Assembly (NCBI GenBank): GCA_946497925.1 | Contig: CAMMMG010000002.1 | Location: 398-64,397 of the forward strand | Direction of reading: 5' to 3' | DNA length: 64,000 nucleotides | DNA from: an uncultured Mycoplasmatota bacterium | GTDB taxonomy: Bacteria > Bacillota_I > Bacilli_A > RF39 > UBA660 | In this document: in pieces, positions 1 to 64,000 of the stretch | Layout: each line of letters opens with the position of its first letter | Position numbering within the stretch: position 1 is the stretch's first letter | Translations under genes and position numbers: made by a program | The notes under the pieces: generated by a model | Databases searched by the model: none | What the model was told of the DNA's origin: nothing | The model's input: the letters and a program-made list of their open reading frames with translations, nothing else

Positions 1-1
1 T

Positions 2-382
2 GAAATAAATTATGAAACATCTAAAATGAGAGAAAATGATTATTCATTAGAAGAATTAAATTTAATAATATCTGAAAAATATAAAAGAATAATAGATAAT
101 GCTTCTTCTATAAAATACAATAACAAATATTATTTGTTATGTAATTCTGAAACTGGAGAAGTAACTTGTTTTAAAAGTAAAACTGAATGTACTTTTATAA
201 TTGCATATGACGGTACTTATTGGGGACAAGTAGAAGGACAATATTACATGTTAATAGAACTTGAATCAAGAGATACAATAATGAAAAAAGAAATTGATAA
301 CAATAAACCGATAGAGAAAAAGCCTTATGTTCCACCTGCTAATCATCCATGGAGAAAAAGTTACAAAAAAATAACCAGTTGA
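2..382 (+). CDS. 3' part of a hypothetical ORF open to the left window edge (possibly transposon-borne)
   Basis: The frame is open from nt 2, upstream of the ATG at 26. It stops 12-15 nt before the repeat array at 398-508. No family was recognised. Confidence 0.35.
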   Translation, partial: EINYETSKMRENDYSLEELNLIISEKYKRIIDNASSIKYNNKYYLLCNSETGEVTCFKSKTECTFIIAYDGTYWGQVEGQYYMLIELESRDTIMKKEIDNNKPIEKKPYVPPANHPWRKSYKKITS

Positions 383-397
383 TGGTTATTTTTAAGT

Positions 398-512
398 GAG
401 ACATTTTCACTAATTTTTAACGTGTATAACTATAATATTATATTTATATTTAGTGGGACATTTTTACTTATTTTTGAAAATTAAAACGAGACATTTTAAC
501 TAATTAATCACA
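398..512 (+). mobile_element. Putative transposon end: three dispersed ~21-nt direct repeats, terminus ...CACA
   Basis: The repeats are GAGACATTTTCACTAATTTTT (398-418), GGGACATTTTTACTTATTTTT (455-475) and GAGACATTTTAACTAATTAAT (488-508). The last is followed by CACA at 509-512, directly abutting the stop codon of the next gene. Confidence 0.35.
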
Positions 513-1685
513 CTATTTCTCATTTTTTATCATTACAATAAAATCTTTAAACAAATATATAAGAATACCAAAGAAAATCATAGAAAGTAAATAAGATGGT
601 ACTAAATAACTATTAAATAAAAACATACAATAAGAGGTAATTGAAATAAAAGAAATAAGAATAGCGACAAGGTAATTTCTTTTATAAAGAACGCAATATA
701 AAAGACTAAATATATCAGCAGCAAATAAATATCTCTCATGCATATAAGGTAAGAAATAAGTACAAAGAACAATAGATAGTACACCTAGTAAAAGTATCTT
801 TTCCATATTAAAATTAACTTTTTTCTTTATAATATAGAATAATAAGAAAGCAAAAATTATAATTAAAGTAAGTATTCCAATTTTTGATAAATATTGTTCA
901 TTGCCATTAATTAAACTATATAAATTTGGAAAATTTAAATTTAAACTTTTATATGTTGAAGTCTGATTAAAATAAACCAACAAACACTCAGAAATAGGCT
1001 TACCTGCAATTATAGCCGGTAAACAAAGAATAAAATTTACTAAAGGAATTATAAGAAAGTAAAGAATTGAAAAATTCTTCTTTCTAAAATATAAGATTAT
1101 ATATACTGGAAGAACAAAAATAAACTGTAATTTAAAAGCAAATGCTAGTCCTAATGAAATAAATGAAAATAACGTCTTATCCTTATATAGAAAATAAAAG
1201 GCAAGTACTAAAAAGGTAGTATAAATAACATCACATTGAGCCCAAAGTGCCCCATTCATAACAACAGTAGGTAAAAATAATGTTATTCCAAAAGCTAAAA
1301 TAGATAGCATTTTACGATTATTATCTTTGCTTATAACATCATAAACAAATTTTCCAACTAAAAAAGCCAGAATATAATCAAAAATAATAGAGATAATTTT
1401 AATACTAATTAAAGGATTAATTTTTAAATAAGTCAACAATGCTAATATTGTCATATATGGAGCATTATAATCTCCAGGATAATTAGCAAGACCACTCAAA
1501 CCTCCCGCTTCCTTTAGTTCATAAAACCATGGACTTAAAAAGTTTTTAAAATCTTCAGACTGATATGACAGCATAAAATAACGAAGAATTAATGAAAAAA
1601 GTACAATTCCTATTATAATTAAACAATCAATATGATTTTCAATCCAGTTTATAAATTTATTTTCTACTTTCGATATTTTTTCCAT
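513..1685 (-). CDS. Polytopic GT-C-type membrane glycosyltransferase (DUF2029/GT87-like)
   Basis: 390 aa, about 10 hydrophobic helices, no soluble domain. It overlaps the next GT-C gene and lies in a glycan locus. Confidence 0.5.
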   Translation of the reverse strand: MEKISKVENKFINWIENHIDCLIIIGIVLFSLILRYFMLSYQSEDFKNFLSPWFYELKEAGGLSGLANYPGDYNAPYMTILALLTYLKINPLISIKIISIIFDYILAFLVGKFVYDVISKDNNRKMLSILAFGITLFLPTVVMNGALWAQCDVIYTTFLVLAFYFLYKDKTLFSFISLGLAFAFKLQFIFVLPVYIILYFRKKNFSILYFLIIPLVNFILCLPAIIAGKPISECLLVYFNQTSTYKSLNLNFPNLYSLINGNEQYLSKIGILTLIIIFAFLLFYIIKKKVNFNMEKILLLGVLSIVLCTYFLPYMHERYLFAADIFSLLYCVLYKRNYLVAILISFISITSYCMFLFNSYLVPSYLLSMIFFGILIYLFKDFIVMIKNEK

Positions 1686-3217
1686 TTTAAACCTCCTAAT
1701 AACTTCAACTTATCAATATAATAAACAATTATAATAATAAAAATTGGAATATAATTATATAAATATCTAGAACGATTCTCCCAAACTAATAAGAATAAAA
1801 GTAACAAAAATATTGACATATGCTCTACTAAAGTTTCTTTATCTTTTTTCTTATAACAATAAAAACCAGAAAAACAAAGAATAAACAAAAAGGCAACTTG
1901 AACACCTTCCTCAAAATAGAAAATTACATCGTTATTTTGACTTGTTAAAAATATTTGAACTTTAGTATCATGATTTACATTTTTATTTATAGTTAAAGCA
2001 ACTGGAGCATAATAACTTCCATCACCCCAAGCATTAACCGCTTTTTTAGTTAAATAGTCCATATAGCAAAAAAAACCATAGTTTTTCAAGCGTTTACCAA
2101 TTTCTTCAAAATGACGAGGCACACTATCTTTACCTGTCTTATAACTTTGAGTAATCTTATAATCTTTAAGATTATAACCACCATAACTATTTCTATCAGA
2201 ATTATCAGCATTAGGATCTTCTATTCCCATCATAAGCCAATGAGTAACAGGTATTTTTCCATAATCATTAACTTCGAATGAAAAACTTTCTCGTTCTACA
2301 ATTGTTTTCTGATATATTATATTAGAACCTAAATAACATACACAAAAAATCATTAAAAATAATAAACATGTCTTATATTTCTTTACTATAATAAAATAGA
2401 AAATAAAACCTACAAAGAAAAACAAAACTGTCATTTTAATCTTCATTCCAACAAAAAGAGCCAAAGCCATAAATATAAATATTAAAATATTTTTTTTCAA
2501 CTTATTATCTTCGATAAATGTTGATAAGAATAATAAAAATGGTCCAAAGGCAATAGATAATGTATCAGAATAAAAAATTGGTAAATATAAATATAAAGGC
2601 AGAAAGAAAAAACTAATGAGCAAACTAAAATAAGCTTTTTCTTTTCCAAATTTTCTATAACAATAAAGAACTAAAAAAAGTATAGAAAGAAAAATACTAA
2701 TGCCATTAAAGAAAATACCTACAGAAAGAAAATTATTAATACCGAAAAACTGACCTATTTTAAAGAATACTACTTCTAACGTAAAAATAAAAATATTATT
2801 TGGAAAAAGTTGAAAATATTCTGGATATGTAGCCAATAAATTACGATTTCCTGTTAGAACATATGACTTTGCTTGATTATATACAACATCAAAATCCCAT
2901 CCAAGTGGAGCATCAAAAGCTATTGAAACAAGTATTAAAATAATAATTGATATCACAAAAGTCAACCCAAAAAGAATATAAATCGCTTTCTTAGATAACT
3001 TAGAAAAAAGTTTCTTTATAAATTTATAAAGAAAATACCATAAAATACATACCAAAATTCCAATAATTAAATAAATTAAAGGATTAAATTTTTTATAAAC
3101 AGATATATCCCTAAAAAAGCAATTAATAAAGACATAAGAAAAACTTAAAGTAAAAATAAAGTAAAAAATAGAAAGCAAAATATTTCTAAAATTTTTATTA
3201 TTACTATTTTTATTCAT
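1664..3217 (-). CDS. Polytopic GT-C-type membrane glycosyltransferase (ArnT/PMT-like)
   Basis: 517 aa with many TM helices plus one ~100-aa hydrophilic loop (EDPNADNSDRNSYGGYN...). It sits in the glycan locus. Confidence 0.5.
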   Translation of the reverse strand: MNKNSNNKNFRNILLSIFYFIFTLSFSYVFINCFFRDISVYKKFNPLIYLIIGILVCILWYFLYKFIKKLFSKLSKKAIYILFGLTFVISIIILILVSIAFDAPLGWDFDVVYNQAKSYVLTGNRNLLATYPEYFQLFPNNIFIFTLEVVFFKIGQFFGINNFLSVGIFFNGISIFLSILFLVLYCYRKFGKEKAYFSLLISFFFLPLYLYLPIFYSDTLSIAFGPFLLFLSTFIEDNKLKKNILIFIFMALALFVGMKIKMTVLFFFVGFIFYFIIVKKYKTCLLFLMIFCVCYLGSNIIYQKTIVERESFSFEVNDYGKIPVTHWLMMGIEDPNADNSDRNSYGGYNLKDYKITQSYKTGKDSVPRHFEEIGKRLKNYGFFCYMDYLTKKAVNAWGDGSYYAPVALTINKNVNHDTKVQIFLTSQNNDVIFYFEEGVQVAFLFILCFSGFYCYKKKDKETLVEHMSIFLLLLFLLVWENRSRYLYNYIPIFIIIIVYYIDKLKLLGGLKWKKYRK

Positions 3218-3226
3218 AAATGCCTC

Positions 3227-5161
3227 CTATTTTTCCTTATCTAATTGCCATACTCTTATTAAAAACTTATACCTTTTTTCTATTTCAGATTGTTGTTTTT
3301 TAGAAAATTTATACATAGTTCCTATTTCTTTATGAACCTTTTTAATTTCGTTCAACTGAGCTTGCTTTTTATTCAAACTAGTAACATTATTACCATGAAC
3401 ACGATAAAAATTATAAGGCTTATTTATAAAAGATATCTTACCTTCTCTCATAACATTAACATAAAATAACCAATCTCCAGCTTGTTTATATTTACCTGAC
3501 TTAGTAAAATACTTTTTATAATTGCCATTTTTAAAAATAACAGAAGAAACATTAGCAATAGTACAATTCAAATAAGCATATTTTTTTATTTCATCTTCAC
3601 CATTTTCAACAAAGTCATGATCCCAATGACCTGATTTCAATATATCTATTTCAGGTTTTATAGAAGGAAGAATTATCTTACCAAATTTATCTATAAAAGC
3701 TGTATCAGCATATGATATTACTATAGAATCATCTTCTTTAATTGGTTTTAAAACAGATTTTAAAAATTGTTTTTGACAAAAATCATCTGCTTCTGCAATC
3801 CAAACATAATCACCTGTAGCATTTTCAAAACCTTTCTCCCATTGTTTAAAAGCTGAACCACTATTAACATCATTATAATTTTTTTTAATATTAATATATT
3901 CTTTAAGCTTATCAACAAGATCATCTATAACTTCTCTACTATTATCTTTAGAACAATCATCCAAAATTATTAACTCATCTATTTTTTCAGTCTGATATAA
4001 AATACTATAGATTCTCTGATACATAAAATCAGCATAATTATAGTTTGGTATTACTACAGAAACAGTTTTACCACTTCCTTTTTTCTTACTTTGTTTTTCT
4101 GCCAAAGAAATAAGCTTATCTATAGTTATATCAGAAGGAATAACTGATTTAACTATATTTCTAGAATAAAACTTATAAAAAGATATCATAATATTTGCTA
4201 AAAAAGAAAAGCCACTATCATTAAATTTTAAGTAAAGTTTATAATAATATTTATGTTTAGTACCCTGAGTTTCTAAAAAGTTCCAAAAATAATGATTTTG
4301 TCTTATTTTATATTTAGCACTTCTCTTATATAATTCTTTTAAGAATTTATAACGTTTTATAAACTTATCTTCTTTAGGTGGAATATATAAATAAAACATA
4401 ATAACCTGTTGATATATAATTATATCAAAATACTTTTTATATCCTTTTACTTTATTGATATGGCTCTCTAAAATATCAAGTGCTTTAAAAATATCAAATC
4501 TTTTAAAGCTTAAAGTATCATTCTGTGTAGATTTTTGTCTTTGAATATAATTATAATAAGTATCACCAGTATAAGCTATTTTTTTAGCATTTATTATAGC
4601 AGCTAATACAGTAGCAACATCTTCATTCATTATCCCAGTTGGAAATGGAAACTTTTCTAATAACTCTTTTCTAAATAACTTATTACAAGGTGAAGCTGCA
4701 TGACCTTGATTTAAGATATTCTCTTTTGTAACTCTTCCTTCACATTCAACAGCCCTTACATCAGTTTGATTTTCAAAAGATGAATCATACTTTATAAAGA
4801 TATCACATACTGCAACATCAGCTTTTTCTTTAGTAATAGCTTTATATAATTCTTCATAAAAATTATCTTCTAAATAATCATCGGAATCAATAAAAGATAT
4901 TAAATCATATTTAGCTTCTTTTAAAGCAATATTTCTATTATAACCAGCACCATGATTTTCCTTATTTTTAATTAGTTTTATATAAGGACATTTTTTCATA
5001 TAACGATTAATAATAGAAACTGTTTTATCAGTAGAACAATCATCAACTAAGATAATTTCAAACTTTTCTAAGTTTTGATTCAAAATAGAATCTAAGCATT
5101 TTTCAATATATTGTTCTGTATTATAACATGGTATTATAATTGATATTCCTTCTTTTTTCAT
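3227..5161 (-). CDS. Two-domain family-2 glycosyltransferase
   Basis: Two GT-A modules are present: ISIIIPCYN...VDDCSTD...DSDD near the N-terminus and VSVVIPNYN...LDDCSKD...EADD from ~aa 365. Confidence 0.8.
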   Translation of the reverse strand: MKKEGISIIIPCYNTEQYIEKCLDSILNQNLEKFEIILVDDCSTDKTVSIINRYMKKCPYIKLIKNKENHGAGYNRNIALKEAKYDLISFIDSDDYLEDNFYEELYKAITKEKADVAVCDIFIKYDSSFENQTDVRAVECEGRVTKENILNQGHAASPCNKLFRKELLEKFPFPTGIMNEDVATVLAAIINAKKIAYTGDTYYNYIQRQKSTQNDTLSFKRFDIFKALDILESHINKVKGYKKYFDIIIYQQVIMFYLYIPPKEDKFIKRYKFLKELYKRSAKYKIRQNHYFWNFLETQGTKHKYYYKLYLKFNDSGFSFLANIMISFYKFYSRNIVKSVIPSDITIDKLISLAEKQSKKKGSGKTVSVVIPNYNYADFMYQRIYSILYQTEKIDELIILDDCSKDNSREVIDDLVDKLKEYINIKKNYNDVNSGSAFKQWEKGFENATGDYVWIAEADDFCQKQFLKSVLKPIKEDDSIVISYADTAFIDKFGKIILPSIKPEIDILKSGHWDHDFVENGEDEIKKYAYLNCTIANVSSVIFKNGNYKKYFTKSGKYKQAGDWLFYVNVMREGKISFINKPYNFYRVHGNNVTSLNKKQAQLNEIKKVHKEIGTMYKFSKKQQSEIEKRYKFLIRVWQLDKEK

Positions 5162-5171
5162 AATGTACTCC

Positions 5172-6065
5172 TTATATTTTTTTATTTTTAATCATAACTT
5201 CTTTTAATAGTTTTAATGATTTTAATATATTACTTTCTCTAAAAATTAATTTTCTATATAAATCATCATTATAATCATAATTAAGAGAAGACCCTTCTTT
5301 ATGAAATATTTCTATATTAGGATCATAAATAAATTTTAAATTATCTTTTCTTCTACGATAATTTAAAAACTCTTCTTCATGATAAAGAAATGTACGAGAA
5401 TAAAAGCAATCTTTATATTTATCATAATATCTTTTAGAAAAGATAATTGCACACCCATGAAGGGCTACATCTTCTAAAAAACAATCAGCATTTTCCAAAT
5501 GACTAGGTTTCTTTATAAGTCTTTTTATTTTAGAATAAGTTCTTAGTAAAAACCTTTTAAACTTACTATTATAAATTCCTAACAACATTTCTGACTTATC
5601 AATCGCTTTATTTACTTTATCTAAAGTATCATAAACTGGAAAAGGATTTACTGAATCTCCTTCATTAGTTAGAATTTTAAATCCTAATGCATCAAAAGGA
5701 TGCTCTTTATAAATATTTTGTATTCTCTTTAATAAATCTTTTTGAGTTAATAAAGTATCATTATTAATAACAATCATAAAATCAGGCTGATACTTTTCTC
5801 TTGCTAATTCTATTCCCTTATTATTACCTTTAGCAAAACCAATATTTTCTTCTAAAATTATTAGATCATCTACTAAAGTCTTTAACTTTCTATCATCTTC
5901 TTCTACACCACTATTATTATCTACAACAATAATTTTATAGTTCTTATCTTCAAGAGTTCTAATTGAATTTATACACTCTATCGTATCATTAATATTCTTA
6001 TAATGTAAAATTATAAATACTGCTTCTACTCTTTCCTTTTTTTTCATCTTATAATTCCTCAGCAA
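5172..6065 (-). CDS. Family-2 glycosyltransferase (rhamnosyltransferase-like)
   Basis: It has VFIILHYKN...VVDNNS...INNDT motifs. Its start overlaps the end of the permease gene by 17 nt. Confidence 0.7.
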   Translation of the reverse strand: MLRNYKMKKKERVEAVFIILHYKNINDTIECINSIRTLEDKNYKIIVVDNNSGVEEDDRKLKTLVDDLIILEENIGFAKGNNKGIELAREKYQPDFMIVINNDTLLTQKDLLKRIQNIYKEHPFDALGFKILTNEGDSVNPFPVYDTLDKVNKAIDKSEMLLGIYNSKFKRFLLRTYSKIKRLIKKPSHLENADCFLEDVALHGCAIIFSKRYYDKYKDCFYSRTFLYHEEEFLNYRRRKDNLKFIYDPNIEIFHKEGSSLNYDYNDDLYRKLIFRESNILKSLKLLKEVMIKNKKI

Positions 6066-6834
6066 ATCTTTTTTCCAATTTTTTGAATATTTGATAACCT
6101 ACAATAAGTATGACGAAACTAATAATTCCAACTATAGCAAGTATAGAAAAATCTGGTAATACTTGATAATAGAATATATCTCTATATGCATTAATAATAT
6201 GGGCCATAGGATTAATATTCATAATCCATTCAAAAGCTGTATTTGCAAACAATTCACTAGAATATAAGATAGGTGTAGCATAAAATAACATCATAACAAT
6301 AAAATTAACTATATATTCAATATCTCTAATATAAACATTTATAGCACTTAAGATAAATATAATACCTAAGGATAAAATATATTGAATAAGAGTAATTAAT
6401 GGTAAGAGTAACATAACAAGTGATAAACTCATTCCACCAAAAATAATAAATATTAAAATAATAATACAAGAAATAAAGAAATTAATTAAACCACTAGTAA
6501 CTACCGATATTGGTAATATTTCTCTAGGAAAATAAACTTTCTTTATTATATTACCATTATTAACTATAGTAGTAGTTCCCTGATTAACTACAGTAGTAAA
6601 AAAGTTCCAAGGAATAATTCCTATTATAAGAAATATAACATAATTAGGTTCTGAACTTTTTAAAATTAATGGAAAAACTATTGCGTATACTAAAACCATT
6701 AATAATGGATTAATAAAAGACCATAAAACACCTAGAAAAGATCCTTTATATTTACCACGTATTTCCTTTCTGACATTTGTCTTTAAAAGTTCACGATATT
6801 GATATAAATCTTTAAAAATCTTCATTATAATCAC
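6049..6834 (-). CDS. ABC-2 type polysaccharide/teichoic-acid export permease (Wzm/TagG-like)
   Basis: 261 aa with 6 TM helices. It lies immediately downstream of the ATPase, with stop and start adjacent. Confidence 0.8.
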   Translation of the reverse strand: MIIMKIFKDLYQYRELLKTNVRKEIRGKYKGSFLGVLWSFINPLLMVLVYAIVFPLILKSSEPNYVIFLIIGIIPWNFFTTVVNQGTTTIVNNGNIIKKVYFPREILPISVVTSGLINFFISCIIILIFIIFGGMSLSLVMLLLPLITLIQYILSLGIIFILSAINVYIRDIEYIVNFIVMMLFYATPILYSSELFANTAFEWIMNINPMAHIINAYRDIFYYQVLPDFSILAIVGIISFVILIVGYQIFKKLEKRFAEEL

Positions 6835-7581
6835 CTACTGACATATTTTTAAGTATTCCTCTACCACTTTATTTGGCTCATCATCCATTTTAACTTTTCC
6901 TTCATAAATCCATACCGCTCTAGTACACAATTTTTTTACAGCATTTAAATCATGAGTAACAATAACAATTGTTTTATCACTTTTCTTAAGTTCATCTAAC
7001 TTAGCAAAACACTTTTCTTGAAAATGTTGATCTCCTACAGCCAAAATCTCATCTACTAATAAAATATCTGCATCAACATTAATAGCAATAGAAAAAGCAA
7101 GTCTCATATACATTCCAGAAGAATAAGTACGTACTGGGCTATCAATAAAATTATCTAGTTCAGAGAATGAAATAATATCATCCAATCTTTTATCTATTTC
7201 AGATTTTGACAATCCAAAAATAGAAGCATTGAAATAAATATTTTCCCTTCCTGTGAAATCAGGATGAAACCCAGCTCCTAATTCCAAAAGAGATGTTAGT
7301 TTTCCATTAGTAACAATTGTCCCCTTATTAGGATAAATAATCTTAGTCATTAACTTTAAAAGTGTAGATTTACCACTACCATTAGTACCAACTAAAGCAA
7401 CAGTTTCTCCTTTTTTTATATCAAGATTAATATTTTCTAAAACTATCCTATTTTCGGCTTTATTACGAGTAATATTAACAAGCCTTTCTTTTAATGTATT
7501 TGGTTTATCATAATATAGTTTAAAATACTTTGTAACATTTTTTACTCTTATAGCAAATTCACTATCTTTTTTAGCCATCAA
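6835..7581 (-). CDS. Polysaccharide/teichoic-acid export ABC ATPase (Wzt/TagH-like, no C-terminal carbohydrate-binding extension)
   Basis: Walker A GTNGSGKST, signature YSSGMYMRL and Walker B ILLVDE are present. At 248 aa it consists of the NBD only. Confidence 0.85.
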   Translation of the reverse strand: MMAKKDSEFAIRVKNVTKYFKLYYDKPNTLKERLVNITRNKAENRIVLENINLDIKKGETVALVGTNGSGKSTLLKLMTKIIYPNKGTIVTNGKLTSLLELGAGFHPDFTGRENIYFNASIFGLSKSEIDKRLDDIISFSELDNFIDSPVRTYSSGMYMRLAFSIAINVDADILLVDEILAVGDQHFQEKCFAKLDELKKSDKTIVIVTHDLNAVKKLCTRAVWIYEGKVKMDDEPNKVVEEYLKICQ

Positions 7582-7647
7582 GTACTCCTCCTTACTTTTG
7601 GTTACATACTTATTATATCATGTCTACATTTTATTGACAAACAATCA

Positions 7648-10152
7648 TTAAACTAATTTAACAACATTTTTGCCATCTCTACAAAAATCATCATCTAAAT
7701 ACAATACTTTTTCTAAATCACCACTACTTTTATTTAAAAATTGACACAAGAAATTATAATGAGCATTTATTGTTTTAATTTCAAACGGCTTCAATGATTC
7801 ATGTTTATAAGATTTTAAACCATCAATAGTTCCACAATATATAGAATCAAGATACTTCTTCTTTTGACGGTTAAAAGTACCATCTTTAAAAACCGGCTTA
7901 TTATTATTAAAGCAAACTAACTGTCCTTCAGGAGCAGAAAGAAAAGATTCCAAATATAATGATTTTTTATAAAAATTGTTTTCAATATTAATCTGACCAT
8001 TATTATCTATATTAAAACATCCAATGATATTACAACCTATTTCTATAACCTTTTTAGGATTGTTTAAAGCAAAATAATAGCCATCAATTTTCTTATTTAA
8101 TAATTTAGATAAATAATATTGAATAGTTCCAGAATAACCTAAATCAACAATTCCAAAGTTGTGATTTCTTATATTTTTACATGTTCTTTTTATATAATTT
8201 AGATAATTCGTTCTTTCATTGGCAGCATTTTTTAATATTACCAAACTATTATCTTTAATAATTTTTTCTACTTTTGAAAAATCATCTGGTAGTTTAATTT
8301 CTTCTTTTGACAAATTAGGAATTGTAACCCCAAATCGATTTTCAAAATAGTTATCTATAGAACCAATATATTCATATTTAGCTATTTCTAACAAATCTTC
8401 AATTGTTTTACAAAAAGATACTGTAACTGCTCTTCTAGATGAAAGAAAATAGATGCTATTTACTTTTGCTTTTGCAAACAATTCACAATATTTTTCATAA
8501 ATTGGTTGTAAATAATAGCCTTCTCTAGAAACAAAAAGAATATTTTGCACCTTATTATTTTTTACAAACCAATCAAAGAAAGTATAAAATATTGGAGCCA
8601 AAAAGTAATAACCATATAATTTTAAATTATTATCTATTTTTTCCTTGCTAGTAAATGGTGAATTAAATATAAATTTATTATATATAATAGCTAGTTCTGA
8701 ACGAATTTTCAGTTCTTTCTCTTCTAAAATATTGCTATATTTCAAATAATCTTGACTGCTTAATATTTTTATTGCAGCACGATTTCGCTTTAGAACTTGA
8801 AGATAATCAGAATTATAGTTATCTCCAACATGAATAGTTTTCTCTCTATTATTAGAAAAATATTTATCCCATAACTCACCACTATCTTTTCGCATATTTT
8901 GTTCATTTGATAAATATAGCTTTCTATAATCATTAATACCACATTTCTTCAATATTTTTACAATAGTATCTTTGGATAAATACATATCTGAAATAAGATC
9001 TATTTTCTTTCCCATTTTTAATAATTTTTTATATAACTTTACTACATCATAGCGAGGTGTAATATGTTCTAATTCTAAAGATATTTCAAGTTCTTTTAAC
9101 TTCTCTATTTCCGTTTTAGTTAATTTTTCAGATTTTAACATAAAGTTATAAATGTCATCTAAATTGACATCTCTGCCTAATGATTTTACTGCTTCCAGTT
9201 CCGCTTTTTTTCTTATTTTCAAAAAATGATCAGATAACTTTAAATTAGATTTTTCTTCTATTAAATTAAAAATATCATCAGGTATTAATACGGTTCTTGT
9301 AACTAAAGTATCAAAAATATCAAAAGTAATAGTTTCATACTGAAGTAAAATATCTAAAAGATTTGAATAAGAAATAGAAAATGTAGGTACTAATTCATTG
9401 ATTTTAATATCAACAAATTGAAATTTTTTTGAAAAAGACATACTATTTTTAGATATAATTTTTAGAGAGTCAAATAATAATTGTCTTTTCAAATAATCCA
9501 TTTCTACAAATTTTTTAATACTTTTTATCTTATCATCTGTAAAAATTTCAGAAGAACACACACACCAATCAATTTTTGTTTTAGTATTTAGTATTGTCTC
9601 TAAAGTACCTGGAGGCCTATTTTCAATCAATTCTATAAATCCAGGATTTAAAGCTAATTTTAATTCGTTTGAATCCCAACAACTTTCGGCAAAGATATAT
9701 GAAGTCTGTTTGTAAAGTATTAATCTCATACATGCCTCTACAAAACCATATTGAAAGTAACATAGTTTTTTTTCAGTTTCGATATCTATAATTATACTAT
9801 ATTTTTTAATATCATCTAAATTATCAAATAAATTTTTTTTATAAATGTGGTTTAAAAAATAAGCTCCCTTAATTTGTTTTTTGTAATCAGTACATATATA
9901 CAAATCAAAAGGAAATAACATTTTTTTTAAAAAATCATTTAATATATTAGTTGTTGGTACAAAATTAATATTAACTGCAATTTTTTTTTCAGAGTATAAT
10001 AAAGGAATGATATCATTATCATTTTTATTAATCTTATAATAATTTAATTCTTCTAGAAATAAATTTCCCAATTTTTGGCTAAACTTAGCCTTATTAATAA
10101 TTTTTATTTTTAATTTTTTTCCAGGAATTATTTTTATATATTTTTTATACAT
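7648..10152 (-). CDS. Large multidomain protein with central HAD-superfamily phosphatase-like domain
   Basis: It has the HAD motifs FDIFDTLVTR (I), ISDMY (II-like) and HVGDNYNSD (IV). About 270 aa N-terminal and ~330 aa C-terminal regions are unassigned. Confidence 0.5.
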   Translation of the reverse strand: MYKKYIKIIPGKKLKIKIINKAKFSQKLGNLFLEELNYYKINKNDNDIIPLLYSEKKIAVNINFVPTTNILNDFLKKMLFPFDLYICTDYKKQIKGAYFLNHIYKKNLFDNLDDIKKYSIIIDIETEKKLCYFQYGFVEACMRLILYKQTSYIFAESCWDSNELKLALNPGFIELIENRPPGTLETILNTKTKIDWCVCSSEIFTDDKIKSIKKFVEMDYLKRQLLFDSLKIISKNSMSFSKKFQFVDIKINELVPTFSISYSNLLDILLQYETITFDIFDTLVTRTVLIPDDIFNLIEEKSNLKLSDHFLKIRKKAELEAVKSLGRDVNLDDIYNFMLKSEKLTKTEIEKLKELEISLELEHITPRYDVVKLYKKLLKMGKKIDLISDMYLSKDTIVKILKKCGINDYRKLYLSNEQNMRKDSGELWDKYFSNNREKTIHVGDNYNSDYLQVLKRNRAAIKILSSQDYLKYSNILEEKELKIRSELAIIYNKFIFNSPFTSKEKIDNNLKLYGYYFLAPIFYTFFDWFVKNNKVQNILFVSREGYYLQPIYEKYCELFAKAKVNSIYFLSSRRAVTVSFCKTIEDLLEIAKYEYIGSIDNYFENRFGVTIPNLSKEEIKLPDDFSKVEKIIKDNSLVILKNAANERTNYLNYIKRTCKNIRNHNFGIVDLGYSGTIQYYLSKLLNKKIDGYYFALNNPKKVIEIGCNIIGCFNIDNNGQINIENNFYKKSLYLESFLSAPEGQLVCFNNNKPVFKDGTFNRQKKKYLDSIYCGTIDGLKSYKHESLKPFEIKTINAHYNFLCQFLNKSSGDLEKVLYLDDDFCRDGKNVVKLV

Positions 10153-10161
10153 ATTAAGCTC

Positions 10162-11604
10162 CTATCGATGAATTTTTTTAGAAATAAAGCGTAATGGTTT
10201 GGTTAATTTCCATGAACGGCTATTTAACAACTCACTTATTTGTCTTTTTTCTTGTTCTAATTGAGACTCTAAATCTTTAATCTCTTTTTTCAAATTTTTT
10301 GGTTGCTGTCTTTCTAGTGCTTTATATTCTTCTAATGTCAATTTTTGACTTTCTTTTAATATTTTCGTAACTCTTTCATTTGGTGATAATTTAAAAATAT
10401 CTTTAGATAAATTCATTTTTTTTAAAACAAATTCTAAATTATAATTATAAATTTCTGTTATTGAAGGTTTTTCTAAACGCCATTTAATATAATCTTTATC
10501 AAACATGAGCTGATAAGGAACATAATATCCAAAAATGAGATAGTTTAAATATTCAATATCACAAATTTTATCATCAATATAATTTAAAGAAGAAACACCA
10601 CCATATAAATACGGAAAATTATCTCCTAAAATGTAAGATGTTCTTCCTAATAACATTGCTTCAAATGCTAAATTTGAACCAATACTAACAATCCTTCTAT
10701 TTTTTAAAATCCATTCCAATGAAGAAGCAGAAGAATCAATATTATATTCATCTTTATATTCATCTTTATTTTTTCTCATAGGATGAATTCTTAAAGAGAT
10801 TTTTTCCTTAGATGCTAATTTATTAACTTGTCTCAAAATATCTTCATCTTTTTTATGACAATTAGCTTCTTGCAAAGGATCATGGTCTGGTCCAATATTA
10901 ACACCAAACTCATACTCTGGAAGACTATATAAGTGATACATATATCTTAATTTTTCTTTAGATAAAAACATTGCTAGTAATTCTTGTCTACTAAAATAAT
11001 CATTTTCTCCCTTATTGTCTGCCAAAAATTTAAAATAATCGTTGTCATTTTTTGTAGCATCGTATTTATCATAAAATTGAAAATACCCAAATTTTTCTCT
11101 ATAAGTAACAGGCCTAAAAGTAGTTTGTTCTAGTAAAATTAAAGTAATATTCTTTTCTTGACAAACATTTTCTAAACTTTTATACCATGTCCAAGTTATA
11201 ATAGCTGAAATATGACCTATATCTTTTTCGATTTGATTTATCTTATTTGAAATCATTTCTTCAAAAAATTTATTTTCTTTTATTAAAATTTCTTTATAAA
11301 ATTCTTCTTCAGTTTTATAACAACATATAACTTTATTTTTTTCTAATTTAGTGATTGGATATTTTTTCAATTTATCCATATCATCATCATCTGGTATTCT
11401 AAACTCATGAATTACATTATAATTTCCTTCGGTATTCAGAAAAGGATACTCTTTCTGTTTTTTATAAACTGATGGTTTCTCAAAATAAGCCTCCTCAGCA
11501 ATAATTGGGTAATCATTCTCTAAAGCAAATTCCATATACTTATAAAAAATCCATAAATAATGGATAGGATTCTTCTCAATACCAAATAAAAATGGAACAA
11601 TCAT
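10162..11604 (-). CDS. Putative ulosonic-acid (Kdo/sialic-type) transferase, KpsC/KpsS (Capsule_synth)-like GT-B with C-terminal coiled coil
   Basis: It has an HP motif (LRIHPMRK) and IVSIGSNLAFEAMLLGRTSYILG resembling the C-terminal half of capsule-synthesis transferases. A coiled coil follows (KKEIKDLESQLEQEKRQISELLNSRSWKLTKPLRF). It sits next to kdsB. Confidence 0.4.
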   Translation of the reverse strand: MIVPFLFGIEKNPIHYLWIFYKYMEFALENDYPIIAEEAYFEKPSVYKKQKEYPFLNTEGNYNVIHEFRIPDDDDMDKLKKYPITKLEKNKVICCYKTEEEFYKEILIKENKFFEEMISNKINQIEKDIGHISAIITWTWYKSLENVCQEKNITLILLEQTTFRPVTYREKFGYFQFYDKYDATKNDNDYFKFLADNKGENDYFSRQELLAMFLSKEKLRYMYHLYSLPEYEFGVNIGPDHDPLQEANCHKKDEDILRQVNKLASKEKISLRIHPMRKNKDEYKDEYNIDSSASSLEWILKNRRIVSIGSNLAFEAMLLGRTSYILGDNFPYLYGGVSSLNYIDDKICDIEYLNYLIFGYYVPYQLMFDKDYIKWRLEKPSITEIYNYNLEFVLKKMNLSKDIFKLSPNERVTKILKESQKLTLEEYKALERQQPKNLKKEIKDLESQLEQEKRQISELLNSRSWKLTKPLRFISKKIHR

Positions 11605-11673
11605 AGATATTTCTCCTTTCTGAATTTATCTTATTTGTTTAAGAGTTTTATATTAAAACACTACAATCTAATC

Positions 11674-12423
11674 TTACCAATGATAACATGATAAATGTTT
11701 TTCTTTAACAATAGCACGAATATGTTCTAAATCCTTAGGTGTATCAACAGATAAACTTTCACTTTCTACTTCAACCATCTTTATTTTTTCACCATTTTCA
11801 AGAAAACGAATTTCATTAACATCCTCAACAATCTCATAAGGACCTTTTTTAGTACTAGCAAAAAAATCTAAAGCTTTTTTATTATATATTAATACACCAA
11901 CATGCTTATAATAATCATAATCCATACTTCCCTTTGGATAAGGAATAGGACTTCTTGAAAAGAACATAGCATAAGACAATTTATCAAATACAACCTTAAT
12001 ATTCGTAAAATCAACAGCTTCTACTGGATTTTTTATCTTAGTCATTAAATTAGCAACATAAACTTTATTACTATCTGGAAGAGACTCAGGAATTATCTTC
12101 TCAATCATTTTAGGATTAATTAAAGGTTCATCTCCATTAATAACAAGATATAAATCTGCCTTAACAGTTTCTGATACTTCCTGTACTCTTTCTGTACTAG
12201 TAGGATGTGTATTTTTAGTTAATATAACTTTAATATTTTTCTCTTTACATACTTTTTCAATTCTCTCATCATCTGTTGCAACATAAACATCATCAAGTCC
12301 TCTAACTTGTTTTACCTGACCATAAACCCACGCTACCATAGGCTCATCTTCAATTAATTCTAAAGGCTTACCTTTAAAGCGTGAAGATTGATAACGTGCT
12401 GGAATAACTGCCACTACTCTCAT
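11674..12423 (-). CDS. kdsB: 3-deoxy-manno-octulosonate cytidylyltransferase-like (CMP-Kdo synthetase family)
   Basis: VAVIPARYQSSRFKGKPL, VINGDEPLI, FFSRSPIPYP, HVGVLIY, GEKIKMVEV and VDTPKDLEHI align along the E. coli KdsB sequence as I recall it. Confidence 0.8.
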   Translation of the reverse strand: MRVVAVIPARYQSSRFKGKPLELIEDEPMVAWVYGQVKQVRGLDDVYVATDDERIEKVCKEKNIKVILTKNTHPTSTERVQEVSETVKADLYLVINGDEPLINPKMIEKIIPESLPDSNKVYVANLMTKIKNPVEAVDFTNIKVVFDKLSYAMFFSRSPIPYPKGSMDYDYYKHVGVLIYNKKALDFFASTKKGPYEIVEDVNEIRFLENGEKIKMVEVESESLSVDTPKDLEHIRAIVKEKHLSCYHW

Positions 12424-12437
12424 ACTTTCTCTTCCTC

Positions 12438-14045
12438 CTAATCAATATTTTTAGATGGGGTCAATGTTTTAATTAACATCTTCTCTTGATATTTCTTTAT
12501 ATTTCTTTCCATCGTTGAATTTAAATTATCAATATAATTCTTATCAAGTAAATAAGCAATATCACTTTGATAAAAATTTTCTTCCATACAAGAAGTAAAA
12601 CCATCAAAGCCTGCTAAAACAACATTTTTAACATTTGCATGACTTAAAATATTCAAACAAACTAATAGAGCTGAATCAGAAACTCCATCAAGTTTAGACA
12701 ATGAATTTCTATAATCAAAAATAAGAGTGTTTTCATTATCTTCAATACTAATATTAGAAGTAATCATTTTAATATCATCAGGAGTTAAATCATCACAAGA
12801 TTCCTGATATCTTTTTCTATTACTATAAAACACTGCATTATGCTTATGTAGATTAGGATTATTAATAGTAATAACGAAACAATTAGAATTATCTATATAA
12901 TTATCCAACTGTTCTTGATAAGTTATAATACTCTTACCAGGACCAATCAAAATAACTTCTTTTTCTTTAACTAAATCAGATAACCTTTCATAAGAAGCAT
13001 CATCTAAATATGTATGATCATTATAAATTTGATATAGTTCCTCAATATAAGCGGAATCATATTCTGTCTTTTTCTGTTCACTAATCATCTGAACAACTTT
13101 ATGAATATCACTACTACTAAGCATTCTCTTATTTAATAAATATAAGATATATGATGGATGGCAAGCATAGATAGCAGATAAATAATATGGTAAAGAATAA
13201 CCCCAGGGATTTTCACTTTTAATCTTTTCTAAAATATTATCTGAAGCTTCTAATAATGGTGATAATGAATAATTTTTTCCTTCTTTTTCATTTAAATAAT
13301 TGGCAATAAGCTCAGTAGGTAAATTACCAGCTCCTCTTCCCATTCCATAAATAGAACTATCAATAACTATATTTCTATCTTCAGAAGTATTTTCTATAAA
13401 AGCAAGAGCATTTGCAAAAGCCATTTGTAAATTATTATGCACATGAAATGCTAATTTAGTTTCAGCCTTTAAATTTTCATCAAATAACTTTGATAAATAA
13501 ATAACATCTTGTGGAGTCATTTGCCCAAAAGTATCTACAATTGCTAATCCTTCTAAATCAAGTTCTTCATTACAAATACGAATCATTTCTCTAATCTCTT
13601 CTTCAGTATAACCCAATATAACTGTAGGCTGCAAAAACAAACGATACCCTTTTCTTCTAATTTCCTTAGCATATTCAATTGCCTTTGGTAAACTTTTCTT
13701 ATGAAAAGACATTCTTAATATATTATCACTATTACTGCATAAAGGTAAATTTTCAATATTATATTTCTCCCCTAATAACATTAATGTATATTGATTTTCC
13801 TCAGTATTAGCAATTAAATTCTGTTCTTCTAACTCTTCCATTCTTCTATATTCAGTTCTATCAACAGAGTATTCTTCTTTAGTATCCATTAAATAACCAC
13901 ATTCTATTAACTCAATCTTTGCCTCTTCTAGATAATTTATTAATTGTTTAATATCGTCATAACCAAACTCATTATCATTAACATAGCCACCATCCCTTAA
14001 AGTACAATCTAATATCTCTATTTTTCTCATTTTAAACTTCCTCAC
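12438..14045 (-). CDS. Fusion: HMGL-like (DRE-TIM) pyruvate aldolase domain + DUF115/MptE-like domain
   Basis: The N-terminal part has ILDCTLRDGGY and HVHNNLQMAFANALA (metal-binding H-x-H). The C-terminal part has VILIGPGKSI and SALLVCLNILSHANVKNVVLAGFDGF, typical of the DUF115 (Maf/MptE-like) fold. Confidence 0.6.
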   Translation of the reverse strand: MRKFKMRKIEILDCTLRDGGYVNDNEFGYDDIKQLINYLEEAKIELIECGYLMDTKEEYSVDRTEYRRMEELEEQNLIANTEENQYTLMLLGEKYNIENLPLCSNSDNILRMSFHKKSLPKAIEYAKEIRRKGYRLFLQPTVILGYTEEEIREMIRICNEELDLEGLAIVDTFGQMTPQDVIYLSKLFDENLKAETKLAFHVHNNLQMAFANALAFIENTSEDRNIVIDSSIYGMGRGAGNLPTELIANYLNEKEGKNYSLSPLLEASDNILEKIKSENPWGYSLPYYLSAIYACHPSYILYLLNKRMLSSSDIHKVVQMISEQKKTEYDSAYIEELYQIYNDHTYLDDASYERLSDLVKEKEVILIGPGKSIITYQEQLDNYIDNSNCFVITINNPNLHKHNAVFYSNRKRYQESCDDLTPDDIKMITSNISIEDNENTLIFDYRNSLSKLDGVSDSALLVCLNILSHANVKNVVLAGFDGFTSCMEENFYQSDIAYLLDKNYIDNLNSTMERNIKKYQEKMLIKTLTPSKNID

Positions 14046-14050
14046 TACTT

Positions 14051-16288
14051 TTAATAATAAAATATATTTAAATCAACATTACCAGTAATACCAGGGAGAC
14101 TACCAGAAGAAGTATATTGCCATCCTCTATGTGGTAAAGTATATCCACAATCTCCGTTAGTATAATGTGCTATCCAATCAACCATACTTCTTGTATTATC
14201 ATTAAATCTTGTCATTGCATAATTTAAATAAGTATAAACTTTAGCATCATAACCTGCTGCTTTAAGACGATTAATATAATTATAAACCATCCCTTCATAA
14301 GCTTCCTTAGATATATCATCAGAACTTTCATTTTGACTTGGAATACTATAACTCTCAATATCATAATAAATTGGATAATCTGGACTAACATTATATCTAT
14401 TAAGCATTTGAATCGTAGCATTAGCTTCAAAAATAGCTTCAGCAGGATTATGAGCATAACTATATAAATAAACACCATAAGGAATATTTAAACGTTTTAC
14501 ATTACTTAAATATTCAGAAAATTTTATATCTTCATAACCATTATAACCAATTCTTAAAATAACTCCATCAATTTCTCCAGAATTCCACAAAGTATCCCAA
14601 TCAATATTTCCTTGATGATAAGATACATCTGCTAATCTTTTAAAGTTCTGTTCACGTAAAACTCCATCCTGATTAAAGCGATACCAAACACCATGAATTT
14701 TTTGAACTCCAGTTGCCATACTACCATCATAATTGTAATAATATGTATTACCATTTATAGTTTGAAAACCAGTTTGAATAACACCGTTTTCATCAAATTT
14801 ATAAACACGACCATCAATTGTCTGAATACCTGTTTGAATGATACCTTCTTGATTAGTATAATATATATATCCTGTTAATGAATGTACCCAACCAATTTGA
14901 ATTTTTCCAGAAAGCTCACCTAAAAAATATCTTTGACCATCTATTGACGTAATACCTTTCAATATTTTTCCATCTTGATCAGTATAGTAACGATCTCCCG
15001 TTAAGGCAGAGGTTACAAAGCCTACTTGAACTTTTCCTGTATACTCTCCTAAGAAGTAATCTTCCCCATCTATTTCTGTAATTCCATATTGCTTTACACC
15101 CAAAATATAATAATAACGATCTAATCCTATATCATAAAATCCTTCAATTAAACTTCCATCTTCTAAAGTATTATAAGTATTACCGTCATATTCAAATTCA
15201 CCTTTATAAATTTTTCCATCTTCATCTGCATAATAATACTTATTATTTAAACTTGATTGAACAAATCCAGTCTGAATTTTTCCTGTATACTCTCCTAAAA
15301 AGTAATCTTCTCCATCTATCGGAGTAATACCTTTCAATATTTTTCCATCTTGATCAGTATAGTAACGATCTCCCGTTAAGGCAGAGGTTACAAAGCCTAC
15401 TTGAACTTTTCCTGTATACTCTCCTAAGAAGTAATCTTCCCCATCTATTTCTGTAATTCCATATTGCTTTACACCCAAAATATAATAATAACGATCTAAT
15501 CCTATATCATAAAATCCTTCAATTAAACTTCCATCTTCTAAAGTATTATAAGTATTACCGTCATATTCAAATTCACCTTTATAAATTTTTCCATCTTCAT
15601 CTGCATAATAATACTTATTATTTAAACTTGATTGAACAAATCCAGTCTGAATTTTTCCTGTATACTCTCCTAAAAAGTAATCTTCTCCATCTATTGGCGT
15701 AATACCTTTCAATATTTTTCCATCTTGATCAGTATAATACCTATCTCCCGTTAATGAAGAAGTTACAAAACCTACTTGAACTTTTCCTGTATACTCTCCT
15801 AAGAAATAATCTTCTCCATCTATTTCTGTAATACCTTTAACTAATTTACCATCAGAATCAAAATAATAAGTCGCTCCATCGATAAAGACAAATCCCTTTT
15901 GTATTATTCCATCCTGATTAGTATAATACACATCTCCTGTTAATGAAGAAGTTACAAAACCTATTTGAACTTTTCCTGTATATTCCCCTAAAAAGTAATC
16001 TTCTCCATCTATTGATGTAATACCTTTCAATATTTTTCCATCCTGATTAGTATAATACATGTCTCCTGTTAATGAAGAAGTTACAAAACCTATTTGAACT
16101 TTTCCTGTATACTCTCCTAAGAAATAATCTTCTCCATCTATTTCTGTAATACCTTTTTGTATTATTCCGTCCTTATAATAATAAAGTGAACCATCTTCTT
16201 CAAAAAAACCAGTTTTACCTAAAGCATTAACATTTAAAAACACCAAACTAATTGCAACTAAAACAACAAAAAATATCTTTTTTTTCAT
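14051..16288 (-). CDS. Secreted GH25 muramidase with N-terminal cell-wall-binding (CW_binding_1 type) repeats
   Basis: It has a signal peptide (MKKKIFFVVLVAISLVF) and ~20-aa G-x-x-x-IDG-x-x-YF repeats. The C-terminal DVSYHQGNIDWDTL...GVILRIGY is a GH25 signature. Confidence 0.8.
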   Translation of the reverse strand: MKKKIFFVVLVAISLVFLNVNALGKTGFFEEDGSLYYYKDGIIQKGITEIDGEDYFLGEYTGKVQIGFVTSSLTGDMYYTNQDGKILKGITSIDGEDYFLGEYTGKVQIGFVTSSLTGDVYYTNQDGIIQKGFVFIDGATYYFDSDGKLVKGITEIDGEDYFLGEYTGKVQVGFVTSSLTGDRYYTDQDGKILKGITPIDGEDYFLGEYTGKIQTGFVQSSLNNKYYYADEDGKIYKGEFEYDGNTYNTLEDGSLIEGFYDIGLDRYYYILGVKQYGITEIDGEDYFLGEYTGKVQVGFVTSALTGDRYYTDQDGKILKGITPIDGEDYFLGEYTGKIQTGFVQSSLNNKYYYADEDGKIYKGEFEYDGNTYNTLEDGSLIEGFYDIGLDRYYYILGVKQYGITEIDGEDYFLGEYTGKVQVGFVTSALTGDRYYTDQDGKILKGITSIDGQRYFLGELSGKIQIGWVHSLTGYIYYTNQEGIIQTGIQTIDGRVYKFDENGVIQTGFQTINGNTYYYNYDGSMATGVQKIHGVWYRFNQDGVLREQNFKRLADVSYHQGNIDWDTLWNSGEIDGVILRIGYNGYEDIKFSEYLSNVKRLNIPYGVYLYSYAHNPAEAIFEANATIQMLNRYNVSPDYPIYYDIESYSIPSQNESSDDISKEAYEGMVYNYINRLKAAGYDAKVYTYLNYAMTRFNDNTRSMVDWIAHYTNGDCGYTLPHRGWQYTSSGSLPGITGNVDLNIFYY
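14949..15698 (-). repeat. Near-perfect 2 x 375-bp tandem duplication inside the lysin gene
   Basis: The same string (gtaatacctttcaatatttttccatcttgatcagtatagtaacgatctcccgttaaggcagagg...) starts at 14949 and 15324. A diverged third copy starts ~15699. The period equals 125 aa. Confidence 0.85.
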
Positions 16289-16376
16289 ATCTTCCTCCTA
16301 TAAATTAGATTATATCGTATTTATAATAAAAAATAAAGACAGTAAATCATTCTAAATATTTAACAAAACTACTAAT

Positions 16377-17495
16377 TTAAGCTTCTTTCCTTTTTAAATT
16401 TTTAACCAAAAAGCCTATTAATTCTACAACTTTTTTTCTAAAATACTCAATAATAACAGATGAAATAAATATTATGCAAGCTACCACAAAAATTTGTAAT
16501 ATTATCTCAAAAGGAGAATGTTTATCTACTAAAAAAGGAAATAGTTTATATATATAAGGTTTTAACAATTCAGACTCATGAATTAGATACACTCCAATCA
16601 TTAAGGTAGATAAATTATTTATAAATTTGTTCTTAAAAGAGAAAGTACTAAAAAATAAGAAATATACACAGCTTTGTACAACAATAAGTGGAAAATCATA
16701 AGCAGCAGGATGCGTCTGAAAAATCGCTCCAATTTCAAATAAAATAGAACCTGGAATAGCAAAACTACAAATATATTTACCAAGATATAAAATAGTAAGC
16801 GAACCAAAAGCACAACCAAAAAATATTAATACCATTAACAATCTAAAATATTTAATACTCATATTTTTAAAATGATAAGACTGTTTAAGTGGATACTTTC
16901 TAAAATAAGCCCCTATAAAATATAAAGTAATAAAATGATAAAGCGAAAATCCAAATGAAGTATTAAAAAATCCCTGATTAGTTAAATATGGTAAAAAGCA
17001 ATTAATAAAAACTAAAGTTAATACTAATTTTTTTAATTCACCCTGACTAGAACGTTCAATAAACTTATTAAAAAACGGTGATAATATATACAATAAAATG
17101 TAATAATGAATAAACCAATGTTCATGCTCTAATGGCAGTATAAAAACATTATTAAGAATTTCTAAATTAGTTAAAGTAGTTAATGATAATGCCAATACAA
17201 TAATAACAGCTACTATTCTATAAAACCATGATGTTGCAATTAAATTTAAAACTTTTTTTAAACGGAATTTTGAAGTAGATTGAAAATATCCTGTGACTAA
17301 AACAAAAGAGTTAACATGAACTACCAAAATTAATTTAATAATATCTAAAAATAAAGTAAGTGTATTATTCGCTTGACTTAAACCAACTCCACTTATAATA
17401 ACATGCCACATTACTATCATAAACATAGAGATTATACGCATTAATTCAAAATTTGATTGTCTTAATTTTAAAGTTTTTTCCATAATTCCCCCCAC
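16377..17495 (-). CDS. Acyltransferase family 3 membrane O-acyltransferase
   Basis: 372 aa, about 10 TM helices, N-terminal FELMRIISMFMIVMWHV motif. Confidence 0.65.
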   Translation of the reverse strand: MGGIMEKTLKLRQSNFELMRIISMFMIVMWHVIISGVGLSQANNTLTLFLDIIKLILVVHVNSFVLVTGYFQSTSKFRLKKVLNLIATSWFYRIVAVIIVLALSLTTLTNLEILNNVFILPLEHEHWFIHYYILLYILSPFFNKFIERSSQGELKKLVLTLVFINCFLPYLTNQGFFNTSFGFSLYHFITLYFIGAYFRKYPLKQSYHFKNMSIKYFRLLMVLIFFGCAFGSLTILYLGKYICSFAIPGSILFEIGAIFQTHPAAYDFPLIVVQSCVYFLFFSTFSFKNKFINNLSTLMIGVYLIHESELLKPYIYKLFPFLVDKHSPFEIILQIFVVACIIFISSVIIEYFRKKVVELIGFLVKNLKRKEA

Positions 17496-17547
17496 CTATA
17501 ATAAAAATATAACATATAATTTCTATAAAATACAACAAAAAAAGACT

Positions 17548-18169
17548 TTATTTTAAATATTTTATTAAAGTATTACTAACAAACTCATAACCTTCATCAT
17601 TTAAATGAAGACTATCAACCATATAATCCTCATTCAAAAGGCAACCTTCGTCTACTAACAATTCATGGGTATTAATAAAAGTTTTATCTTCCTCTTTAGC
17701 ATATTCTTCTAGTTTCTTATTTATCTCATTAATATCATCATTATCTTTAAGTCCAACTTTTTTTATCAATTTCTTCATTAACTGAAGAAATACTTTCTAA
17801 ATAGATTTCTACTTCTTTTCTATTTTCCTTAATTCCTCTTATAATTTTCTTTATATTATCAACTACTTCATCACTACTTTTCTCATCTCTTAAAACATTA
17901 TTATCTATTAAAAGAAAATCTTAGATTGATTATAGTAATATACTTTATTTTTCATATTACTTAATATATCATCAGTAGTCTCCCCAGCAACACCACTATT
18001 AACAACTGGCATATCAGTAAAATACTTATCTAAGTCATAATATTTTGTAATAGAATAACCTAAAAATAAATAGTTAGTATAATTATCTTTTTTTCTATTA
18101 CAAAATTGTTTTTTATAATAATTTTTTTATTTTTTCTAGTCTTGTACTATGTTTTTTCTTTTTACTCAT
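17548..18169 (-). pseudogene. Decayed paralogue of the SGNH/GDSL hydrolase at 20791-21612
   Basis: The 76-aa C-terminal ORF (..DSLHLNDEGYEFV..) matches the end of the 273-aa paralogue. Upstream frames still read MSKKKKHSTRLEK.. and NYLFLGYSIT..PVVNSGVAGETTDDIL but are broken by stops and frameshifts. The TM/linker region is deleted and GDS has become GYS. Confidence 0.7.
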
Positions 18170-18225
18170 CAATATCCCCTCTTTACATCAATATGAGTAT
18201 AGCATCAAATCCGAATACTGAAAAA

Positions 18226-18259
18226 TTAAAAGAAAAAACTTGACATATTTTGCCAAGTT
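18226..18259 (-). terminator. Rho-independent terminator (copy A of a recurrent hairpin)
   Basis: The minus strand reads AACTTGGC-AAAATAT-GTCAAGTT followed by TTTTTTCTTTT. It overlaps the rfbB stop codon. Confidence 0.6.
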
Positions 18260-19262
18260 AATCTTTATATGCTTCTTTATAAGCACCACTTTTTATATCA
18301 TTAATCCATTCTTCATTATTTAAGTACCAATCTATTGTTTCTTTAATACCATCTTCAAAAGTATAAGTACGTTCCCATCCTAATTCATTTTCTACTTTGC
18401 TTGAATCTATTGCATATCTTAAATCATGACCTTTTCTATCTTCAACAAATGTTATTAAATCTTCACTCTTACCCATTTGTTTTAATATTGTCTTAACGAT
18501 ATCTATATTATGTCTTTCAGCATGTCCACCTAAATTATATACTTCTCCAACTTTACCATTTCTAACAATTAAATCAACACCAATATTATGATCATGTACA
18601 TGAATCCAATCTCTTACATTTTCCCCAGTTCCATAAACAGGTACTTTTTCATTATTTAATGCTTTAGATATAACAACTGGTATTAATTTTTCTGGAAATT
18701 GATATGGTCCATAATTATTAGAGCATCTGCTAATAGTAACAGGTAATCCATAAGTACGATAATATGCCATAACTAATAAATCTGCACTTGCTTTACTAGT
18801 AGAATATGGACTAGATGTATGAAGTGGTGTGTTTTCTGTAAATAGTAAATCTGGCCTATCTAAAGGTAAATCTCCATATACTTCATCAGTTGAAATCTGA
18901 TGATATCTTTTAACATTATATTTAAGTGATGCATCCATTAATACTTCAGTACCAATAATATTAGTGGTTAAAAATATTTCTGGATTTTTAATAGAATTAT
19001 CAACATGAGACTCTGCTGCAAAATTAATTACAACATCAAACTTTTCATCACTAAATAGTTTATCAATAAAAGCTCTATCAGTAATATCTCCTTTTACAAA
19101 TTTATAATTATTTTTCCCCTCTAAATCTTTAATGTTATTATAATTACCAGCATAAGTTAGAGCATCTAAACAAACAAAATAATCATCTTTATATTTATCA
19201 GTAACGTAATGTAAATAATTACTTCCAATAAAACCTGCTCCTCCTGTAATTAAAAATTTCAT
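18258..19262 (-). CDS. rfbB: dTDP-glucose 4,6-dehydratase
   Basis: MKFLITGGAGFIGSNY, YSTSKASADLL (YxxxK) and an overall RmlB-like sequence. Confidence 0.9.
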   Translation of the reverse strand: MKFLITGGAGFIGSNYLHYVTDKYKDDYFVCLDALTYAGNYNNIKDLEGKNNYKFVKGDITDRAFIDKLFSDEKFDVVINFAAESHVDNSIKNPEIFLTTNIIGTEVLMDASLKYNVKRYHQISTDEVYGDLPLDRPDLLFTENTPLHTSSPYSTSKASADLLVMAYYRTYGLPVTISRCSNNYGPYQFPEKLIPVVISKALNNEKVPVYGTGENVRDWIHVHDHNIGVDLIVRNGKVGEVYNLGGHAERHNIDIVKTILKQMGKSEDLITFVEDRKGHDLRYAIDSSKVENELGWERTYTFEDGIKETIDWYLNNEEWINDIKSGAYKEAYKD

Positions 19263-19353
19263 ATTATCACCTTCCTAAAATAATTTTATCAAATATTCTA
19301 AATTGACACAATATATCCAATAATTAAAATTATTTAATAAATCAGTATTTCTC

Positions 19354-20286
19354 TCACTTTTTCTCAGTTTCTCTTACTATATAAATAGGTCTACCTTTAA
19401 CTTCTGTATATGTTTTAGAAATATAGGCACCACTAATTCCTGTACAAAATAGTTGAATTCCACTTAAGAAAAACATAATACAAACTAAAGATGGCCATCC
19501 TGCTACAGGATCTCCAAATATTAAAGTCCTAATAACAATGAAAATAATAGCAATTAAAGCAATTAAACAAAATAATACTCCTACAAAAACAGCTATTGTT
19601 AAAGGAACAGTAGAATATCCAATAATTGCATCAATTGCATAAGTAAATAATTTAAAGAAACTCCATTTACTATTACCTGCTACTCTTTTAGGAACTTCAT
19701 AAGTCAACCATTTAGTTTTAAATCCTACAAAACTAAATATTCCTTTACTATAACGGTTATATTCTTTTAATTCTAATACAGCATTAACTACTTGTCTCTT
19801 CATCAACCTAAAGTCTCTAGCCCCTGGTACCATCTCCACTTTAGATAATTTAGATATTAGTTTATAATAACAATTTGTAAAAAATCTTCTAACTATGCCA
19901 TACTCTTTATGAGCATCAGTTTTAAGAGCAACTATATCAACATCTTCTGTTGTAATAATTTTATACATCTTTTCTATAAGTTTCGGAGGATCTTGCAAAT
20001 CAACATCAAGTAATGTTATATAATCCCCAGTGCAATATTCAAGTCCAGCATAAATAGCCGCTTCCTTTCCAAAATTTCTTGAAAAAGAAATATATCTAAT
20101 ATTGCTATCATCTTTAGAAAATCCTTTAACAATATTAAGAGTCTTATCTTTACTACCATCATCTATAAATATAAGTTCAAAAGATACTTCTTTCATCTTA
20201 TTAATCACTTTATTTATCTCTTTATAAAATAAAGGAAGTGATTCTTCTTCATTATAACAAGGTACAATAACTGATATTTTATCCAT
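19354..20286 (-). CDS. Polyprenyl-phosphate glycosyltransferase (GtrB/CsbB-like GT2 with two C-terminal TM helices)
   Basis: ISVIVPCYNEE...IDDGSKD...DVDLQDPP plus C-terminal TM helices. It is followed by a GtrA-like gene. Confidence 0.8.
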   Translation of the reverse strand: MDKISVIVPCYNEEESLPLFYKEINKVINKMKEVSFELIFIDDGSKDKTLNIVKGFSKDDSNIRYISFSRNFGKEAAIYAGLEYCTGDYITLLDVDLQDPPKLIEKMYKIITTEDVDIVALKTDAHKEYGIVRRFFTNCYYKLISKLSKVEMVPGARDFRLMKRQVVNAVLELKEYNRYSKGIFSFVGFKTKWLTYEVPKRVAGNSKWSFFKLFTYAIDAIIGYSTVPLTIAVFVGVLFCLIALIAIIFIVIRTLIFGDPVAGWPSLVCIMFFLSGIQLFCTGISGAYISKTYTEVKGRPIYIVRETEKK

Positions 20287-20295
20287 AATATCCCT

Positions 20296-20748
20296 CTATT
20301 CTAAAAAAATCTTTCTAGTTACAAAGTTAAATACCATAACTATAACTGTTGCAATTATCTTAGCAAGCATATAATAGATACTTAAGAAATCTACTGTTAG
20401 CCACATAATTGCATTATTAAGTAAAAGACCTATAACGCTAAATACTATAAAAATAATAAATTGCTTTTTAGCATCTTTTTCTTTATTAACATCAAATACC
20501 CATTTAACACTGGCAGTATAATTATAAATAACAGAAATACAAAATGATAAAGTGTTAGAAACAAGTACTGGAAAATGACAAAATTCTCTAAATATATAAA
20601 GAAAAACAAAGTCAATAACAGTAGCAATTCCCCCAACAATTCCAAACTTAAATATTTGGATTAATAACTTACGTGTCTTAGTATTAAATTTTAAATGTAA
20701 AACATTACATACTTTATCGAATAACCATTCAATTTTATCTTTTTTCAT
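20296..20748 (-). CDS. GtrA-family small membrane protein
   Basis: 150 aa with 4 TM helices and a FKFGIVGGIATVIDF motif. Confidence 0.75.
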   Translation of the reverse strand: MKKDKIEWLFDKVCNVLHLKFNTKTRKLLIQIFKFGIVGGIATVIDFVFLYIFREFCHFPVLVSNTLSFCISVIYNYTASVKWVFDVNKEKDAKKQFIIFIVFSVIGLLLNNAIMWLTVDFLSIYYMLAKIIATVIVMVFNFVTRKIFLE

Positions 20749-20790
20749 ACTTCTCTCCTTAACAACTATAGTATAACATGAATTATATAA

Positions 20791-21612
20791 CTAGTCTAAA
20801 TATTTCTTTATTTCTTCAGTAATCACTTCATATCCCCTACTATTAGGATGTAGTCCATCATCAGTATATTCTTCATTAAAATTACCATCATCATCAAGTA
20901 ATTTATCATACATATTAATATAAGTATAACCATTATCATCACAATATTTTTTTATTTCCTCATTTATCTCCATAATATCATCATTATTTCTAACATCAAC
21001 CATATCTTCATCTAAATTATCATTAACAGGATAAACACTTTCAACATAAATTTCAGACTGTGGTTCATTACTATTAATTTCATTAACTATTTTTTCAATA
21101 TTAGAGACAATATCATCTACACTGATATCATGAATTAAATCATTAGTACCTATTAATAAAAATACTTTAGATGGATTATAATTATAAACTCTATTTTTCA
21201 TATCATTTAAGATATCTTCAGTCGTATTACCTGAAATACCACTATTCACAACAGGCAATCCTTCATAATATTTATCTAAATCATAAAAATCAGTAATAGA
21301 ATCTCCTAAAAATAAATAATTAGTGTAATCATCTTCTAATCTTTCCATTTCACCATTTTTATCTTCAATAGTATTATTTAAGTCATCTACAGATAAACTT
21401 AAATTATTAATTTTCAACAAAAAAAATGCATTAAAAAAAATACTAATTATTAAAATAATCAAAACTAATTTATTGTTATTACTCTTCTTATCTGTATATG
21501 TAGATGAATCATTTTTATAATAAATTCTTTTATTTTTTTCAAGTCTAGTAGTATATTTTTTCTTTTTTGATTTTTTATTTGTAGTTTTACTCATAATACT
21601 TCCCCTTTTCAT
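20791..21612 (-). CDS. Membrane-anchored SGNH/GDSL hydrolase
   Basis: It has an N-terminal TM helix, FLGDSITD (block I), NSGISGNTT (block II) and DDGLHPN (block V). Confidence 0.75.
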   Translation of the reverse strand: MKRGSIMSKTTNKKSKKKKYTTRLEKNKRIYYKNDSSTYTDKKSNNNKLVLIILIISIFFNAFFLLKINNLSLSVDDLNNTIEDKNGEMERLEDDYTNYLFLGDSITDFYDLDKYYEGLPVVNSGISGNTTEDILNDMKNRVYNYNPSKVFLLIGTNDLIHDISVDDIVSNIEKIVNEINSNEPQSEIYVESVYPVNDNLDEDMVDVRNNDDIMEINEEIKKYCDDNGYTYINMYDKLLDDDGNFNEEYTDDGLHPNSRGYEVITEEIKKYLD

Positions 21613-21655
21613 ACCAATATGAGTATAACATAAATATTTGTACTTTTACATTGAA

Positions 21656-21685
21656 AGAAAAAAACTTGACATTATTTGCCAAGTT
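21656..21685 (-). terminator. Rho-independent terminator (copy B), 5' arm inside the toxN stop region
   Basis: The minus strand reads AACTTGGC-AAATAAT-GTCAAGTT followed by TTTTTTTCTTTC. The stem begins in the codons ..ELGK*. Confidence 0.65.
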
Positions 21686-22142
21686 CTTCAAGCATCATCT
21701 CTTTAATTTTATCAATATCAGGAAAAAACAAATTAACTCCTTGTTTCTTTAAAGATAATAAGTAATTAAAATTGCTAGTTATTTCATCTTTTAATGTATC
21801 TATTACTTTAAGTGGTTTACCATTTATTATATGGGGATGATCTATATATTTTTCTAATGTAGGAAAAGCATTTTGTAATAATATAACTGATTTTTTATTG
21901 GCAATTTCTCTTATCATTATAGAACGACAATCTCCATATTTTTTAACCTTTTTATCTATTATAGGTTGATATTTAGAAACTTTACTACTTAACGGAATAA
22001 ACCATAATATATCCTTGTCTTTAATTGTAAAGTAAGTAGGTCTAGCTCTTCCATTTTCATGATTTATCATTAAACCTTTATCATTAATCTTATCAAAGAA
22101 TTCATCTTTTATATGATAAATATATCCTGTTTGGACCTTGAT
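21672..22142 (-). CDS. Type III toxin-antitoxin toxin, ToxN/AbiQ-like endoribonuclease (start codon uncertain)
   Basis: ..GYIYHIKDEFFDKINDKGL...RARPTYFTIKDKDILWFIPLSSK.. resembles ToxN/AbiQ N-terminal regions. The frame is open up to 22192, but the first ATG is at 22070, inside the conserved region. An ATC at 22142 lies 8 nt after GGGGGGTG. Confidence 0.6.
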   Translation of the reverse strand: MKVQTGYIYHIKDEFFDKINDKGLMINHENGRARPTYFTIKDKDILWFIPLSSKVSKYQPIIDKKVKKYGDCRSIMIREIANKKSVILLQNAFPTLEKYIDHPHIINGKPLKVIDTLKDEITSNFNYLLSLKKQGVNLFFPDIDKIKEMMLEELGK

Positions 22143-22233
22143 TTTATAAGCACCCCCCCAATAAAAAATATAACTTGTAACTAAAATATATCAAATTATA
22201 ACTATGTTTGCAAGTACAAAAGTTTGATTTTTA

Positions 22234-22272
22234 GAAGAAAAAGAAAACTTTATTCAAAAGAACAAAGTTTTC
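22234..22272 (-). terminator. Terminator between antitoxin repeats and toxin gene
   Basis: The minus strand reads GAAAACTTT-GTTCTTTTGAAT-AAAGTTTTC followed by TTTTTCTTC. Confidence 0.65.
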
Positions 22273-22273
22273 A

Positions 22274-22378
22274 AACATTTTCGATCGGAATAATTTATAT
22301 CCCGCACCATCCGAGAGCGGTTAACATTTCACGATTGGAATAATTTATAACCCGCACCATCCAAGAGCGGCTAACATG
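22274..22378 (-). ncRNA. ToxI-like antitoxin RNA: two tandem 49/50-nt repeats (+ start of a third)
   Basis: The units start at 22274 and 22323, and a partial unit starts at 22373. Unit 1 is aacattttcgatcggaataatttatatcccgcaccatccgagagcggtt and unit 2 is aacatttcacgattggaataatttataacccgcaccatccaagagcggct. They are GC-richer than the surroundings and lie between a consensus promoter and a terminator upstream of the toxin. Confidence 0.6.
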
Positions 22379-22407
22379 TACATATTACATTTCTTAAATG
22401 CAATACT

Positions 22408-22436
22408 AATATACTATATTTTGACATATATGTCAA
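22408..22436 (-). promoter_or_regulatory. Sigma-A type promoter for the repeat-toxin operon
   Basis: The minus strand reads TTGACA-17 nt-TATATT. Confidence 0.6.
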
Positions 22437-22495
22437 TAAGTATACACTATTATTGTATGCAATTTCCCAAATATTTATAGAGATTTTTGGGATTA

Positions 22496-22933
22496 TTATT
22501 TACCAAGTCTATTTGTTTCTTTAAACAAACTTTCATCTATTGTTATATCTTTATTAGTACCAGTTACTTTATGTAGATAATAATTATATTTATCATTATC
22601 TATCATTTCATAACCATCATTATACAATTTTCTAAGCATATCATCTTCTTTAACAAACTGTTTATAGGTTAAATCAGCTAAATAGTAATTACTATTATCA
22701 ACTGGTACTAAAACAAATCTATGTTTATAAGAAAATCCTAAATCATTAGTATCAACTATATAAGCAAGACATGACATATCTTTTAGATTCTCATATAAAT
22801 AGCTACTGTATACTAAACACATTCTCTCATAATCAAGATTTGTTAAGTCACTTTTAGTTTTTTTAATCGCTTGTTTAATAATAGATTCTTTGTCTATATT
22901 AGCAATATTAAGCATTCTATCATATAAAGACAT
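22496..22933 (-). CDS. Hypothetical protein with Cys...His...Asp (transglutaminase/papain-like) motif
   Basis: It has MCLVYSSYLY, then KHRFVLVPVDNSNYYLADLTYKQF. The last block is shared with the 307-aa ORF at 51103-52026. Confidence 0.35.
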   Translation of the reverse strand: MSLYDRMLNIANIDKESIIKQAIKKTKSDLTNLDYERMCLVYSSYLYENLKDMSCLAYIVDTNDLGFSYKHRFVLVPVDNSNYYLADLTYKQFVKEDDMLRKLYNDGYEMIDNDKYNYYLHKVTGTNKDITIDESLFKETNRLGK

Positions 22934-22935
22934 AA

Positions 22936-25554
22936 TTAATTCTCTAATTTAGCCTGAGCAGCAGCAAGTCTTGCAACAGGTACTCTAAATGGACTACAAG
23001 AAACATAGTTAAGGCCAACTTTATGACAGAAAGCTATACTCTTAGGATCTCCTCCATGTTCTCCACAGATACCTAATTTGATATCGCTTCTTGTACTTCT
23101 ACCAAGTTCAGCAGCCATTTTTACTAATTTACCTACACCAACAGTATCTAGGCTTGCGAAAGGATCATTTATAAATATTTTTTTATCATAGTAATCTTTT
23201 AAGAACTTAGAAGCATCATCTCTTGAGAATCCATAAGTCATTTGGGTTAAATCGTTAGTACCAAAACTGAAGAATTCTGCTTCTTCTGCTATTTTATCTG
23301 CAAGTAAAGCAGCTCTTGGTATTTCTATCATAGTACCTACTTTATATTTTAAATCACTGTTATTATCTTTAATAATAGCATCAGCTGTTTCAACTACTAT
23401 ATTCTTAACATATTTTAATTCATTAACATCACCTACTAAAGGTATCATAATTTCAGGTGTTACTTTAATACCCTCTTTTTCTACTTCTAAAGCGGCATTT
23501 ATAACAGCTTTTGTTTGCATAACAGCAATTTCAGGATAAGTAACAGCTAGACGACATCCACGATGTCCCATCATTGGATTAAATTCTTTTAGTGACTCTA
23601 CTTTATTCTTTAAAGAAACAAAGTCCATATCAAGATCTTTAGCAAGAGCTTTAATCTCATCATCAGTATGAGGTAAGAACTCATGTAGTGGTGGGTCTAA
23701 AAATCTAATAGTAACTTCATAACCATCCATAACTTTAAATAACTCTTTAAAGTCATCTTTTTGATAAGGTAAAATCTTATCTAGTGCTTCTTCACGTTTT
23801 TCTAAAGTAGGTGCTACTATCATCTTTCTAAAGTTAAAGATTCTCTCACTATCAAAGAACATATGCTCTGTACGACAAAGTCCAATACCTTTAGCACCAA
23901 AATCTCTTGCAACTTTAGCATCCCTAGGATTATCAGCATTAGTTCTAACTTCTAAATCTGCTATCTCATCAGCCCAGTTCATGAATGTTTCAAAGTTTCC
24001 ACTAATAGATGCAGGAACTGTTTTTATCTCTTCTCCATAAACATTACCAGTTGAACCATCTAAACTAAGATAGTCTCCTTCTTTGAATACTTTACCGGCT
24101 TTAGTAGTTAAAGTTTTCTTATTAACATCAACTACTACATCAGAACATCCTGATACACAACAAGTACCCATACCACGAGCGACAACAGCAGCATGTGAAG
24201 TCATTCCACCTCTAACTGTTAAAATACCACGAGCGATATTCATACCTTCAATATCTTCTGGAGATGTTTCTTCTCTTGCTAATATTATATCTTCTATTCC
24301 CTCTTCGTTAGCTTTCATAACATCTTCTGCACTAAAATATAAATGTCCAGTAGCAGCCCCAGGAGAAGCAGCTAAACCTTTACCAATAACTTTCGCTTTA
24401 GATAAGGCATCTTTATCAAAAGCAGGATGTAATAATTGTTCTAGTTGTTTAGGTTCTACTCTTAAAAGAGCTTCTTCTTTAGTAATCTTACCTTCATTAA
24501 CAAGTTCTACAGCAATTCTAAGAGCAGCTTCTGCTGTTCTTTTACCACTTCTAGTTTGAAGCATAAATAACTTACCATTTTCAATAGTAAACTCCATATC
24601 TTGCATATCTTTATAATGGTCTTCTAGAGTTTTACATATCTTAACAAACTCATCGAAACATTCTGGCATAACTTCTTTTAAAGTATCAATAGACTGTGGA
24701 GTTCTAATACCTGCAACTACATCCTCTCCTTGAGCATTAATTAAATACTCTCCATATAGCTTAGCTTCTCCAGTAGCAGGATTTCTAGTAAATGCAACAC
24801 CAGTACCACTAGTATTACCCATATTACCATAAACCATCTCTTGAACATTAACAGCAGTACCCCAGTCACCTGGAATATCATTAAGACGTCTATAAGTAAT
24901 CGCTCTATCATTATTCCAACTTCTAAAGACAGCTTTAACCGCTTCTATTAGTTGCACTTTAGCATCTTGTGGGAACTCAACACCAGCATGTTTTCTATAT
25001 TCTTCTTTATATCTATCTACAACTTCAACTAAGTCATCAGCAGTTAAATCAGTATCAAGTTCTACATTCTTTTCTTTCTTAATATCTTCAAATAAATATT
25101 CAAAAGAACTCTTTGGAAAGCCCATAACTACATCTGCAAACATTTGAATAAAACGACGATAACAGTCATAAGCAAATCTTTTGTTATCTGTAAGTCTTGC
25201 AAGTGTTTCTACTACTTCATCATTCATACCAAGATTAAGGATGGTATCCATCATTCCTGGCATAGAGCTTCTTGCCCCACTTCTAACTGATACTAATAAT
25301 GGATTTTTATTATCTCCCATAGTCTTACCAGTTAACTTTTCAAGATTAGCTAATTCTTTAAAGATTTCTTCTTTAATATCCTCACTAATCTCTTCATTAT
25401 CATCATAGTATTTTAAGCAAGCTTCAGTTGTTACAGTAAAACCACGAGGTACAGGTAATCCAATTCTTGTCATTTCTGCAAGATTAGCTCCTTTTCCTCC
25501 TAACAACTCTCTCATATCCTTATTGCCTTCACTAAAGGCATAAACATATTTCAT
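22936..25554 (-). CDS. ppdK: Pyruvate, phosphate dikinase
   Basis: 872 aa. It has GGKGANLAEM, the phospho-His region GGMTSHAAVVARG and the C-terminal PEP-utilising domain GICGEHGGDP. Confidence 0.95.
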   Translation of the reverse strand: MKYVYAFSEGNKDMRELLGGKGANLAEMTRIGLPVPRGFTVTTEACLKYYDDNEEISEDIKEEIFKELANLEKLTGKTMGDNKNPLLVSVRSGARSSMPGMMDTILNLGMNDEVVETLARLTDNKRFAYDCYRRFIQMFADVVMGFPKSSFEYLFEDIKKEKNVELDTDLTADDLVEVVDRYKEEYRKHAGVEFPQDAKVQLIEAVKAVFRSWNNDRAITYRRLNDIPGDWGTAVNVQEMVYGNMGNTSGTGVAFTRNPATGEAKLYGEYLINAQGEDVVAGIRTPQSIDTLKEVMPECFDEFVKICKTLEDHYKDMQDMEFTIENGKLFMLQTRSGKRTAEAALRIAVELVNEGKITKEEALLRVEPKQLEQLLHPAFDKDALSKAKVIGKGLAASPGAATGHLYFSAEDVMKANEEGIEDIILAREETSPEDIEGMNIARGILTVRGGMTSHAAVVARGMGTCCVSGCSDVVVDVNKKTLTTKAGKVFKEGDYLSLDGSTGNVYGEEIKTVPASISGNFETFMNWADEIADLEVRTNADNPRDAKVARDFGAKGIGLCRTEHMFFDSERIFNFRKMIVAPTLEKREEALDKILPYQKDDFKELFKVMDGYEVTIRFLDPPLHEFLPHTDDEIKALAKDLDMDFVSLKNKVESLKEFNPMMGHRGCRLAVTYPEIAVMQTKAVINAALEVEKEGIKVTPEIMIPLVGDVNELKYVKNIVVETADAIIKDNNSDLKYKVGTMIEIPRAALLADKIAEEAEFFSFGTNDLTQMTYGFSRDDASKFLKDYYDKKIFINDPFASLDTVGVGKLVKMAAELGRSTRSDIKLGICGEHGGDPKSIAFCHKVGLNYVSCSPFRVPVARLAAAQAKLEN

Positions 25555-25659
25555 TTAATCACTATCCTTTCGCTATAAAACAAGTATAACAAAGATAATT
25601 TATTTTTTAAAGAAAAAATTGCTACTAAAAATACGACATGATATACTAATAACAAGGAA

Positions 25660-25870
25660 GTGAAACTATGGAGAACATAAGAAATAAAATAAATTTTATT
25701 TCGCCCTTGTCGTTGCCTCCAAGGATTCCTATTTCATAGATAGAGTAACCTCTATTCTCCATAGGCTTAAATTCCGATGGTCGCCACCGTACTAATTTAT
25801 TTTTATATTAAATCGTTTTTTTCTATCTAAAACATTATCTATACTAAACTAACTAAATTATAGTGTAACT
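25660..25870 (-). ncRNA. TnpB-associated omega/right-end RNA region (boundaries approximate)
   Basis: A GC-richer structured stretch lies just 3' of tnpB (GTACGGTGGCGACCATCGG...CCTTGGAGGCAACGACAAGGGCGAAAT on the minus strand). It is enclosed by a 10-nt inverted repeat: CTATGGAGAA at 25666-25675 and TTCTCCATAG at 25757-25766. Confidence 0.5.
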
Positions 25871-26987
25871 TTAACCCTTCAAATAATATATTTAAACTAG
25901 CATTTATATCTCTATCATTATGAGTTCCACATTCTGGACAATCATATTCTCTTATACATAAATCTTTTATTTCATTATTCTTATAACCACAGTGACTACA
26001 TATTTGACTACTCGGATAATAAGTATTTATCTTATAATAATACTTTCCTTTTATCTTACTTTTCCATTCTATTAGAGAACATAATTTACTTAAACTTGCA
26101 TCTGATAGACTTTTGTTAAATGCTTTTACTTTTTCTTTAAACATATCTTTTACTAATAGACTCTCTGTTACTATAATATCATGGTCATCTACTATCTCAT
26201 TAGCAATGTCATTTAAATAATGTTTTCTATAATTCTTTATCTTAGCATGTACTCTTGCTATTTTTTCTTTTGTCTTTAAATAATTCTTACTACCTTTAAC
26301 TTGTCTAGATAACTTTCTTTGTAATCTTTTTAACCTCTTTTCAAATTTCATTAATACTTTATCATTACCATATTTAATACCATCACTTGTTACTACTAAA
26401 TCTTTTATTCCTAAATCTATTCCTACTATAGTTGTAGGTATTATCTTTTCTATTATGATATCTTCTTCTACTAATACACTAACATAATACTTATTGGTTG
26501 CATCTCTTGATATAGTTGCATTTACTATCTTACCTTCTATTCTTTCTTCATTTCTAAATCCTCTTATTTTAACTTTTCCTAGTTTTGGTAATTTTATATT
26601 TCTAGTTAATAAATCTACTTCTATATTACTATATTCTTTTTCTTTATATGTACCTCTTACACAACTAGTTCTATAAGACTGTCTACTAAATTTACTTTTA
26701 AAGTTAGGATAACCTTTTCTTTTAGCATAATAATCATTAAAAGCTTTACATAAATCATCTACAGCAGAACATAATACGATTGAATCCACTTCTTTGAGAA
26801 ATTCATTTTCTTCTTTTAATTTAGGTAAATCTTTATGTAAATCATATCTAAATTTACCTTTGTTTTCTTTAAAATAATTAAGATAATAATTATATACAAA
26901 TCTTTTACATCCAAAAGTCTTATTAATTAATACCTTTTGGTCATCTGTTGGATATAACCTAAATTTATATGCTTTATATATCTCCAT
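25839..26987 (-). CDS. tnpB: IS200/IS605-family accessory protein TnpB (RNA-guided nuclease), no tnpA present
   Basis: MEIYKAYKFRLYPTDDQ..., a RuvC-like IVGIDLGIKD, and a C-terminal zinc ribbon CSHCGY...CPECG...DRDINAS. Confidence 0.85.
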   Translation of the reverse strand: MEIYKAYKFRLYPTDDQKVLINKTFGCKRFVYNYYLNYFKENKGKFRYDLHKDLPKLKEENEFLKEVDSIVLCSAVDDLCKAFNDYYAKRKGYPNFKSKFSRQSYRTSCVRGTYKEKEYSNIEVDLLTRNIKLPKLGKVKIRGFRNEERIEGKIVNATISRDATNKYYVSVLVEEDIIIEKIIPTTIVGIDLGIKDLVVTSDGIKYGNDKVLMKFEKRLKRLQRKLSRQVKGSKNYLKTKEKIARVHAKIKNYRKHYLNDIANEIVDDHDIIVTESLLVKDMFKEKVKAFNKSLSDASLSKLCSLIEWKSKIKGKYYYKINTYYPSSQICSHCGYKNNEIKDLCIREYDCPECGTHNDRDINASLNILFEGLKLHYNLVSLV

Positions 26988-27002
26988 AATGTGAACCTCC
27001 CT

Positions 27003-27512
27003 TTAGTAACTTAAGTGTACTTTATAGAAGGTATGTTTGTCAATACATAAATTCGATTTCTTTTCAAAAAAACTTTCCTTATAGATAAAAAGAACTGAAA
27101 AAACATTTGACCGTCTTATTCCGAATAATCTTATACCACTACTAATACCAAGTTGCCAAACGTGATATTCGTTAATATTGTTATTTAAAAACAGTTCAAA
27201 ATCTCTATCGCTATAGTCATCACCTTTATAAGACTTAAATAAAGCTTTTACAACATCAATTACAACAGAATATTCTTTTGTATCAGTTAAAATTGCATGA
27301 GAATGCCTTTTTGTTTCCTTTTTTACATTATCAAAAGAAAATTGAATCAAAGCAGGTATATCAGTTTCAAAAAGTCTCTTAAATTTTTCAAAGAATTGAT
27401 TCGCATTTTTTAATTTATTAGTAAAGTTTTCTGTTTTAACACATCTAAAACAAAACGGAAAAAGAGAAAAGTCTATACAAATATTTTTATTATCACTATT
27501 AAACTGATTCAT
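27003..27512 (-). CDS. Candidate toxin partner of the Panacea antitoxin (family unassigned; weak RelE/Gp49-like C-terminal pattern)
   Basis: It overlaps the upstream DUF4065 gene by 14 nt. It contains HVWQLGISSGIRLFGIRRSNVFSVLFIY. Confidence 0.35.
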   Translation of the reverse strand: MNQFNSDNKNICIDFSLFPFCFRCVKTENFTNKLKNANQFFEKFKRLFETDIPALIQFSFDNVKKETKRHSHAILTDTKEYSVVIDVVKALFKSYKGDDYSDRDFELFLNNNINEYHVWQLGISSGIRLFGIRRSNVFSVLFIYKESFFEKKSNLCIDKHTFYKVHLSY

Positions 27513-27984
27513 TAAATAATATTTCCTTAAATGTTACAAATATATCTTCATCTTTAAGTAAATTGTTAGAAGCATCTATAGGTGATAGTCCTTTCCTAGC
27601 ATTTATCCATGGTTGTTGACTATGAGAAATATTTTCTAATTCATCAGCACTGTATTTACCATAAATTTCGATTGTTTTATTTAATGCATTCATCACTTCT
27701 TGATTAAAATTAAATTTTTCTACACTCTCAATTGATAACAAATTCACACCATTATTTTTATATAAAGAATAAATTTTAGGATCAACAGGCCCATGAACCC
27801 ATGCTTCAAATTTATTCTTAAATAAGAAATTATTTAGGTTGTTTGAATCACTATTATTTTGAGCTAAATAAATACCATAACTAAAATATAGTAACTTTTG
27901 TAATTTTTTATGAGTCATTGGCTCTGTATGTAAAAACCATTTAGCAATTTCATAAATATCATTAATGGCAACATTCATATTCAC
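27499..27984 (-). CDS. Panacea (DUF4065, SocA/GepA-like) antitoxin-domain protein
   Basis: MTHKKLQKLLYFSYGIYL...FEAWVHGPVDPKIYSLYK. Confidence 0.7.
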   Translation of the reverse strand: MNMNVAINDIYEIAKWFLHTEPMTHKKLQKLLYFSYGIYLAQNNSDSNNLNNFLFKNKFEAWVHGPVDPKIYSLYKNNGVNLLSIESVEKFNFNQEVMNALNKTIEIYGKYSADELENISHSQQPWINARKGLSPIDASNNLLKDEDIFVTFKEILFNESV

Positions 27985-28425
27985 ACCTCCAATATATATT
28001 CAAATTAATTATTTTTTTACATATATAATTGTAACCTAAGTTTATAACACAAATGTATGTATGTCAATATATCTTTTATAATTAAATAAGTCACTAGTTG
28101 CACAGTATGGCTGTTTAATATATAATCAGTCATTTCTTTAGTTTCAAATAAATCTCTGTACTTTAATATTTAATGCTAATTCTAATAATATGTTTACTTT
28201 TTCAAGTTTATTTCTAGGTTTACTATTCATAGGACTACATAAAAAGTCTTGTAAATTATCTTTATATTTATCTTGTATAAAGTTTTCAATGATAGTAATA
28301 TTTTTTTATCCCCAAGCATAACTTACCTTGAAGAATCAATTCTCTTTTTCATTTTGTTGTCCTCTTTACATTAGCGAGTAAATGTATAGAGGAAACCACA
28401 TCACTATTACACACTCTAAATAATT

Positions 28426-29310
28426 TTATATCTTATAAACTTTATTTTTACCCTGTCTTATTCTTTGAAACTGTTCTTTTAAAGTACTCTTTGTATAATA
28501 AACAGCTCCTTTTAAATCAACTTCATCATCTAAAAACTCATAATGCTTCTTATTACTTTGCCATACGCTTTCATGCCTTTCAATAAAATCATTATTAAGA
28601 TAATCAGTATTTAAACTAGAAATATCTCTAATTTTACCTCTATCTTGAAGCATCTTTTCAAAATAGTAAGAAAATTTATCTAAGTCATAATCTCCACCAT
28701 GCAAGTGATAAATATCATAGAAGTCTTTTGTTCTTGTATTTAAAACATCTGTCTTAGTAGACTCGGCAATAATACATAATTTCTCTGCTAAAGTCTCTTC
28801 CATAGAAGGGACTACTACTTCATATTCTTCATCCCTTGAAAATACTTTAGGTACTAATTTCAAATGTTTCTCCTAGATACAAGGATGATTTTCTCTATAA
28901 TCAATACCTATTGGATGATTAATTTTTCCATACTTAGTAGCGATTGGTAACTTAATAATACCTGTATTAGTTCTTTTAGGAGCACCTCTTAAAATATAGT
29001 CAAAATCATTATCACCCTCTTTATCACACATAGCATTAACTAAAAGAATTAAAGGATTATGATGGCCTATTGTACTAGTTAAATCTATATCTGTAATAGG
29101 TCTAACTATTTTACCTAAATGAACAGCTTGTGCGAAACTTCCCTTAACTATTATATTCATACTTTTATCGATTTTACTTAAGCGATAAAGTAAATCTCTT
29201 GAAAAGAAAGTATTATAAACATTAGTTATACTAATATTAAGTCTTTTAGACTCTTTATTTAGGTATGACTTTAAACTATCACAGTTCTTAAATTCGTTCA
29301 TTTCAACCAT
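28426..29310 (-). pseudogene. AbiEii/AbiGii-family nucleotidyltransferase toxin gene interrupted by one in-frame TAG
   Basis: The N-terminal half has FSRDLLYRLSK..IVKGSFAQ..RPITDIDL and the C-terminal half has LAEKLCIIAES..RTKDFYDIYHL. The two ORFs are in the same frame, separated only by TAG (28873-28875) plus 3 codons. No AbiEi gene lies upstream. Confidence 0.7.
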
Positions 29311-29425
29311 CCCCTTTAGATGGCTAAATCATACCATAAAGTATACCAAGAGTCAAAATTTAAAATTGTATTTTTCCTATTTTTCTATTATAATATAACA
29401 TATTTAGAAGTAAGGACGTGGTAAT

Positions 29426-29803
29426 ATGTTTTTAATATGTATGTTAATGCCTGCTAGTATTTCTATTCTTATAGAAAAAAGAATAATAAAAAAAGAACTT
29501 AGTAATAGTGATTTAATATTAAAGTATTTATTTTATACATTTGTAATAACTACAATCATGAATACTTTTATTTATATTTTTAGTAGTGAGAAATTATTGC
29601 ATTATTCAGAATATACTTTTAGTTATGATTTTTGTTTAAAATATATGTGGCTTAGTCTAATAATCGCTCTCATACTACCATATATATTAAAAGTAATAAG
29701 TGCTAATATAGATATAGATTTAGAGATAAGGAAAAAAGTAAAAAATGCGAAAAAGAAAAAAGACAAAAAAAGAAGTAGTAAAAAAAGCAGTAAAAGTAAG
29801 TAA
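29426..29803 (+). CDS. Small 3-TM membrane protein, Lys-rich tail (possibly the detached N-terminus of the next gene)
   Basis: It has three hydrophobic helices. Its last 59 nt overlap the next ORF in an A-rich tract. Confidence 0.4.
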   Translation: MFLICMLMPASISILIEKRIIKKELSNSDLILKYLFYTFVITTIMNTFIYIFSSEKLLHYSEYTFSYDFCLKYMWLSLIIALILPYILKVISANIDIDLEIRKKVKNAKKKKDKKRSSKKSSKSK

Positions 29804-31301
29804 ATTCATTTTATACTATTTTCTAATATTTCTAGCACTTGTTATTATCTTTGGTACAAATTGGGCTTTAGATAAAGCACAAATTAATAATTTTGAACAA
29901 ATATTACTTACTTTAACTAATTCTGTAAGTACTGCTAGCAATGAGATGATTATAAGTTTTATTAATGATTGTATATTAATTTCTTTAATACTAACTATTA
30001 TTATCTTTTTTATAACAAAACTATTCAAAAATCTAGAGGTATTTATAAAAATTAAGTTAAAGAGAAAAATAGTAAAAGTAAATTTCTATAAAGCTATTAG
30101 ATTTTTCTTTATAGTAAGTTTATTTATCTACTCTATTTATTATGCTACTAGTAATTTATACATATATGACTATATTAAATATAATAATATAGAATCTAAT
30201 TTCTTTGAAACACTATATGTTAATCCTAAAAATGTAGATTTAGAATTCCCTGAAGAAAAAAGAAATTTGATATATATATTTCTAGAGTCTATGGAATCTA
30301 CTTATGCTGACGAGCAAAACGGTGGTGCATATGATATTAATTACATGCCAGAATTAACAGAGCTTGCTAAAGATAATATTAACTTCTCTTCTAATAATTT
30401 AGTAGGAGGAGCCCATATGGCTTACAATGCTTCTTGGACTATGGCTGCTATGGTCGCTCATACTGCAGGTATTCCTTTAAAAACTGTTTTTAATCAAGAT
30501 GACGTAAGTACATATGAAGCAGGTACTACTCTCCCAGGAGCTTATTCATTAGGGGATATTCTAAAAGACGAAGGATATAGACAGTATATTATGGTAGGTT
30601 CTGATTTAACTTTTGGTGGTAGAAGAATTTATTTTAAAAATCATGGTAATTATACTGAATTTGACTATTATACTGCTATAGAAGACGGAATAATAGATGA
30701 AGATTATTATGTATTTTGGGGATATGAAGATGAAAAACTATTTGATTATGCTAAAAAAGAATTAAAAGAAATATCTAAAAGTGATGAACCATTTAATTTT
30801 ACTATGTTAACAGTTGATACTCATTTTCCTGATGGTTATACTGATAATACTTGCAAAGATACTTATGATAACCAATATTTAACAGCAATAGACTGTTCAA
30901 GTAAGAAATTAGATGAATTTATTAGGTGGATTAAGAAACAAGATTTCTATGAAAATACTACTATTATATTAGTAGGAGATCATTTAAGTATGAATACTTA
31001 TTCTTTTGATGTGATTGATCCAAATTATGATAGGAGTGTATATAATGTTTTTATAAATTCAGCAGTTGATACTGATTGTAACAAGAATAGAAGCTTTACA
31101 ACATTTGATTACTACCCTACTACTCTAGCTGCCTTAGGAGTTAAAATAAAGGGAGAAAGATTAGGTCTTGGTACTAATTTATTTAGTTGTAAAGAGACAT
31201 TATCAGAAGAACTTGGTAATGATTATATAGATGAGAAGTTAATGGAAAATTCTCCATATTATAATGAGTGTATTGGAAGTACATGTAAAAAGGATAAGTA
31301 A
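29745..31301 (+). CDS. LTA-synthase / phosphoglycerol-transferase family (alkaline-phosphatase superfamily) membrane enzyme
   Basis: It has 3 TM helices, then IYIFLESMESTY, NASWTMAAMVAHTAGIPL and ILVGDHLS sulfatase-type motifs. Confidence 0.7.
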   Translation: MRKRKKTKKEVVKKAVKVSKFILYYFLIFLALVIIFGTNWALDKAQINNFEQILLTLTNSVSTASNEMIISFINDCILISLILTIIIFFITKLFKNLEVFIKIKLKRKIVKVNFYKAIRFFFIVSLFIYSIYYATSNLYIYDYIKYNNIESNFFETLYVNPKNVDLEFPEEKRNLIYIFLESMESTYADEQNGGAYDINYMPELTELAKDNINFSSNNLVGGAHMAYNASWTMAAMVAHTAGIPLKTVFNQDDVSTYEAGTTLPGAYSLGDILKDEGYRQYIMVGSDLTFGGRRIYFKNHGNYTEFDYYTAIEDGIIDEDYYVFWGYEDEKLFDYAKKELKEISKSDEPFNFTMLTVDTHFPDGYTDNTCKDTYDNQYLTAIDCSSKKLDEFIRWIKKQDFYENTTIILVGDHLSMNTYSFDVIDPNYDRSVYNVFINSAVDTDCNKNRSFTTFDYYPTTLAALGVKIKGERLGLGTNLFSCKETLSEELGNDYIDEKLMENSPYYNECIGSTCKKDK

Positions 31302-31327
31302 TGTTAATAATTACCTATCCTTTTTTA
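31292..31327 (+). terminator. Hairpin terminator at the convergent ltaS-like/htpG junction
   Basis: GGATAAGTAAT-gttaata-ATTACCTATCC followed by TTTTTT. Confidence 0.5.
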
Positions 31328-33211
31328 TTTAGCAAGTAACTCACTAATTAAATTACTTATTTCAGTTGGATTATCTAAACTCATTCCTTCTATAAGTCTA
31401 GCTTCTGCATATAGTATTTTACTATATTTCTCTAATGTCTCATAATCTTTATTTTCATATAAAGATTTTAGTTTATCAGCAATAGGATGATTTTCATTAA
31501 TCTCCATAACAGTATTTGCCTTAACTCCAGTATCTGTTGGCATTGCATCCATTACTTTTTGCATTTCTACTGAAACATCACCTTTACTAGTTAAACATAC
31601 AGGATGATTCTTTAAACGATGAGTAAACTCTACTTCATTAACACCATTATTTAGAGCACCATGCATCTTAGTAAACATATCTTTATATTCTTCATTTACC
31701 TTCTTTAATTCTTCTTTTTCTTCATCACTTTCTAAATTAGCATCACTACTTGCTACATTAACAAAGTTTTTCTCTTTATAGTTCATCATTACTTTAAAGA
31801 CAAATTCATCTAAGTAATCAGTTAAATATAAGATATCTACTCCCTTTTCTTTAGCACTTTCAACTTGTGGTAATAAATCTATCTTATCTATAGTTTCACC
31901 ACAAGCATAGTAAATTGTCTTATCATCTTCACTCATATTAGAAACATATTCTGAAAGTGTAACCATTTTCTTCTCTTTAGATGAATAGAAAAGTAATAAG
32001 TCTTGTAATGTCTCTTTTGCCATACCATAAGACTCATAAATACCTACTTTAAGTTGCATTCCAAAGTCTTTAAAGAACTTCTCATAATTTTCTCTATCGT
32101 TTTTAAGCATTTTTTCCAGTTCTTTCTTAATCTTAGATTCAAGACTCTTAGCGATAGATTTAATTTGATAATTATCTTGTAGTGTTTCTCTTGATATATT
32201 TAAAGATATATCTTCACTATCAACAATACCTTTAACAAAACTAAAGTAATCAGGTAAAAGATCAGAACATTTATCCATGATTAGAACACCTTTAGAATAA
32301 AGTTCAAGTCCTTTCTCATAGTCTTTAGAATAATAATTATATGGAGCATGACTTGGTATAAATAAAAGAGTTGTATATGAACATCTTCCTTCTACTTCAC
32401 TACGTATTACTTTTAAAGGTGCTTCATAGTCATAGAACTTATCTGTATAGAAAGAATTATAATCTTCATCTTTTACACTACTCTTCCCTTTCTTCCAAAT
32501 AGGAACCATACTATTTAGTGTTTTATCTTCTATTTTTTTCTCTTCTTTATCATCTTTTTTAGTAGTAGTCTCTACTTCCATTTTTATAGGATAAGAGATA
32601 TAATCAGAATATTTCTTAACTAATCTAAGAAGAGCATAGTCTTCTAAATATTCATCATAATTATTATCTTCATTATTCTCTTTTAAATGTAAAATAATCT
32701 TAGTACCGTGCTTTTCATAATCTACTTCTTCAATAGAATATCCATCAGCACCTCTTGATACCCAACGATAAGCTTTATCACTGTCATAGGCCTTACTAAT
32801 TACTTCTACTTCATCACTTACCATAAAGCTAGAGTAAAATCCTACACCAAACTGTCCAATAATAGCCATATTTTTATCATCAGACATTTTTTCTTTAAAT
32901 AAAAGAGAACCACTCTTAGCGATTGTACCTAAATTATTTTCAAGTTCTTCTTCAGTCATACCAATACCATTATCAATAATAGTTAAGGTTCTATTATCTT
33001 TATCAGGAATAAGTCTAATCTCTAAGTCTTTTTTCTTAACTTTAATCTTTTTGTTAGTAAGTGATTCATAATAAAGTTTATCTATAGCATCACTTGCATT
33101 AGAGATTAACTCACGTAAAAATATCTCCTTATTAGTATAAATAGAATTAATCATTAAATCTAATAACTTTTTAGATTCTGCTTTAAATTGTTTTTTCTTC
33201 AAATTAATCAC
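31325..33211 (-). CDS. htpG: Molecular chaperone HtpG (Hsp90)
   Basis: FLRELISNASDAIDKL, IGQFGVGFYS, 628 aa. It has a GTG start. Confidence 0.95.
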   Translation of the reverse strand: MINLKKKQFKAESKKLLDLMINSIYTNKEIFLRELISNASDAIDKLYYESLTNKKIKVKKKDLEIRLIPDKDNRTLTIIDNGIGMTEEELENNLGTIAKSGSLLFKEKMSDDKNMAIIGQFGVGFYSSFMVSDEVEVISKAYDSDKAYRWVSRGADGYSIEEVDYEKHGTKIILHLKENNEDNNYDEYLEDYALLRLVKKYSDYISYPIKMEVETTTKKDDKEEKKIEDKTLNSMVPIWKKGKSSVKDEDYNSFYTDKFYDYEAPLKVIRSEVEGRCSYTTLLFIPSHAPYNYYSKDYEKGLELYSKGVLIMDKCSDLLPDYFSFVKGIVDSEDISLNISRETLQDNYQIKSIAKSLESKIKKELEKMLKNDRENYEKFFKDFGMQLKVGIYESYGMAKETLQDLLLFYSSKEKKMVTLSEYVSNMSEDDKTIYYACGETIDKIDLLPQVESAKEKGVDILYLTDYLDEFVFKVMMNYKEKNFVNVASSDANLESDEEKEELKKVNEEYKDMFTKMHGALNNGVNEVEFTHRLKNHPVCLTSKGDVSVEMQKVMDAMPTDTGVKANTVMEINENHPIADKLKSLYENKDYETLEKYSKILYAEARLIEGMSLDNPTEISNLISELLAK

Positions 33212-33235
33212 TCTTCTTTCTTATTTACATTAAGT

Positions 33236-33277
33236 AGAATAACACTAGTGTTAGCAAATGTCAATAACGAGTGCTAG
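33236..33277 (-). promoter_or_regulatory. htpG promoter (TTGACA-17-TATTCT) overlapped by a half-degenerate CIRCE-like inverted repeat
   Basis: The plus strand at 33251-33277 reads TTAGCAAAT-N9-GAGTGCTAG, against the CIRCE consensus TTAGCACTC-N9-GAGTGCTAA (6/9 + 8/9). The -35 lies inside the N9 spacer. Confidence 0.4.
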
Positions 33278-33442
33278 AAAAATTAGGAATTTATATTCTT
33301 TTTCTTTACTTGCTTTAAATATGACATAGAAATAATATTCTTCACCAATAGTAAAAAGAACAGAATGTGATTATCCTGTTCTTAGCACAACATAAGAGAA
33401 AACAATACTTAAACTGCTCTTCTAGTTAGTTAAGGTCTTCTC

Positions 33443-33829
33443 TTATCTTTCTAAATTATCTACTGGTAATATTATTCCAATTTCACCTTTAGTTTCTCTT
33501 GCCTTTTGCCAACAAGAACTAACATTAAGTCCACCATCTGGTAGCCAAGCCATAATAATATTAACGATAGTTGGTAAAAGGAAAACTAATATAGCAGCGG
33601 CTATTTGGGATATAAGCTTTCTAATAAAGTGTTTTTGATCAGGATCAGTTATAACTTTAATAAGTGTAAGTACTAAACTAATAATTAATATTATTGGAAC
33701 TGCTATACAAATAATATCAAATGCAGTTTGTGTAAGTGATAAAATGTTAGCTAGTGCATAATCACTACAAGCATCTGCTGTTGCTAAAACATATACCATC
33801 TTAACTACCTCCTTTTGTCTTTTTCTCAC
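33443..33829 (-). CDS. Small membrane protein
   Basis: 128 aa with 3 hydrophobic helices. It overlaps the upstream methyltransferase gene by 29 nt. Confidence 0.4.
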   Translation of the reverse strand: MRKRQKEVVKMVYVLATADACSDYALANILSLTQTAFDIICIAVPIILIISLVLTLIKVITDPDQKHFIRKLISQIAAAILVFLLPTIVNIIMAWLPDGGLNVSSCWQKARETKGEIGIILPVDNLER

Positions 33830-34418
33830 TAACAGCTATTCCATCACCAATATCATAAATTGTTGTATTATAGTTGTCATTATCTTTTAGAAAAGCTATA
33901 TAGTCTTTAATTTTCCTTACTATTCCTCTTACATTTCTACTTTTTATTTCTTTTTCATTCTTATGAACTAGACCATGAAAATACATATTATCAGTAATTA
34001 TATAACCACTTTCTTTTAAGTTTTTTTCAAAGAGTTCAAAGAATTTAATATTTTGAGCTTTCGCTGCATCGATGAAAATCAAGTCAAATTTATCTTCTAT
34101 TTTTACTTTTAAAGCATCATTAAATATCAAGGTAATACGATCTTCTAAATTAAGTTTTTTTACATTTTTAACTGCTTCTAAATATCTTTCTTCGTCACGT
34201 TCTATTGTTGTGACTTTTAAATCAGGACTGCAAAGGCTCATCATAATAGCAGAATATCCTATAGCACTACCTATTTCTAAAACATTTTTTATTTGATGTT
34301 TAATAATAAATGTTGTTAAAAAGTCTATACCTTCGTTTTGCATAATAGGAATTTTGTTTTCTATGGCATATTCTTTTATTCGTTTTATATGCATATAGTT
34401 ATTATTTACCATATCCAA
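33801..34418 (-). CDS. Class I SAM-dependent O-methyltransferase (YrrM/TrmR-like)
   Basis: VLEIGSAIGYSAIMM and LIFIDAAKAQ. It occupies the conserved position after mltG. Confidence 0.7.
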   Translation of the reverse strand: MDMVNNNYMHIKRIKEYAIENKIPIMQNEGIDFLTTFIIKHQIKNVLEIGSAIGYSAIMMSLCSPDLKVTTIERDEERYLEAVKNVKKLNLEDRITLIFNDALKVKIEDKFDLIFIDAAKAQNIKFFELFEKNLKESGYIITDNMYFHGLVHKNEKEIKSRNVRGIVRKIKDYIAFLKDNDNYNTTIYDIGDGIAVSEKKTKGGS

Positions 34419-35467
34419 TCACCATTTTCTTTTAATTCTTGTACTTTTTCTTCATGTTCAGCGACAGTTTTAGTAAAGTAAACATTTCTGTTCTTATCTG
34501 CTACAAAATATAAATAATCACTAGAACTTGGATTAATCGCTGCGTCTATACTAGATAAAGATGGATTACTTATTGGTCCTACAGGTAGACGTCCTGCCAT
34601 TTCACTACTTCTAGTATTATAAGGATTATAAGTATTAAACATTTCACTAGTTAAATCAGAATTCATTTCTTCATCAAAGGCATAATAAGTAGTAACATCA
34701 CTTCCTAAATTCATACCTCTAGCTAATCTATTATTAAAAACACTAATAATCATTTTTCTATCTTCATCTTTTACTCCTTCAAGTTCAGCGATACTTGCTA
34801 AAGTCATAATACTATGTATATTACTATTTTCTAAAGTATCTTTATAAGGAGCTAGTTTTTCTTCCTCCTCATCTAATAGTTTTCTTATAATGGTTTCACT
34901 ATCTAGGTTATCTTTAGAAAATTCATATGTATCTGGGAAAAGATATCCCTCTAAAGGATAATATATATTCTCATCTAAAATACTATCTGTTAAAAACCAA
35001 TAATCATTTATTAAGTTTGTTAATAGTGTAGTATCTTTAATAGTAGAAAGGAATTCTTCACTAGTAATATCTGTATTTTTAGATATCATATTAGCATAGT
35101 CTTTAACACTTTCACCTTCTTTAAAAGTTAATCTAATAACATTGTCATTAGTATTACCTTTTTCTAGTTCTTCAACTATCTCTTTCATACTCATACTTTT
35201 AGTTAAAAGATATGTTGAGGCTTTCAGACTTCTTACATTATTTAATTTTAAATAAACTTTAAAAAAGAACTCATTTCTTATTAACCCTTTATCATAAAGT
35301 GTTTTTGCTATGTTAGTTGTACTCATTCCTTCTGGGATAACTACCTCAATATTTGCCTTACTACTTTTATCTATAGGACTAACATTATATTGATAATAAA
35401 TAAAACTACCAATCAATAGAACTCCTATAAAACCAAGTATTAAAGCTAATACACGCATTTTCTTCAT
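34406..35467 (-). CDS. mltG: Endolytic murein transglycosylase MltG (YceG family)
   Basis: It has an N-terminal TM helix and LEGYLFPDTYEF, ASIAELEG, YNTRSSEMAGRLPVGPISNP motifs. Confidence 0.9.
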   Translation of the reverse strand: MKKMRVLALILGFIGVLLIGSFIYYQYNVSPIDKSSKANIEVVIPEGMSTTNIAKTLYDKGLIRNEFFFKVYLKLNNVRSLKASTYLLTKSMSMKEIVEELEKGNTNDNVIRLTFKEGESVKDYANMISKNTDITSEEFLSTIKDTTLLTNLINDYWFLTDSILDENIYYPLEGYLFPDTYEFSKDNLDSETIIRKLLDEEEEKLAPYKDTLENSNIHSIMTLASIAELEGVKDEDRKMIISVFNNRLARGMNLGSDVTTYYAFDEEMNSDLTSEMFNTYNPYNTRSSEMAGRLPVGPISNPSLSSIDAAINPSSSDYLYFVADKNRNVYFTKTVAEHEEKVQELKENGDWIW

Positions 35468-35487
35468 ACTGCCAATCCCTTCTTTTA

Positions 35488-35796
35488 TTAAGCAGCGCTG
35501 CTTTCTGTATTAGTATCATTACCAACTTGAGCTTTAACTTCTTCTTGAATTGTTTCAAGAATTTTTTCAATTACCTGCCACTCTTTTTCTGTCTCAATAG
35601 GATCTAGTTTAGTAGAATCAGTTCCTGGATAATATACACTAGCATAAACTTGAACATTGCCCTTATCATCTAAACTATTATCTGTATAAACTATATAACT
35701 TTTATTAGTCTCTTCATTATCAAATGTAAATAAAACATCATATACTGTTTCTTTACCATATTCATCTTTTAATTTAAATTGATTTTTTCCATCCAT
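35488..35796 (-). CDS. DUF1292 (YrzB-like) protein
   Basis: YDVLFTFDNEETNKSYIVYTDN pattern and synteny with ruvX/mltG. Confidence 0.7.
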   Translation of the reverse strand: MDGKNQFKLKDEYGKETVYDVLFTFDNEETNKSYIVYTDNSLDDKGNVQVYASVYYPGTDSTKLDPIETEKEWQVIEKILETIQEEVKAQVGNDTNTESSAA

Positions 35797-35797
35797 A

Positions 35798-36214
35798 TTA
35801 TTTTCTCCTTTGATCTAAAAATGATTGTAATATAATTGTAGCAGCTACTTTATCTATAACTTTTTTACGTTTTTTTCTACTAGTATCTCCTTTTATTAGA
35901 ATAGCTTCAGCACTCTTAGTAGTTAGTCTTTCATCTTCTAAATAAATAGGGATATCTATATTAGACTCTAAAAACTCTTTAAATTCAAGAGTAGCTTCTG
36001 CTCTTTCACCTAAAGTATTATTCATATTTTTAGGCAATCCTAGAACTAAAGCTTCAACATTCAAAGACTCTACAATAGATTTTAACTCATCTAAACAGTC
36101 ATTTGGATTATTATCATGACGTAAGACTTCATAAGATGATGCAATTAAACCTGTTTTATCACTAATAGCAAGGCCAATAGTTTTAGTACCTAAATCTAGA
36201 CCTAAATATCTCAT
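35798..36214 (-). CDS. ruvX: Holliday-junction resolvase-like pre-16S rRNA nuclease RuvX (YqgF)
   Basis: MRYLGLDLGTKTIGLAISD...DERLTT. Confidence 0.9.
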   Translation of the reverse strand: MRYLGLDLGTKTIGLAISDKTGLIASSYEVLRHDNNPNDCLDELKSIVESLNVEALVLGLPKNMNNTLGERAEATLEFKEFLESNIDIPIYLEDERLTTKSAEAILIKGDTSRKKRKKVIDKVAATIILQSFLDQRRK

Positions 36215-36459
36215 TATTTATTTAACATACTAGTAAGTAGAACTTCAACTATCTTACTTCTATCTATTGTTTTTATCTTACTTCTAGCATCTTGATAACT
36301 TGAAATATAACCTAAGTCACCGCTTATTAAGTAACCTACTATTTGGTCTATTGGATTATAACCTCTTTCTTTTAGAGAGTTATATACTTCAAGTAATGTT
36401 TTATGAACCTTTGCTTGGTCATTACTAACTAGTTTAAATAATCTTGTTTTATCATCCAT
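36214..36459 (-). CDS. IreB-family regulatory phosphoprotein (UPF0297/YrzL)
   Basis: GYNPIDQIVGYLISGDLGYISS. Confidence 0.8.
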   Translation of the reverse strand: MDDKTRLFKLVSNDQAKVHKTLLEVYNSLKERGYNPIDQIVGYLISGDLGYISSYQDARSKIKTIDRSKIVEVLLTSMLNK

Positions 36460-36613
36460 ATTATCACCTCACTACAATTACTAAAATTAGTTTAGCATTT
36501 TTTTAAAGTAAGTTCAAGTAAAAGAGAAAAAAAGCATATAGATAGCACTTTTACAATTTCTTTTTATAATTGTTGATTGTTTCTACTGAACTAATAACTT
36601 TTTTGAGAATCTT

Positions 36614-36647
36614 ATAAACAAAAAATAGATGGAGTTTACCATCTATT
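36614..36647 (-). terminator. Terminator of the 658-aa gene, built on a duplicated ABC-operon terminator
   Basis: The minus strand reads AATAGATGG-TAAACT-CCATCTATT followed by TTTTGTTT. Confidence 0.6.
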
Positions 36648-36656
36648 CTGCAACAC
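36641..36656. repeat. 16-nt direct repeat, left copy (atctattctgcaacac)
   Basis: It is identical to 39035-39050, where the same string is the last codons plus stop of the ABC gene and its terminator arm. Confidence 0.8.
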
Positions 36657-36685
36657 GATTTAATTAGTATGACTTTAAATGATTC

Positions 36686-38662
36686 TTATATACTATTTAC
36701 ATTTTTATTTCTCATACTACTATAACATCTCATATTTTTAAGAATTTCATCTCTTTGTTTTACCAAGTCATAATATATTTTTGTTTGTTCTGTTTCTTGA
36801 TTAGAATTTAAAGAAGATACTAGGTTATAGAACTTCATTCCTCCAAAATGTTCATTAAATATTGCAAATAAAGAATTAAGATCATCAAAATTGTCTTTAC
36901 CTACTTCGTTAAGTATTATTTGAATATTTCCATTTCTTCTACTTTTTATAATGGCATCTTTAAATTCATGGTAAAAATCTTTTGCTAAAAAAGAAGAACT
37001 ATCATAACTAGTTGAATTGTAAATTTTATGCTCATGAGGATTACCAAAAACATAATTTCCTTTTTGGTACATTTTTCTACAAATATCTTTAGCAATTAAT
37101 TCATTAATGATTTCACTATATAATTCATATTCTCTTTTACTATTATCAACGTTTAAAGTATCTATTGGTTCTATTTTGTCTTGATTAATCTTTCCAGTAA
37201 AATAGTCCCATCCGCATATTATAGAATAATCATTTCCATCAACATATTCTAAAAACAATTCATATAAATGATTTAATTCATGAATTATTTTTTGATCCAT
37301 TAAATCCATATCATATAAGTTAAAATTTACTATTACAAGTGAATACAAACTGTAGTAATTATTTTTTAAAATAACATTAGGATTAACACAAGCACCACTT
37401 GTTTCATATAATTTAGCATTGAAACAATCTTCTTTATCTAATAAAATGAGTGAATTAATCATTTCTCTAATTTCTTTATTTGTACTAATACTATTAAAAT
37501 ATTCAATATTAAAATCATTTATAAGTGTATCCCGAATTTCAAAAAAACGTTTAACTCTCTGTTCATCAGGCCATATTTTTTTCACCTCAGGATTATCTAT
37601 ATAATCTTCATAACTACCAGATAAGTTTATTCCATTCATATTAAAATATTTTATTCTTGCTTTTTTTGTTTCTTCAACACTCCAAGAATTAGTATCACCT
37701 TTTTCTAATTCTTTGGTTTTTTCTTCTTTAAAACAGTCTAGGCCACAACTTCCAATTAGAGAAAAGCCAAATAAGAATTTAATATATGGGTCTAGATTAT
37801 ATTCTTTGGTGCTATCAGTAAAAAATTCTTCCAAACCTGTTCTTTTATCTAGAGGAATTAAATCAATGTTCTCTTTAATAAGCATTTGATAATACTTATT
37901 CATTAAAACATTATTTAGGTTATTTGTTTTTTCAATATATTCATAATATTTTGAAAATTTTTCCATATAAGAAGTATATTCTTCTTTTTTTATCAAATAT
38001 ATTTCTAATAACTCTTTTAATTGTTGAAATTTTGTATCTTTTAACTTTTCTTCAAAGTTGCTCTCATCAATACTCGAATCTATTTTTTGTAGTAATTCTT
38101 TTGTTTTATTAAATTTTTCTAAATATTCTTTTTGACAATTTGAACTATCAAAATAGTATTCTATTTTATTTTTTATCCAAGCAGGTAGATTTTGATATTT
38201 TAATGGTATAGTTTTACTATCACATATACTAATAAATTCTTCTGAAGTTAGAGATGGCAAATACATCTTTATTAAATTATAGCCATTATCTATAAATATT
38301 TTTAGACGTTGTTCTTCTGTTAACTTATATAAATCATAAAATTCTCTATACTTATGAATAGGCATAAGAGTTTCATATTTAAATGAATAGTTTTGGAATA
38401 AATCTTCCTTTGTTAAATTTGTTTTATTTTCTAATAGAATTTTAGTGATTAATTCATTAGATGTATTATCTTCTATTTTATTTAGAGTTAAAAAAATTTG
38501 ATCAGGAGTTTGATAGCCAATATACATTGCATTTTTAAATGCTTCTTCTATTTCTGATTTTTTTTCTTCTCCATAAAAATCAACAAAAGCTTCTATATAA
38601 GTAGATAATCCTTTATTTAACTCTTCTTGACAATTTAATAATTTTAATAATCTCTCATTCAT
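36686..38662 (-). CDS. Hypothetical 658-aa cytoplasmic protein with HExxH...E (gluzincin-like) motif
   Basis: IIHELNHLYE, then YSEIINELIA ~40 aa later. No signal peptide or TM helix, and no other family was recognised. Confidence 0.4.
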   Translation of the reverse strand: MNERLLKLLNCQEELNKGLSTYIEAFVDFYGEEKKSEIEEAFKNAMYIGYQTPDQIFLTLNKIEDNTSNELITKILLENKTNLTKEDLFQNYSFKYETLMPIHKYREFYDLYKLTEEQRLKIFIDNGYNLIKMYLPSLTSEEFISICDSKTIPLKYQNLPAWIKNKIEYYFDSSNCQKEYLEKFNKTKELLQKIDSSIDESNFEEKLKDTKFQQLKELLEIYLIKKEEYTSYMEKFSKYYEYIEKTNNLNNVLMNKYYQMLIKENIDLIPLDKRTGLEEFFTDSTKEYNLDPYIKFLFGFSLIGSCGLDCFKEEKTKELEKGDTNSWSVEETKKARIKYFNMNGINLSGSYEDYIDNPEVKKIWPDEQRVKRFFEIRDTLINDFNIEYFNSISTNKEIREMINSLILLDKEDCFNAKLYETSGACVNPNVILKNNYYSLYSLVIVNFNLYDMDLMDQKIIHELNHLYELFLEYVDGNDYSIICGWDYFTGKINQDKIEPIDTLNVDNSKREYELYSEIINELIAKDICRKMYQKGNYVFGNPHEHKIYNSTSYDSSSFLAKDFYHEFKDAIIKSRRNGNIQIILNEVGKDNFDDLNSLFAIFNEHFGGMKFYNLVSSLNSNQETEQTKIYYDLVKQRDEILKNMRCYSSMRNKNVNSI

Positions 38663-38964
38663 TTTAACCTCTCTAATAAATTTATTAAATCTTTATAATT
38701 ATTAGGATATATTCCTTTACCATGATATCTATCCTTATGATTTTTATTAGTTACTATTATTTCAAATTCTTCTATATCTATGGCATTTATAGACCCATAT
38801 TCTTTTTTAAAAGTATATAGTATCTTTTTTAATTCTTCTAGAAATGTATTATCTACTTTATAAGTATTATTATTCATATAGCATTTTTTATTATTATAAT
38901 CAATAAGGGCATTTATTCTATTGTAACTACCACTATTAATATTTATTTCAATTTCATCTATCAT
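38659..38964 (-). CDS. Hypothetical 101-aa protein, translationally coupled (ATGA overlap) to the 658-aa gene
   Basis: There is a 4-nt overlap with the downstream gene. No family was recognised. Confidence 0.4.
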   Translation of the reverse strand: MIDEIEININSGSYNRINALIDYNNKKCYMNNNTYKVDNTFLEELKKILYTFKKEYGSINAIDIEEFEIIVTNKNHKDRYHGKGIYPNNYKDLINLLERLK

Positions 38965-39034
38965 CTATATCACCGATTATAATATAGCAAATATATTGTC
39001 AATTCTCAATATAATATTAAAAGAATAGATAATT

Positions 39035-39050
39035 ATCTATTCTGCAACAC
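39035..39050. repeat. 16-nt direct repeat, right copy (atctattctgcaacac)
   Basis: See 36641-36656. Here it covers the ...SVAE* codons of the ABC gene and the 5' arm of its hairpin AGAATAGATAATTATCTATTCT. Confidence 0.8.
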
Positions 39051-40848
39051 TTTCAAATTGTGAATTGTATAGTTCTGCATAGAAACCATTTTTCTTAAGT
39101 AATTCATCATGTGTTCCTTGTTCTACTATATCTCCATCTTTCATTACTAATATCAAATTAGCATTTTTAATAGTAGAAAGTCTATGAGCGATAACAAAAC
39201 TTGTTCTTCCTTCCATTAAATTATCCATCGCTTCTTGAATTAATTGTTCCATTCTAGTATCTACACTACTAGTCGCTTCATCCAAAATCAATATTTTTGG
39301 ATCTTTAAGAATAACTCTTGCAATTGTTAGTAATTGTTTTTGACCAGCAGAAACATTATCACTTTCTTCATTTAGAATCATATCATAGCCTTCTGGCATT
39401 GTTCTAATAAAATGATCAACGTGAGATGCTATCGCTGCATCATATACGGCTTCATCGTTAGCATTCAAATTACCATAACGGATATTTTCTTTGATAGTAT
39501 CACTATAAAGCCAAGTGTCTTGTAAAACCATACCAAAAAGACTTCTTAAATCATCACGTTTCATATCTTTTATATCAACTCCATCTATTTTAATAGAACC
39601 AGAGTTAACATCATAGAATCTCATTAATAGTTTTACAATAGTTGTCTTACCTGCACCAGTTGGTCCAACGATAGCAATCTTTTGGCCCTTATGCATTGTT
39701 GCATTAAAGTCGTTGATAATAATTTTATTTTTATTATAACCAAACTTAACATCTTCAAAAGTAACTGTATTACCAAGTTTTTCTAAGTCATATGTTACTT
39801 TCTTAACTTCAGGAACTTCTTCTTCCTCTTCTAAGAATTCAAAGACTCTTTCAGCTGAAGCTACCATTGATTGAATCATATTACCAATTTGGGCAATTTG
39901 AGAAAGTGGGTTCATAAAGTTTCTGATATACTGTGTAAATGATAAGATATCACCTACTTCTATTTTATTCTTTATAACTAAATATCCTCCTAAAATAGAT
40001 ATTAATACATAACCAATATTACCAATAAAGTTCATAATTGGATGCATCATACCAGAGAAGAATTGAGCTCTCCATGCTGAATTATATAACTTTTCATTAG
40101 TTTTATTAAAGTCTTCTATTGTTTTTTCTTCTCCGTTAAATAATTTAATAACAGTATGACCAGAATAAGCTTCTTCTATAGTACCATTTATATCACCTAA
40201 ATACTTTTGTTGATTTAAAAAGTATTTTTGAGAGTGTTTCATAATAAAACTCATCATGAATAAAGCGATAGGTACTATTACTAGTGTTACTAAAGTCATT
40301 AGAGGACTTATTGTTAACATCATTATAACTACACCAATTAAAGTTGTAATAGAAGTTAACAGATGTGATATTGATTGATCTAAGCTCTGTGATAAGGTAT
40401 CAACATCATTAGTAACTCTTGATAATATTTCTCCTGTTGTTTTACTTTCAAAATAAGAAAGTGGTAATTTATGCATTTTATGAGATATTTGTTCCCTTAA
40501 ATTAAAGGTAACTTTTTGGTTTACACCACTCATAATAAAAGCTTGTAGGTAAGAGAAAATTGCACTGACTATATATAGAGATAGTAAAGTTAAAAGAATA
40601 GTTCCTACTTTAGAAAAATCAATTCCATTAGTAGTTCCCATTACTTTACCTAATAGTCCATTAAATATTTCAGTTGTTGCTTCTCCTGATATTTTAGGTC
40701 CAATTATTGAGAAAACAGCACTACTAATAGCAAAGATAACAACAAATGCTAAACTTATTTTATATGTACCTAAATACTTAAGTAATTTCTTTAAAGTTCC
40801 TTTAAAGTCTTTAGCTTTACTTACTGCTCCCATTCCTCCTCTAGGCAT
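39037..40848 (-). CDS. ABC exporter half-transporter (TMD-NBD), heterodimer partner
   Basis: It has 6 TM helices, Walker A GPTGAGKTT, signature VSAGQKQLL and Walker B ILILDEATS. Confidence 0.9.
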   Translation of the reverse strand: MPRGGMGAVSKAKDFKGTLKKLLKYLGTYKISLAFVVIFAISSAVFSIIGPKISGEATTEIFNGLLGKVMGTTNGIDFSKVGTILLTLLSLYIVSAIFSYLQAFIMSGVNQKVTFNLREQISHKMHKLPLSYFESKTTGEILSRVTNDVDTLSQSLDQSISHLLTSITTLIGVVIMMLTISPLMTLVTLVIVPIALFMMSFIMKHSQKYFLNQQKYLGDINGTIEEAYSGHTVIKLFNGEEKTIEDFNKTNEKLYNSAWRAQFFSGMMHPIMNFIGNIGYVLISILGGYLVIKNKIEVGDILSFTQYIRNFMNPLSQIAQIGNMIQSMVASAERVFEFLEEEEEVPEVKKVTYDLEKLGNTVTFEDVKFGYNKNKIIINDFNATMHKGQKIAIVGPTGAGKTTIVKLLMRFYDVNSGSIKIDGVDIKDMKRDDLRSLFGMVLQDTWLYSDTIKENIRYGNLNANDEAVYDAAIASHVDHFIRTMPEGYDMILNEESDNVSAGQKQLLTIARVILKDPKILILDEATSSVDTRMEQLIQEAMDNLMEGRTSFVIAHRLSTIKNANLILVMKDGDIVEQGTHDELLKKNGFYAELYNSQFESVAE

Positions 40849-43048
40849 TTTCTAACTCCTCCTTTGAAAGTTGACTCTCAGCAATCTCACGATAAACTGA
40901 ACAACTCTTGATTAAGTCGTGATGAGTTCCAATACCAACTACTTTACCTTCATCAAGTACAACTATTTGATCTGCTTTTAGTATGGTATTAATACGTTGA
41001 GCGACGATAAAGATAGTTGAGTTTTTAGCATATTCATATAAAGCTTTACGAAGTTCAAAATCAGTCTTAAAGTCAAGGGCAGAGAAGCTATCATCGAATA
41101 TGTAAATTTCTGGATCTTTAGCGATTGCTCTTGCAATAGATAGTCTTTGTTTTTGCCCTCCTGATACATTAGTACCTCCTTGACTAATACGACTTTTATA
41201 TCCATCTTTTTTAGCTAAGATAAACTCTTCTGCTTGGGCAATACGTGCTGCTTCTATCATCTTCTCATCAGACATATCTTCATCACTATATTTAATATTA
41301 GATTCTATTGTTCCAGAGAATAATACTCCTTTTTGAGGAACATAACCGATTCTTTCATGTAAAGCTTTCTGTGTTACATCTTTAACATTAATACCATCAA
41401 CTAATATTTCTCCTTTAGTAACATCATAAAGTCTTGGTATTAAGTTAATAAGGGTACTTTTACCACTACCAGTAGAACCAATAAAGGCAGTTGTTGTTCC
41501 AGGTTTTGCTGTAAATGTTACATCGGTAATAACATCTTCATCACTATCAGGATATCTAAAACTAACATTTTTGAACTCTACTAAACCTTTAATTCTCTTA
41601 CTGTATGTTTTAGGTTTTTTAGGATCTTTAATAGATTCATCTGTTTCTAATACTTCCATAATACGGTTAGCAGAAACATTAGCACGTGGTAACATAATAG
41701 AAAACATTGATATCATTAAGAATGCCATAATTATTTGCATTGAGTATTGAATAAATGCTAACATATCTCCAACTTGTAATAAGCCTTCATCAATTTTATG
41801 AGCACTAGTCCAAATAATTAGAACTACAATACCATTCATAATAAACATCATACCTGGTAACATGAAGTTCATTACTCTATTAACAAATAGGTTTGTTTTC
41901 TTTAAGTTAGTATTCGCAACGCTGAATCTTTCTTCTTCATATTTTTGATTAGAGAAAGCTCTAATTACTGGAATACCTGTAATAATTTCTCTTGTTACTT
42001 GGTTTAGTTTATCTATTAGTTTTTGTACTTTCTTAAATTTAGGCATAGTAAGGGCAAATAAAGTAAATATTAATGTTAAAACACAAACTATTCCTAACCA
42101 AATAATATAAGTCATTGATGGTGCTGTCTCAAGTACTTTACCAACGGCACCGATTGCAACTATTGGAGCATAGATAAATAGTCTTAGAGTCATAATAATC
42201 ATCATTTGTACTTGTTGAATATCATTAGTACTTCTAGTAATTAATGATGATATACCTATTTCTTTATACTCTGCTGTACCAAAGTTTAAGACTTTCTTAA
42301 ATTCTTTCTTTCTAACACGTTTAGATAAACCTGAACCAACTCTTGCTCCTAATAGTACTGTTAGTATTGTTGCAGTTACACTTATTAGAGATAGTCCTAA
42401 CATCTTAAGTCCTGTAATTATAATATAGTTAGTTTGAATAGCATCAGTATTAAGTCCTACTTCAATATATTCTTGCTTAATCGCTGCAACAGCACTTTGA
42501 CTTATAATGCTATCTGGCATTGCAGAAAACTGCTCATTAATAGATTTTCTCATTTCATTAAGTTCATTACTAGGTAACATTTTAATGATATCTATTATAG
42601 CCATATCTTGCATAGACTCTGGCATATCTTTCTTAATCTCATTTTGAATGTTAACTGCTTCCTTCTCTTTACTAGTTAACATGTAATCTACAAGAATAGC
42701 TTTCTCTAAGTCACTATTAGATTTTTCTTCATCTTTAATGACATAAACTGGCTCTTCACTTAAGATATCATAGTCATGTTCATCACTTTTTTCAGTAACC
42801 AACTCATAATTAGATAAAATCTCTTCTTTTTCTTTATCACTTACAAAAAGTAAAATCTCATCTAATTTAGATTTTCTAACTACTTCAGGATTAACTTCTT
42901 CTATACCACCTTGTTGCACTCCTACATTAATAATATTAGAAGTGTACTCTGGTATAGTTAAATCACAGTTCGCTTGAACTATTAGTAGTAAAATAATTAG
43001 AATAACTGATAAAATATTATCTTTTAAATATCTAAATATCTTTAACAT
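40841..43048 (-). CDS. ABC exporter half-transporter (TMD-NBD) with ~170-aa insertion between TM1 and TM2
   Basis: GSTGSGKST, VSGGQKQRLS, IYIFDDSFS. A long hydrophilic segment (aa ~30-205) follows the first TM helix. Confidence 0.85.
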   Translation of the reverse strand: MLKIFRYLKDNILSVILIILLLIVQANCDLTIPEYTSNIINVGVQQGGIEEVNPEVVRKSKLDEILLFVSDKEKEEILSNYELVTEKSDEHDYDILSEEPVYVIKDEEKSNSDLEKAILVDYMLTSKEKEAVNIQNEIKKDMPESMQDMAIIDIIKMLPSNELNEMRKSINEQFSAMPDSIISQSAVAAIKQEYIEVGLNTDAIQTNYIIITGLKMLGLSLISVTATILTVLLGARVGSGLSKRVRKKEFKKVLNFGTAEYKEIGISSLITRSTNDIQQVQMMIIMTLRLFIYAPIVAIGAVGKVLETAPSMTYIIWLGIVCVLTLIFTLFALTMPKFKKVQKLIDKLNQVTREIITGIPVIRAFSNQKYEEERFSVANTNLKKTNLFVNRVMNFMLPGMMFIMNGIVVLIIWTSAHKIDEGLLQVGDMLAFIQYSMQIIMAFLMISMFSIMLPRANVSANRIMEVLETDESIKDPKKPKTYSKRIKGLVEFKNVSFRYPDSDEDVITDVTFTAKPGTTTAFIGSTGSGKSTLINLIPRLYDVTKGEILVDGINVKDVTQKALHERIGYVPQKGVLFSGTIESNIKYSDEDMSDEKMIEAARIAQAEEFILAKKDGYKSRISQGGTNVSGGQKQRLSIARAIAKDPEIYIFDDSFSALDFKTDFELRKALYEYAKNSTIFIVAQRINTILKADQIVVLDEGKVVGIGTHHDLIKSCSVYREIAESQLSKEELENA

Positions 43049-43656
43049 AAATCCTCCTTCTTAACACACCCATATTTTAAAATGTCTAATTGTTCATAAT
43101 AGTCTTTAAGTATCTCTTCATCAAGACTATCACTTTTTAACAACTTCATTAAAGTTACCATTAAAAGGTGCATATTAATGGCAAAAATTACTTCAATATG
43201 CTTTTTAGCATTATCATTAAGTAATTCTAAATTGATGTTAGGAATTAGTTCTTTAAGTAGTCTCTTGTCACGAAAACCAAAAGTTTTCTTAGACTCTTCC
43301 ATCATAGTAATATTTTCTAAAGATTTTTTTAAGAAATTAGTATTATTTTTTTTAAAGGAATTATAGATTTCTTTAATGTTATCTTGAAACATTTTAAAGA
43401 TATCTCCTTTATTTTTTATTAAATTCGTTTCCATATTATCAATCAGTACTTCTAAATACTGTTCTAGAAGATAAAAATATAAATCTTTCTTATCTTCAAA
43501 ATACATATAAAAACTTCCTCTAGAAATTGAAGCTTCTTTAATAATTCTATTAATGGATACATCATTAAAATTATTAAGAGAAAACTCTTTAAAGCTAGCA
43601 TCTATTAGTTTTTTCTTTTTTTCATCATTTAATCTTAGAAATGTATCACTAGGCAT
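43042..43656 (-). CDS. TetR/AcrR-family transcriptional regulator
   Basis: It has an N-terminal HTH, FSLNNFNDVSINRIIKEASISRGSFYMYFEDKKDLY. It overlaps the ABC gene by 7 nt. Confidence 0.85.
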   Translation of the reverse strand: MPSDTFLRLNDEKKKKLIDASFKEFSLNNFNDVSINRIIKEASISRGSFYMYFEDKKDLYFYLLEQYLEVLIDNMETNLIKNKGDIFKMFQDNIKEIYNSFKKNNTNFLKKSLENITMMEESKKTFGFRDKRLLKELIPNINLELLNDNAKKHIEVIFAINMHLLMVTLMKLLKSDSLDEEILKDYYEQLDILKYGCVKKEDLC

Positions 43657-43684
43657 AGGCTTCCCTCCTAACAGTCACTATATC

Positions 43685-43713
43685 ATTATATGTGACAAGT
43701 TGTCATATGTCAA
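43685..43713 (-). promoter_or_regulatory. Consensus promoter (TTGACA-17-TATAAT) with a 13-bp perfect palindrome in the spacer: candidate TetR operator
   Basis: The palindrome TGACAAGTTGTCA at 43693-43705 lies between the -35 (43708-43713) and the -10 (43685-43690). Confidence 0.55.
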
Positions 43714-43738
43714 CAAAAAATAAAAAAGTAAGTAAAAA

Positions 43739-44167
43739 TTACCTACTTAAACGATTTCTTCTTTTAAAAACTTTAGCACTTTTTCCTATACTATCGACTA
43801 CTCTTCTATTCATTTCATTTATTAGTGGAGAATCCAGTGCCTCTTCACCTATACTATCCAAGAATTGATGATATGAATGGGTTATTTTATATTGAGTTAG
43901 AAAAACAGCAAGATTCTCATCGGTTAAATTTCTAAGAAGAGCCTCTTTTTCTTGTCTTATTGTTCTGTAGCTTAATTGTAATATTTCATAACAAGTAGTA
44001 TCCTCAGTTGTTAAATTTGTAATGCGTGAAATAAAAGCTTTTTCATTTTCGATTGATATATCAGAAACTAACTCAACAGTTTTGACTGCTTCTATACATG
44101 GTACTGGTTCCTTATGGTCATAATAGTCATCTATTTTCTTTATTTGTTCTACTACTCTTGATTCCAT
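43739..44167 (-). CDS. Hypothetical protein, paralogue of the upstream ORF
   Basis: It shares blocks with 44186-44524: (CIEAVKTVELV / AIDYVTTLELI), (LTDENLAVFLTQYK / LTLDYLLLVISQFK) and (PLINEMNRRV / RPINEEMRKK). Confidence 0.4.
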   Translation of the reverse strand: MESRVVEQIKKIDDYYDHKEPVPCIEAVKTVELVSDISIENEKAFISRITNLTTEDTTCYEILQLSYRTIRQEKEALLRNLTDENLAVFLTQYKITHSYHQFLDSIGEEALDSPLINEMNRRVVDSIGKSAKVFKRRNRLSR

Positions 44168-44185
44168 ACTAATTCCCCCTTTTTA

Positions 44186-44524
44186 TTATTTTTTTAAATG
44201 TTTTATCTTTTTTCGCATTTCTTCATTTATAGGCCTTAGAACTTTTTTTGCTTTTCTTTCATCTGCTAAATGATTACTATACTCTTTTATATATTCATTT
44301 AAAGTTTTAAATTGACTAATGACTAATAAAAGATAATCTAAAGTTAAATCATCTAAAGCTGGTTCTATTTCTTCTAACAGTAATTTATATAGTTTATATA
44401 AGTTAGTTCTATTATCTACATGAGTAACTCCAAAGTTAGCAATATATCTTATAAGCTCTAGTGTGGTTACATAATCAATGGCACTTAAACTTTCATTTCT
44501 TTTAGTTTTATCTTCAATAAGCAT
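44186..44524 (-). CDS. Hypothetical protein (tandem paralogue); 5' end probably displaced by a frameshift
   Basis: The reading frame is open upstream to 44602 without a start codon. A strong SD (AAAGGGGGAGG) plus an ATG at 44606-44604 lies in the -1 frame and stops after 16 codons. Confidence 0.4.
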   Translation of the reverse strand: MLIEDKTKRNESLSAIDYVTTLELIRYIANFGVTHVDNRTNLYKLYKLLLEEIEPALDDLTLDYLLLVISQFKTLNEYIKEYSNHLADERKAKKVLRPINEEMRKKIKHLKK

Positions 44525-44661
44525 TATATTTTTATCTAAAGCTTCTACTTTCTCTTTAGTTATTGAACTTTGACTTAATATTTCTGCAAACTCTTTTATT
44601 ATTCATAGCCTCCCCCTTTAAATGTTCTTATATTATACACTATTTTTTAAAAAAATGCAAT

Positions 44662-44853
44662 AAAAAACGTCCAAAGAAACGTTTTGGATCTACGATAAAA
44701 CCTATACTTATGTACAGGTGGGTGTATATAGTCAGTTCTTAGGATCCCTAACCAGTGGAAAGGTCTTCAACACGAACGTGACAATCATCAATACTCCCTT
44801 ATCGTCTCTTTAGTCGGTTTTATACTGAGTCATCCGCATCAATTTCTTTAGAC
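44662..44853 (-). ncRNA. Free-standing ~190-nt structured sRNA, 6S RNA-like rod with central bubble (candidate ssrS)
   Basis: It has its own extended -10 promoter (TGATATACT, -10 at 44860-44865). An 11-bp closing stem forms between GUCUAAAGAAA (44843-44853) and UUUCUUUGGAC (44669-44679), followed by a U-run. Inner helices are AUAAAACC/GGUUUUAU and GGGAGUAU/AUACACCC, flanking a ~17+17-nt internal loop. The region is GC-richer than its flanks, and the next gene has a separate promoter (TTGCAT-17-TATAAT, 44632-44660). Confidence 0.5.
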
Positions 44854-44881
44854 ATTTATAGTATATCATATATATTTTAAA

Positions 44882-46192
44882 TTATTCAATATTTTCTAAT
44901 GCTTTTGTAAAATTTTCAATCAAATGAGATACAGTAGCACATCCCATAAAGGCAACTACTCCATCTTTATCTTTTACTACTTTATTAACAGTATCATCAT
45001 CTACTAATTCACTACCCGGTATAAGTTCTATTATATCTTCTGATTTAATAGGTGGAAAGTCTTTTTGATTTTCCCTATCACATTTAATTGGTGTTAAATA
45101 AACTTTATCTGCTATAGATAGAGCCTCTGCAAATTCATTTTTAAAGTGTGATGTTCTAGAATAAGTATTAGGACGAAAGACAACAGTTAATTTTCTATCA
45201 GGATACTTTTGTCTAATCGCTTCAAGAGTTACTTTAATCTCAGTTGGATGGTGAGCATAGTCATCTACTATAATTGTATTACCAATAATAGTCTCTGCAA
45301 AACGACGGTCAGCATTTTTAAAACTTGGTAATAACTCTTTTATTTTTTCTTTACTAACGCCTTCATCTAAAGCACAGATTATCGCACCTACTGTATTCAT
45401 AACCATATGATGTCCATATAAAGGAACTGTAAAGTTATCTATGAACTCATCTTTTTTATATAAATCAAAACTTGAACCAGAAGTCTCTAATTTTATATTT
45501 TTGATAATATGGTCATTAGATTCATCTTCTCCATAAAAGATTACTTCATTATTAAAGTTAATCTTTCTAATGTTTTCATCATCCCCATTTGCAATAACCT
45601 TTCTAGCTTTATTGGCAAACTTTTCAAAAGTTTTTATAGTATCTTCTAAATCTTTATAGATTTCTGTATGTTCAAGTTCAATACAAGTAATGATAGCAGT
45701 TGTGGGATGATAGGCAAGAAAGTGACGATTAAATTCATCTGATTCTATTACTAATAATTTATTTTTCATATCAATATGACCTGTTCCATCACCTATAAAG
45801 TAATTACAACCCATAGTATCTATAAATAAATGTTTCAAAAGAGATGTTGTTGTAGTCTTTCCATGCGTACCACTAACAGAAATAGTATTAAATTCTTTAG
45901 TTATCTCCCCTACTACTTCATTATAGGGTTTAAAAGTAAGACCTAACTCCTTTATCCTTTTAATTTCAGGATGTTCATCACTAAAAGCACGAGATGCAGT
46001 TACAATAGTATCTTTATCTATTTTATGATTACCATCATAAAAGATTTTTATACCTCTTTCTTCTAATCCTTTTTGTGTAAATTTATAATCTTTCGCATCA
46101 TCATAACCTGATACCTCATTACCCATATCATATAGCATCTGAGCAAGAGTACTCATTCCACTTCCTTTAATTCCAATACAATAATATTTCAT
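44882..46192 (-). CDS. murC: UDP-N-acetylmuramate--L-alanine ligase
   Basis: YCIGIKGSGMSTLAQ, VSGTHGKTTTTSL, DDYAHHPTEI. Confidence 0.95.
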   Translation of the reverse strand: MKYYCIGIKGSGMSTLAQMLYDMGNEVSGYDDAKDYKFTQKGLEERGIKIFYDGNHKIDKDTIVTASRAFSDEHPEIKRIKELGLTFKPYNEVVGEITKEFNTISVSGTHGKTTTTSLLKHLFIDTMGCNYFIGDGTGHIDMKNKLLVIESDEFNRHFLAYHPTTAIITCIELEHTEIYKDLEDTIKTFEKFANKARKVIANGDDENIRKINFNNEVIFYGEDESNDHIIKNIKLETSGSSFDLYKKDEFIDNFTVPLYGHHMVMNTVGAIICALDEGVSKEKIKELLPSFKNADRRFAETIIGNTIIVDDYAHHPTEIKVTLEAIRQKYPDRKLTVVFRPNTYSRTSHFKNEFAEALSIADKVYLTPIKCDRENQKDFPPIKSEDIIELIPGSELVDDDTVNKVVKDKDGVVAFMGCATVSHLIENFTKALENIE

Positions 46193-46215
46193 AAGACTTC
46201 CTTCTTTCTTTATTC

Positions 46216-46244
46216 ATTATACCTTATGTTACATAGATTTTCAA
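46216..46244 (-). promoter_or_regulatory. murC promoter TTGAAA-17-TATAAT
   Basis: Read on the minus strand, ~25 nt upstream of the murC SD. Confidence 0.5.
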
Positions 46245-46246
46245 AT

Positions 46247-46432
46247 ATACTTGAAATTACTATATATTTATGATACTATGAATATGTAAAAGAAATTTAC
46301 ATAATATAAAAAAGATGAATACCTAGTTTGCGATTTGGGTGTTACCTCAAATATATTTTGGTGTAAACATCCTAATTACAATACTGTAATAGGGTGTCTT
46401 CTATCTAAAAATAATCAAGAGTATGATAATTA
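46247..46432 (+). repeat. Promoter-leader module, left copy (186 nt, with a ~56-nt internal extra segment)
   Basis: It shares with 47950-48080 the string atacTTGAAAttactatatatttatgaTACTATgaatATGTAAA..TTTACAT...GGGTGTTACCTC...AAAAATAAT.AAGAGTAT.ATAATTA. Confidence 0.75.
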
Positions 46433-46435
46433 AAG

Positions 46436-46458
46436 AACTTGACACTATTTGCCAAGTT
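46436..46458 (-). terminator. Recurrent hairpin, copy C (downstream of the AlbA_2 gene)
   Basis: The minus strand reads AACTTGGC-AAATAGT-GTCAAGTT followed by CTTTAATT (weak U-run). Confidence 0.45.
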
Positions 46459-46464
46459 TTTTAA

Positions 46465-47766
46465 TTATATTTTAATATATTTAGTATTTGGTCCTTTACC
46501 TATCTTTTTAATTATTTTATCACTTATCATTTTGCTAAGAACATTAGAAGTTGTAGTTTTTTCTTTATTTAGTAGTCTTTCTGCTTGCTTTCTTGTTATT
46601 TCACCATTTTTATCAAGATAATCAATTATTATTTTATAATCATCTTTTGCAGGTATTTTATCAATAGTAATTCTTGGAAGTCTCACTACAAATGAAGAAG
46701 GTAATGCTTTTACAAGAAAATCCAAATTTTTACTTTTATAATAAGAATTAACTCTTCTAAGTCCACTACCAATCGCTTCTACACGTTTTAATCGCATAAA
46801 TATTGATTGTAAATGAGGATTTCTTGAAGTAGATAATCCTGCTAGTATATCTTCTATTGTAATATTTCCATATAATGAACCATAACTAATAAATTCAATA
46901 CTATCATCTTTATATATATTAATAATATTAGAAGTTAATAGCGAGTAATCACGATGTATTAATGAATTAAGTATAATTTCTCGTAAAATAAATTCAGGAT
47001 ATTCCTCTATATCTTCTCTTATACTACTATCTATTAGTCCATATGTTGCAGAATTAATTTTTAAATAAGATAGAGTCTTGTCATATACTTCTAAAAGCGA
47101 TCCTCCAAATTCTTTTCTATCTAAGAAGTTAGTTTTGTTAACTGATTGATATGTTGCAACTTTAACTGTATAAGGACTCTGATCAGACAATAATAAAGCT
47201 AAGTTTGTATAATTACCATTATTATCAAGCATAAATAAATTTTTCATAATATTTTTATTATTAATATCTATATTTATTCCCATAAAAGCTTCACGAATAT
47301 AATTAAAAGTTAAATTCTGATTATTTGCAACTGAGGTTTCAAATGTTATATTACTATTTTTAATAATCATTTGTTTAACTGTCTCTTCTGTAGCAGGCAT
47401 TGAACAAGAACCATTTCTTATATAAGTTCCTTTAATAATACCTTTATCTTTTAATGAATATATATTAACACCTTTACTTACGTTTATTATAATATAGTCT
47501 TTATTATCTAAAGTAGCGTTATTTATAGATACAAACACTGAACAATCAGGTACTATTTTTCCTCTAATACCATTTGATATTTTTTCTTCTGTTTCCTTAA
47601 CATTTTCTAAACCAATTAATTCTCCATTATCATTATAACCAATATATATAGTTCCACTACCAGAATTTAGGAAAGCAACTATTTCTTTATATATATTTTC
47701 TGTATATAGTTCTTTAAATTCTATATTTTCATTTTCTTGCATCTTTATCACCGTCCTTATATACAT
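46465..47766 (-). CDS. AlbA_2 (Schlafen-like) + HATPase_c_4 + C-terminal HTH putative DNA-binding regulator (RecG-like annotation family)
   Basis: ENENIEFKELY...AFLNSGSGTIYIGYNDNGELIGL, NSLIHRDYS, SRNPHLQSIFMRLKRVEAIGSGLRRV. The C-terminus is winged-helix-like. Confidence 0.7.
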   Translation of the reverse strand: MYIRTVIKMQENENIEFKELYTENIYKEIVAFLNSGSGTIYIGYNDNGELIGLENVKETEEKISNGIRGKIVPDCSVFVSINNATLDNKDYIIINVSKGVNIYSLKDKGIIKGTYIRNGSCSMPATEETVKQMIIKNSNITFETSVANNQNLTFNYIREAFMGINIDINNKNIMKNLFMLDNNGNYTNLALLLSDQSPYTVKVATYQSVNKTNFLDRKEFGGSLLEVYDKTLSYLKINSATYGLIDSSIREDIEEYPEFILREIILNSLIHRDYSLLTSNIINIYKDDSIEFISYGSLYGNITIEDILAGLSTSRNPHLQSIFMRLKRVEAIGSGLRRVNSYYKSKNLDFLVKALPSSFVVRLPRITIDKIPAKDDYKIIIDYLDKNGEITRKQAERLLNKEKTTTSNVLSKMISDKIIKKIGKGPNTKYIKI

Positions 47767-47797
47767 TATACAATACTTTTTTAATTTTGTAAGAAAA

Positions 47798-47835
47798 ATC
47801 GTTCAACAATCGTTCAATCGTTCAATAATCGTTCA
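47798..47835 (-). repeat. Four direct ATCGTTCA (minus strand TGAACGAT) repeats just upstream of the AlbA_2 gene promoter
   Basis: The copies are at 47798, 47809, 47817 and 47828 (spacing 11/8/11 nt). A -35/-10 (TTACAA-16-TATAAT) follows on the minus strand. Confidence 0.7.
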
Positions 47836-47848
47836 TTTTTGTATAAAT

Positions 47849-47946
47849 AACTTGACATTATTTGCCAACTTCCTCAAGCATCATTTGTTATTTTATCAAT
47901 ATCAAAAAAACAAATTAATTCCTTGTTTCCTTTAAAGATAATAATA
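47849..47946 (-). pseudogene. Relic of the 3' end of a toxN gene with its terminator hairpin (copy D)
   Basis: The ~98 nt align with 21663-21762 (cttgacattatttgccaa(g/c)tt(c)ttcaagcatcat...ttttatcaatatca...aacaaattaa(c/t)tccttgttt(c)ctttaaagataataa) but carry indels that break the frame. Confidence 0.7.
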
Positions 47947-47949
47947 TTG

Positions 47950-48080
47950 GATACTTGAAATTACTATATATTTATGATACTATGAATATGTAAATTTCTT
48001 TTACATATAAAAATGAGGAATACTTAGTTCTGTGTCGGGTGTTACCTCTAAAAATAATTAAGAGTATAATAATTATTATC
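47950..48080 (+). repeat. Promoter-leader module, right copy (131 nt) upstream of the radical-SAM gene
   Basis: -35 TTGAAA (47955-47960), 17-nt spacer, -10 TACTAT (47978-47983), hairpin 47988-48006, then a structured segment. See the left copy. Confidence 0.75.
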
Positions 48081-48172
48081 AATGATGAAATTAAGAAATC
48101 TTTCTTAAATTTCCTTTCACAATTCTTATAGAGTTGTGAAATTTTTATTCTATAAAGAGGTAGGTAATAACT

Positions 48173-49069
48173 ATGATAGATGTATATAAAAAATGTAATT
48201 TATGTCCAAGAAATTGTTTAATAGATAGAACTAAAACTTTAGGATATTGTAAAGCGACTGATAAAGTTAAAGTGGCAAGGAGTGCTCTACACCACTTTGA
48301 AGAACCTTCTATATCAGGTAACAATGGCAGCGGTACTATCTTTTTTAGTAATTGTAATTTAAAGTGTTGTTATTGTCAGAATAAAGAAATATCTACTGAT
48401 GGTTTTGGAAAAGAAATAACTATAGAAAGACTTTCTGAAATGATGTTAGAGTTAGAAGAAAAACATGCTAACAATATTAATTTAGTTACTCCTACTCACT
48501 ATGTTCCTAGTATTATAGAAGCGATTAAACTAGCAAGAAGTAAGGGATTATCTATTCCTATCATTTATAACACCAGTGGTTATGAAAGTGTAGAGACACT
48601 AAAACTATTAGAGGGTTATATTGATATTTATTTAACGGACTTTAAGTATTCTGACAATAAATTAGGTAAAGATTTATCAAAATGCCCTAACTATTTTGAA
48701 GTTGCTAGTAAAGCATTAGATGAAATGTATAGACAAACAGGTAAAAATAAATTTAATGATAATGGTCTAATGACTAAAGGTATTATTGTTAGATGTTTAG
48801 TCTTACCTACTAAGAGTGATGATGCTAAAAAAATAATAGATTACTTATATAAAAAATACCAAGATAATATCTATCTTAGTATTATGAATCAGTATACACC
48901 AGTTAACTTTATTAAAGATTATCCATATTTAAATAAAACTATTAGTGAAGATGAATATAATGATGTAATAGACTATGCAATAGATTTAGGTATTAAAAAT
49001 GCTTATATGCAAGAAGGTGGTACTTGTAGTGAATCATTTATACCTAGTTTTGATCTTGAAGGTGTTTAA
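48173..49069 (+). CDS. Radical SAM protein (PflX-like, pyruvate-formate-lyase-activase-related)
   Basis: CNLKCCYCQN (CxxxCxxC), 298 aa. Confidence 0.7.
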   Translation: MIDVYKKCNLCPRNCLIDRTKTLGYCKATDKVKVARSALHHFEEPSISGNNGSGTIFFSNCNLKCCYCQNKEISTDGFGKEITIERLSEMMLELEEKHANNINLVTPTHYVPSIIEAIKLARSKGLSIPIIYNTSGYESVETLKLLEGYIDIYLTDFKYSDNKLGKDLSKCPNYFEVASKALDEMYRQTGKNKFNDNGLMTKGIIVRCLVLPTKSDDAKKIIDYLYKKYQDNIYLSIMNQYTPVNFIKDYPYLNKTISEDEYNDVIDYAIDLGIKNAYMQEGGTCSESFIPSFDLEGV

Positions 49070-49664
49070 GACGTTCTACTTTAGAATAAATACAACCACA
49101 ATAGTCTTGTCTATATAGATTATAGATATGAGATAGTTCTATACTTCTTTTATAACCATTTTTCTTTTTAAAGTCTGCATATAAATAATTAATATTATAT
49201 TTTTTAGATAACTCTTCTCCTATTTCATTTAACCATTTACTATTCTTATAAGGGCTAATAGATAGAGTTGTTGTAAAGTAATCAAAGTTATATTCTTTGG
49301 CAATTCTTGCAGTCTCTTCTAATCTTAAGTTATAACACTTATAACATCTAATATCCCCTTCTTTTAAGTCTTCTAAGCCATGAGATATATCTAAAAACTT
49401 TTCTTTATCATAATTACAATCTAATAGTTTTATATCATAACCTACTAAGTTAATAAATTTTTCTAATTCTTCTTTTCTTTTAAGATATTCTTTATAATCA
49501 GTAATATTTGGATTATAAAAAAGAATAGTTATATTAAAGTATTTAGATATTTTCTCTAAGACTGATGATGAACATGGAGCACAACAAGCATGTAATAATA
49601 AAGAGGGCTTGCTATTTAAGTCTATATTATTTAATATATTTTCACATTCTAAGTTATAATTCAT
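49044..49664 (-). CDS. queH: Epoxyqueuosine reductase QueH (DUF208)
   Basis: LLLHACCAPCSS...CYKCYNLRLEETA...DYCGC. Confidence 0.85.
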   Translation of the reverse strand: MNYNLECENILNNIDLNSKPSLLLHACCAPCSSSVLEKISKYFNITILFYNPNITDYKEYLKRKEELEKFINLVGYDIKLLDCNYDKEKFLDISHGLEDLKEGDIRCYKCYNLRLEETARIAKEYNFDYFTTTLSISPYKNSKWLNEIGEELSKKYNINYLYADFKKKNGYKRSIELSHIYNLYRQDYCGCIYSKVERLKHLQDQN

Positions 49665-50982
49665 CTATATCACCTTTTATTAAAAATGTTGCATATAAAG
49701 GTATAGATTTAATATTAGTTTTAGGATCATATCCAAAATCTTTAGTACTTATTCTGATTGCATATTTTGGTTTATATTTCTCTATATATAATTTTAAACT
49801 TTTAGATTGAGTAGCATTTCCAGCCTTTACTTCTACTGGTATAATCCCATCTTTTGTATATAGAAGAAAATCAACTTCACTTGTATTATTACTTCTATAA
49901 TAATACAAATCAAATCCATTACATACTAACTGATTAGCAACAAAGTTTTCTGCTATTACATCTTTATATAGTGATATATTATCGTTTAAAATATCTTCTA
50001 TATTTAATTTTAAAATATTATTAAGTATACCTACATCACTTAAATATAATTTAAAAGTATCAACATCTACAAAGCCTTCAAGAGGTATTTCAGGAGTTTT
50101 AATAGCTTTACAACGCAAAACCATATTACTAGCTTCTAACCAATCAATAGCAGTAGCATATTCTCTCGCTCTAGCATCTTTAGATACATTAGAATATTGA
50201 AACTTATTAGAAATATTAGATAATTGAGATGGTAGGGAATCATATACTCTATTTATCCTTAAAGCTTCACTTTCATTAGTAACATATTTATCCATATCTT
50301 TAAAATATGAACTAACAATATCAGTTAAAATAGTTTTATCATATTTAATATAATCGCCATTAGTCTTAACCATATTATTAACACTTTCAGGCATACCACC
50401 TGTTATTAAATATATTCTATATAGATTTAAAGCTTTCTCATGAATCGGAGATGTTATTTGCTTATTATTTTTATAACAATCTTTAATAAGATCTATTAAC
50501 ATTTCTTGATTCATAGCAACTAAAAATTCTTCAAAGTCCATTGGATACATATTTAACATTTTTACTTTACCTACCGGAAAAGAAAATTTTGATCTTTTTA
50601 ATTTTACGCCCAAAAGACTTCCAGCACAAATTATTCTAACATTATTATGGTTTTCTTGGAAGTATTTAAGTTCTGAAATTAATTTTTCACTCTCTTGTAT
50701 CTCATCAATGAAAAGAATAGTATCTTCCTTTTCAAAATCAAAATCTAGTAATAGCTTTAATCTATTAAACTTTTCAATTGATGTTAAATTAGAATTATAT
50801 AACTCTATTACATTAGTATTTTCAAATAGATTAACATAAACATAATTACTATATTCATTTTTACAAAATTCATTTATTATGTAAGTCTTACCAGATTGTC
50901 TAACTCCAAGTATCATTAAAGGTTTTACATTATCATTATTATTTTCCCATTTTAATAATTCCTCATATATTTTTCTTTTCAT
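49654..50982 (-). CDS. AAA-family ATPase with C-terminal DUF4143 (restriction-endonuclease-like) domain
   Basis: Walker A GVRQSGKTY, Walker B ILFIDEIQ, C-terminal SEVDFLL...IPVEVK. It overlaps queH by 11 nt. Confidence 0.7.
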   Translation of the reverse strand: MKRKIYEELLKWENNNDNVKPLMILGVRQSGKTYIINEFCKNEYSNYVYVNLFENTNVIELYNSNLTSIEKFNRLKLLLDFDFEKEDTILFIDEIQESEKLISELKYFQENHNNVRIICAGSLLGVKLKRSKFSFPVGKVKMLNMYPMDFEEFLVAMNQEMLIDLIKDCYKNNKQITSPIHEKALNLYRIYLITGGMPESVNNMVKTNGDYIKYDKTILTDIVSSYFKDMDKYVTNESEALRINRVYDSLPSQLSNISNKFQYSNVSKDARAREYATAIDWLEASNMVLRCKAIKTPEIPLEGFVDVDTFKLYLSDVGILNNILKLNIEDILNDNISLYKDVIAENFVANQLVCNGFDLYYYRSNNTSEVDFLLYTKDGIIPVEVKAGNATQSKSLKLYIEKYKPKYAIRISTKDFGYDPKTNIKSIPLYATFLIKGDIDEL

Positions 50983-51102
50983 ACATAGTTCTCCTCTTAT
51001 AAGGATATAATATCATTAATTATTAAACATTTCAATCATTTTATCACGTTTTTTATAGGACTTTTTATGATGATTTACACGTTTTTCATAGGACTTTCAC
51101 TT

Positions 51103-52026
51103 TTATTTATCACATTTTATTAATCTTAAGCTCTTTTCTTTTTCATATATCTTATTATAATTCTCAGTAATATTTCGATAATTATCAAAGTTTTGAATAT
51201 AAAATTCCATAAATAAGTCTTGATTAGCTTCATATTTACTAATAGTAGCATTTGCAATATATATTAATTCATCAGCTTTTTCTCTAGAAATCGGTGGTAC
51301 TTTTCTATAATCTATGAACTCATCATTCCACAAACTATAATCATAACTATATAATGGAAAAACCAAATTATAATCATCAATTGAAGAAGCAAACCCGTTA
51401 GATGCACCAAATATTTTAAATTGAATTGAGGTTAAATCAAGAAAATAGTTATAATCATTTTCACTTATAAAATTAATTACATGATTAGGATTATTAGACA
51501 TATTCTTATGAATATTACTTAAAAAAAGTCTAATTTCATTTATATTATAGTCTATCTCATTAGCATCAACACTAACCATATTGTTTTCAATATTAAATCT
51601 ATCAAGTACTTTCTTAGTAAAAGCTGCAGTATGACGACAACAGCCAATACCAGTAAATATTTTTAAAGCAGCATGTAATGTTTTATCATCAGGAAACTCT
51701 TCAATATCTTTTAGACCTTTTTTATAAGAATATCTACATATTAAAGATAAATATCCTTCATGAATTAAAATAGCATTAAAAATAGATATCTCTATACCAG
51801 TTTTAAAATTAAAGGTATTAGCAAGAGATTCTATATTATCCAAAACTTTATCAAAATCTTTCTTTAATTCTTGATGTAGAAAATCATTTTCATAAGTAGA
51901 AATATATTTATGTAACTCTTTCTCTCTTTTTATTTCATCTTTTATTTTTTCCCATAGTTCTTTACATGCTTGCCATTCTTTCTTTTCACGTTCTATATAT
52001 TCTTTTATTTTATCATCTATAAACAT
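51103..52026 (-). CDS. Hypothetical protein with transglutaminase/papain-like Cys-His-Asp core
   Basis: TGIGCCRHTAAFTKKVL, then NHVINFISENDYNYFLDLTSIQF. The second block is shared with ORF 22496-22933. Confidence 0.35.
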   Translation of the reverse strand: MFIDDKIKEYIEREKKEWQACKELWEKIKDEIKREKELHKYISTYENDFLHQELKKDFDKVLDNIESLANTFNFKTGIEISIFNAILIHEGYLSLICRYSYKKGLKDIEEFPDDKTLHAALKIFTGIGCCRHTAAFTKKVLDRFNIENNMVSVDANEIDYNINEIRLFLSNIHKNMSNNPNHVINFISENDYNYFLDLTSIQFKIFGASNGFASSIDDYNLVFPLYSYDYSLWNDEFIDYRKVPPISREKADELIYIANATISKYEANQDLFMEFYIQNFDNYRNITENYNKIYEKEKSLRLIKCDK

Positions 52027-52136
52027 AACTATCCCCCTTAAGCGTGAGTATATTGTATCACTTTATAATAGTCATATCAATATCATAAATTTTCTTTTTT
52101 TAGCATATCTATTATTGAAAAGGAAACAGTGATACT

Positions 52137-52901
52137 ATGTCTAACTTTACTTATGCATTTATATTATCTACTCTAGCAGGACTTTCTACTTTAATTGGTT
52201 TTATTCCTCTACTTTTTAAGTTAAAGAATGAAAAAATCATCATCTTAGCATCCCTATCTTTTGCAAGTGGTGTAATGATATGTGTATCTCTTACTGATTT
52301 AATACCTGAATCTTTTAATTTATTAACTTCTATATTTAAAGGTTTCCCTGCTCTTTTATTTCTTTTAATATTTATATCTCTTGGAGTAATAATTTCTATG
52401 TTAATAGATAAGTTCTTACCTAGTAATGATAACAAATCTATCAGTAATAAAAAACTATATAGATTAGGTCTTGTTTCCATGCTTGCAATTATTATGCATA
52501 ATATTCCTGAAGGCGTTGCTACTTTTCTATCTAGTTCTACTAATAGAGGGTTGGGCCTATCTTTAGCTTTAGCCATTAGTTTTCATAATATCCCTGAAGG
52601 AATAAGTATTGCAATTCCCATTTATTTTAGTACTAAATCTAGGTTTAAAGCCTTTTTATATACTTTAATATCAGGCTTATCAGAACCATTAGGAGCGATA
52701 CTTGCTTATCTATTTCTATCTAATATTATTAATAACTTTATTATGAGTGTGATACTTGCTATGATAGCAGGTATAATGATACATATTAGTATTTATGAAC
52801 TGTTAAAAGAGTCTTTAAGCTATAAAAAAATAAGACATACCTTTATCTTCTTTAGTATAGGTTTTATATTTATGTTAATATCTCACTTTTTACTTGGGTA
52901 A
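52137..52901 (+). CDS. zupT: ZIP-family zinc transporter ZupT
   Basis: 8 TM helices with HNIPEGVA and HNIPEGISIA motifs. Confidence 0.85.
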   Translation: MSNFTYAFILSTLAGLSTLIGFIPLLFKLKNEKIIILASLSFASGVMICVSLTDLIPESFNLLTSIFKGFPALLFLLIFISLGVIISMLIDKFLPSNDNKSISNKKLYRLGLVSMLAIIMHNIPEGVATFLSSSTNRGLGLSLALAISFHNIPEGISIAIPIYFSTKSRFKAFLYTLISGLSEPLGAILAYLFLSNIINNFIMSVILAMIAGIMIHISIYELLKESLSYKKIRHTFIFFSIGFIFMLISHFLLG

Positions 52902-52952
52902 TTTTTTACTTATAATTGCTTAACATCAATTTTTATAGTACAATATTTTTAG

Positions 52953-53198
52953 GTGTTAAATATGAAGAGAATCTTAATTAGTTTAATTCGTCTTTATCAA
53001 AAGATGCCGTTAGCAAGTCATGGGGCTTGTCATTTTTATCCTACTTGTTCTAATTATACTATCGAAGCGATAGAAGAATATGGTTTGGTAAAGGGTTGTT
53101 TTATGGGTTTTAAAAGAATCTTAAGATGCCATCCTGGAGCGAGATATGGATATGACCCAGTTATTAGAGAGGAGAAAAAGAATGAAAAGAAGTGTTAA
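52953..53198 (+). CDS. yidD: Membrane protein insertion efficiency factor YidD
   Basis: LIRLYQK....CHFYPTCSNYTIEAIEEYG. Confidence 0.85.
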   Translation: MLNMKRILISLIRLYQKMPLASHGACHFYPTCSNYTIEAIEEYGLVKGCFMGFKRILRCHPGARYGYDPVIREEKKNEKKC

Positions 53199-54072
53199 AA
53201 AATTAGGTAAGATTGCTTTACTAGGTGTGGCAATTTTATTTACTACTACAGGTTGTAAAAGTGATGATATGGAGGATATTGAGATAGTTACTACTAATTA
53301 TCCTAATGAATATATTATAGAAAGGCTTTATGGGGATCATGCTAAAGTTAGTAATATTTATCCTAATGGTATCGATGTTAATGATTATAAATTTACTAAT
53401 AAACAAAAAAAGGACTTTGCTAGTAAAGATTTGTTTATTTATACAGGGTTAGTTGATAGAGAAAGAAGTTTAGCAGTTGAATTACTAGATTATAATAAAG
53501 ATTTAAAAATAATTGATAGTTCTTATGTTCTTGATAATGATTATGAAATGGATGAAGTTTGGTTAGATCCATCATTTATGTTGATGATGAGTCAAAATGT
53601 TAGAATTGGTTTGAAAGAATATATAGAAAATAATTATTTAAAAGAAGAAATTGATGAAAACTATGAAGAGTTAAAAGTTGATATTTCAGAACTTGATGCT
53701 AATATTAGACTGGCAGTTGAAAGTGCTCCTTATAAAACTATTGTTGCAACTGATAATAATTATAAATTTTTAGAAAAATATGGTGTTAAAGTATATATAT
53801 TAAATGATGATACTAGTGAAAAGGATTTAGTAGAAATTAATGATCTAGTAGAAAGTGGCAATATAACTAAAATATTTAGTTATGAAGATATTAAAACTAC
53901 TAATAATGTTCAAAATTTAATTAATACTTATCCTAATAATTTAGAAGTTATTAATTCTAATAGAATAATAGTTTTAAATGATGAACAAAGAAAAACAAAA
54001 ACTGATTATATTACTTTAATGAATCAGAATTTAGATAATATTAAAGAAGAATTATATCATAGCAATAGTTAA
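53182..54072 (+). CDS. Lipoprotein, TroA/ZnuA-like metal-binding solute-binding protein fold (orphan)
   Basis: Lipobox LFTTTGC. IVTTNYPNEYIIERLYGD resembles the N-terminus of cluster-9 SBPs. I chose the start at 53182 (GGAG 7 nt upstream) rather than the longest ORF at 53146. Confidence 0.5.
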   Translation: MKRSVKKLGKIALLGVAILFTTTGCKSDDMEDIEIVTTNYPNEYIIERLYGDHAKVSNIYPNGIDVNDYKFTNKQKKDFASKDLFIYTGLVDRERSLAVELLDYNKDLKIIDSSYVLDNDYEMDEVWLDPSFMLMMSQNVRIGLKEYIENNYLKEEIDENYEELKVDISELDANIRLAVESAPYKTIVATDNNYKFLEKYGVKVYILNDDTSEKDLVEINDLVESGNITKIFSYEDIKTTNNVQNLINTYPNNLEVINSNRIIVLNDEQRKTKTDYITLMNQNLDNIKEELYHSNS

Positions 54073-54113
54073 ATATTAAAACAGTACTGGTAATTATACT
54101 AGTACTGTTTTAT

Positions 54114-55148
54114 TTAAAATAATCTTAATATATCATTGAATGTTACATAAATCATAAGTAACATTAATAAGAATAGTCCAACAGCATGAAATTTCGCTTC
54201 TGTTTCAGGTTTTACTGGGCTACCTTTTATCTTTTCTATAATAATAAATAAGATATGTCCCCCATCAAAAGCTGGTAGAGGTAATAAATTAATGAAACCT
54301 ACATTTATCGATAGGAATGAGAATAAATATAAAAGACTTGCTATTCCTCCACTTGCTTGAGCTCCTACTACTTCATATATTCCTACAGGACCACTTAATT
54401 GATTTAAATGTATTCCTCCTGTAAATAAGTTTAATAAAGTAACACCCATTTGTTTAAATAAAGAGCCAGTTTTAACTACTGTATATTTTAAGGAAGCTAG
54501 TAAGCCATGTTGCTCCTCTCCTTGCATACCTATTCCATAAAGATATCTTTCTTCTCCATCTACTTTAGTTTTTTCAGGTTTTATTTTATATGTTTCTACA
54601 TTACCATCTTTATCTTTTATTTTAAACTCTGTTGCTTTATCAGGATCTGCAATTGTTAAATATAATGAAATATCATCAATAGTCCAAATATCATGACCAT
54701 TAATTTCTAATATTTCATCACCTTTTCTAAGTCCAGCATCATAGGCAGGGCTTTCATTTTCTACACTTGATAAAATTGGTTCTGTAGAAGTTGCTCCCCA
54801 TATTAAAGCGATAAAGAAAAGTACTAGTATGGCAGAAATAAAATTAAAACCTGCTCCAAAGAACATTACTAAAAACTTTTGCCATGGTTTTTTACCTGGT
54901 AATGTTCTATCTCTTGGTAAGTCTTCCTCTTCTCCTTCTTCTCCTGCTAACTGGCAAAAACCACCAAGAGGAATAGCTCTTAAAGAATATTCTGTTTCTC
55001 CTTTTTTAAAGCTAAATAATTTAGGTCCCATACCAAGGGCAAATTCATAGACATATATTCCTGTTAATTTAGCAAATAGGAAGTGTCCTCCTTCATGAAT
55101 AAATATAATTGAGCCTAATAGAATTATGAATAATATTAATGTAACCAT
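54114..55148 (-). CDS. rseP: RIP metalloprotease RseP/RasP (M50 site-2 protease)
   Basis: HEGGHFLFAK, a PDZ segment, and NLLPLPAFDGGH. Confidence 0.9.
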   Translation of the reverse strand: MVTLILFIILLGSIIFIHEGGHFLFAKLTGIYVYEFALGMGPKLFSFKKGETEYSLRAIPLGGFCQLAGEEGEEEDLPRDRTLPGKKPWQKFLVMFFGAGFNFISAILVLFFIALIWGATSTEPILSSVENESPAYDAGLRKGDEILEINGHDIWTIDDISLYLTIADPDKATEFKIKDKDGNVETYKIKPEKTKVDGEERYLYGIGMQGEEQHGLLASLKYTVVKTGSLFKQMGVTLLNLFTGGIHLNQLSGPVGIYEVVGAQASGGIASLLYLFSFLSINVGFINLLPLPAFDGGHILFIIIEKIKGSPVKPETEAKFHAVGLFLLMLLMIYVTFNDILRLF

Positions 55149-55157
55149 GAATCCCTC

Positions 55158-55958
55158 CTAAATTAATCCCATTACTAATATAAATGCTAATATTACAAAA
55201 ATTATACTATCTAACCTGTCTAATATCCCTCCATGACCAGGAATAAGATTAGAAAAATCTTTCACACCATAAGTTCTTTTAATACTAGAAAATACTAAAT
55301 CTCCAAGTTGTCCTATAACTGCTAAGAAAACAGTCGTAAGTATTAATATAACTAAAGATATATTAGAGTCTATTACAGTAAAATAAAATGTAGTGGCAAC
55401 AAAAGTTCCCATTAAGGCTCCTCCTATAAACCCTTCTATAGTCTTATGAGGACTAATGGAAGGAGCTAGTTTATTTTTACCTATATACATTCCTGTTATA
55501 AGGGCAAAAGTATCAGTTATAACAGTTATAAGTAGTAGATATATTAGATAGTTTAAACTATAGTTTCTTACTACCAAAATTAAATTAAAGGCAATATTAA
55601 TGAATAAAAGTGATCCTACTAAATAAAGTGCATCATTAATATCATAATCCATACTTTTACTTTTTAATAGTATTGGTAATAAGAATATTAAAACAATAAA
55701 ACTTATTAGTTGATAACTCATTGTATAACTAAAAATATTTTGATTGTATGTTAAAATACTCGAGAATATTACTAATAGATAAGATATTACTTTTATTAAC
55801 ATAGGAATTTTTTTCTTTTTTTCTCTTATAGTAATTAACTCATACATTGATGCTAAAGCTAAAAGAGTCATTAATATTGTAAAAGGTACTCCCCCTATAA
55901 ATAATAATGGTACAAAGATTAAAATCATAATAATAGCGCTTAGTATACGTTTTTTCAT
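55158..55958 (-). CDS. cdsA: Phosphatidate cytidylyltransferase
   Basis: SSIKRTYGVKDFSNLIPGHGGILDRLDS. Confidence 0.9.
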   Translation of the reverse strand: MKKRILSAIIMILIFVPLLFIGGVPFTILMTLLALASMYELITIREKKKKIPMLIKVISYLLVIFSSILTYNQNIFSYTMSYQLISFIVLIFLLPILLKSKSMDYDINDALYLVGSLLFINIAFNLILVVRNYSLNYLIYLLLITVITDTFALITGMYIGKNKLAPSISPHKTIEGFIGGALMGTFVATTFYFTVIDSNISLVILILTTVFLAVIGQLGDLVFSSIKRTYGVKDFSNLIPGHGGILDRLDSIIFVILAFILVMGLI

Positions 55959-56100
55959 ATTAGCACTACCTCCAATCCTATATTAAGTATAATATAATTT
56001 TGCAATTTAGACAACAATCTTATTTATTAAAATTTATTTAGACAAAAATTATCACAATTCATATATTTACAAATAATAAAAGGATTACCCTTAAGTAACC

Positions 56101-56349
56101 CTAAAATTTATCAATATTAATCTTTACATATTTACCATCTTTTAAAGAACTACTAGCTTGTACTAAAGTTCTAATGGCATTAGCTGTTTTACCATTTTTA
56201 CCAATGACTCTACCAATGTCAGAATCAGATACTAATACCTCTATAATAATTTCTTTCTCATTATCACTTGGAAATTCTTTTACTGATACAGCTTCATCAT
56301 CTTGAACAATGTTTTTAATTATTTTTTCTGTTAATTCTACTAAAGTCAT
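56101..56349 (-). CDS. KH-domain RNA-binding protein (YlqC-like)
   Basis: GRVIGKNGKTANAIRTL. It lies directly after rpsP. Confidence 0.8.
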   Translation of the reverse strand: MTLVELTEKIIKNIVQDDEAVSVKEFPSDNEKEIIIEVLVSDSDIGRVIGKNGKTANAIRTLVQASSSLKDGKYVKINIDKF

Positions 56350-56630
56350 TATTTTGTTTCCTTTTTATCTTTAGATTCAGCAAATTTTTTCATGATACCT
56401 GCATCTTTTAATAGACTTCTAACAGTATCTGATGGAATTGCTCCGTTGTTTAACCATTTTAAGGCAACTTCTTCATTAATTTTAACATCTTTTTCTTTTG
56501 AGATTGGATTATAAGTACCTACTAATTCTAGATACTCTCCATCTCTTCTACTTCTAGAGTCTGTTGCAACTATACGATAAAATGGTCTTTTTTTAGCTCC
56601 CATTCTCATTAATCTTAATTTTACTGCCAT
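56349..56630 (-). CDS. rpsP: 30S ribosomal protein S16
   Basis: [22 protein letters not shown] chose the start at 56630 (AAAGGAG 8 nt upstream) rather than the longest ORF at 56675. Confidence 0.9.
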
Positions 56631-56743
56631 AATTATTGCTCCTTTCTTTTTTCTTTTATAATTATACACAAACAAATAGAGACTGTCAACCTTTTTTTAT
56701 TGACAGTCTTTAAGAACTATTCAAGATTATTAATCTAATGAGT

Positions 56744-57280
56744 CTATTCAGTGGGATTATCTAAATAGTCTTCATTTACTTCTTCATCAATTTTCTCGTC
56801 AATAGTAGCATCACTATCCATTATTTCTTCCCAGTCATCAACTTCATCTAGAGTATTGATACGTACTTTGGTATCCCCTACTAATTCTATACCTAAAGTT
56901 TTATCAATAGTGCAATTAATATTATTACCATCAATTTCTGCTTTACTGCAACTAGGGCCATTTAAACTTCTAATGATTACTTCTTCGTTTTCTGTATCTG
57001 TGTTAACTCCTTGGATATTAATAGTTTCTGTATAATTTTTAGTATCTTTCAAGACTTCAGTTTTTGTATCATTATCATAAGAATACCAAATATTAATATC
57101 ATAGCTTCCATTAATGGTAACAGTTCCATTAGAAAAAGTGCCATTAAAATTATGATTAATTACCCAACAGCCAAGAATTGTATTTGGGTTATTAGTTACT
57201 TGTAATGATAAGTTATCAGTAAATTGTTTCTTACCTTTACCAATAACAGCTTTTGTTACTATTTCTTTAAAAGTTGCCAT
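56744..57280 (-). CDS. cotE: Spore coat morphogenetic protein CotE homologue
   Basis: FKEIVTKAVIGKGKK..ILGCWVINHNF..YDINIWYSYDNDTKTEV and the acidic C-terminal tail parallel B. subtilis CotE as I recall it. It lies downstream of miaB-ymcA, as in Bacillus. Confidence 0.75.
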   Translation of the reverse strand: MATFKEIVTKAVIGKGKKQFTDNLSLQVTNNPNTILGCWVINHNFNGTFSNGTVTINGSYDINIWYSYDNDTKTEVLKDTKNYTETINIQGVNTDTENEEVIIRSLNGPSCSKAEIDGNNINCTIDKTLGIELVGDTKVRINTLDEVDDWEEIMDSDATIDEKIDEEVNEDYLDNPTE

Positions 57281-57410
57281 GCGTTTCCCTCCTCTAATTT
57301 AGTCTATGCTACAACTAATTAAAAAGTACAAAAAACTAATATAATATAGAATTGCTAGCTTATCAACTTATCAGCTTATCAATCAACGCAATAAGAAAAG
57401 AAAGAAACAA

Positions 57411-57683
57411 TTATGCTTCTTTCTTTAGTTCTTCAACTTCTTTAATACTAACTCCTGTACTTTCAGATATTACTTCTATAGATATACCTATATTAAGGAG
57501 ATTTTTAGCAATAAAAACTTTTTCTTCCTTTTTACCTTCTTTCTTTCCTTCTTCAAGTCCTTCAGCTTTTCCATCATCATAACCCCAATTACGAGCAGTA
57601 TTAATCATTCTTTTCTGCATCTCTTCATTATCATAAATTACCCCAAACTTGTCATCAATTCCTAGTTTCTCTAACTCATCCAC
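57411..57683 (-). pseudogene. Orphan C-terminal fragment of an Rpn-family (PD-(D/E)XK, transposase_31-like) gene
   Basis: ..GYDDGKAEG..IAKNLLNIGISIEVISESTGVSIKEVEELK parallels the C-terminus of the neighbouring 287-aa protein (..GYDEGYDIG..IAKNLLKKGLSIDLVSESTGLSEEEINNL). Confidence 0.5.
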
Positions 57684-57708
57684 GATTTTTAAAGCCTCCT
57701 CATTGCTA

Positions 57709-58572
57709 TTAGTTGTTTAGTTCTTCTATTAAGTTGTTTATCTCCTCTTCACTCAAACCAGTACTCTCAGATACTAAATCAATAGATAATCCTTTTTTTA
57801 AAAGATTTTTAGCAATTTCTTTTTCTCTAGCTTTAGCACCAATATCATAACCTTCATCATAACCATCAAGTCTAGCAGAATTTATCTCTTTTCTTCTAAC
57901 TAACTCTACATTATAGTCTGTTCTAAATTTATCATCTTCATTTAGTCTTTCTAACTTATCCACGATATATAACGCCTCCTCACATCCATTTGCAATCTCT
58001 CTCATCTCTTCATATGAGTCTGCTACCATCATTGCCATAAATGTTTCTTCTTCGTTACTTCCATTATATCTTACATTTTTTAGACTTTCAAGATAAATAT
58101 TATGTATTTTTATATCATCTATTACATCATTATATTTCTCATTTCTTAAGGTATAATCTACATTAATTGCATCTGGTTTTATCTTATAGAGACTATTATT
58201 AAAGTTAATTAGAACTGTTTTCATCTTAACAAAATCTTCTCCTTTTTCAAGTCCTCCACCGGCTATATTAAAGAGATACATTCTGTTTTTAATTAAGACT
58301 CTTTCTGATACATCTTTATTCATTTCTATTATGATAAAATCTCTATCTTTCTTTAATAAAATATCAAGTCTATAATCTCTTGCAACATTTCCTCTATTTA
58401 TCTCATTATCATATAACTCATACCCTTCTAAATCTAATTTAGAATAATACTTAATTACTTTTTCATAAAAGAATCTACTATCTTCATCTTTAAACATTCT
58501 TTTAAATGTTGTGTCAGATAAAAGTGTAAAGAATTCTTTTTTCTTTTCTTCTTTTTCCATTAATACCTCCAA
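57709..58572 (-). CDS. Rpn-family recombination-promoting nuclease / putative transposase
   Basis: FFTLLSDTTFKRMFKDED.., YRLDILLK...IIIEMNK (PD-(D/E)xK-like) and the characteristic C-terminal helical repeat. Confidence 0.6.
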   Translation of the reverse strand: MEVLMEKEEKKKEFFTLLSDTTFKRMFKDEDSRFFYEKVIKYYSKLDLEGYELYDNEINRGNVARDYRLDILLKKDRDFIIIEMNKDVSERVLIKNRMYLFNIAGGGLEKGEDFVKMKTVLINFNNSLYKIKPDAINVDYTLRNEKYNDVIDDIKIHNIYLESLKNVRYNGSNEEETFMAMMVADSYEEMREIANGCEEALYIVDKLERLNEDDKFRTDYNVELVRRKEINSARLDGYDEGYDIGAKAREKEIAKNLLKKGLSIDLVSESTGLSEEEINNLIEELNN

Positions 58573-58745
58573 TAATTTTTAATATTTCTACGTAGATGCC
58601 TACAACTCTAGCATGGAAGAGGGATTAATGCAAAAATAGGATTTTAATAATTTGTATAAGAAAATTGTCTATTTATTAAATTTGCCTAAAGAAAACAAAA
58701 AAATGACCTTATCATATAAGATCAATTTTCAAAATTCATACTTTT

Positions 58746-59102
58746 TTAAGAAATTTTATTATTTAAGATATCTTCAAAGATAATATTAAGCCCTTCCCTT
58801 ATGTTTATAAGAATGTTATTTATCTTCTTTTCTTTAATTAGATATTCTTTATATAAAGGGATAGATTCTAAAAGGCTTAGTTCATTATCTAATTCTTGTT
58901 TTATATTATTATCAAGGTAAGCACTTTTAACATAAGATTTTTGTAATGATTTAACTCTATCTATCGCTTCTATTATCTCTTTATTAGATTTAATTTTCTT
59001 TCTTAGTTCTATATACTCTTTATAGTCGTTATCTTTTTTAATAGTTTTTACTAACTCTAAGGCTTTCTCTTCTATTTCTTCATTACTTACTAACTTTTCC
59101 AT
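58746..59102 (-). CDS. YlbF/YmcA (RicA-like) family protein
   Basis: 118-aa helical protein immediately after miaB, with a 20-nt overlap, as ymcA is in Bacillus. Confidence 0.55.
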   Translation of the reverse strand: MEKLVSNEEIEEKALELVKTIKKDNDYKEYIELRKKIKSNKEIIEAIDRVKSLQKSYVKSAYLDNNIKQELDNELSLLESIPLYKEYLIKEKKINNILINIREGLNIIFEDILNNKIS

Positions 59103-60489
59103 CTAAACTCCATGTTTTAGCAGTAGTTATTTCTACATTAACAATACTGCCTATCTCTACATCTTCACCTGTAAAGTTAATTAATTTATTAGTATCACTA
59201 TATCCAAAGTATTCATTTTTCTTATCACTAATACCTTCTACTAGAACAGGAACAGTTTTACCAACTAATTTGTCATTATTTTCTTTAAAGTAAGTATTAA
59301 CTATTTCATTAAGTTTATAAAGTCTTTGTTCCTTTTCTTCTTTAGTAACATTACTGGTAAGCTTAGCAGCTGGAGTACCAACACGTGGAGAATAGATAAA
59401 TGTATATGCATTATCATATTTGCACTCTTTAACTAGTTTTAAAGTTTCCTCAAAGTCTTCTTCTGTTTCTCCTGGAAAACCTACAATTATGTCAGTAGAT
59501 ATTGCACAATTAGGGATCATTTCTTTCATTTTATGGAAAAGTGTTAAGTACTTCTCTTTAGTATAACGTCTTCCCATTAATTTAAGAATTCTATCACTAC
59601 CTGATTGAACTGGTAAATGAATACTTGGCATAATATTAGGATACTTTGCAATTACTTCTATCATTTCATCAGTAAAGTCCCAAGGATGACTTGTCATAAA
59701 TCTAATTCTAGGTATATTAGTTTTAGCAACATCTTCTAAAAGTTCTGCTAATGAATAATTATCATATAAATCTTTTCCATAAGCATTAACATTTTGACCT
59801 AGTAGTGTTACTTCTTTATAACCATCTTTAATAAGATTATCTACTTCTTTTAAAATATCTTCTTTTTCTCTACTTCTTTGCCTTCCTCTAGTATAAGGAA
59901 CTATACAATAAGTACAGAACTTATCACAACCATAAATAATATTAACATAAGCTTTATATTTACTAGATCTATCTACTGGTAAGCTCTCTATTAAATCTCC
60001 TTCTCTTGAATATACTTCTATCTGTTGTTTATCTTCGCTTTTCTCTAGTATTTCAGGTAACTGATAGAAGTTATGAGTACCTATTACAAAGTTTACAAAT
60101 GGGTATTTTGACATAATTGTATTAACAACTATCTCTTCTTGAGCCATACAACCGCATAAACCTATCATTAAACCTCTTTTAGACTCTTTAATATGTTTAG
60201 CTTTACCAAGTAATCCAAAGGCTTTATTATGGGCATTTTCTCTTATAGAACAGGTATTTAATAAGACTAAGTCAGCTTCTTCTATTTTATCAGTAAAATC
60301 AAAGCCTAAAAGTTCTAATATTCCTTTAATATTCTCACTATCATGTTCATTCATTTGACAACCATAAGTCTTTAAGAAACATTTTTTACCTTTATATTTA
60401 TTAAGATATTTAGAATCTATTTTATAATCTACTTTTTTATAATCTATTTTTTCACTACTACGAGCGACTTTAAAATCTGGTAAATGCAT
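59083..60489 (-). CDS. miaB: tRNA-2-methylthio-N6-dimethylallyladenosine synthase
   Basis: FLKTYGCQMNEHDSE, radical-SAM CDKFCTYCIVP, C-terminal TRAM domain. Confidence 0.9.
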   Translation of the reverse strand: MHLPDFKVARSSEKIDYKKVDYKIDSKYLNKYKGKKCFLKTYGCQMNEHDSENIKGILELLGFDFTDKIEEADLVLLNTCSIRENAHNKAFGLLGKAKHIKESKRGLMIGLCGCMAQEEIVVNTIMSKYPFVNFVIGTHNFYQLPEILEKSEDKQQIEVYSREGDLIESLPVDRSSKYKAYVNIIYGCDKFCTYCIVPYTRGRQRSREKEDILKEVDNLIKDGYKEVTLLGQNVNAYGKDLYDNYSLAELLEDVAKTNIPRIRFMTSHPWDFTDEMIEVIAKYPNIMPSIHLPVQSGSDRILKLMGRRYTKEKYLTLFHKMKEMIPNCAISTDIIVGFPGETEEDFEETLKLVKECKYDNAYTFIYSPRVGTPAAKLTSNVTKEEKEQRLYKLNEIVNTYFKENNDKLVGKTVPVLVEGISDKKNEYFGYSDTNKLINFTGEDVEIGSIVNVEITTAKTWSLDGKVSK

Positions 60490-60603
60490 ATAATCACTTC
60501 CTTACAAATATAATTTTAAAACTTTTTCTACCTCTTGCATAGTATTATCTATACTACAATTATTATTGATAATACTAGTTATTGACCTTTTACTAATGTT
60601 CTC

Positions 60604-61098
60604 TTATGAAAAATCAATGGAATCTGCTAAAAATCTTCTACATAATTCTTGATATTTAGGGTTTTCTTCTTTTTTCTCTCTATCTAGAGCCCTTTGTAAT
60701 CTAATACCATCATCTACTTTTATTAAAAGAGAAATGATATTTTCCATTCCATAGAATTTGACAAATTGGTCTAGTCCTTCTAAAGTATTACTACCCACAT
60801 AATTATAATTATCTAAATCAATACTAGAACTAGTTGTAAAATAATGCCATGGTCCATAAGCAGTCTCATACGTTCTTTTTTCAATTATTTTACCATTTTT
60901 TTCTAACTCTAACATTTCATCTACAGTCTTAAAATAGTATTCTCTTCCCTCTACTTCTCCTGTTCTCATAGGCCTTGTTGTAGACATTATCATTTCTTTA
61001 AGTGCAAATTTATTCTCTTTAATTAATCTTCTTTTGATAGTATCTTTCCCAGAGGAAGATGGACCCATAAATAGAATAACTTTTCCCATCGTGTTCAC
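60604..61098 (-). CDS. Short guanylate-kinase-like P-loop protein
   Basis: ILFMGPSSSGKDT, REYYF. At 164 aa it is shorter than canonical Gmk. Confidence 0.5.
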   Translation of the reverse strand: MNTMGKVILFMGPSSSGKDTIKRRLIKENKFALKEMIMSTTRPMRTGEVEGREYYFKTVDEMLELEKNGKIIEKRTYETAYGPWHYFTTSSSIDLDNYNYVGSNTLEGLDQFVKFYGMENIISLLIKVDDGIRLQRALDREKKEENPKYQELCRRFLADSIDFS

Positions 61099-61161
61099 TT
61101 CTTTCTAAACAGTTATATTTTATCATAGAACCATAGAAAAAAGAAGAATTTATTTTCTTCT

Positions 61162-61857
61162 TTATACAGTAACTTCCATCAAGACATTTTTTACTATATT
61201 ATCCATGAAAGTTAATTTATTATTCATAAGTTCATTTTTAATAATATCAAAATTCTTCTTAACTAAATCTACTATCTCTTTTACTTTAGGAAGTAATTTA
61301 GCTTTCTTAGATAATTCATCTACAATAGTCTCTAAATTCGTTAATTTAGTATATTTACCAAACTCATCACTTTTAATAAAAGTATTATATAAATTGTTAA
61401 ATGATACTAAATCGATATTATTAAATCTTTTATCTTCTAATAGTTTTAGAGTTGTACATAAATTACCTGTCGATATAGCAATATCGAGAATAGTTTTTCC
61501 TTCATTATTTCTAATATTAGGATTAATCTCTTTATTTCTTTTTAACTTTTTAATGATATTTGCAGTGTGAAGATAATTTCTAGTAGCAAGTAAATGAGTA
61601 AATGTATTACCATCTTTGTTTTGATGATTAATATCACTCTCTATTTCATTCATATACTTTTCTACTATATCATATTTCTTACTCTTTAGTAATCTCATTA
61701 AAACAGTATTACCATCCTGATCGATTGTATTTAAACTAACTATTTTCTTCTTTATTAGTTTATCTACTAATTCTAGATGCCCTTCTTTAATAAGTTCAAA
61801 TATCAAGGACGGTTCTTCTTCACAAGCAAGAGTTGCCTGTGTCTCATCGTAAAACAT
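61162..61857 (-). CDS. Ankyrin-repeat protein
   Basis: It has repeated DxxGNTxLMxLL-type units (DQDGNTVLMRLL, NKDGNTFTHLLA, NNEGKTILDIAI). Confidence 0.6.
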   Translation of the reverse strand: MFYDETQATLACEEEPSLIFELIKEGHLELVDKLIKKKIVSLNTIDQDGNTVLMRLLKSKKYDIVEKYMNEIESDINHQNKDGNTFTHLLATRNYLHTANIIKKLKRNKEINPNIRNNEGKTILDIAISTGNLCTTLKLLEDKRFNNIDLVSFNNLYNTFIKSDEFGKYTKLTNLETIVDELSKKAKLLPKVKEIVDLVKKNFDIIKNELMNNKLTFMDNIVKNVLMEVTV

Positions 61858-61972
61858 TTAAAACACCTCTTCTTTTTACGTGCGGTCTTTATTATACCAT
61901 ACACTATATGTTTTGTCAATTTTACTTCTACTATCAGTATGGCCAATCCCTTGATATTTATACATCAATTTA

Positions 61973-63259
61973 TTATTTTTTAGGTGTAATTACTTCTAAA
62001 CCTCCCATATATGGTCTTAATACTTCTGGTACTGTTACACTACCATCCTCGTTATAATTATTTTCTATTACAGCGATTAAGCCACGAGGTGATGCTACTA
62101 CGGTATTGTTTAAGGTATGAACAAAGTATGTTCCATTTTCTCCTTTAGTTCTAATACCTAATCTTCTTGCTTGAGCATCTCCTAGAGTTGAACAACTACC
62201 TACTTCAAAATATTTTTGTTGTCTTGGACTCCATGCTTCTACATCACATGATTTTACTTTTAAGTCTGCTAAATCTCCACTACAACATTCTAGTTGTCTA
62301 ACTGGTACGTTCATATTTCTAAATACTTCTACTGTAAACTTCCACATTTTCTCATACCAATCCATTGATTCTTCAGGTTTACAAATAACTATCATCTCTT
62401 CTTTTTCAAATTGATGAACACGGTAAAGTCCTCGCTCTTCTAGTCCATGAGAACCTCCTTCTTTTCTAAAACATGGTGAATATGATGTAAGTGTTATAGG
62501 TAAGTCTTCTTCTTTAACAATTTGTCCTTTATATCTACCTATCATAGAGTGTTCACTTGTACCTATTAGATATAAGTCTTCACCTTCTATTTTATACATC
62601 ATCGCTTCCATTTCAGGGAAAGACATAACTCCTGTTACAACATCACTATGAATCATAAAAGGTGGCACACAGTAAGTAAATCCTTTATCTACCATATAAT
62701 CTCTTGCATAGGCAATCATTGCTTCATGAAGTCTTGCGATATCTCCTGTTAAGTAGTAAAAACCTTCTCCTGATGTTCTTCCTGCTGCTTCTTTATCCAT
62801 ACCATTTAATCTTAAAATTATATCAGCATGATATGGTATTTCATAATCTTTTTTATATGCTTCACCAAAACGTTCTACTTCAACATTTTCACTATCATCT
62901 TTTCCGATTGGAACAGAAGGATCCATAATATTAGGAATTACCATCATCTTACTTCTTAGCTCTTCATTAAGTTTCTTTTCATCTTCTTCTATAGTAACTA
63001 ATCTTTCATTAATCTTTTTAACTTCTTCTTTCTTTTTATTCGCTTCATCTATTTTCTTATCTTTCATAAGTAAACCAATAGAACTACTCTCTTCATTACG
63101 AGTTTTTCTTAACATATCACCTTCTTGTTTTAATGCTCTTATTTTCTCATCTAACTCTATCACTTCATCTACTAAAGGTAATTTCTCATCTTGAAATTTC
63201 TTCTTAATATTTTCTTTAACAATTTCCTTATTTTCTCTTACAAATTTAATATCTAACAT
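61973..63259 (-). CDS. serS: Seryl-tRNA synthetase
   Basis: MLDIKFVREN, an N-terminal coiled coil, class II motifs (FRKEGGSHG.., HTLNNTVVASPR). Confidence 0.95.
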   Translation of the reverse strand: MLDIKFVRENKEIVKENIKKKFQDEKLPLVDEVIELDEKIRALKQEGDMLRKTRNEESSSIGLLMKDKKIDEANKKKEEVKKINERLVTIEEDEKKLNEELRSKMMVIPNIMDPSVPIGKDDSENVEVERFGEAYKKDYEIPYHADIILRLNGMDKEAAGRTSGEGFYYLTGDIARLHEAMIAYARDYMVDKGFTYCVPPFMIHSDVVTGVMSFPEMEAMMYKIEGEDLYLIGTSEHSMIGRYKGQIVKEEDLPITLTSYSPCFRKEGGSHGLEERGLYRVHQFEKEEMIVICKPEESMDWYEKMWKFTVEVFRNMNVPVRQLECCSGDLADLKVKSCDVEAWSPRQQKYFEVGSCSTLGDAQARRLGIRTKGENGTYFVHTLNNTVVASPRGLIAVIENNYNEDGSVTVPEVLRPYMGGLEVITPKK

Positions 63260-64000
63260 TTTTTCTTCTCTCCTTTATTCTATCATATAATTTTTTTGCA
63301 TTCTTTTCCATAATTTTTTCTACATCTTCCGAAGAAAATACAGAAAGCAAATCTTCTTTCAATTCTGTGGCAATTTTATTATAATCATAAATTCCATATT
63401 CTTCATTATCATTTGGATCAATGATTGAAACGAAGTTCATATTATCACTCGAGACCATAATTCTATCAATTCCAAAAATATCAACCATATATTTAATATG
63501 TTCTATATATTTAGATCGTTTTCTATCTCCTACAAACGCTGGATAACTAACAAGGCCAATCATACCCCCAACTTCTTTTAAAGCAAGAAGTTGTTCTTTT
63601 GTTAGATTTCTTTTATGGGGACATAGTTCATAACTATTAGAGTGACTTGCATAACAAATTACTTCTTTGCCTTTCTTTTGTTCTTCCTTAATCACATCAA
63701 TCATATCAAAAAATGTCTTTTGATTGGCATGGGATAAATCTATTCCCATTCCAAGATCGATACCTTTTCTTAAGAAATCCTTTCCTTTTCTAGTTAAACC
63801 ACTATCACTACGATTCCCTGATCCATAACAATTTTTATTGTTCCAAACCAGTAAAAAAGCATCAAGTCCAGCATCGTATAGTTTTTCTAATTCTTCTTCA
63901 TCCTTTATGTAATCACAACCTTCAATACTATATAATGATGGACAAGAAAAATTTTCATCATACATTTTTTTACTCTCTCTAAACATTGAAAGAACATTAA
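63246..64000 (-). CDS. Membrane-dipeptidase (M19)-like amidohydrolase, 5' end outside the window
   Basis: GIDLSHANQKTFFD, SHSN, VSSDN motifs. The frame stays open beyond the ATG at 63986 to the window edge. Confidence 0.55.
   Translation of the reverse strand, partial: NVLSMFRESKKMYDENFSCPSLYSIEGCDYIKDEEELEKLYDAGLDAFLLVWNNKNCYGSGNRSDSGLTRKGKDFLRKGIDLGMGIDLSHANQKTFFDMIDVIKEEQKKGKEVICYASHSNSYELCPHKRNLTKEQLLALKEVGGMIGLVSYPAFVGDRKRSKYIEHIKYMVDIFGIDRIMVSSDNMNFVSIIDPNDNEEYGIYDYNKIATELKEDLLSVFSSEDVEKIMEKNAKKLYDRIKERRKNVRY

Follow-up and report, generated by a model that had tools for sequence, protein, structure and literature searches.

Gene content of the locus

The stretch of DNA that we analyzed (64 kb; hereafter, the window) contains a run of polysaccharide genes on the minus strand. 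An earlier note on this DNA had singled out three adjacent ORFs, encoding a fusion protein, a cytidylyltransferase, and a 480-aa glycosyltransferase, and all three are present, on that strand, among the following features.

1664..6065, minus strand: other assembly enzymes of the same locus
1664-3217, minus strand: membrane GT-C/PMT_2-like protein
3227-5161, minus strand: double GT2
5172-6065, minus strand: GT2
6049..6834, minus strand: Wzm-type ABC-2 permease (PF01061, E 1.3e-22)
6835..7581, minus strand: Wzt-type ABC transporter ATPase, 248 aa, without carbohydrate-binding extension (PF00005)
7648..10152, minus strand: 834-aa protein, predicted HAD phosphatase plus PRPP-dependent ribofuranosyltransferase
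10162-11604, minus strand: GT99 protein, whole ORF, 480 aa
10405..11604, minus strand: GT99 catalytic module, residues 1-~400, WbbB-type retaining ulosonic-acid transferase (PF21912)
10165..10335, minus strand: helical/coiled-coil C-terminal tail of the GT99 protein, residues ~424-480
11674..12423, minus strand: KdsB-family CMP-ulosonate synthetase (cytidylyltransferase), 249 aa (PF02348)
12438-14045, minus strand: aldolase–MptE fusion ORF, 535 aa
13011..14030, minus strand: aldolase domain of the fusion, residues ~6-345, DRE-TIM/HMGL-like metal-dependent pyruvate aldolase followed by a helical subdomain
12441..13010, minus strand: C-terminal domain of the fusion, residues ~346-535, divergent MptE-like/DUF115 Rossmann-type
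14051..16288, minus strand: GH25 lysozyme with choline-binding-type cell-wall-binding repeats (PF01183, PF19127, PF01473)

The database gene model of the fusion has 530 aa and begins at Met6 (ATG at 14030), which suggests that the GTG at 14045 probably precedes the true start by five codons. The GH25 lysozyme gene lies directly upstream of the fusion gene, a position kept in two other loci carrying the fusion (L084 and L085); in L004, the closest relative of the window, a 765-aa ORF occupies that place. The order of the GT2, double GT2, and GT-C/PMT_2-like genes is conserved in L002, L004, and L084. As had been proposed, the Wzt-type ATPase has no carbohydrate-binding module (ABC_tran is the only Pfam domain in its 248 aa), and CotE at 56744-57280 supports the description of the host as a spore former.

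The aldolase–MptE fusion

Residues 8-263 of the fusion match the HMGL-like family (PF00682, E 2.8e-20, 73 bits versus a cut-off of 29), and the CTLRDGG and HVHNN motifs are both there and invariant in an alignment of 30 homologues, which confirms the DRE-TIM aldolase assignment of the earlier note. A profile of the aldolase family detected B. vulgatus BVU_2661 (3dxi; E 6.6e-43) and DmpG (1nvm; E 1.7e-22), the same two proteins that head the Foldseek matches. Compared with DmpG, the aldolase domain keeps R17, D18, H201, and H203, but the catalytic His21 is replaced by a Tyr21 that is invariant in the fusion family, so the aldolase chemistry may differ.

Relatives of the fusion were confirmed in at least 592 stretches from a species-representative genome collection, and a literature search found no publication on the aldolase–MptE family or its module. 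We counted neighbors in 82 loci carrying the fusion, scoring linkage to a cytidylyltransferase as a CTP_transf_3 gene within 6 kb. Such a gene is present in 70 of the 82 (median gap, 2 bp), and one locus (L063) encodes a 772-aa cytidylyltransferase–aldolase–MptE triple fusion. A HAD_2 phosphatase adjoins the fusion, with a gap of 0, in 29 loci, and a KdsC-family phosphatase lies near it in seven, the copy in L002 scoring 138.7 bits with TIGR01670 (cut-off 106.95). Also found near the fusion were polysialyltransferase/GT52-like transferases with an HP motif (18 and 11 loci), standalone MptE-like proteins (17 loci), and homologues of the 834-aa ribosyltransferase (16 loci); some of the 82 loci have no recognized ulosonate-transferase family nearby. 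The annotated most frequent gene families near the fusion include no KdsA, NeuB, or SIS. This linkage supports the fusion as an ulosonic-acid synthase, and we see in the module a good lead toward making a CMP-activated 3-deoxy-ulosonic acid without PEP; the fusion is a sugar-making enzyme of an unusual, widespread, and uncharacterized kind. The family may serve more than one pathway, as an acetolactate-synthase-like TPP enzyme occurs in eight of the 82 loci, five of them without a linked cytidylyltransferase.

The C-terminal domain proved homologous to MptE-like/DUF115 proteins, as the earlier note had claimed, but it is divergent. Its ~190 aa have no Pfam match of their own, and PF01973 is matched by six of 20 family members; hhalign against the standalone PF01973 neighbors gave a probability of 94% (E 1.2e-7), and archaeal MptE (8sd5, E 0.0026) ranks first among PDB matches. 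Of the 150 listed out of 546 representative clusters for the domain, roughly half are fusions of ~525 aa; the others are shorter and carry the domain C-terminally. Invariant residues are G-P-G-x-S, N395, S408-N409, R412, T429-S430-N431, D457, and G479-x-D481-G482, and the homologue alignment contains no invariant His. The domain could be a kinase, could bind a nucleotide sugar, or could act as a transferase. It is an obligatory partner of the fused aldolase, and our best guess is that it binds a nucleotide and supplies the aldolase with its aldose, either by phosphorylating that aldose or by freeing it from a nucleotide sugar.

DUF115 proteins of the Maf type are considered to transfer nonulosonic acids. 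Given the homology and the loci in which no other ulosonate transferase was recognized, the domain could instead be a Maf-like ulosonic-acid glycosyltransferase, in which case the fusion would both open and close the pathway, and a second residue would come from the GT99 enzyme. We consider this quite improbable, because many loci hold other dedicated transferases (polysialyltransferase-like, GT99, or standalone MptE-like), the sole relative of solved structure that sequence comparison detected is a pyrophosphokinase and not a transferase, an invariant His is lacking, and it would be unusual to fuse the first step of a pathway to the last while leaving the middle one separate.

Activation and transfer enzymes

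The gene after the fusion encodes a KdsB-family cytidylyltransferase, in agreement with the earlier note. The protein matches CTP_transf_3 (PF02348) with E 4e-45, passes the NCBIfam KdsB subfamily model NF009905 (264 bits versus a cut-off of 255) and NF003952 (250 bits versus 193), falls slightly under the cut-off of the TIGR00466 equivalog (151.7 versus 155.2), and has E. coli KpsU (1gq9, E 3e-48) as its best PDB match.

The 480-aa protein is a true GT99 (WbbB-type) ulosonic-acid transferase. It scores 66.8 bits with Pfam Glyco_transf_99 (PF21912; cut-off 27), the family profile detects WbbB across positions 14-396 (E 3e-44), and WbbB structures are the best Foldseek matches (TM 0.83, E 1e-21) of its AlphaFold model (pLDDT 91.9). 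Alignment equates E159, R164, D242, and R272-x-H274-P275 with WbbB E158, R163, D232, and R-x-H265-P. The HP motif and C-terminal coiled coil that had been described are both supported: H274-P275 is invariant among homologues, and the model places tail helices at 436-460 and 463-479. The tail carries a conserved N-S-x-S-W-K-x-T-K-P-L-R motif (core, S-W-K-x-T-x-P-L-R), with S462, W465, K466, and R472 nearly invariant; in L004, this motif sits between the GT99 module and an extra C-terminal domain. The proposed KpsC/KpsS-like C-terminal half did not hold up, as Pfam found no Capsule_synth match and the protein is GT99/WbbB-like. KpsC structures match the model weakly (Foldseek E ~1e-5, TM 0.3-0.5), and we rejected a KpsC/KpsS-like transferase.

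In the 834-aa protein, an N-terminal extension (1-~265) is followed by a HAD phosphoribosyl phosphatase at ~273-450, and residues ~480-834 form a PRPP-dependent ribofuranosyltransferase module. It matched Bcs3 by phmmer (E 3e-21) over Bcs3 residues 338-723, which comprise CrpP and the start of CriT, and its family profile detected Bcs3 (E 1e-45) and the T. composti ribofuranosyl transferase 7shg (E 4e-38). The HAD motif FDIFDT aligns with Bcs3, and the S542-R543-E544 loop and D670 correspond to Bcs3 S678-R679-D680 and E818. Judged by its sequence, the protein is a putative PRPP-dependent ribofuranosyltransferase with its own HAD phosphatase, of the Bcs3 CrpP-CriT type. This HAD had been suggested as a substitute for KdsC; it probably is not, since it belongs to a ribosyltransferase of the Bcs3 CrpP-CriT/T. 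composti type, and would be expected to act on polymer-bound ribose 5-phosphate rather than on Kdo 8-phosphate.

Sister loci follow the order fusion, cytidylyltransferase, KdsC, GT99, (ribosyltransferase), wzt, wzm, and GT99-like genes adjoin wzt/wzm in the window, L002, L004, L084, L085, L086, and L087. This placement, the catalytic module followed by a helical tail, the WbbB layout of L004 (GT99, coiled coil, further domain), and the conserved GT2 polymerase-like genes are all consistent with a WbbB-like chain terminator. In such a scheme, which we hold to be a tentative possibility, one ulosonic-acid cap would be placed on a GT2-built glycan, the coiled-coil tail would set its length, and the ribosyltransferase would merely decorate or extend the cap, with no ribose–ulosonate repeat. 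The ribosyltransferase is indeed dispensable in several loci: its gene is adjacent to a GT99-like gene in the window, L002, and L086, and it shares a locus with one in L084 (~6.5 kb downstream), but L004, L085, and L087 have GT99 without an adjacent ribosyltransferase, so the polymer is not in general a strictly alternating copolymer. Against chain termination, the Wzt has no carbohydrate-binding module for reading a cap, the helical tail of ~45 residues is short for a ruler, and many unrelated loci likewise pair a ribosyltransferase with ulosonate transferases (compare the K13 polymerase KrkA). Homologues of the 834-aa protein are accompanied by a 509-aa polysialyltransferase-like enzyme in 13 of 16 loci.

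Proposed route and identity of the sugar

We think it likely, though well short of certain, that the genes at 7648-14045 form a four-gene block within a locus for an ABC-transporter-dependent cell-wall polysaccharide in a low-GC, spore-forming member of the Bacilli, and that this block supplies and attaches a CMP-activated Kdo-like 3-deoxy-2-ulosonic acid together with ribofuranose. The best reading is still the earlier one, in which the genes make a 2-keto-3-deoxy sugar acid, activate it with CMP, and transfer it; the KdsB-family enzyme, the GT99 enzyme, and the fusion–cytidylyltransferase linkage all support this. Most likely, these genes of a gut-type Gram-positive produce a Kdo-like acidic sugar, activate it, and add it, along with ribose, to an exported wall polymer.

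The catalytic residues of the GT99 enzyme, the aldolase, and the ribosyltransferase are conserved in alignments. In the proposed route, the DRE-TIM aldolase would join pyruvate to an aldose, probably a phosphorylated one, yielding a 3-deoxy-2-ulosonate (or its phosphate) and standing in for the PEP-dependent KdsA/NeuB synthases. The phosphate, where present, would be removed by a KdsC-type or HAD-IA phosphatase like those encoded in sister loci. The KdsB-family enzyme would, on strong homology, make the CMP-sugar. Equally strong homology predicts that the GT99 enzyme would pass the sugar to the glycan by WbbB-type double displacement, with Asp242 as nucleophile and Glu159 as base, together with His274, and that the 834-aa enzyme would add ribofuranose 5-phosphate from PRPP, its own HAD then taking off the 5-phosphate. 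The product could be a ribose–ulosonate motif or repeat, as KrkA makes for the K13 capsule of E. coli, or a terminal cap near the exporter, as with WbbB.

The reported lack of KdsA, NeuB, KdsC, and KdsD in the window was borne out. No KdsA, NeuB, SIS, or KdsC-type protein was found among ~60 ORFs scanned in the 64 kb, nor was KdsD found there, and phmmer across all six frames of the window detected no KdsC-like or HAD_2 phosphatase. Neither the window nor L004 has a dedicated sugar-acid phosphatase, unlike sister loci with their separate true KdsC-family gene, so dephosphorylation would fall to an enzyme encoded elsewhere or be dispensable.

Ordinary Kdo could also be made by KdsD/KdsA/KdsC encoded elsewhere in the genome, so that only KdsB and GT99 handle Kdo here and the fusion makes another substituent, salvages or degrades a keto-deoxy acid, or transfers a sugar via DUF115. 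The KdsB subfamily matches and closeness to KpsU fit this alternative, as do the CMP-Kdo used by the founding GT99 member and the complete canonical Kdo island documented in a Bacillus strain (PMC4744853). KDG/KDGal-kinase-like genes adjoin the fusion in five loci and could indicate catabolic chemistry. We nevertheless consider it unlikely, given the linkage or fusion to a cytidylyltransferase and the lack of KdsA, NeuB, and SIS among frequent neighbors. Gram-negative lineages make Kdo with KdsA; the fusion module also occurs in such lineages with an extra cytidylyltransferase, which suggests a distinct sugar. Several Kdo contacts of WbbB are also changed in the window GT99: Gln228, Asn179, and Ser233 are replaced, Arg12 is not conserved, and Gly takes the place of the Gln that is invariant in the QxxxD motif of retaining Kdo transferases. 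A GT99 homologue with 38% identity adjoins a NeuB/legionaminic-type nonulosonic-acid pathway. The sugar therefore need not be Kdo, and we infer only that it is Kdo-like.

Kdo-type genes in Firmicutes are less exceptional than the earlier note suggested: reported precedents include a canonical kdsABCD-kpsC island in Bacillus coahuilensis (PMC4744853) and firmicute homologues of the KrkA Kdo-transferase domain (PMC12887879). The repeated pairing of a ribosyltransferase with an ulosonate transferase matches the Kdo-plus-ribose logic demonstrated by experiment for KrkA (PMC12887879).

The aldolase-MptE fusion and its neighbours

The genes considered here lie in a run of co-directional minus-strand genes extending from 513 to ~22000, in a window of ~25% G+C. 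An earlier note, written from the sequence alone, had proposed that three of their open reading frames make, activate and transfer a Kdo-like sugar, and all three proved to be real genes. Together with those just downstream, they are as follows.

12438-14045 (-), 535-aa fusion of an aldolase with an MptE-like/DUF115 domain
fusion residues 8-263 (-), HMGL-like / DRE-TIM domain (PF00682, E 2.8e-20, 73 bits vs a cut-off of 29)
11674-12423 (-), 249-aa cytidylyltransferase
10162-11604 (-), 480-aa GT99 protein
7648-10152 (-), 834-aa protein, HAD phosphatase plus PRPP-dependent ribofuranosyltransferase
6835-7581 (-), Wzt
6049-6834 (-), Wzm

Downstream of the 834-aa gene, Wzt (248 aa, no extra domain) and Wzm are accompanied by two GT2 proteins and a GT-C-like membrane protein; upstream of the fusion are a GH25 lysin with cell-wall-binding repeats, an acyltransferase, an RmlB-like dehydratase and a GtrA/GtrB-like pair. 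The closest genome, an uncultured Bacilli MAG, encodes a fusion protein 89% identical to the window's; database gene models place the start of the fusion at Met6 (530 aa). The outer spore coat protein CotE (56744-57280 (-), E 8.5e-44) and a Mur ligase, both encoded in the window, show the host to be a spore-forming, peptidoglycan-bearing Firmicute.

The best NCBIfam models for the fusion were 4-hydroxy-2-oxovalerate aldolases, with scores far under their cut-offs (TIGR03217, 77 vs 286 bits). Across 30 fusion homologues, the motifs L-D-C-T-L-R-D-G-G-Y and H-x-H-N were invariant, including the pyruvate and metal residues R17, D18, H201 and H203, which align with those of DmpG. The AlphaFold model (pLDDT 87.6) was searched whole with Foldseek, and the aldolase domain dominated the match list; the sequence profile places Bacteroides vulgatus BVU_2661 (PDB 3dxi) in the same family (E 6.6e-43). 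The fusion shares with DmpG, BphI, HsaF and 3dxi a DRE-TIM barrel with a helical subdomain and the conserved Arg, Asp and His-x-His residues. Unlike DmpG, BphI and HsaF, it carries an attached MptE-like domain, sits in glycan rather than aromatic-degradation loci, and has an invariant Tyr21 at the position that aligns with the catalytic His21 of DmpG. Scans of the ~60 window ORFs found no partner acetaldehyde or acylating aldehyde dehydrogenase. Judged by its sequence, the domain is a DRE-TIM barrel with the expected metal site but is not a 4-hydroxy-2-oxovalerate aldolase equivalog.

The C-terminal ~190 residues of the window's fusion gave no Pfam match of their own. A profile of this domain aligned by hhalign with the standalone PF01973 proteins encoded beside homologous fusions (probability 94%, E 1.2e-7), its best PDB match was the archaeal pyrophosphokinase MptE (8sd5, E 0.0026) at the G-x-G-x-S and G-x-D motifs, and 6 of 20 members of the domain family matched PF01973 directly (best E 1e-4). 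These three results bear out the reading of the gene as an aldolase-DUF115 fusion, with the proviso that the DUF115 part is a divergent member of the MptE-like/DUF115 family, as far as profiles can assign it. The G-x-G-x-S motif had also prompted us to consider a SIS/KdsD-like isomerase; we rejected this, since the PDB profile search (E up to 10) returned MptE and no SIS protein, and the hhalign comparison supports an MptE-like domain instead. Among 1.8 billion representative proteins, the domain was found in 546 clusters. About half of the 150 clusters listed are ~525-aa aldolase fusions; in the others the domain forms the C-terminal end of a shorter protein, and many of these shorter forms may reflect truncated gene calls.

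The 249-aa cytidylyltransferase matched PF02348 (CTP_transf_3) at E 4e-45. It scored over the cut-offs of two KdsB subfamily models (NF009905, 264.3 vs 255; NF003952, 250.1 vs 193), marginally under that of the KdsB equivalog TIGR00466 (151.7 vs 155.2) and under that of the equivalog NF003948 (156.8 vs 281). Escherichia coli KpsU was its closest match (E 3e-48), and the GKPL, GDEP and VDTP motifs of the two proteins align. This strong homology places it in the KdsB subfamily, and it is predicted to make a CMP-ulosonate.

We then asked what accompanies the fusion elsewhere. The species-representative genome collection has relatives of it in at least 592 stretches, ranging over Firmicutes, Bacteroidota, Proteobacteria, Spirochaetes, Melainabacteria, an Acholeplasmataceae genome and a Methanomassiliicoccaceae archaeon. 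Cultured bacteria with the module include Clostridium leptum DSM 753, Proteocatella sphenisci, Anaeromicropila herbilytica and Bacillus sp. EAC. Neighbourhoods were counted over 82 fusion loci. A CTP_transf_3-type gene lay within 6 kb of the fusion in 70 of them, at a median gap of 2 bp; 33 of these linked enzymes were strongly KdsB-like, and the others were of a shorter type (~220 aa). One Sulfurovaceae MAG (L063:9989-12307) encodes cytidylyltransferase, aldolase and MptE-like domain in a single 772-aa ORF, which is a Rosetta-stone link between the two genes.

Other genes found with the fusion in the 82 loci
HAD_2 phosphatase, abutting the fusion: 29 of 82
Polysialyltransferase/GT52-like HP-motif transferase, 509-aa type: 18 of 82
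Standalone MptE-like protein: 17 of 82
Homologue of the 834-aa ribosyltransferase: 16 of 82
Polysialyltransferase/GT52-like HP-motif transferase, 364-aa type: 11 of 82
Acetolactate-synthase-like TPP enzyme: 8 of 82
KdsC-family phosphatase: 7 of 82 (copy in L002, a comparison locus: TIGR01670, 138.7 vs 106.95)
KDG/KDGal-kinase-like PfkB kinase: 5 of 82

This is the company expected of a pathway to a CMP-activated keto-deoxy sugar acid by way of a phosphorylated intermediate, the phosphorylated ulosonate being suggested by the KdsC-family phosphatases of sister loci. The ribosyltransferase homologue occurs together with the 509-aa polysialyltransferase-like enzyme in 13 of its 16 loci. The TPP enzyme (~605 aa) occurs in loci L009, L051, L059, L065, L072, L077, L078 and L080, in several of which a ~450-aa nucleotidyltransferase-cluster protein is present or a linked cytidylyltransferase is missing, and these loci may represent a second pathway built on the same fusion family.

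The GT99 transferase and the ribosyltransferase

The 480-aa protein matched the GT99 N-terminal domain (PF21912) over residues 14-178, at 66.8 bits vs a cut-off of 27. Its GT99-like family is small, comprising 31 clusters, and a precomputed PF21912 match is present in 29 of the 31 homologue clusters. The family profile aligned with WbbB (5fa0) at E 3e-44, positions 14-396 falling on chain residues 17-382, and all 14 top Foldseek matches to its AlphaFold model (pLDDT 91.9) were WbbB structures (TM 0.81-0.84, E ~1e-21). WbbB uses a nucleophile, Asp232, and a base, Glu158, together with Arg163 and an R-x-H265-P motif (PMC9587256). The corresponding residues in the 480-aa protein are D242, E159, R164 and R272-I-H274-P275. 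Among 30 sequences, E159, R164, H274 and P275 were invariant, and D242 was present in most, including all close relatives. The residues that contact Kdo have changed: Gln228 of the QxxxD motif, an invariant residue that binds the Kdo carboxylate, is G238 here and mostly Gly family-wide; Asn179 is replaced by Y181/K180 and Ser233 by P243; and the Arg12 region is not conserved. Long helices follow at 436-479, ending in a conserved S-W-K-x-T-K-P-L-R motif.

The protein is therefore a GT99 enzyme by sequence, fold and catalytic residues, on a divergent branch without the QxxxD glutamine. Given its intact double-displacement catalytic set, strong homology predicts that it transfers a CMP-ulosonate. 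WbbB itself (Raoultella terrigena / Klebsiella O12; 5fa0, 8csb-f) is a retaining beta-Kdo transferase that terminates an O-antigen chain. The window's protein resembles it over the whole module (E 3e-44, TM 0.83), keeps the catalytic set, has a helical segment after the catalytic module, and is encoded beside wzm and wzt in an ABC-transporter-dependent, rhamnose-associated locus. It differs in that identity is only ~22%, the Kdo contacts are replaced (Gln of QxxxD by Gly; Asn179 and Ser233 by other residues; Arg12 not conserved), the protein stands alone with no polymerase-domain fusion, the host is a monoderm, and the window's Wzt has no carbohydrate-binding module of the kind that recognises the Kdo cap in the WbbB system.

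Two other assignments were considered and set aside. The C-terminal half had been thought to resemble KpsC/KpsS (GT107), but it gave no Capsule_synth match (E up to 10), and KpsC structures matched at E ~1e-5 with TM 0.3-0.5, far under WbbB, so that the resemblance did not hold up. Membership of the KrkA-type GT140 family was likewise rejected: the transferase is a GT99 enzyme, KrkA structures matched weakly (E ~4e-6, TM ~0.3-0.4), and the genes are separate.

Residues 230-586 of the 834-aa protein matched Haemophilus influenzae Bcs3 338-723 (E 3e-21), a region that comprises the ribose-5-phosphate phosphatase CrpP and the start of the PRPP-dependent ribofuranosyltransferase CriT (PMC10299916). 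A profile of 18 family members matched Bcs3 at E 1e-45 and the Thermobacillus composti ribofuranosyl transferase 7shg at E 4e-38, nearly end to end. The HAD motif F277-D278-I-F-D281-T282 (DxDxT), S542-R543-E544 and D670-x-G672 were invariant or aligned, with the S-R-(D/E) loop and D670 falling on Bcs3 D680 and E818. Strong homology thus makes this a member of the PRPP ribofuranosyltransferase-phosphatase family, predicted to add ribofuranose. Both modules, the HAD phosphatase and the PRPP transferase, are shared with the Bcs3 CrpP-CriT region of H. influenzae type b and with 7shg, down to the key residues, but the 834-aa protein lacks a TagF-like CroT domain and an SH3b domain and carries a different N-terminal extension. 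Residues 1-265 gave no Pfam or PDB match. This N-terminal region of ~265 residues is specific to the clade of the window and L002; other family members are 636-893 aa long.

The earlier note had suggested that the HAD domain of this protein might substitute for KdsC. We rejected this as its primary reading, because the protein belongs to the Bcs3/7shg-type ribosyltransferase-phosphatases and because sister loci hold an 834-aa-type protein plus a separate KdsC. The order in sister loci is lysin, fusion, cytidylyltransferase, KdsC, GT99, (ribosyltransferase), wzt, wzm and GT2 genes, and the KdsC gene has been lost from the window and from its closest relative, L004. A six-frame phmmer search of the window (E up to 10) found no KdsC-like or HAD_2 phosphatase, and the 70-bp gap between the kdsB-like and GT99 genes (11605-11673) would not accommodate a gene remnant.

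The GT99-like genes of other loci vary in their surroundings. L004 has no 834-aa gene, and its GT99 protein is 921 aa long (L004:10236-13001), consisting of the GT99 module, a coiled coil, SWKLTSPLR and a further C-terminal domain that appears WbsX-like by eye; the segment after GT99 in this locus looks like a strain-variable, serotype-like cassette. L085 has fusion, 221-aa cytidylyltransferase, GT99, wzt and wzm, and L087 combines wzm, wzt and GT99 with a double GT1, its fusion gene lying 7 kb away. Ribosyltransferase and GT99-like genes share one locus in the window, L002, L084 (~6.5 kb apart) and L086. The last of these has no aldolase fusion and is arranged as follows.

L086 5679-9506 and 9558-16341, GT99-like/ribosyltransferase and NeuB-type region

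Its GT99-like gene is 38% identical to the window's, with a ribosyltransferase homologue just upstream, and the adjoining complete set encodes NeuB, a hydrolysing epimerase (Epimerase_2), PglD, an aminotransferase (DegT), a CBS-nucleotidyltransferase and a CTP_transf_3 protein. Going by its gene content, this set is typical of legionaminic-type nonulosonic acids. L086 suggests that GT99-like enzymes can transfer nonulosonic acids, and the presence of a NeuB-type set beside a GT99-like gene indicates that the Gram-positive GT99 branch is not tied to one sugar.

Proposed route, sugar and polymer

No kdsA, kdsC or kdsD was found in the 64-kb window, and none of the ~60 window ORFs scanned encodes a KdsA-, NeuB-, SIS- or KdsC-type protein. 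Like the canonical CMP-Kdo (KdsD, KdsA, KdsC, KdsB) and NeuB pathways, the proposed module would yield a CMP-activated 3-deoxy-2-ulosonic acid through a KdsB-family enzyme; unlike them, it has no DAHP_synth_1, NeuB or SIS protein, and the fusion of a DRE-TIM pyruvate aldolase with an MptE-like domain takes their place. We infer from gene linkage and enzyme class that the DRE-TIM domain would condense pyruvate and an aldose (more probably in its phosphorylated form) to give a 3-deoxy-2-ulosonate, replacing the PEP-dependent synthase. On the same grounds, the terminal phosphate would be removed by a phosphatase, a dedicated enzyme in most loci that is missing in the window. The KdsB-family enzyme would then form the CMP-ulosonate, the GT99 enzyme would transfer it, the PRPP transferase/phosphatase would supply ribofuranose, and the product, as strong homology of the transporter predicts, would be exported by the ABC-2 system.

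The MptE-like domain is inseparable from the aldolase. The sole solved relative that sequence comparison detected is an ATP-dependent pyrophosphokinase, and the wider MptE-like/DUF115 family includes the Maf transferases; for these reasons we favour, speculatively, a nucleotide-dependent step that feeds the aldolase. The domain might phosphorylate the aldose, in which case the later phosphatase would render a reversible aldol reaction irreversible, or, equally speculatively, it might free the aldose from a nucleotide sugar.

Depending on whether glyceraldehyde 3-P, erythrose 4-P, a pentose 5-P or a hexose 6-P is the partner of pyruvate, the acid formed would range from C6 to C9. The KdsB-like and KdsC-like partners favour a C8 or C9 product, and the KDG-kinase neighbours keep a C6 product possible. 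The module has no linked arabinose-5-phosphate isomerase, and ribose 5-P as substrate would give a Kdo epimer, not Kdo. Gram-negative lineages, in some of which the module also occurs, generally have a KdsA route to Kdo of their own. This, together with the changed Kdo-contact residues of GT99, cautions against assuming that the sugar is Kdo, and on this point the earlier proposal is weakened further by the 38%-identical GT99 homologue beside a NeuB-type set. Its module logic and its idea of a non-canonical synthase, in contrast, are strengthened by the comparative loci.

A functional parallel is KrkA of E. coli K13, which combines a GT140 Kdo transferase, a PRPP ribosyltransferase and a phosphoribosyl phosphatase and polymerises ribose-Kdo (PMC12887879). 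The window, too, pairs a retaining-type ulosonic-acid transferase with a PRPP ribofuranosyltransferase and HAD phosphatase, is ABC-transporter-dependent and needs a CMP-sugar synthetase. Unlike in KrkA, the activities reside in two separate proteins, the ulosonic-acid transferase is GT99 rather than GT140, a 265-aa N-terminal region is added, and the order is HAD then ribosyltransferase, as in Bcs3. By analogy, the system may work like KrkA or like WbbB, although it belongs to neither family arrangement.

These two precedents correspond to two polymers, between which we cannot decide. The first is a ribose-ulosonate motif or repeat, such as KrkA makes for the K13 capsule (PMC12887879), and is favoured by the recurrent pairing of ribosyltransferases with ulosonate-type transferases. 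The second is a WbbB-like terminal cap, which would suit the consistent position of the GT99 gene beside wzt and wzm, the helical tail of the GT99 protein and the finding that the ribosyltransferase is dispensable in several loci. The boldest version of this reading, which we put forward tentatively and at somewhat less than even odds, is that the aldolase-MptE fusion opens a PEP-independent, pyruvate-dependent, multi-phylum route to a CMP-3-deoxy-2-ulosonic acid (perhaps not Kdo, but a C6-C9 acid or an epimer), and that in this locus GT99 and the ribosyltransferase install the sugar in a wall polymer bearing a ribose-ulosonate motif akin to those in E. coli group 2 capsules.

Precedent and other features of the window

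Immune recognition, phage susceptibility and envelope charge are all shaped by ulosonic acids, among them Kdo and the sialic, legionaminic and pseudaminic acids. To our knowledge, every route to these sugars that has been characterised relies on a PEP-dependent synthase of the KdsA or NeuB type. Actinomycetes are known to have teichulosonic acids that contain Kdn. Kdo-type genes in Firmicutes have precedent: a canonical kdsABCD-kpsC island has been described in Bacillus coahuilensis (PMC4744853), and homologues of the KrkA Kdo-transferase domain have been noted in firmicutes (PMC12887879). The new element of the system is the synthase. Our literature search, which extended to DUF115/MptE-like domains with aldolases and to GT99 in Gram-positives, found no paper on the module and none that links an HMGL-like aldolase and a cytidylyltransferase to glycan synthesis; the SugarBase preprint contained nothing relevant, and no relevant paper on an MptE structure turned up. 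The one solved member of the fusion family, 3dxi, is an unannotated structural-genomics entry.

If real, the aldolase route would have substantial upside. It would be a new entry point to ulosonic acids, would explain many of the pairs of aldolase and cytidylyltransferase genes seen in glycan loci of gut bacteria, and would give a function to the 2008 structure 3dxi. The finding of WbbB-type GT99 enzymes and PRPP-dependent ribosyltransferases in monoderm wall-polysaccharide loci carries the logic of capsules and O-antigens over from Gram-negative bacteria to Gram-positive ones.

A promoter and terminator scan was uninformative in this AT-rich DNA (143 promoter-like sites vs 153 expected). The region's best sigma-70-like match (11/12, extended -10 TG), from a scan that was not above chance, lies at 7640-7612 (-), within the 66 bp that separate wzt from the 834-aa gene, and may serve the export and GT2 genes as an internal promoter; a terminator-like hairpin follows the RmlB-like gene at 18259-18237. 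Five bp upstream of the fusion gene is the GH25 lysozyme (14051-16288 (-), 745 aa), which has choline-binding-type wall-binding repeats. A GH25 gene occupies the same position in L084 and L085, and a 765-aa ORF stands at that place in L004. With an autolysin of this type in a wall-polysaccharide locus, the encoded polymer may be its wall receptor.

Near the polysaccharide region lies an IS605 OrfB/TnpB-type gene (25839-26987 (-)) with OrfB_IS605 and Cas12f1-like TNB domains. At 27499-28863 (-), a SocA/Panacea antitoxin-domain gene and a 145-aa AbiEii toxin fragment, matching only the C-terminal part of the model, look from their sequences like a degraded toxin-antitoxin pair. The window also encodes a 231-aa ankyrin-repeat protein (61162-61857 (-)), of a kind uncommon in Firmicutes.

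Follow-up and report, generated by a model that had tools for sequence, protein, structure and literature searches.

Our analysis identified, on the minus strand of a window of 64,000 nt, a chromosomal type III toxin-antitoxin locus of the CptIN family, from uncultured gut Bacilli related to Candidatus Onthousia, in which the toxin gene carries ATC at the position where the family has its start codon. We put the probability at roughly 70% that this ATG-to-ATC mutation leaves the toxin null or strongly hypomorphic, with the antitoxin RNA presumably still made, and that the locus represents early toxin-first decay; toxin attenuation or early decay is the most likely state of the cassette. Its layout of promoter, repeats, terminator, and toxin recurs in ~80 related loci, which is far beyond chance. 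A first-pass annotation had described a complete ToxIN/AbiQ-like cassette at this site, of which the type III architecture stands element by element, while the family assignment gives way to CptIN.

The toxin frame is open from 22190 to a TAA at 21674-21672 and, read from the ATC, offers 156 codons plus the TAA that are otherwise intact (21672..22142, minus strand). The 156-aa product matched the NCBIfam CptIN equivalog model NF047359 over profile positions 1-150 of 150 (E = 1e-45, 155.3 bits against a cutoff of 90), and it matched CptN itself in the PDB (4RMO_A, E = 2.1e-17). The Pfam-A scan of the same product returned 0 families at E <= 1, hence no ToxN model, and the PADLOC scan likewise returned 0 families; among the three scans, NCBIfam alone recognizes the family. 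Further, an AlphaFold model of the toxin (pLDDT 93.1) had 4RMO_A as its best PDB match in Foldseek (TM 0.84, E = 4e-13), followed by AbiQ (4GLK, TM 0.71) and then by MazF/CcdB. These profile and model comparisons place the predicted toxin in the CptN family rather than in ToxN/AbiQ, and the ToxN/AbiQ-like blocks named in the first pass lie in a protein that matches CptN instead. That family is large, with 2,637 matches at E <= 0.001 in a word-indexed homologue search and, for CptN more widely, 990 clusters at 50% identity. Within the window, tblastn also gave toxin matches at 14933-15655 (E 0.5-0.7), which lie inside a repeat-rich 745-aa ORF and look like chance.

Relative to systems already characterized, the locus shares with CptIN of E. 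rectale (PDB 4RMO; Blower 2012, Rao 2015) a homologous toxin of ~155 aa, a chromosomal location, and the succession of promoter, two tandem repeats, terminator, and toxin. It differs in its repeats (49/50 nt here, 45 nt in E. rectale), in the ATC start, and in toxin sequence, identity to 4RMO_A being ~30% over the structural alignment. Specifically, a pairwise alignment of the active sites showed SSK for SSR, N for D81, and H for Y104, with S85 kept; the SSK, N, and H states are common to the whole subfamily, and S52 is nearly invariant in the subfamily alignment. ToxIN of Pectobacterium atrosepticum works on the same principle, with tandem RNA repeats, a terminator, and an endoribonuclease toxin that processes its own pseudoknot inhibitor, but it belongs to a different toxin family, has repeats of 36 nt x 5.5, forms a heterohexameric complex where that of CptIN is heterotetrameric, and is plasmid-borne with demonstrated abortive infection. 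The cptIN loci tested by Blower 2012 did not protect E. coli against phage. AbiQ/antiQ of Lactococcus lactis is a Firmicute type III system and supplies the second-best structural match, but AbiQ belongs to the ToxIN family and shares 17% identity with the toxin here. TenpIN likewise has few (~2), long (39-57 nt) repeats, but its toxin family differs, judging from the match here to the CptIN equivalog model.

Upstream of the toxin, the promoter of the antitoxin array, P1 (22408..22436, minus strand), is predicted from a consensus match only (TTGACA-17-TATATT as first annotated, 11 of 12 positions), and relatives conserve the block. Its -35 element falls within a perfect palindrome of 16 bp, TTGACATATATGTCAA (22421-22436). 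In cptIN loci at large, a promoter upstream of the repeats is preferred, not strict (Blower 2012). Transcription from P1 would yield a short leader, tentatively placed at 22379..22401 (minus strand) with a small predicted hairpin, and two ~50-nt cptI units, and would stop at an intrinsic terminator; the leader hairpin is clearer in distant relatives (ATTGCA...TGCAAT), and the leader presumably ends at a first processing site, UGUA^CAUGUU. Unit 1 measures 50 nt (22329..22378) and unit 2 measures 49 nt (22280..22328), with unit ends placed by analogy with E. rectale CptI (UUGA^AAGUUUACC), and the start of a third unit, AAUGUUUG, runs into the terminator (22233..22279, all on the minus strand).

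Tandem Repeats Finder reported a period of 50, 2.2 copies, and 86% matches at 22274-22381, in agreement with the earlier description of two 49/50-nt repeats and the start of a third. That copy number had been called unusually small; it is in fact ordinary, with 1.9-3.4 copies of 40-48 nt in the cptIN arrays of Blower 2012 (Table 2), at loci that are all chromosomal, and with exactly two units ~50 nt apart in 66 of 78 related arrays. The unit lengths lie marginally above that published range. Arrays in relatives were taken by motif-based extraction, Tandem Repeats Finder having missed about half of them because their two units have diverged. The terminator, annotated at first sight as a hairpin with a U-run, has a 13-bp stem and a 4-nt loop at 22272-22243 (minus strand), followed by the U-run TTTTTCTTCT. 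It is the sole terminator-like site in 21400-22700 (0.2 expected from shuffles) and its hairpin is stable in the MFE and centroid folds alike, and a Rho-independent terminator between repeats and toxin is conserved in relatives. An Rfam search of the region at E <= 10 returned chance matches only, and no curated family fits the cptI RNA here.

The CCGC...GCGG stem that had been noted in each repeat is present, but it is one half of a larger structure, a second stem completing a predicted pseudoknot. In unit 1, stem S1 pairs 22370-22367 with 22355-22352 and stem S2 pairs 22364-22360 with 22339-22335, with UUAUAAAUUA as the A-rich loop; in unit 2, S1 pairs 22320-22317 with 22305-22302 and S2 pairs 22314-22310 with 22289-22285. 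S2 reads UUGGA/UCCAA in unit 1 and UCGGA/UCCGA in unit 2, a compensatory change from U-A to C-G within the locus itself. Among 100 distinct units from relatives, S1 and S2 pairing was found in 81% of cells, compared with 23-53% in slid-register controls, and double-sided changes numbered 168 versus 55 in shuffles, with 0 of 500 shuffles as high as the real alignment. Single pairs switch between U-A and C-G (50:49), C-G and U-A (56:41), and A-U and G-C (75:25). This strong in silico covariation argues that each cptI unit would fold, as CptI does, into an H-type pseudoknot of two stems, S1 with 4 bp and S2 with 5 bp, and an A-rich loop, UAUAAAU. The H-type fold, the UAUAAAU-type A-rich loop, and a UGA^AA(G/U) junction are all common to E. 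rectale CptI, which the junction and loop here resemble (UGA^AAGUUUACCAC...UAUAUAAAU). If the system works as E. rectale CptIN does, CptN would be the endoribonuclease that cleaves the precursor RNA at each GA^AAUGUU junction, and binding of the processed units in a protein-RNA complex would then keep it inactive.

The feature that sets this locus apart from its relatives is the toxin start. The ATC (22142-22140, minus strand) sits 8 nt after GGGGGGGTG, the Shine-Dalgarno region being GGGGGGGUG (22151..22159, minus strand) with its G7 run at 22159-22153, and the toxin frame upstream of the ATG at 22070 contains no ATG, GTG, or TTG, so that the first-pass description of a toxin with an ATC behind a G7-containing run and no canonical start holds. 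Related genome loci yielded 79 readings of the homologous codon, all of them canonical (77 ATG, 1 GTG, and 1 TTG), and M1 is nearly invariant in an alignment of 35 diverse family members. The start codon usual for the family is what the locus lacks, ATC replacing ATG, which bears on the activity of the allele and not on family membership.

An error of sequencing or assembly, with ATG as the true start, is an explanation to be considered, given that the sequence probably derives from a metagenome-assembled genome and that homopolymer lengths are error-prone. We regard it as extremely improbable. The identical ATC and G7 occur in three further contigs (L081, L082, and L083), each with another sample accession (ERZ28615330, ERR6747196, and ERZ27280452), and L081 departs from the window by 3 mismatches and 1 gap at other positions; moreover, the change from G to C is a substitution and not a homopolymer slip. 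The recurrence of the allele in three other assemblies and sample accessions therefore shows this to be a real, lineage-specific ATG-to-ATC mutation. In L083, the toxin is of the window type and the antitoxin array is of a non-cognate type, and the contig may be either a true recombinant or a chimera. An exact-match scan of genome contigs for the ATC allele returned nothing, and the allele was recovered through its exact 132-aa product; among metagenomes, a pattern degenerate for ATG/ATC retrieved a single contig (L084), a rearranged ATG copy with G5 and without an array, which carries no information on allele frequency.

That 132-aa product, read from Met25 (21672..22070, minus strand), is the only canonical-start ORF and the one that gene callers annotate, and Blower 2012 describes cptN genes of reduced length whose antitoxin arrays are full. 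We nevertheless consider it very unlikely that it is the true product, a shortened functional toxin: residues 1-24 would be gone, and with them two core-fold elements of the structure model, strand beta1 at residues 7-11 and helix alpha1 at 13-19, along with G6 and Y9, at which the family alignment shows almost no variation, and the ATG at 22070 has just a weak AAGG 4 nt upstream. In the database, this product falls in a cluster that is chained to EF-P proteins and uninformative.

The homopolymer adjoining the start, in a general type III layout, also brings to mind a ToxIN/AbiQ system whose toxin is subject to phase variation through the G tract or to frameshift translation from the GTG in the Shine-Dalgarno region. 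The comparison of tract lengths across relatives speaks against the phase variation, and we hold the proposal as a whole to be barely credible. The tract lies in the 5'UTR, within the Shine-Dalgarno region, and ranges from G5 to G7 among relatives with the frame and the spacing from Shine-Dalgarno to start unchanged. In relatives with an ordinary ATG, the tract is G5 or G6 and the TG after it stands equally far from the start, relative to which the 3' end of the tract is fixed, and G7 is present in all four ATC assemblies, which led us to reject a phase switch. Similarly rejected was translation from the GTG with a -1 shift at AUAAAAU: the GTG (22153-22151) opens an out-of-frame mini-ORF that stops after 14 codons, it is kept unchanged in the ATG-start relatives, and a slippery heptamer is absent. 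As for the ToxIN/AbiQ part of the proposal, it meets the same null results in Pfam and PADLOC and the same CptIN match far above cutoff. The first pass had left a choice among a rare start, homopolymer modulation, and inactivation; the data favor a point mutation from ATG to ATC that results in inactivation or a very weak start, and the homopolymer is not a switch of frame or phase.

How weak such a start would be can be gauged from other systems. AUC initiates at ~1-2% of AUG in E. coli, and at 0.02-3% in other constructs, and the protein begins with Met. In Firmicutes (Staphylococcus), non-canonical AUU and AUA starts behind extended Shine-Dalgarno motifs are reported to reach up to ~30% of AUG efficiency. 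Most likely, the ATC would lower toxin synthesis by one to two orders of magnitude, if not further. Against outright silencing, the toxin frame is otherwise perfect and the Shine-Dalgarno is strong, long, and ideally spaced, such that, in light of the Firmicute non-AUG starts, the ATC could still yield a biologically meaningful amount of toxin. Taken further, this leads to an active CptIN module in which ATC is a functional, selected weak start that sets the toxin dose low. The lengthened G7UG may compensate for the ATC, given that it offers two more G-U pairs with the anti-Shine-Dalgarno than G5UG does, and the four assemblies with ATC all have G7, where ATG relatives have G5 or G6. We find a selected weak start unlikely, if less so than the preceding alternatives. 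ATC is found in 0 of 79 related genome loci and nowhere in the wider family alignment, and is thus not a conserved regulatory feature; the extra Gs sit on the start-distal side and add wobble pairs only; the allele is very young, the toxin ORFs being identical in all four ATC assemblies; and independent toxin-killing lesions in the clade indicate that toxin loss is tolerated.

Those lesions are the context in which we place the preferred reading of toxin-first decay. In 6 of 80 related loci, the toxin is inactivated by lesions of other kinds beside surviving cptI repeats: nonsense mutations in L003, L048, and L070, a frameshift in L016, and 5' deletions removing the start in L008 and L028. The upstream repeats are kept in all six, with two units found in five and one unit in L048. 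In the lineage of the window, the start would have changed from ATG to ATC with the Shine-Dalgarno and the remaining 155 codons untouched, and with antitoxin RNA presumably still transcribed from a locus whose toxin is null or strongly hypomorphic. An allele of this kind fits the early stage of a toxin-first decay that is seen repeatedly in the clade. Because the four ORFs are identical and there has been no time for relaxed selection to show, pseudogene status is not demonstrable from sequence. Outside the start, the window differs from L001, an ATG relative, by 8 synonymous changes and 1 non-synonymous change, an excess that reflects purifying selection and is assignable to neither branch. 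The locus would offer a clean natural example of chromosomal type III decay, in which the toxin goes first and the RNA antitoxin, promoter, and terminator persist. Given that CptIN is already described and structurally solved, there is little new in kind; the comparative set of ~100 distinct repeat units with matching toxin variants displays textbook covariation of the pseudoknot as well as co-variation of toxin and antitoxin.

The region between terminator and toxin points to a regulatory difference from the known systems. A review describes type III toxin-antitoxin systems as bicistronic operons from a single promoter, with the toxin expressed by read-through of the terminator, and our search of the literature turned up no relevant account of a type III toxin driven from an internal promoter. 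In E. rectale-type loci, the Shine-Dalgarno and ATG directly follow the terminator and the extended -10 motif is absent, whereas the window has a predicted toxin-proximal promoter, P2 (22185..22213, minus strand), identified by consensus match as TTGCAA-17-TATATT with TG at -15/-14. The motif TGnTAnnnT occurs in the terminator-to-start regions of 49 of 54 unique relatives (18.5 expected from shuffles), in ~46 of those 49 its spacing to the toxin start downstream is conserved, and a longer form, TRTGnTAnnnT, is conserved between terminator and Shine-Dalgarno in the subfamily. This conserved extended -10 motif predicts a two-promoter CptIN variant, with the toxin gene of this subfamily probably under its own promoter. 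More tentatively, and as a possibility that we rate well below the preferred reading yet above a selected weak start, antitoxin array and toxin may form separate transcription units (P1-cptI-terminator and P2-cptN), with the ATC behind G7UG tuning the toxin further down and not killing it. If so, the ratio of antitoxin to toxin would be set by two promoters and not by terminator read-through, and P2 would represent a testable regulatory variant in a large, unstudied group of gut Bacilli. Missed by the consensus terminator scan because it has few G-C pairs, a terminator-like hairpin lies over the toxin stop codon and is followed by a T-run (21653..21688, minus strand), marking the 3' end of the cassette.

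On the minus strand, the window carries all of the parts of a type III toxin-antitoxin cassette (21653-22436), as read from the sequence and from TRF, promoter, and terminator scans. Specifically, the promoter of the antitoxin array, P1 (TTGACA-17-TATATT, 22436-22408; 11 of 12 positions), which is the top-ranked promoter-like site of the region, is followed by a leader of ~20 nt, a cptI array comprising units of 50 and 49 nt and the first 8 nt of a third (22274-22381; TRF period 50, 2.2 copies), and the sole terminator-like site of the region (13-bp stem at 22272-22243, then a U-run; 0.2 in shuffles). A spacer of ~90 nt then leads to a Shine-Dalgarno (SD) run, GGGGGGGTG (22159-22151), and, 8 nt past it, to an ATC in the start position (22142-22140) of a toxin frame that ends at TAA (21674-21672). 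The first-pass annotation had claimed a complete cassette with these features, including the G7-containing SD-like run and the ATC 8 nt on, and re-reading the minus strand recovered promoter, repeats, terminator, SD, ATC, and frame, all at the correct coordinates. The toxin also lacks a canonical start, as claimed, with no ATG, GTG, or TTG in frame before the ATG at 22070. A perfect 16-bp palindrome, TTGACATATATGTCAA (22421-22436), overlaps the P1 -35 and also yields a plus-strand promoter-like match; its 7-bp arms are retained in close relatives (TTGACATTTATGTCAA) and not in distant ones, and it may be an operator or incidental.

The 156-residue product read from the ATC matches the full length of the NCBIfam equivalog profile "type III toxin-antitoxin system CptIN family toxin" (E = 1e-45; 155 bits vs a cutoff of 90) and the crystallised CptN of Eubacterium rectale, 4RMO (E = 2e-17), while Pfam and PADLOC scans of it returned no match. 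Its AlphaFold model, for which the input was an alignment with 35 diverse relatives, reached a pLDDT of 93, and the top PDB matches were, in order, 4RMO_A (TM 0.84), AbiQ (TM 0.71), and the MazF/CcdB fold. Therefore, the toxin is CptN and not ToxN/AbiQ, the identity given originally, and what the window carries is a genuine and complete type III toxin-antitoxin locus of the CptIN family, which was already known. That family is large, with 2,637 matches at E <= 0.001 in a word-indexed homologue search (the best 120 of them at 81-92% identity to the window protein) and 990 clusters at 50% identity in an exhaustive search. A 414-member cluster count was rejected as a toxin measure, since the 90% cluster of the 132-aa product (the ORF from the ATG at 22070) also contains many 186-aa proteins reading like elongation factor P, an evident database clustering artefact. 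Weak toxin tblastn matches (E 0.5-0.7) in a 745-aa ORF (14051-16288, minus strand), which has many ~60-aa tandem repeats (GITEIDGEDYFLGEYTGKVQ...) and an apparent signal-peptide-like N-terminus, were chance-like.

As for the antitoxin RNA, the CCGC...GCGG stem described originally is present, but a second stem had been missed: UUGGA/UCCAA in unit 1 and UCGGA/UCCGA in unit 2, a compensatory change within the window itself. The two interleaved stems, S1 and S2, would form an H-type pseudoknot with an A-rich UAUAAAU loop. When 100 distinct cptI units were pulled from related loci and aligned, and the pseudoknot pairs counted, 81% of cells were paired vs 23-53% in slid registers, with 168 double-sided changes vs 55 +/- 13 after shuffling (0 of 500 shuffles reached 168). 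At the S1 pair 12-30, 50 units have U-A and 49 have C-G, and S2 pairs switch between C-G and U-A (56:41), A-U and G-C (75:25), and U-A and C-G (33:27). Extra terminal pairs 11-31 and 17-48 were mostly unpaired and are best left out, leaving 4 bp in S1 and 5 bp in S2. No Rfam family matches this RNA. In E. rectale, two 45-nt genetic repeats are processed to single 45-nt pseudoknots, the cut falls after A45 and leaves a cyclic phosphate, and one CptI repeat is enough for antitoxicity (Rao et al. 2015, PMC4627078). The window's units are longer, at 50 and 49 nt. Both their junction, CGUGA^AAUGUUAACCGC, and their loop are similar to those of E. rectale CptI (GUUGA^AAGUUUACCAC...UAUAUAAAU); because of this cleavage-site analogy, we infer putative unit boundaries at 22378/22329 and 22328/22280.

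The array had also been called minimal, a description that does not survive comparison. Exactly two units occur in 66 of 78 related arrays, neighbouring units of relatives are nearly always spaced by 50 nt, and published cptIN arrays, all chromosomal and with toxins averaging 149 aa, have 1.9-3.4 copies of 40-48 nt units (Blower et al. 2012, PMC3401426, Table 2). Two units are the CptIN norm, and only the 49/50-nt length slightly exceeds the 2012 range. One related locus (L005) has a single cptI unit upstream of 3001 and an intact toxin, consistent with one repeat being sufficient; this unit resembles a fusion of the unit 1 5' half and the unit 2 3' half, with S2 held by a G-U pair.

The start codon sets the window apart from its relatives. 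Across 80 related genome loci, which gave 79 readable starts (two loci with two copies each, three without a readable N-terminus), the codon aligned to the ATC is ATG in 77, GTG in one, and TTG in one, and the nearest relatives read ...GGGGG(G)TG(C/T)TTATAAA ATG AAGGT.... Further, in an alignment extending to members at 30% identity, M1 is nearly invariant and the N-terminal block G6-Y-x-Y9-H-I-K-D-E-F-F is among the better-conserved segments. Given canonical starts at 79 of 79 and the conserved M1, the toxin start in the window carries a G-to-C change at its third base. An assembly error was rejected, since ATC and G7 recur together on three contigs from other sample accessions (L081, ERZ28615330; L082, ERR6747196; L083, ERZ27280452), all encoding precisely the 132-aa product called from the ATC allele by gene finders. 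Over 1,450 nt, L081 shows three further mismatches and one gap relative to the window, and the toxin frames of all three contigs are identical to the window's; therefore, the allele is young. The start-codon mutation is genuine and lineage-specific.

The first-pass annotation had further suggested, as one option, that the homopolymer modulates the toxin. All four ATC contigs have G7, two relatives (L001 and L002) have G6, and most of the remaining close relatives have G5, a comparison that lends switching no support: the tract forms the 5' portion of the SD (GGGGGUG vs consensus GGAGGUG), within the 5'UTR, and added G residues lengthen the SD away from the start codon, so that frame and spacing are unchanged. 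The GTG at its 3' end opens just a 14-codon out-of-frame ORF and is retained in relatives having ATG starts. The most that G7 might contribute is two additional G-U pairs to the anti-SD.

For AUC initiation in E. coli, which gives an N-terminal Met, one reporter yielded ~1-2% of the AUG level and others yielded 0.02-3% (Hecht et al., bioRxiv 10.1101/063800), and Staphylococcus AUU/AUA starts behind an extended SD lowered yield, yet reached ~30% in one case (PMC13009471). By analogy, the window's toxin output would lie somewhere from null to strongly reduced. The sole canonical alternative, the ATG at 22070, loses residues 1-24 and, with them, helix alpha1 and strand beta1 of the model as well as G6 and Y9, both nearly invariant. 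Independent toxin-inactivating lesions occur in 6 of 80 species-level relatives, in most of which the toxin gene lies at about 3001: three nonsense changes (Q134 to stop in L003, a truncation shared by protein P0285; codon 73 in L048; codon 64 in L070), one frameshift (near codon 141 in L016), and two 5' deletions that removed the start (L008 and L028). All six kept cptI repeats upstream, with two units found in five of them and one in L048. In this clade, then, loss of the toxin is both tolerated and recurrent. Such an asymmetry is expected of toxin-antitoxin systems, because prior loss of the antitoxin would be lethal. Given these recurrent lesions with surviving cptI, we interpret the ATC allele as attenuating the toxin or as a first step of decay, with a probability of about 0.7. 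Its main rival, that the weak start was selected, we consider quite unlikely. Elsewhere, a short contig (L084, OMFK01011755.1) has a close toxin copy at 209-760 with ATG and G5, a rearranged C-terminal part (139 aa), and, within 400 nt upstream, no cptI array and a different promoter-like sequence in its place; this contig could be chimeric.

Standard accounts of type III loci (review, PMC5086642) describe bicistronic operons that have one promoter and a leaky terminator. In the window's subfamily, a Firmicute extended -10, T(A/G)TGnTAnnnT, is nearly always present between terminator and SD (49 of 54 unique regions vs 18.5 expected from shuffles), at a conserved position in about 46 of these, and is kept while its flanking bases vary freely. 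Its distance from the start codon is 26-37 nt among distant relatives; within the window's clade it is 49-51 nt, and a TTGCAA -35 stands 17 nt upstream of the -10 hexamer there. In the window, the consensus match TTGCAA-17-TATATT with TG spans 22213-22185 on the minus strand. In contrast, E. rectale-type loci (about 20 unique) lack the spacer and the extended -10 element, with SD and ATG directly after the terminator. From the consensus match and the conservation, we predict that a separate promoter, P2, serves the toxin in the window's subfamily. A further possibility, less likely than not, is a regulatory variant in which two promoters are combined with a tuned ATC start. The E. rectale-type loci L086-L113 (Lachnospiraceae, prototype-like) are extremely conserved over 330-603, where a TTGACT-17-TAGAAT promoter, 2 x 45-nt repeats, and a G+C-rich terminator are followed at once by SD and ATG.

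Toxin and antitoxin also co-vary. Toxin residues 105-116, just past the residue that aligns to Y104 of E. rectale CptN, which contacts RNA, fall into two main types: ...NGKPLKVID... accompanies an AAAU-U-A antitoxin loop in 16 unique combinations (plus 4 with A) and ...NG(A/V)Px(R/K)V(A/P/S)D... an AAAU-G-A loop in 25, with one or two exceptions per side, although shared ancestry of the loci inflates this association. The pattern agrees with the cognate specificity that Rao et al. (PMC4627078) described. The only exception on the NGKPLKVID side is L083 (k141_483), which is identical to the window from 22233 downward, including the ATC and G7, and about 10% diverged upstream of ~22233, with an array of the L009 type, the usual partner of another toxin variant; this 1.4-kb contig is either chimeric or a recombinant made viable by a silent toxin.

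In the window, ppdK and a 145-aa ORF precede the cassette, and GDSL-type lipase, GtrA-like, and glycosyltransferase genes follow it. The closest assemblies bear the labels uncultured Bacilli, "Tenericutes", and Candidatus Onthousia (Bacilli incertae sedis). The cassette also follows ppdK in numerous other species, with PPDK identity as low as about 63%, and is thus an old chromosomal resident, not visibly borne on a mobile element. No second cptIN copy was found within the 64-kb window. The 145-aa ORF (22496-22933, minus strand; no recorded Pfam match), between ppdK and the cassette, is not next to cptIN in distant loci and accompanies ppdK in close relatives at 66-85% identity.

Follow-up and report, generated by a model that had tools for sequence, protein, structure and literature searches.

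Zincin-like metallopeptidase domains have been described in the polyvalent proteins of phages and conjugative elements, where they appear as MPTase-PolyVal in Pfam and as the C-terminal domain of ArdC (Iyer, Burroughs, Anand, de Souza, and Aravind 2017, PMC5512222). An HExxH motif followed by a downstream Glu is also the logic of the gluzincins, which include thermolysin (M4), M1, M3/M32, anthrax lethal factor (M34), and the light chains of the clostridial neurotoxins (M27). Type II toxin-antitoxin systems and protease defence pairs, such as RosmerTA and those with an ImmA/IrrE-type Zn-peptidase, couple a small upstream gene to a larger putative enzyme in an accessory, horizontally transferred cassette. 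Finally, integrative elements at gene 3' ends (att-flanked islands; Campbell-type) are bordered by direct repeats that match the end of the gene at which they insert, and the element restores that gene with a copy of its own.

The locus described here resembles each of these in part. It lies in the window, the whole stretch of 64,000 nucleotides that was analysed, between two exact copies of the 16-mer ATCTATTCTGCAACAC (Table 1). The first-pass annotation had reported that this 16-mer is present twice, around a two-gene segment, and a copy search of the window returned exactly these two copies, with no third even when up to 2 mismatches were allowed. By chance 0.06 copies are expected, and two were reached in 0 of 100 shuffles; with mismatches the repeat stretches to 25 nt at 84% identity. 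Exactly two minus-strand genes lie between the copies, encoding proteins of 101 and 658 aa, and the stop codon of the small gene overlaps the start codon of the large one as ATGA, in agreement with the earlier description of two translationally coupled genes that fill the segment. Neither protein contains a hydrophobic segment of the membrane-spanning type. No open reading frame for a transposase, integrase, or other site-specific recombinase was found in the cassette, both products being without a Pfam match, and its ends carry no terminal inverted repeats.

Our preferred reading, which we hold with moderate confidence, is that positions 36657-39034 form an accessory two-gene operon that is exchanged horizontally, encodes a zincin-like protein and its partner, and arrived by duplication of the 3' end of an ABC exporter gene. 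The operon would be read from its own promoter-like site and would pass between Bacilli of the chicken gut that are relatives of Candidatus Onthousia. The promoter-like site, in which a second, overlapping TTGACA...TATAAT is also present, is conserved in L001 to L004 and in L163.

Table 1. Features of the two-gene cassette and its junctions (window coordinates)
Feature	Position	Strand	Remarks
16-mer copy 1	39035..39050	-	603-aa ABC exporter gene: last codons V-A-E, stop codon, 2 nt
Perfect AT-rich palindrome, AGAATAGATAATTATCTATTCT then TTTTAATATT	39022..39043	-	Weak terminator-like hairpin; -11.2 kcal/mol, z -2.6
Promoter-like site, left end, inside cassette	38981..39009	-	TTGAGA-17-TATATT with TG; consensus match only
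Small gene, 101 aa	38659..38964	-	GGTGAT ribosome-binding site upstream
Large gene, 658 aa	36686..38662	-	Product predicted mostly helical, cytoplasmic
Codons H461-E-L-N-H465-L-Y-E468	37259..37282	-	HELNHLYE, residues 461-468; predicted helix 449-468
Codons R510-x-Y-E513-L-x-x-E517-I-I-N-E521	37100..37135	-	Predicted helix 513-533; candidate third-metal-ligand helix
Cassette right end, GAATCATTTAAAGTCATACTAATTAAATC	36657..36685	-	Conserved; common to L001, L003, L004, L164
16-mer copy 2	36641..36656	-	Probable last relic of displaced, duplicated ABC 3' end; junction comparison
Native intrinsic terminator of ABC operon, now ending cassette transcript	36622..36649	-	Terminator scan: 11 pairs and T-run; -13 kcal/mol

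Comparison with related genomes indicates that the segment is an acquired cassette, as had been claimed, and that it is horizontally exchanged. The two cassette genes have GC contents of 19.2% and 22.6%, and the flanks have 27-30%. Between species the cassette is 96-99.7% identical where the flanking genes reach only 75-95%; against L001, for example, nucleotide identity is 98.3-99.7% in the cassette, 89-90% in the ABC genes, and 80% in mltG. Among the seven species representatives with ABC orthologues at least 89% identical, only three possess the family. In the congeners L013 and L014 the site is empty, with the ABC stop codon directly before a native terminator hairpin and flank that are the same as those after copy 2 in the window. 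Alleles of this kind, with a single 16-mer, had been predicted and were found in these two genomes and in one contig of run X2. Empty and occupied forms coexist in one sample.

The two copies of the 16-mer differ in their surroundings. The ABC gene (40848..39037, minus strand) has the C terminus ...ESVAE*, and its end and stop codon fall within copy 1. This copy supplies the 5' arm of the 9-bp palindrome, a hairpin in which the end of the ABC gene is joined to the first 13 nt of the cassette; it was not called by the terminator scan because its G-C pairs are too few. Within 36400-39200 the scan called a single terminator-like site, whose 5' arm is made by copy 2. A search of Rfam with positions 33000-44000 gave no match.

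The 16-mer had been interpreted as a short duplication made on insertion. In its strict form this would be a true target-site duplication, left by a transposon-like or integrase-driven element that inserted at the terminator hairpin. Exact direct repeats around the insert, the single copy at the empty site, and a TnpB-like remnant near the same site in L003 are in keeping with such an event. However, the right junction does not have a fixed length. At the position of copy 2, L163 carries a second stretch of the ABC gene, >400 nt long and starting at about residue 363, and L164 a decayed remnant of the ABC 3' end (~170 nt) followed by the native terminator; the remnant is 16 nt in the window, L002, and L171, and the cassette is present in L001 and L004 with no second copy at all (0 nt). 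The missing recombinase gene and terminal inverted repeats also argue against a transposon-like element, and to our knowledge 16 bp exceeds the duplications made by known IS families. The target-site-duplication reading is disfavoured, and we consider it highly improbable.

Since L163 and L164 hold longer ABC remnants at the same position, the 16 nt are best seen as the final remnant of a gene end that was duplicated and displaced. Under the duplication model that we prefer, the cassette would have arrived directly behind the stop codon of the ABC exporter gene through recombination that duplicated the 3' part of that gene. A candidate route, based on two short metagenomic contigs, is that a circular DNA bearing an ABC 3' segment integrated by one crossover of the Campbell type; the displaced ABC copy would then have decayed until, here, its final 16 nt were left before the original terminator. 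The simplest prediction of this route, a breakpoint inside the 603-aa ABC gene near residue 363, was not seen, the identity profiles being mosaic throughout. As with integrative elements at gene 3' ends, the gene at the insertion site is left whole, a single copy is present at the empty site, and relatives show a longer duplicated gene end. Unlike such elements, the cassette has no integrase or excisionase and measures just 2.4 kb, with two cargo genes, and homologous recombination in the flanks can account for its spread among congeners. The right end of the cassette is kept in four genomes (L001, L003, L004, L164), and the downstream flanks differ in all of them. The series of junctions may offer a natural example of a duplicated gene end that decays into a look-alike of a target-site duplication. 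One contig of run X1 has two 16-mers 10 nt apart with no cassette, an arrangement that the relic model does not explain; when alleles with two neighbouring 16-mers were sought in the species genomes, only one unrelated match came up.

Neither protein had a match in Pfam, NCBIfam, PADLOC, or PHROGs, in line with the earlier expectation that they do not belong to a known housekeeping family. When 22 members of the large family were searched singly against Pfam at E <= 10, only scattered single-member matches at chance level were returned. Profile searches of PDB with the full-length large family and with its 405-545 core gave no match, and a Foldseek comparison of the full-length model with PDB and BFVD reached E values of 0.38-0.49 at best, with TM below 0.15. 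In these databases (Pfam, PDB, and BFVD), no profile or fold comparison links the large protein to an established zincin family. As judged from sequence and a structural model, the large product belongs to a previously undescribed family of predicted cytoplasmic, mostly helical proteins of ~650 aa that is limited to a lineage of uncultured gut Bacilli. Both families in the cassette have hundreds of members, very confident predicted structures, and no annotation, and the large one is without a detectable structural relative.

The C-terminal third of the large protein nevertheless fits a zincin-type metallopeptidase signature, as predicted from the alignment and the model. In an AF2 model with a pLDDT of 93.8, a four-strand sheet (425-427, 430-433, 436-439, and 441-446) directly precedes the helix that contains the HExxH motif, which is followed by an insert and by the helix with an invariant Glu. 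On the order of secondary-structure elements only, an HExxH inside helix 449-468 with a beta-sheet just N-terminal to it is the arrangement expected of zincins, and strands 425-446 and helices 449-468 and 513-533 match the order given in the published description of the zincin core (PMC5512222). In an alignment of 93 diverse members H461, E462, N464, H465, E468, and E517 are invariant and E513 and E521, on the same helix as E517, are near-invariant, which upholds the earlier recognition of an HExxH...E motif and makes it the invariant core of the protein. The Arg and Tyr that adjoin the downstream Glu are conserved as well.

The order of elements is shared with MPTase-PolyVal, in which the HExxH helix also follows a small beta-sheet and the Glu lies on a later helix after a variable insert. 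One member of the large family is, moreover, part of a multi-HExxH protein of 3054 aa beside a type IV secretion system (T4SS) coupling protein. In contrast to MPTase-PolyVal, the large module is 650 aa long with a big conserved helical N-terminal region, Pfam searches up to E <= 10 matched it neither to MPTase-PolyVal nor to another zincin model, and almost all of its members stand alone as chromosomal genes, each with a small partner of its own.

With the gluzincins the large protein shares the HExxH and downstream Glu and the N-E pairs on the Glu helix. H465 and E517 are 52 residues apart, a His-to-Glu spacing within the range of lethal factor and the clostridial neurotoxins. On the other hand, no solved gluzincin was matched in sequence or fold, and E468, one turn past H465, is also invariant and is a second candidate for the third ligand beside E517. 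The motif of BoNT/C is the exact string HELNH (PMC5983246). Membership in the BoNT-type M27 family was rejected on the lack of any sequence or fold similarity, and the shared string is only a coincidence at the level of the motif.

An alternative is that the HExxH is not a protease site, the protein acting instead as a scaffold (metal-binding or non-enzymatic) or as a hydrolase of a non-protein substrate. The lack of detectable similarity to any peptidase family or structure would agree with this, as would the ~400-residue conserved helical domain, which has an invariant motif of its own (F26, Y30-G-E32) and no assigned role, and a gene for an ASCH protein (RNA-binding type) that overlaps the stop codon of the large gene in one clade. 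Against it stand the invariance of both His, of the motif Glu, and of the Glu on the downstream helix, the conservation of the Arg and Tyr beside the latter, and an order of sheet, helix, insert, and helix as expected for a zincin hydrolase, so we judge it improbable. If the large protein is a zincin, it would represent a new and highly divergent branch whose partner subunit looks obligate.

The small protein has the predicted fold beta4-alpha-beta3-alpha (AF2 pLDDT ~94), and the residues invariant in its family include E66, H81-G-x-G84, P87, and Y90. Scans of 39 members singly against family libraries (E <= 10) produced only scattered matches at chance level, and a profile search of PDB with the small family gave nothing meaningful. 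By Foldseek the model is weakly similar to Mago nashi, a subunit of the exon-junction complex (TMq 0.56, E 2e-3), with which it shares a flat antiparallel sheet with two helices on one face. In contrast to Mago nashi, it is bacterial and 40 residues shorter, and the two are ~10% identical; the resemblance between the models is probably merely topological. We propose that the small protein would be a subunit bound to the large one, with a regulatory or adaptor role, and that the complex would cleave a cytoplasmic protein or peptide target.

The two families comprise 455 (large) and 151 (small) representative clusters and were found, among the species representatives scanned, in only ~65 species of uncultured gut Bacilli. 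The co-occurrence predicted for the two genes extends across distant genomes: in 50 of the 65 species loci, among them the most distant (25% identity), a small open reading frame lies directly upstream of the large gene and overlaps it. The pairwise divergences of the small and large genes correlate (r = 0.81), with mean identities of 0.34 and 0.33, respectively. Purifying selection is indicated by dN/dS, which is 0.20-0.28 in the large gene and 0-0.20 in the small one, and metatranscriptome contigs cover the large gene. The hosts are small-genome bacteria whose accessory functions are little understood, and a module that is exchanged and expressed in vivo may provide a handle on their biology.

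In other lineages the pair has housekeeping neighbours (rpoBC, smc, ylmH, mnmA, lepA, pyk, ackA, fmt, and hrcA), with the order GH25-ylmH-pair-ASCH-mnmA in 16 loci, rpoB-rpoC-pair-smc in 9 loci, and also pair-HI0933-lepA. A functional link to the ABC exporter, such as processing of the RiPP or bacteriocin type, was rejected because the pair does not adjoin an ABC exporter in any other lineage. It is conceivable that the large protein is an ordinary cytoplasmic peptidase of the lineage, for instance an oligopeptidase for peptide turnover or nutrition, with a lineage-specific accessory subunit, and that recombination has moved it. Such a role would be in keeping with stable synteny beside core genes within several clades and with a single copy per genome that is under purifying selection and transcribed in vivo. 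The M3 and M32 families are large cytoplasmic gluzincin oligopeptidases, and the large protein recalls them in size and helical content. Against it, only ~65 of the scanned species representatives, and 3 of the 7 species in this genus, possess the protein; it is recurrently pseudogenised (the large gene is broken into fragments in 8 loci), was recently transferred between species, has deviant GC, and its module has been recruited into a giant protein of a conjugative element; no fold match to neurolysin-like or other solved peptidases was found either. We regard this explanation as doubtful.

The first-pass annotation had compared the architecture with toxin/immunity and anti-phage pairs. In its most explicit form, the pair would be a toxin-antitoxin or abortive-infection system, in which a toxic HExxH protease is held inactive by the small antitoxin and is released by a phage or by loss of the cassette. 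The translational coupling of a small upstream gene to a large putative protease, in an order kept in the 50 loci above, would suit this scheme, as would an accessory, exchanged cassette that is present or absent among congeners, the frequent pseudogenisation of the large gene, the occurrence of the large module without the small one in an effector-like protein of a conjugative element, and a weak resemblance of the small fold to the protease inhibitors SSI and sermetstatin (TM 0.4-0.49). However, at least seven genomes (L113, L116, L118, L121, L124, L154, and L160) have a large gene with all its motifs intact, HExNHxxE included, and no small gene within 600 nt upstream; were the small protein indispensable as an antitoxin, a solo large gene would be expected to kill its host, which weakens this scheme, with the qualification that these genomes are metagenome-assembled and the small gene could sit elsewhere in them. 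Unlike what is seen in toxin-antitoxin and protease defence pairs, the predicted structure of the small protein has no DNA-binding fold, and conservation of the two proteins is equal, the small one evolving no faster and with a lower dN/dS. In PADLOC-DB v2 neither protein matched a family at E <= 1. The module was not found in defence islands, and relatives were absent from GenBank phages, PLSDB plasmids, and IMG/VR, as well as from JGI metagenomes, where only close relatives were searched; a phage or plasmid origin was rejected on these searches. With these results and the housekeeping neighbours, a toxin/immunity or anti-phage role is not supported, and we think a toxin-antitoxin pair unlikely.

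A role in conflict between genomes in the wider sense seems somewhat more likely than a metabolic one, with the absence of phage, plasmid, and IMG/VR relatives and the housekeeping neighbours in other lineages as evidence against it. More speculatively, and with little confidence, we hypothesize that the cassette may be a new kind of conflict module, made of two components and based on a protease, with a fold not seen before. The protease would cleave a protein of an invader, or a host protein when delivered within a giant conjugative effector, with the Mago-like subunit gating or targeting it, and the chromosomal copies would act as defence or counter-effectors that spread between species by recombination in the flanks. 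The link to conflict comes from one further protein: the whole large module also occupies residues 1066-1716 of the 3054-aa protein P0271, whose gene lies 2.2 kb downstream of one for a VirD4/TraG (T4SS) coupling protein. This single representative is the only one embedded in a multidomain protein of the phage or conjugative type, the other ~450 clusters being stand-alone. Its presence in a giant protein of a conjugative element hints at a target of wider interest for the conflict between plasmids and their hosts. P0271 contains two further HExxH segments and a C terminus that weakly resembles small alarmone synthetases.

Every gene around the cassette lies on the minus strand (see table). The first-pass annotation had described a repeated 16-mer, two coupled genes and a HELNH motif, and the window sequence, the ORFs and a terminator scan bear out all of these details. 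The 16-mer ATCTATTCTGCAACAC is present in two exact copies in the 64-kb window, with no near-copies there; two copies compare with a chance expectation of 0.06, and 0 of 100 shuffles reached two. Copy 1 consists of the V-A-E codons and stop codon of the gene for ABC603, the 603-aa ABC exporter protein, plus two further bases. Behind it lies a perfect 9-bp AT-rich palindrome with a T-run (-11.2 kcal/mol), which went uncalled in the terminator scan because it has too few G-C pairs. Copy 2 starts 29 nt past the stop of the 658-aa gene and forms the 5' arm of the sole intrinsic-terminator-like site called in 36400-39200 (-13.0 kcal/mol, z -3.5). The 101-aa and 658-aa ORFs are joined by an ATGA overlap, and neither protein contains a hydrophobic segment of the membrane-spanning type. 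The cassette is a two-gene operon that can be transferred and has a promoter-like site of its own; it was inserted behind the stop codon of an ABC gene, whose end was duplicated.

Features of the cassette locus (window coordinates) and of selected related loci
Feature	Location	Strand	Remarks
ABC exporter half-transporter, 735 aa	43048..40841	-	
ABC exporter half-transporter, 603 aa (ABC603)	40848..39037	-	ABC_membrane + ABC_tran (Pfam)
16-mer, copy 1	39035-39050		
Palindrome with T-run	39022-39043		
Small ORF, 101 aa	38964..38659	-	
Large ORF, 658 aa	38662..36686	-	
HELNHLYE codons	37259-37282	-	in 658-aa gene
16-mer, copy 2	36641-36656		
ireB, then ruvX, DUF1292, mltG/YceG	after 658-aa ORF	-	ruvX, DUF1292 and mltG identified via Pfam tags of near-identical locus L004
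P0271 (3054-aa family member)	L093/L094 4748-13912		large module and two further HExxH segments
ASCH gene overlapping large gene	L100, L104, L105, L112, L114, L115, L117, L119, L120, L008		nearby only in L005, L109

Loci of other species were fetched via their ABC orthologues, and the window's proteins were then mapped onto them. An empty site with a single 16-mer had been predicted, and it exists in L013 and L014 (ABC603 identity of 98% and 94%), where GGTAAAYTCCATCTATTTTTG... stands directly after the ABC stop codon, with the same terminator and flank that follow copy 2 in the window. Both states occur in sequencing run X2, which has a 2.5-kb occupied contig as well as one across the empty junction. 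The slot of Candidatus Onthousia faecavium (L015, 89%) holds an ABC-2 transporter pair instead, L003 carries the cassette and 2.8 kb of additional genes, and in L016 (98% ABC603 identity) the ABC gene is followed by a different hairpin and then directly by htpG (L016 1-3530, CASEDN010000118.1, versus window 31325-39037). Because its occupants differ in this way across species, the slot is a hot spot of variation. The GC content is 19.2% in the small gene and 22.6% in the large gene, against 27-30% in the flanking genes. Between the window and L001, nucleotide identity is 98.3-99.7% in the cassette, versus 89-90% in the ABC genes, 85% in ruvX and 80% in mltG; for L003 the values are 96% in the cassette and 75% in mltG. 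Composition and identity mark the cassette as foreign and young. It is much younger than its carrier species and has been exchanged between them.

Some further features of the slot were seen. The additional genes of L003 include two short ORFs that resemble, by reading alone, the N-terminus of IS605-family TnpB. L016 is without the block formed by the pair, ireB, ruvX, DUF1292, mltG, an O-methyltransferase gene and a 128-aa ORF (window 33.2-39.0 kb) at this site, and either the block must lie elsewhere or the L016 contig is chimeric. Elsewhere (L003 7977-10822, L014 7516-10401, L164 3090-4007) a class-B-like sortase gene, a large membrane protein and a glycosyltransferase occupy the slot. Together with the TnpB-like ORFs of L003, these contents point to repeated insertions there.

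The left junction is identical in every occupied genome (TAGAT, then RATTATCTATTCTTTTAATA). The right cassette end (...CATACTAATTAAAT) is likewise common, and the sequence beyond it varies. In L001 and L004 the right end directly abuts the ireB promoter region and no second 16-mer is present, and in the window, L002 and L171 the right end is followed by the 16-mer and the native terminator. The short metagenomic contig L164, which carries a second cassette lineage (large gene 82% identical at the nucleotide level), has at the position of copy 2 a ~170-nt decayed remnant of the ABC 3' end (IAHRLSTIK..., ...YNSQFESV.E*), then a native-type terminator (alignment A6). In L163, also a short metagenomic contig, a second ABC copy with 95-97% identity to functional ABC genes runs from about residue 363, ~310 nt past the large gene, up to the contig end. 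From this series of junctions (none, 16 nt, ~170 nt, long ABC copy) it follows that the 16 nt are the last relic of a displaced, duplicated ABC 3' end. They are not a short target-site duplication, given the longer ABC remnants at the same position in L164 and L163, and the earlier reading needs correcting on this point.

The cassette contains no transposase, integrase or terminal inverted repeats. A circular DNA carrying an ABC 3' segment and the cassette would, by a Campbell-type single crossover, produce exactly the L163 arrangement; later deletions would then give the rest of the junction series, and empty sites would re-form when the repeats recombine with each other. This model is drawn from two short metagenomic contigs. 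The related genomes are without exception MAGs or short contigs, so assembly may account in part for the L163 arrangement. No identity breakpoint was seen inside the ABC gene. A contig of run X1 (depth 7) has no cassette and keeps both 16-mers, 10 nt apart, with window position 36656 joined to 39035 by the extra letters AGATTTTACC (in gene orientation ...GCAGAATAGAT GGTAAAATCT GTGTTGCAGAATAGAT GGTAAACTCC...). The joint resembles a 26-nt tandem duplication or deletion scar, and the Campbell-type model leaves this contig unexplained.

Neither protein has a match in Pfam, NCBIfam, PADLOC or PHROGs. A word-indexed search returned >200 constant-length homologues of the large protein, and an exhaustive search gave 455 representative clusters in two size classes (~650 and ~585 aa) for the large family and 151 clusters (~100-103 aa) for the small one; scans with one genome per species confirmed the large family in 68 loci. 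Carrier records are mostly titled as uncultured Bacilli, Tenericutes, Mollicutes or Erysipelotrichaceae MAGs, and named bins include CAG:605, CAG:822, Ca. Coprosoma and Ca. Ventrenecus; the labels of ~10 others (Muribaculaceae, Clostridia, Clostridium, Clostridiaceae or Sphaerochaetaceae) are presumed to be binning or labelling errors. Most runs with the window's sequence are labelled as chicken-gut metagenomes. Searches of GenBank phages, PLSDB plasmids and IMG/VR turned up no relatives. Eight of the 65 species loci (L110, L138, L145, L152, L155, L156, L159, L161) have the large gene broken into two ORFs or present only as fragments; these are either pseudogenes or MAG assembly errors. Evidence against a core function comes from the restriction of the family to ~65 species representatives, its presence in only 3 of the 7 representatives nearest the window organism, the split genes and the horizontal exchange within this genus.

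Within clades, the pair stands in stable synteny among core genes. Sixteen loci share the order GH25, ylmH (opposite strand), pair, ASCH, one opposite-strand ORF and mnmA; another clade has HTH, DUF4097, pair, two HI0933-like genes and lepA; and nine loci have rpoB, rpoC, pair, two small ORFs and smc. In other loci lepB, pyk, ackA, fmt, hrcA or wzy lies downstream. An ASCH-domain gene (~130 aa) is the one additional partner that recurs; it lies directly downstream in 12 loci of one clade, forming a three-gene operon with the pair, and is missing from the window's cassette. In 10 of the 12 it starts 3 nt before the large-gene stop (a 4-nt overlap). No neighbourhood of the pair resembles a defence island, and the host genomes are presumably small, with few accessory regions. 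In group C (L136, L137, L139, L143, L146, L152, L154) the pair comes immediately after rpoB-rpoC, in the same orientation, and precedes ORFs of ~100 and 76 aa and smc; for the position just downstream of rpoC this is unusual. In L011 (1718-4144) the pair is immediately preceded by a tandem array of three to four DUF1016/YhcG (PDDEXK nuclease-like) paralogues and followed by a sortase and a very large Cna_B-repeat surface protein.

AF2 was run with family alignments and gave confident models, with a pLDDT of 94.6 for the small protein, with the order beta4-alpha-beta3-alpha, and a pLDDT of 93.8 and pTM of 0.88 for the large one. The closest solved match of the small model is Mago nashi (TMq 0.56, E 2e-3), a likeness that appears topological only; SSI-type protease inhibitors are far behind. 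The full-length large model had no match in the PDB or BFVD (best E 0.38-0.49, TM < 0.15), and Pfam scans of family members, like PDB profile searches with both the full-length sequence and the 405-545 core, returned nothing. Across 93 sequences F26, Y30, H461, E462, N464, H465, E468, G484, E517 and Y553 are invariant, and near-invariant columns include G31-E32, W485, R510, Y512, E513 and N520-E521. In the model, four short strands (425-446) are followed by a helix (449-468) bearing HExxH, a three-strand insert and loop, and a helix (513-533) with RxYELFNEIINE, the same order as in the zincin core of mobile-element metallopeptidases, namely, sheet, HExxH helix, variable insert and Glu helix (PMC5512222). 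The metal would be bound by H461, H465 and, as third ligand, E517 (or E468), with E462 acting as general base. Since neither profile nor fold comparison, the latter with the full-length model only, ties the protein to an established zincin family, we infer the protease assignment from the motif and the secondary-structure order; the large protein would be a cytoplasmic metal-dependent hydrolase, most likely a zincin-type endopeptidase. The HELNH string that it has in common with BoNT/C is a motif coincidence.

The giant protein P0271 has the large module in full, spanning residues 1066-1716 (35% identity, E 5e-108). Its C-terminus shows a weak match to a small alarmone synthetase (8vx3, E 0.0015). 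P0271 has no Pfam match at all, and its N-terminal region reads as hydrophobic. Its gene lies 2.2 kb downstream of a VirD4/TraG coupling protein gene, and there is no small-family ORF at the locus. In architecture and setting P0271 looks like a conjugative-element polyvalent effector, a class defined previously (PMC5512222).

Of 65 loci, 50 have a small-family ORF directly upstream of, and overlapping, the large gene, the most distant (25% identity) among them. The other 15 comprise four at contig edges, three with large-gene fragments only, one with a divergent 92-aa candidate and seven with an intact large gene bearing HExNHxxE (four of them also the exact RxYELxNExxNE) and no small gene; in such MAGs and short contigs, missing small genes and split large genes may partly reflect assembly. 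Across 48 loci the pairwise identities of the two proteins correlate (r = 0.81; means, 0.33 and 0.34), and dN/dS values are 0.20-0.28 (large gene) and 0-0.20 (small gene). Metatranscriptome contigs cover the large gene at a depth like that of the ABC genes, although DNA carry-over is possible and strand and transcript ends are not given. The two genes of the cassette are inherited together, under constraint and expressed. From translational coupling, equal conservation and co-divergence we infer that the small protein acts as a stoichiometric partner of the large one, regulating or targeting it. Given that the large gene also occurs intact on its own and in the conjugative-element fusion, the small protein is unlikely to be an indispensable antitoxin. 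In L123 (4089-7973) tandem paralogues occur, with a small gene between large-family members of 517 and 667 aa.

The patchy, mobile and decaying distribution and the recruitment into a conjugative-element effector hint at a part for the module in conflicts between genomes; a role as a plain peptidase is almost equally probable. Membership in any specific known family failed wherever tested, with no model match and no fold match, and we rate the large protein as a very divergent, partner-dependent HExxH module whose whole-protein fold is undescribed. The closest kinds are, for the protein, the zincin-like MPTase domains of polyvalent proteins and gluzincins in general; for the gene organization of the pair, type II toxin-antitoxin-like pairs; and for the junction, integrative elements whose insertion duplicates the 3' end of the target gene.
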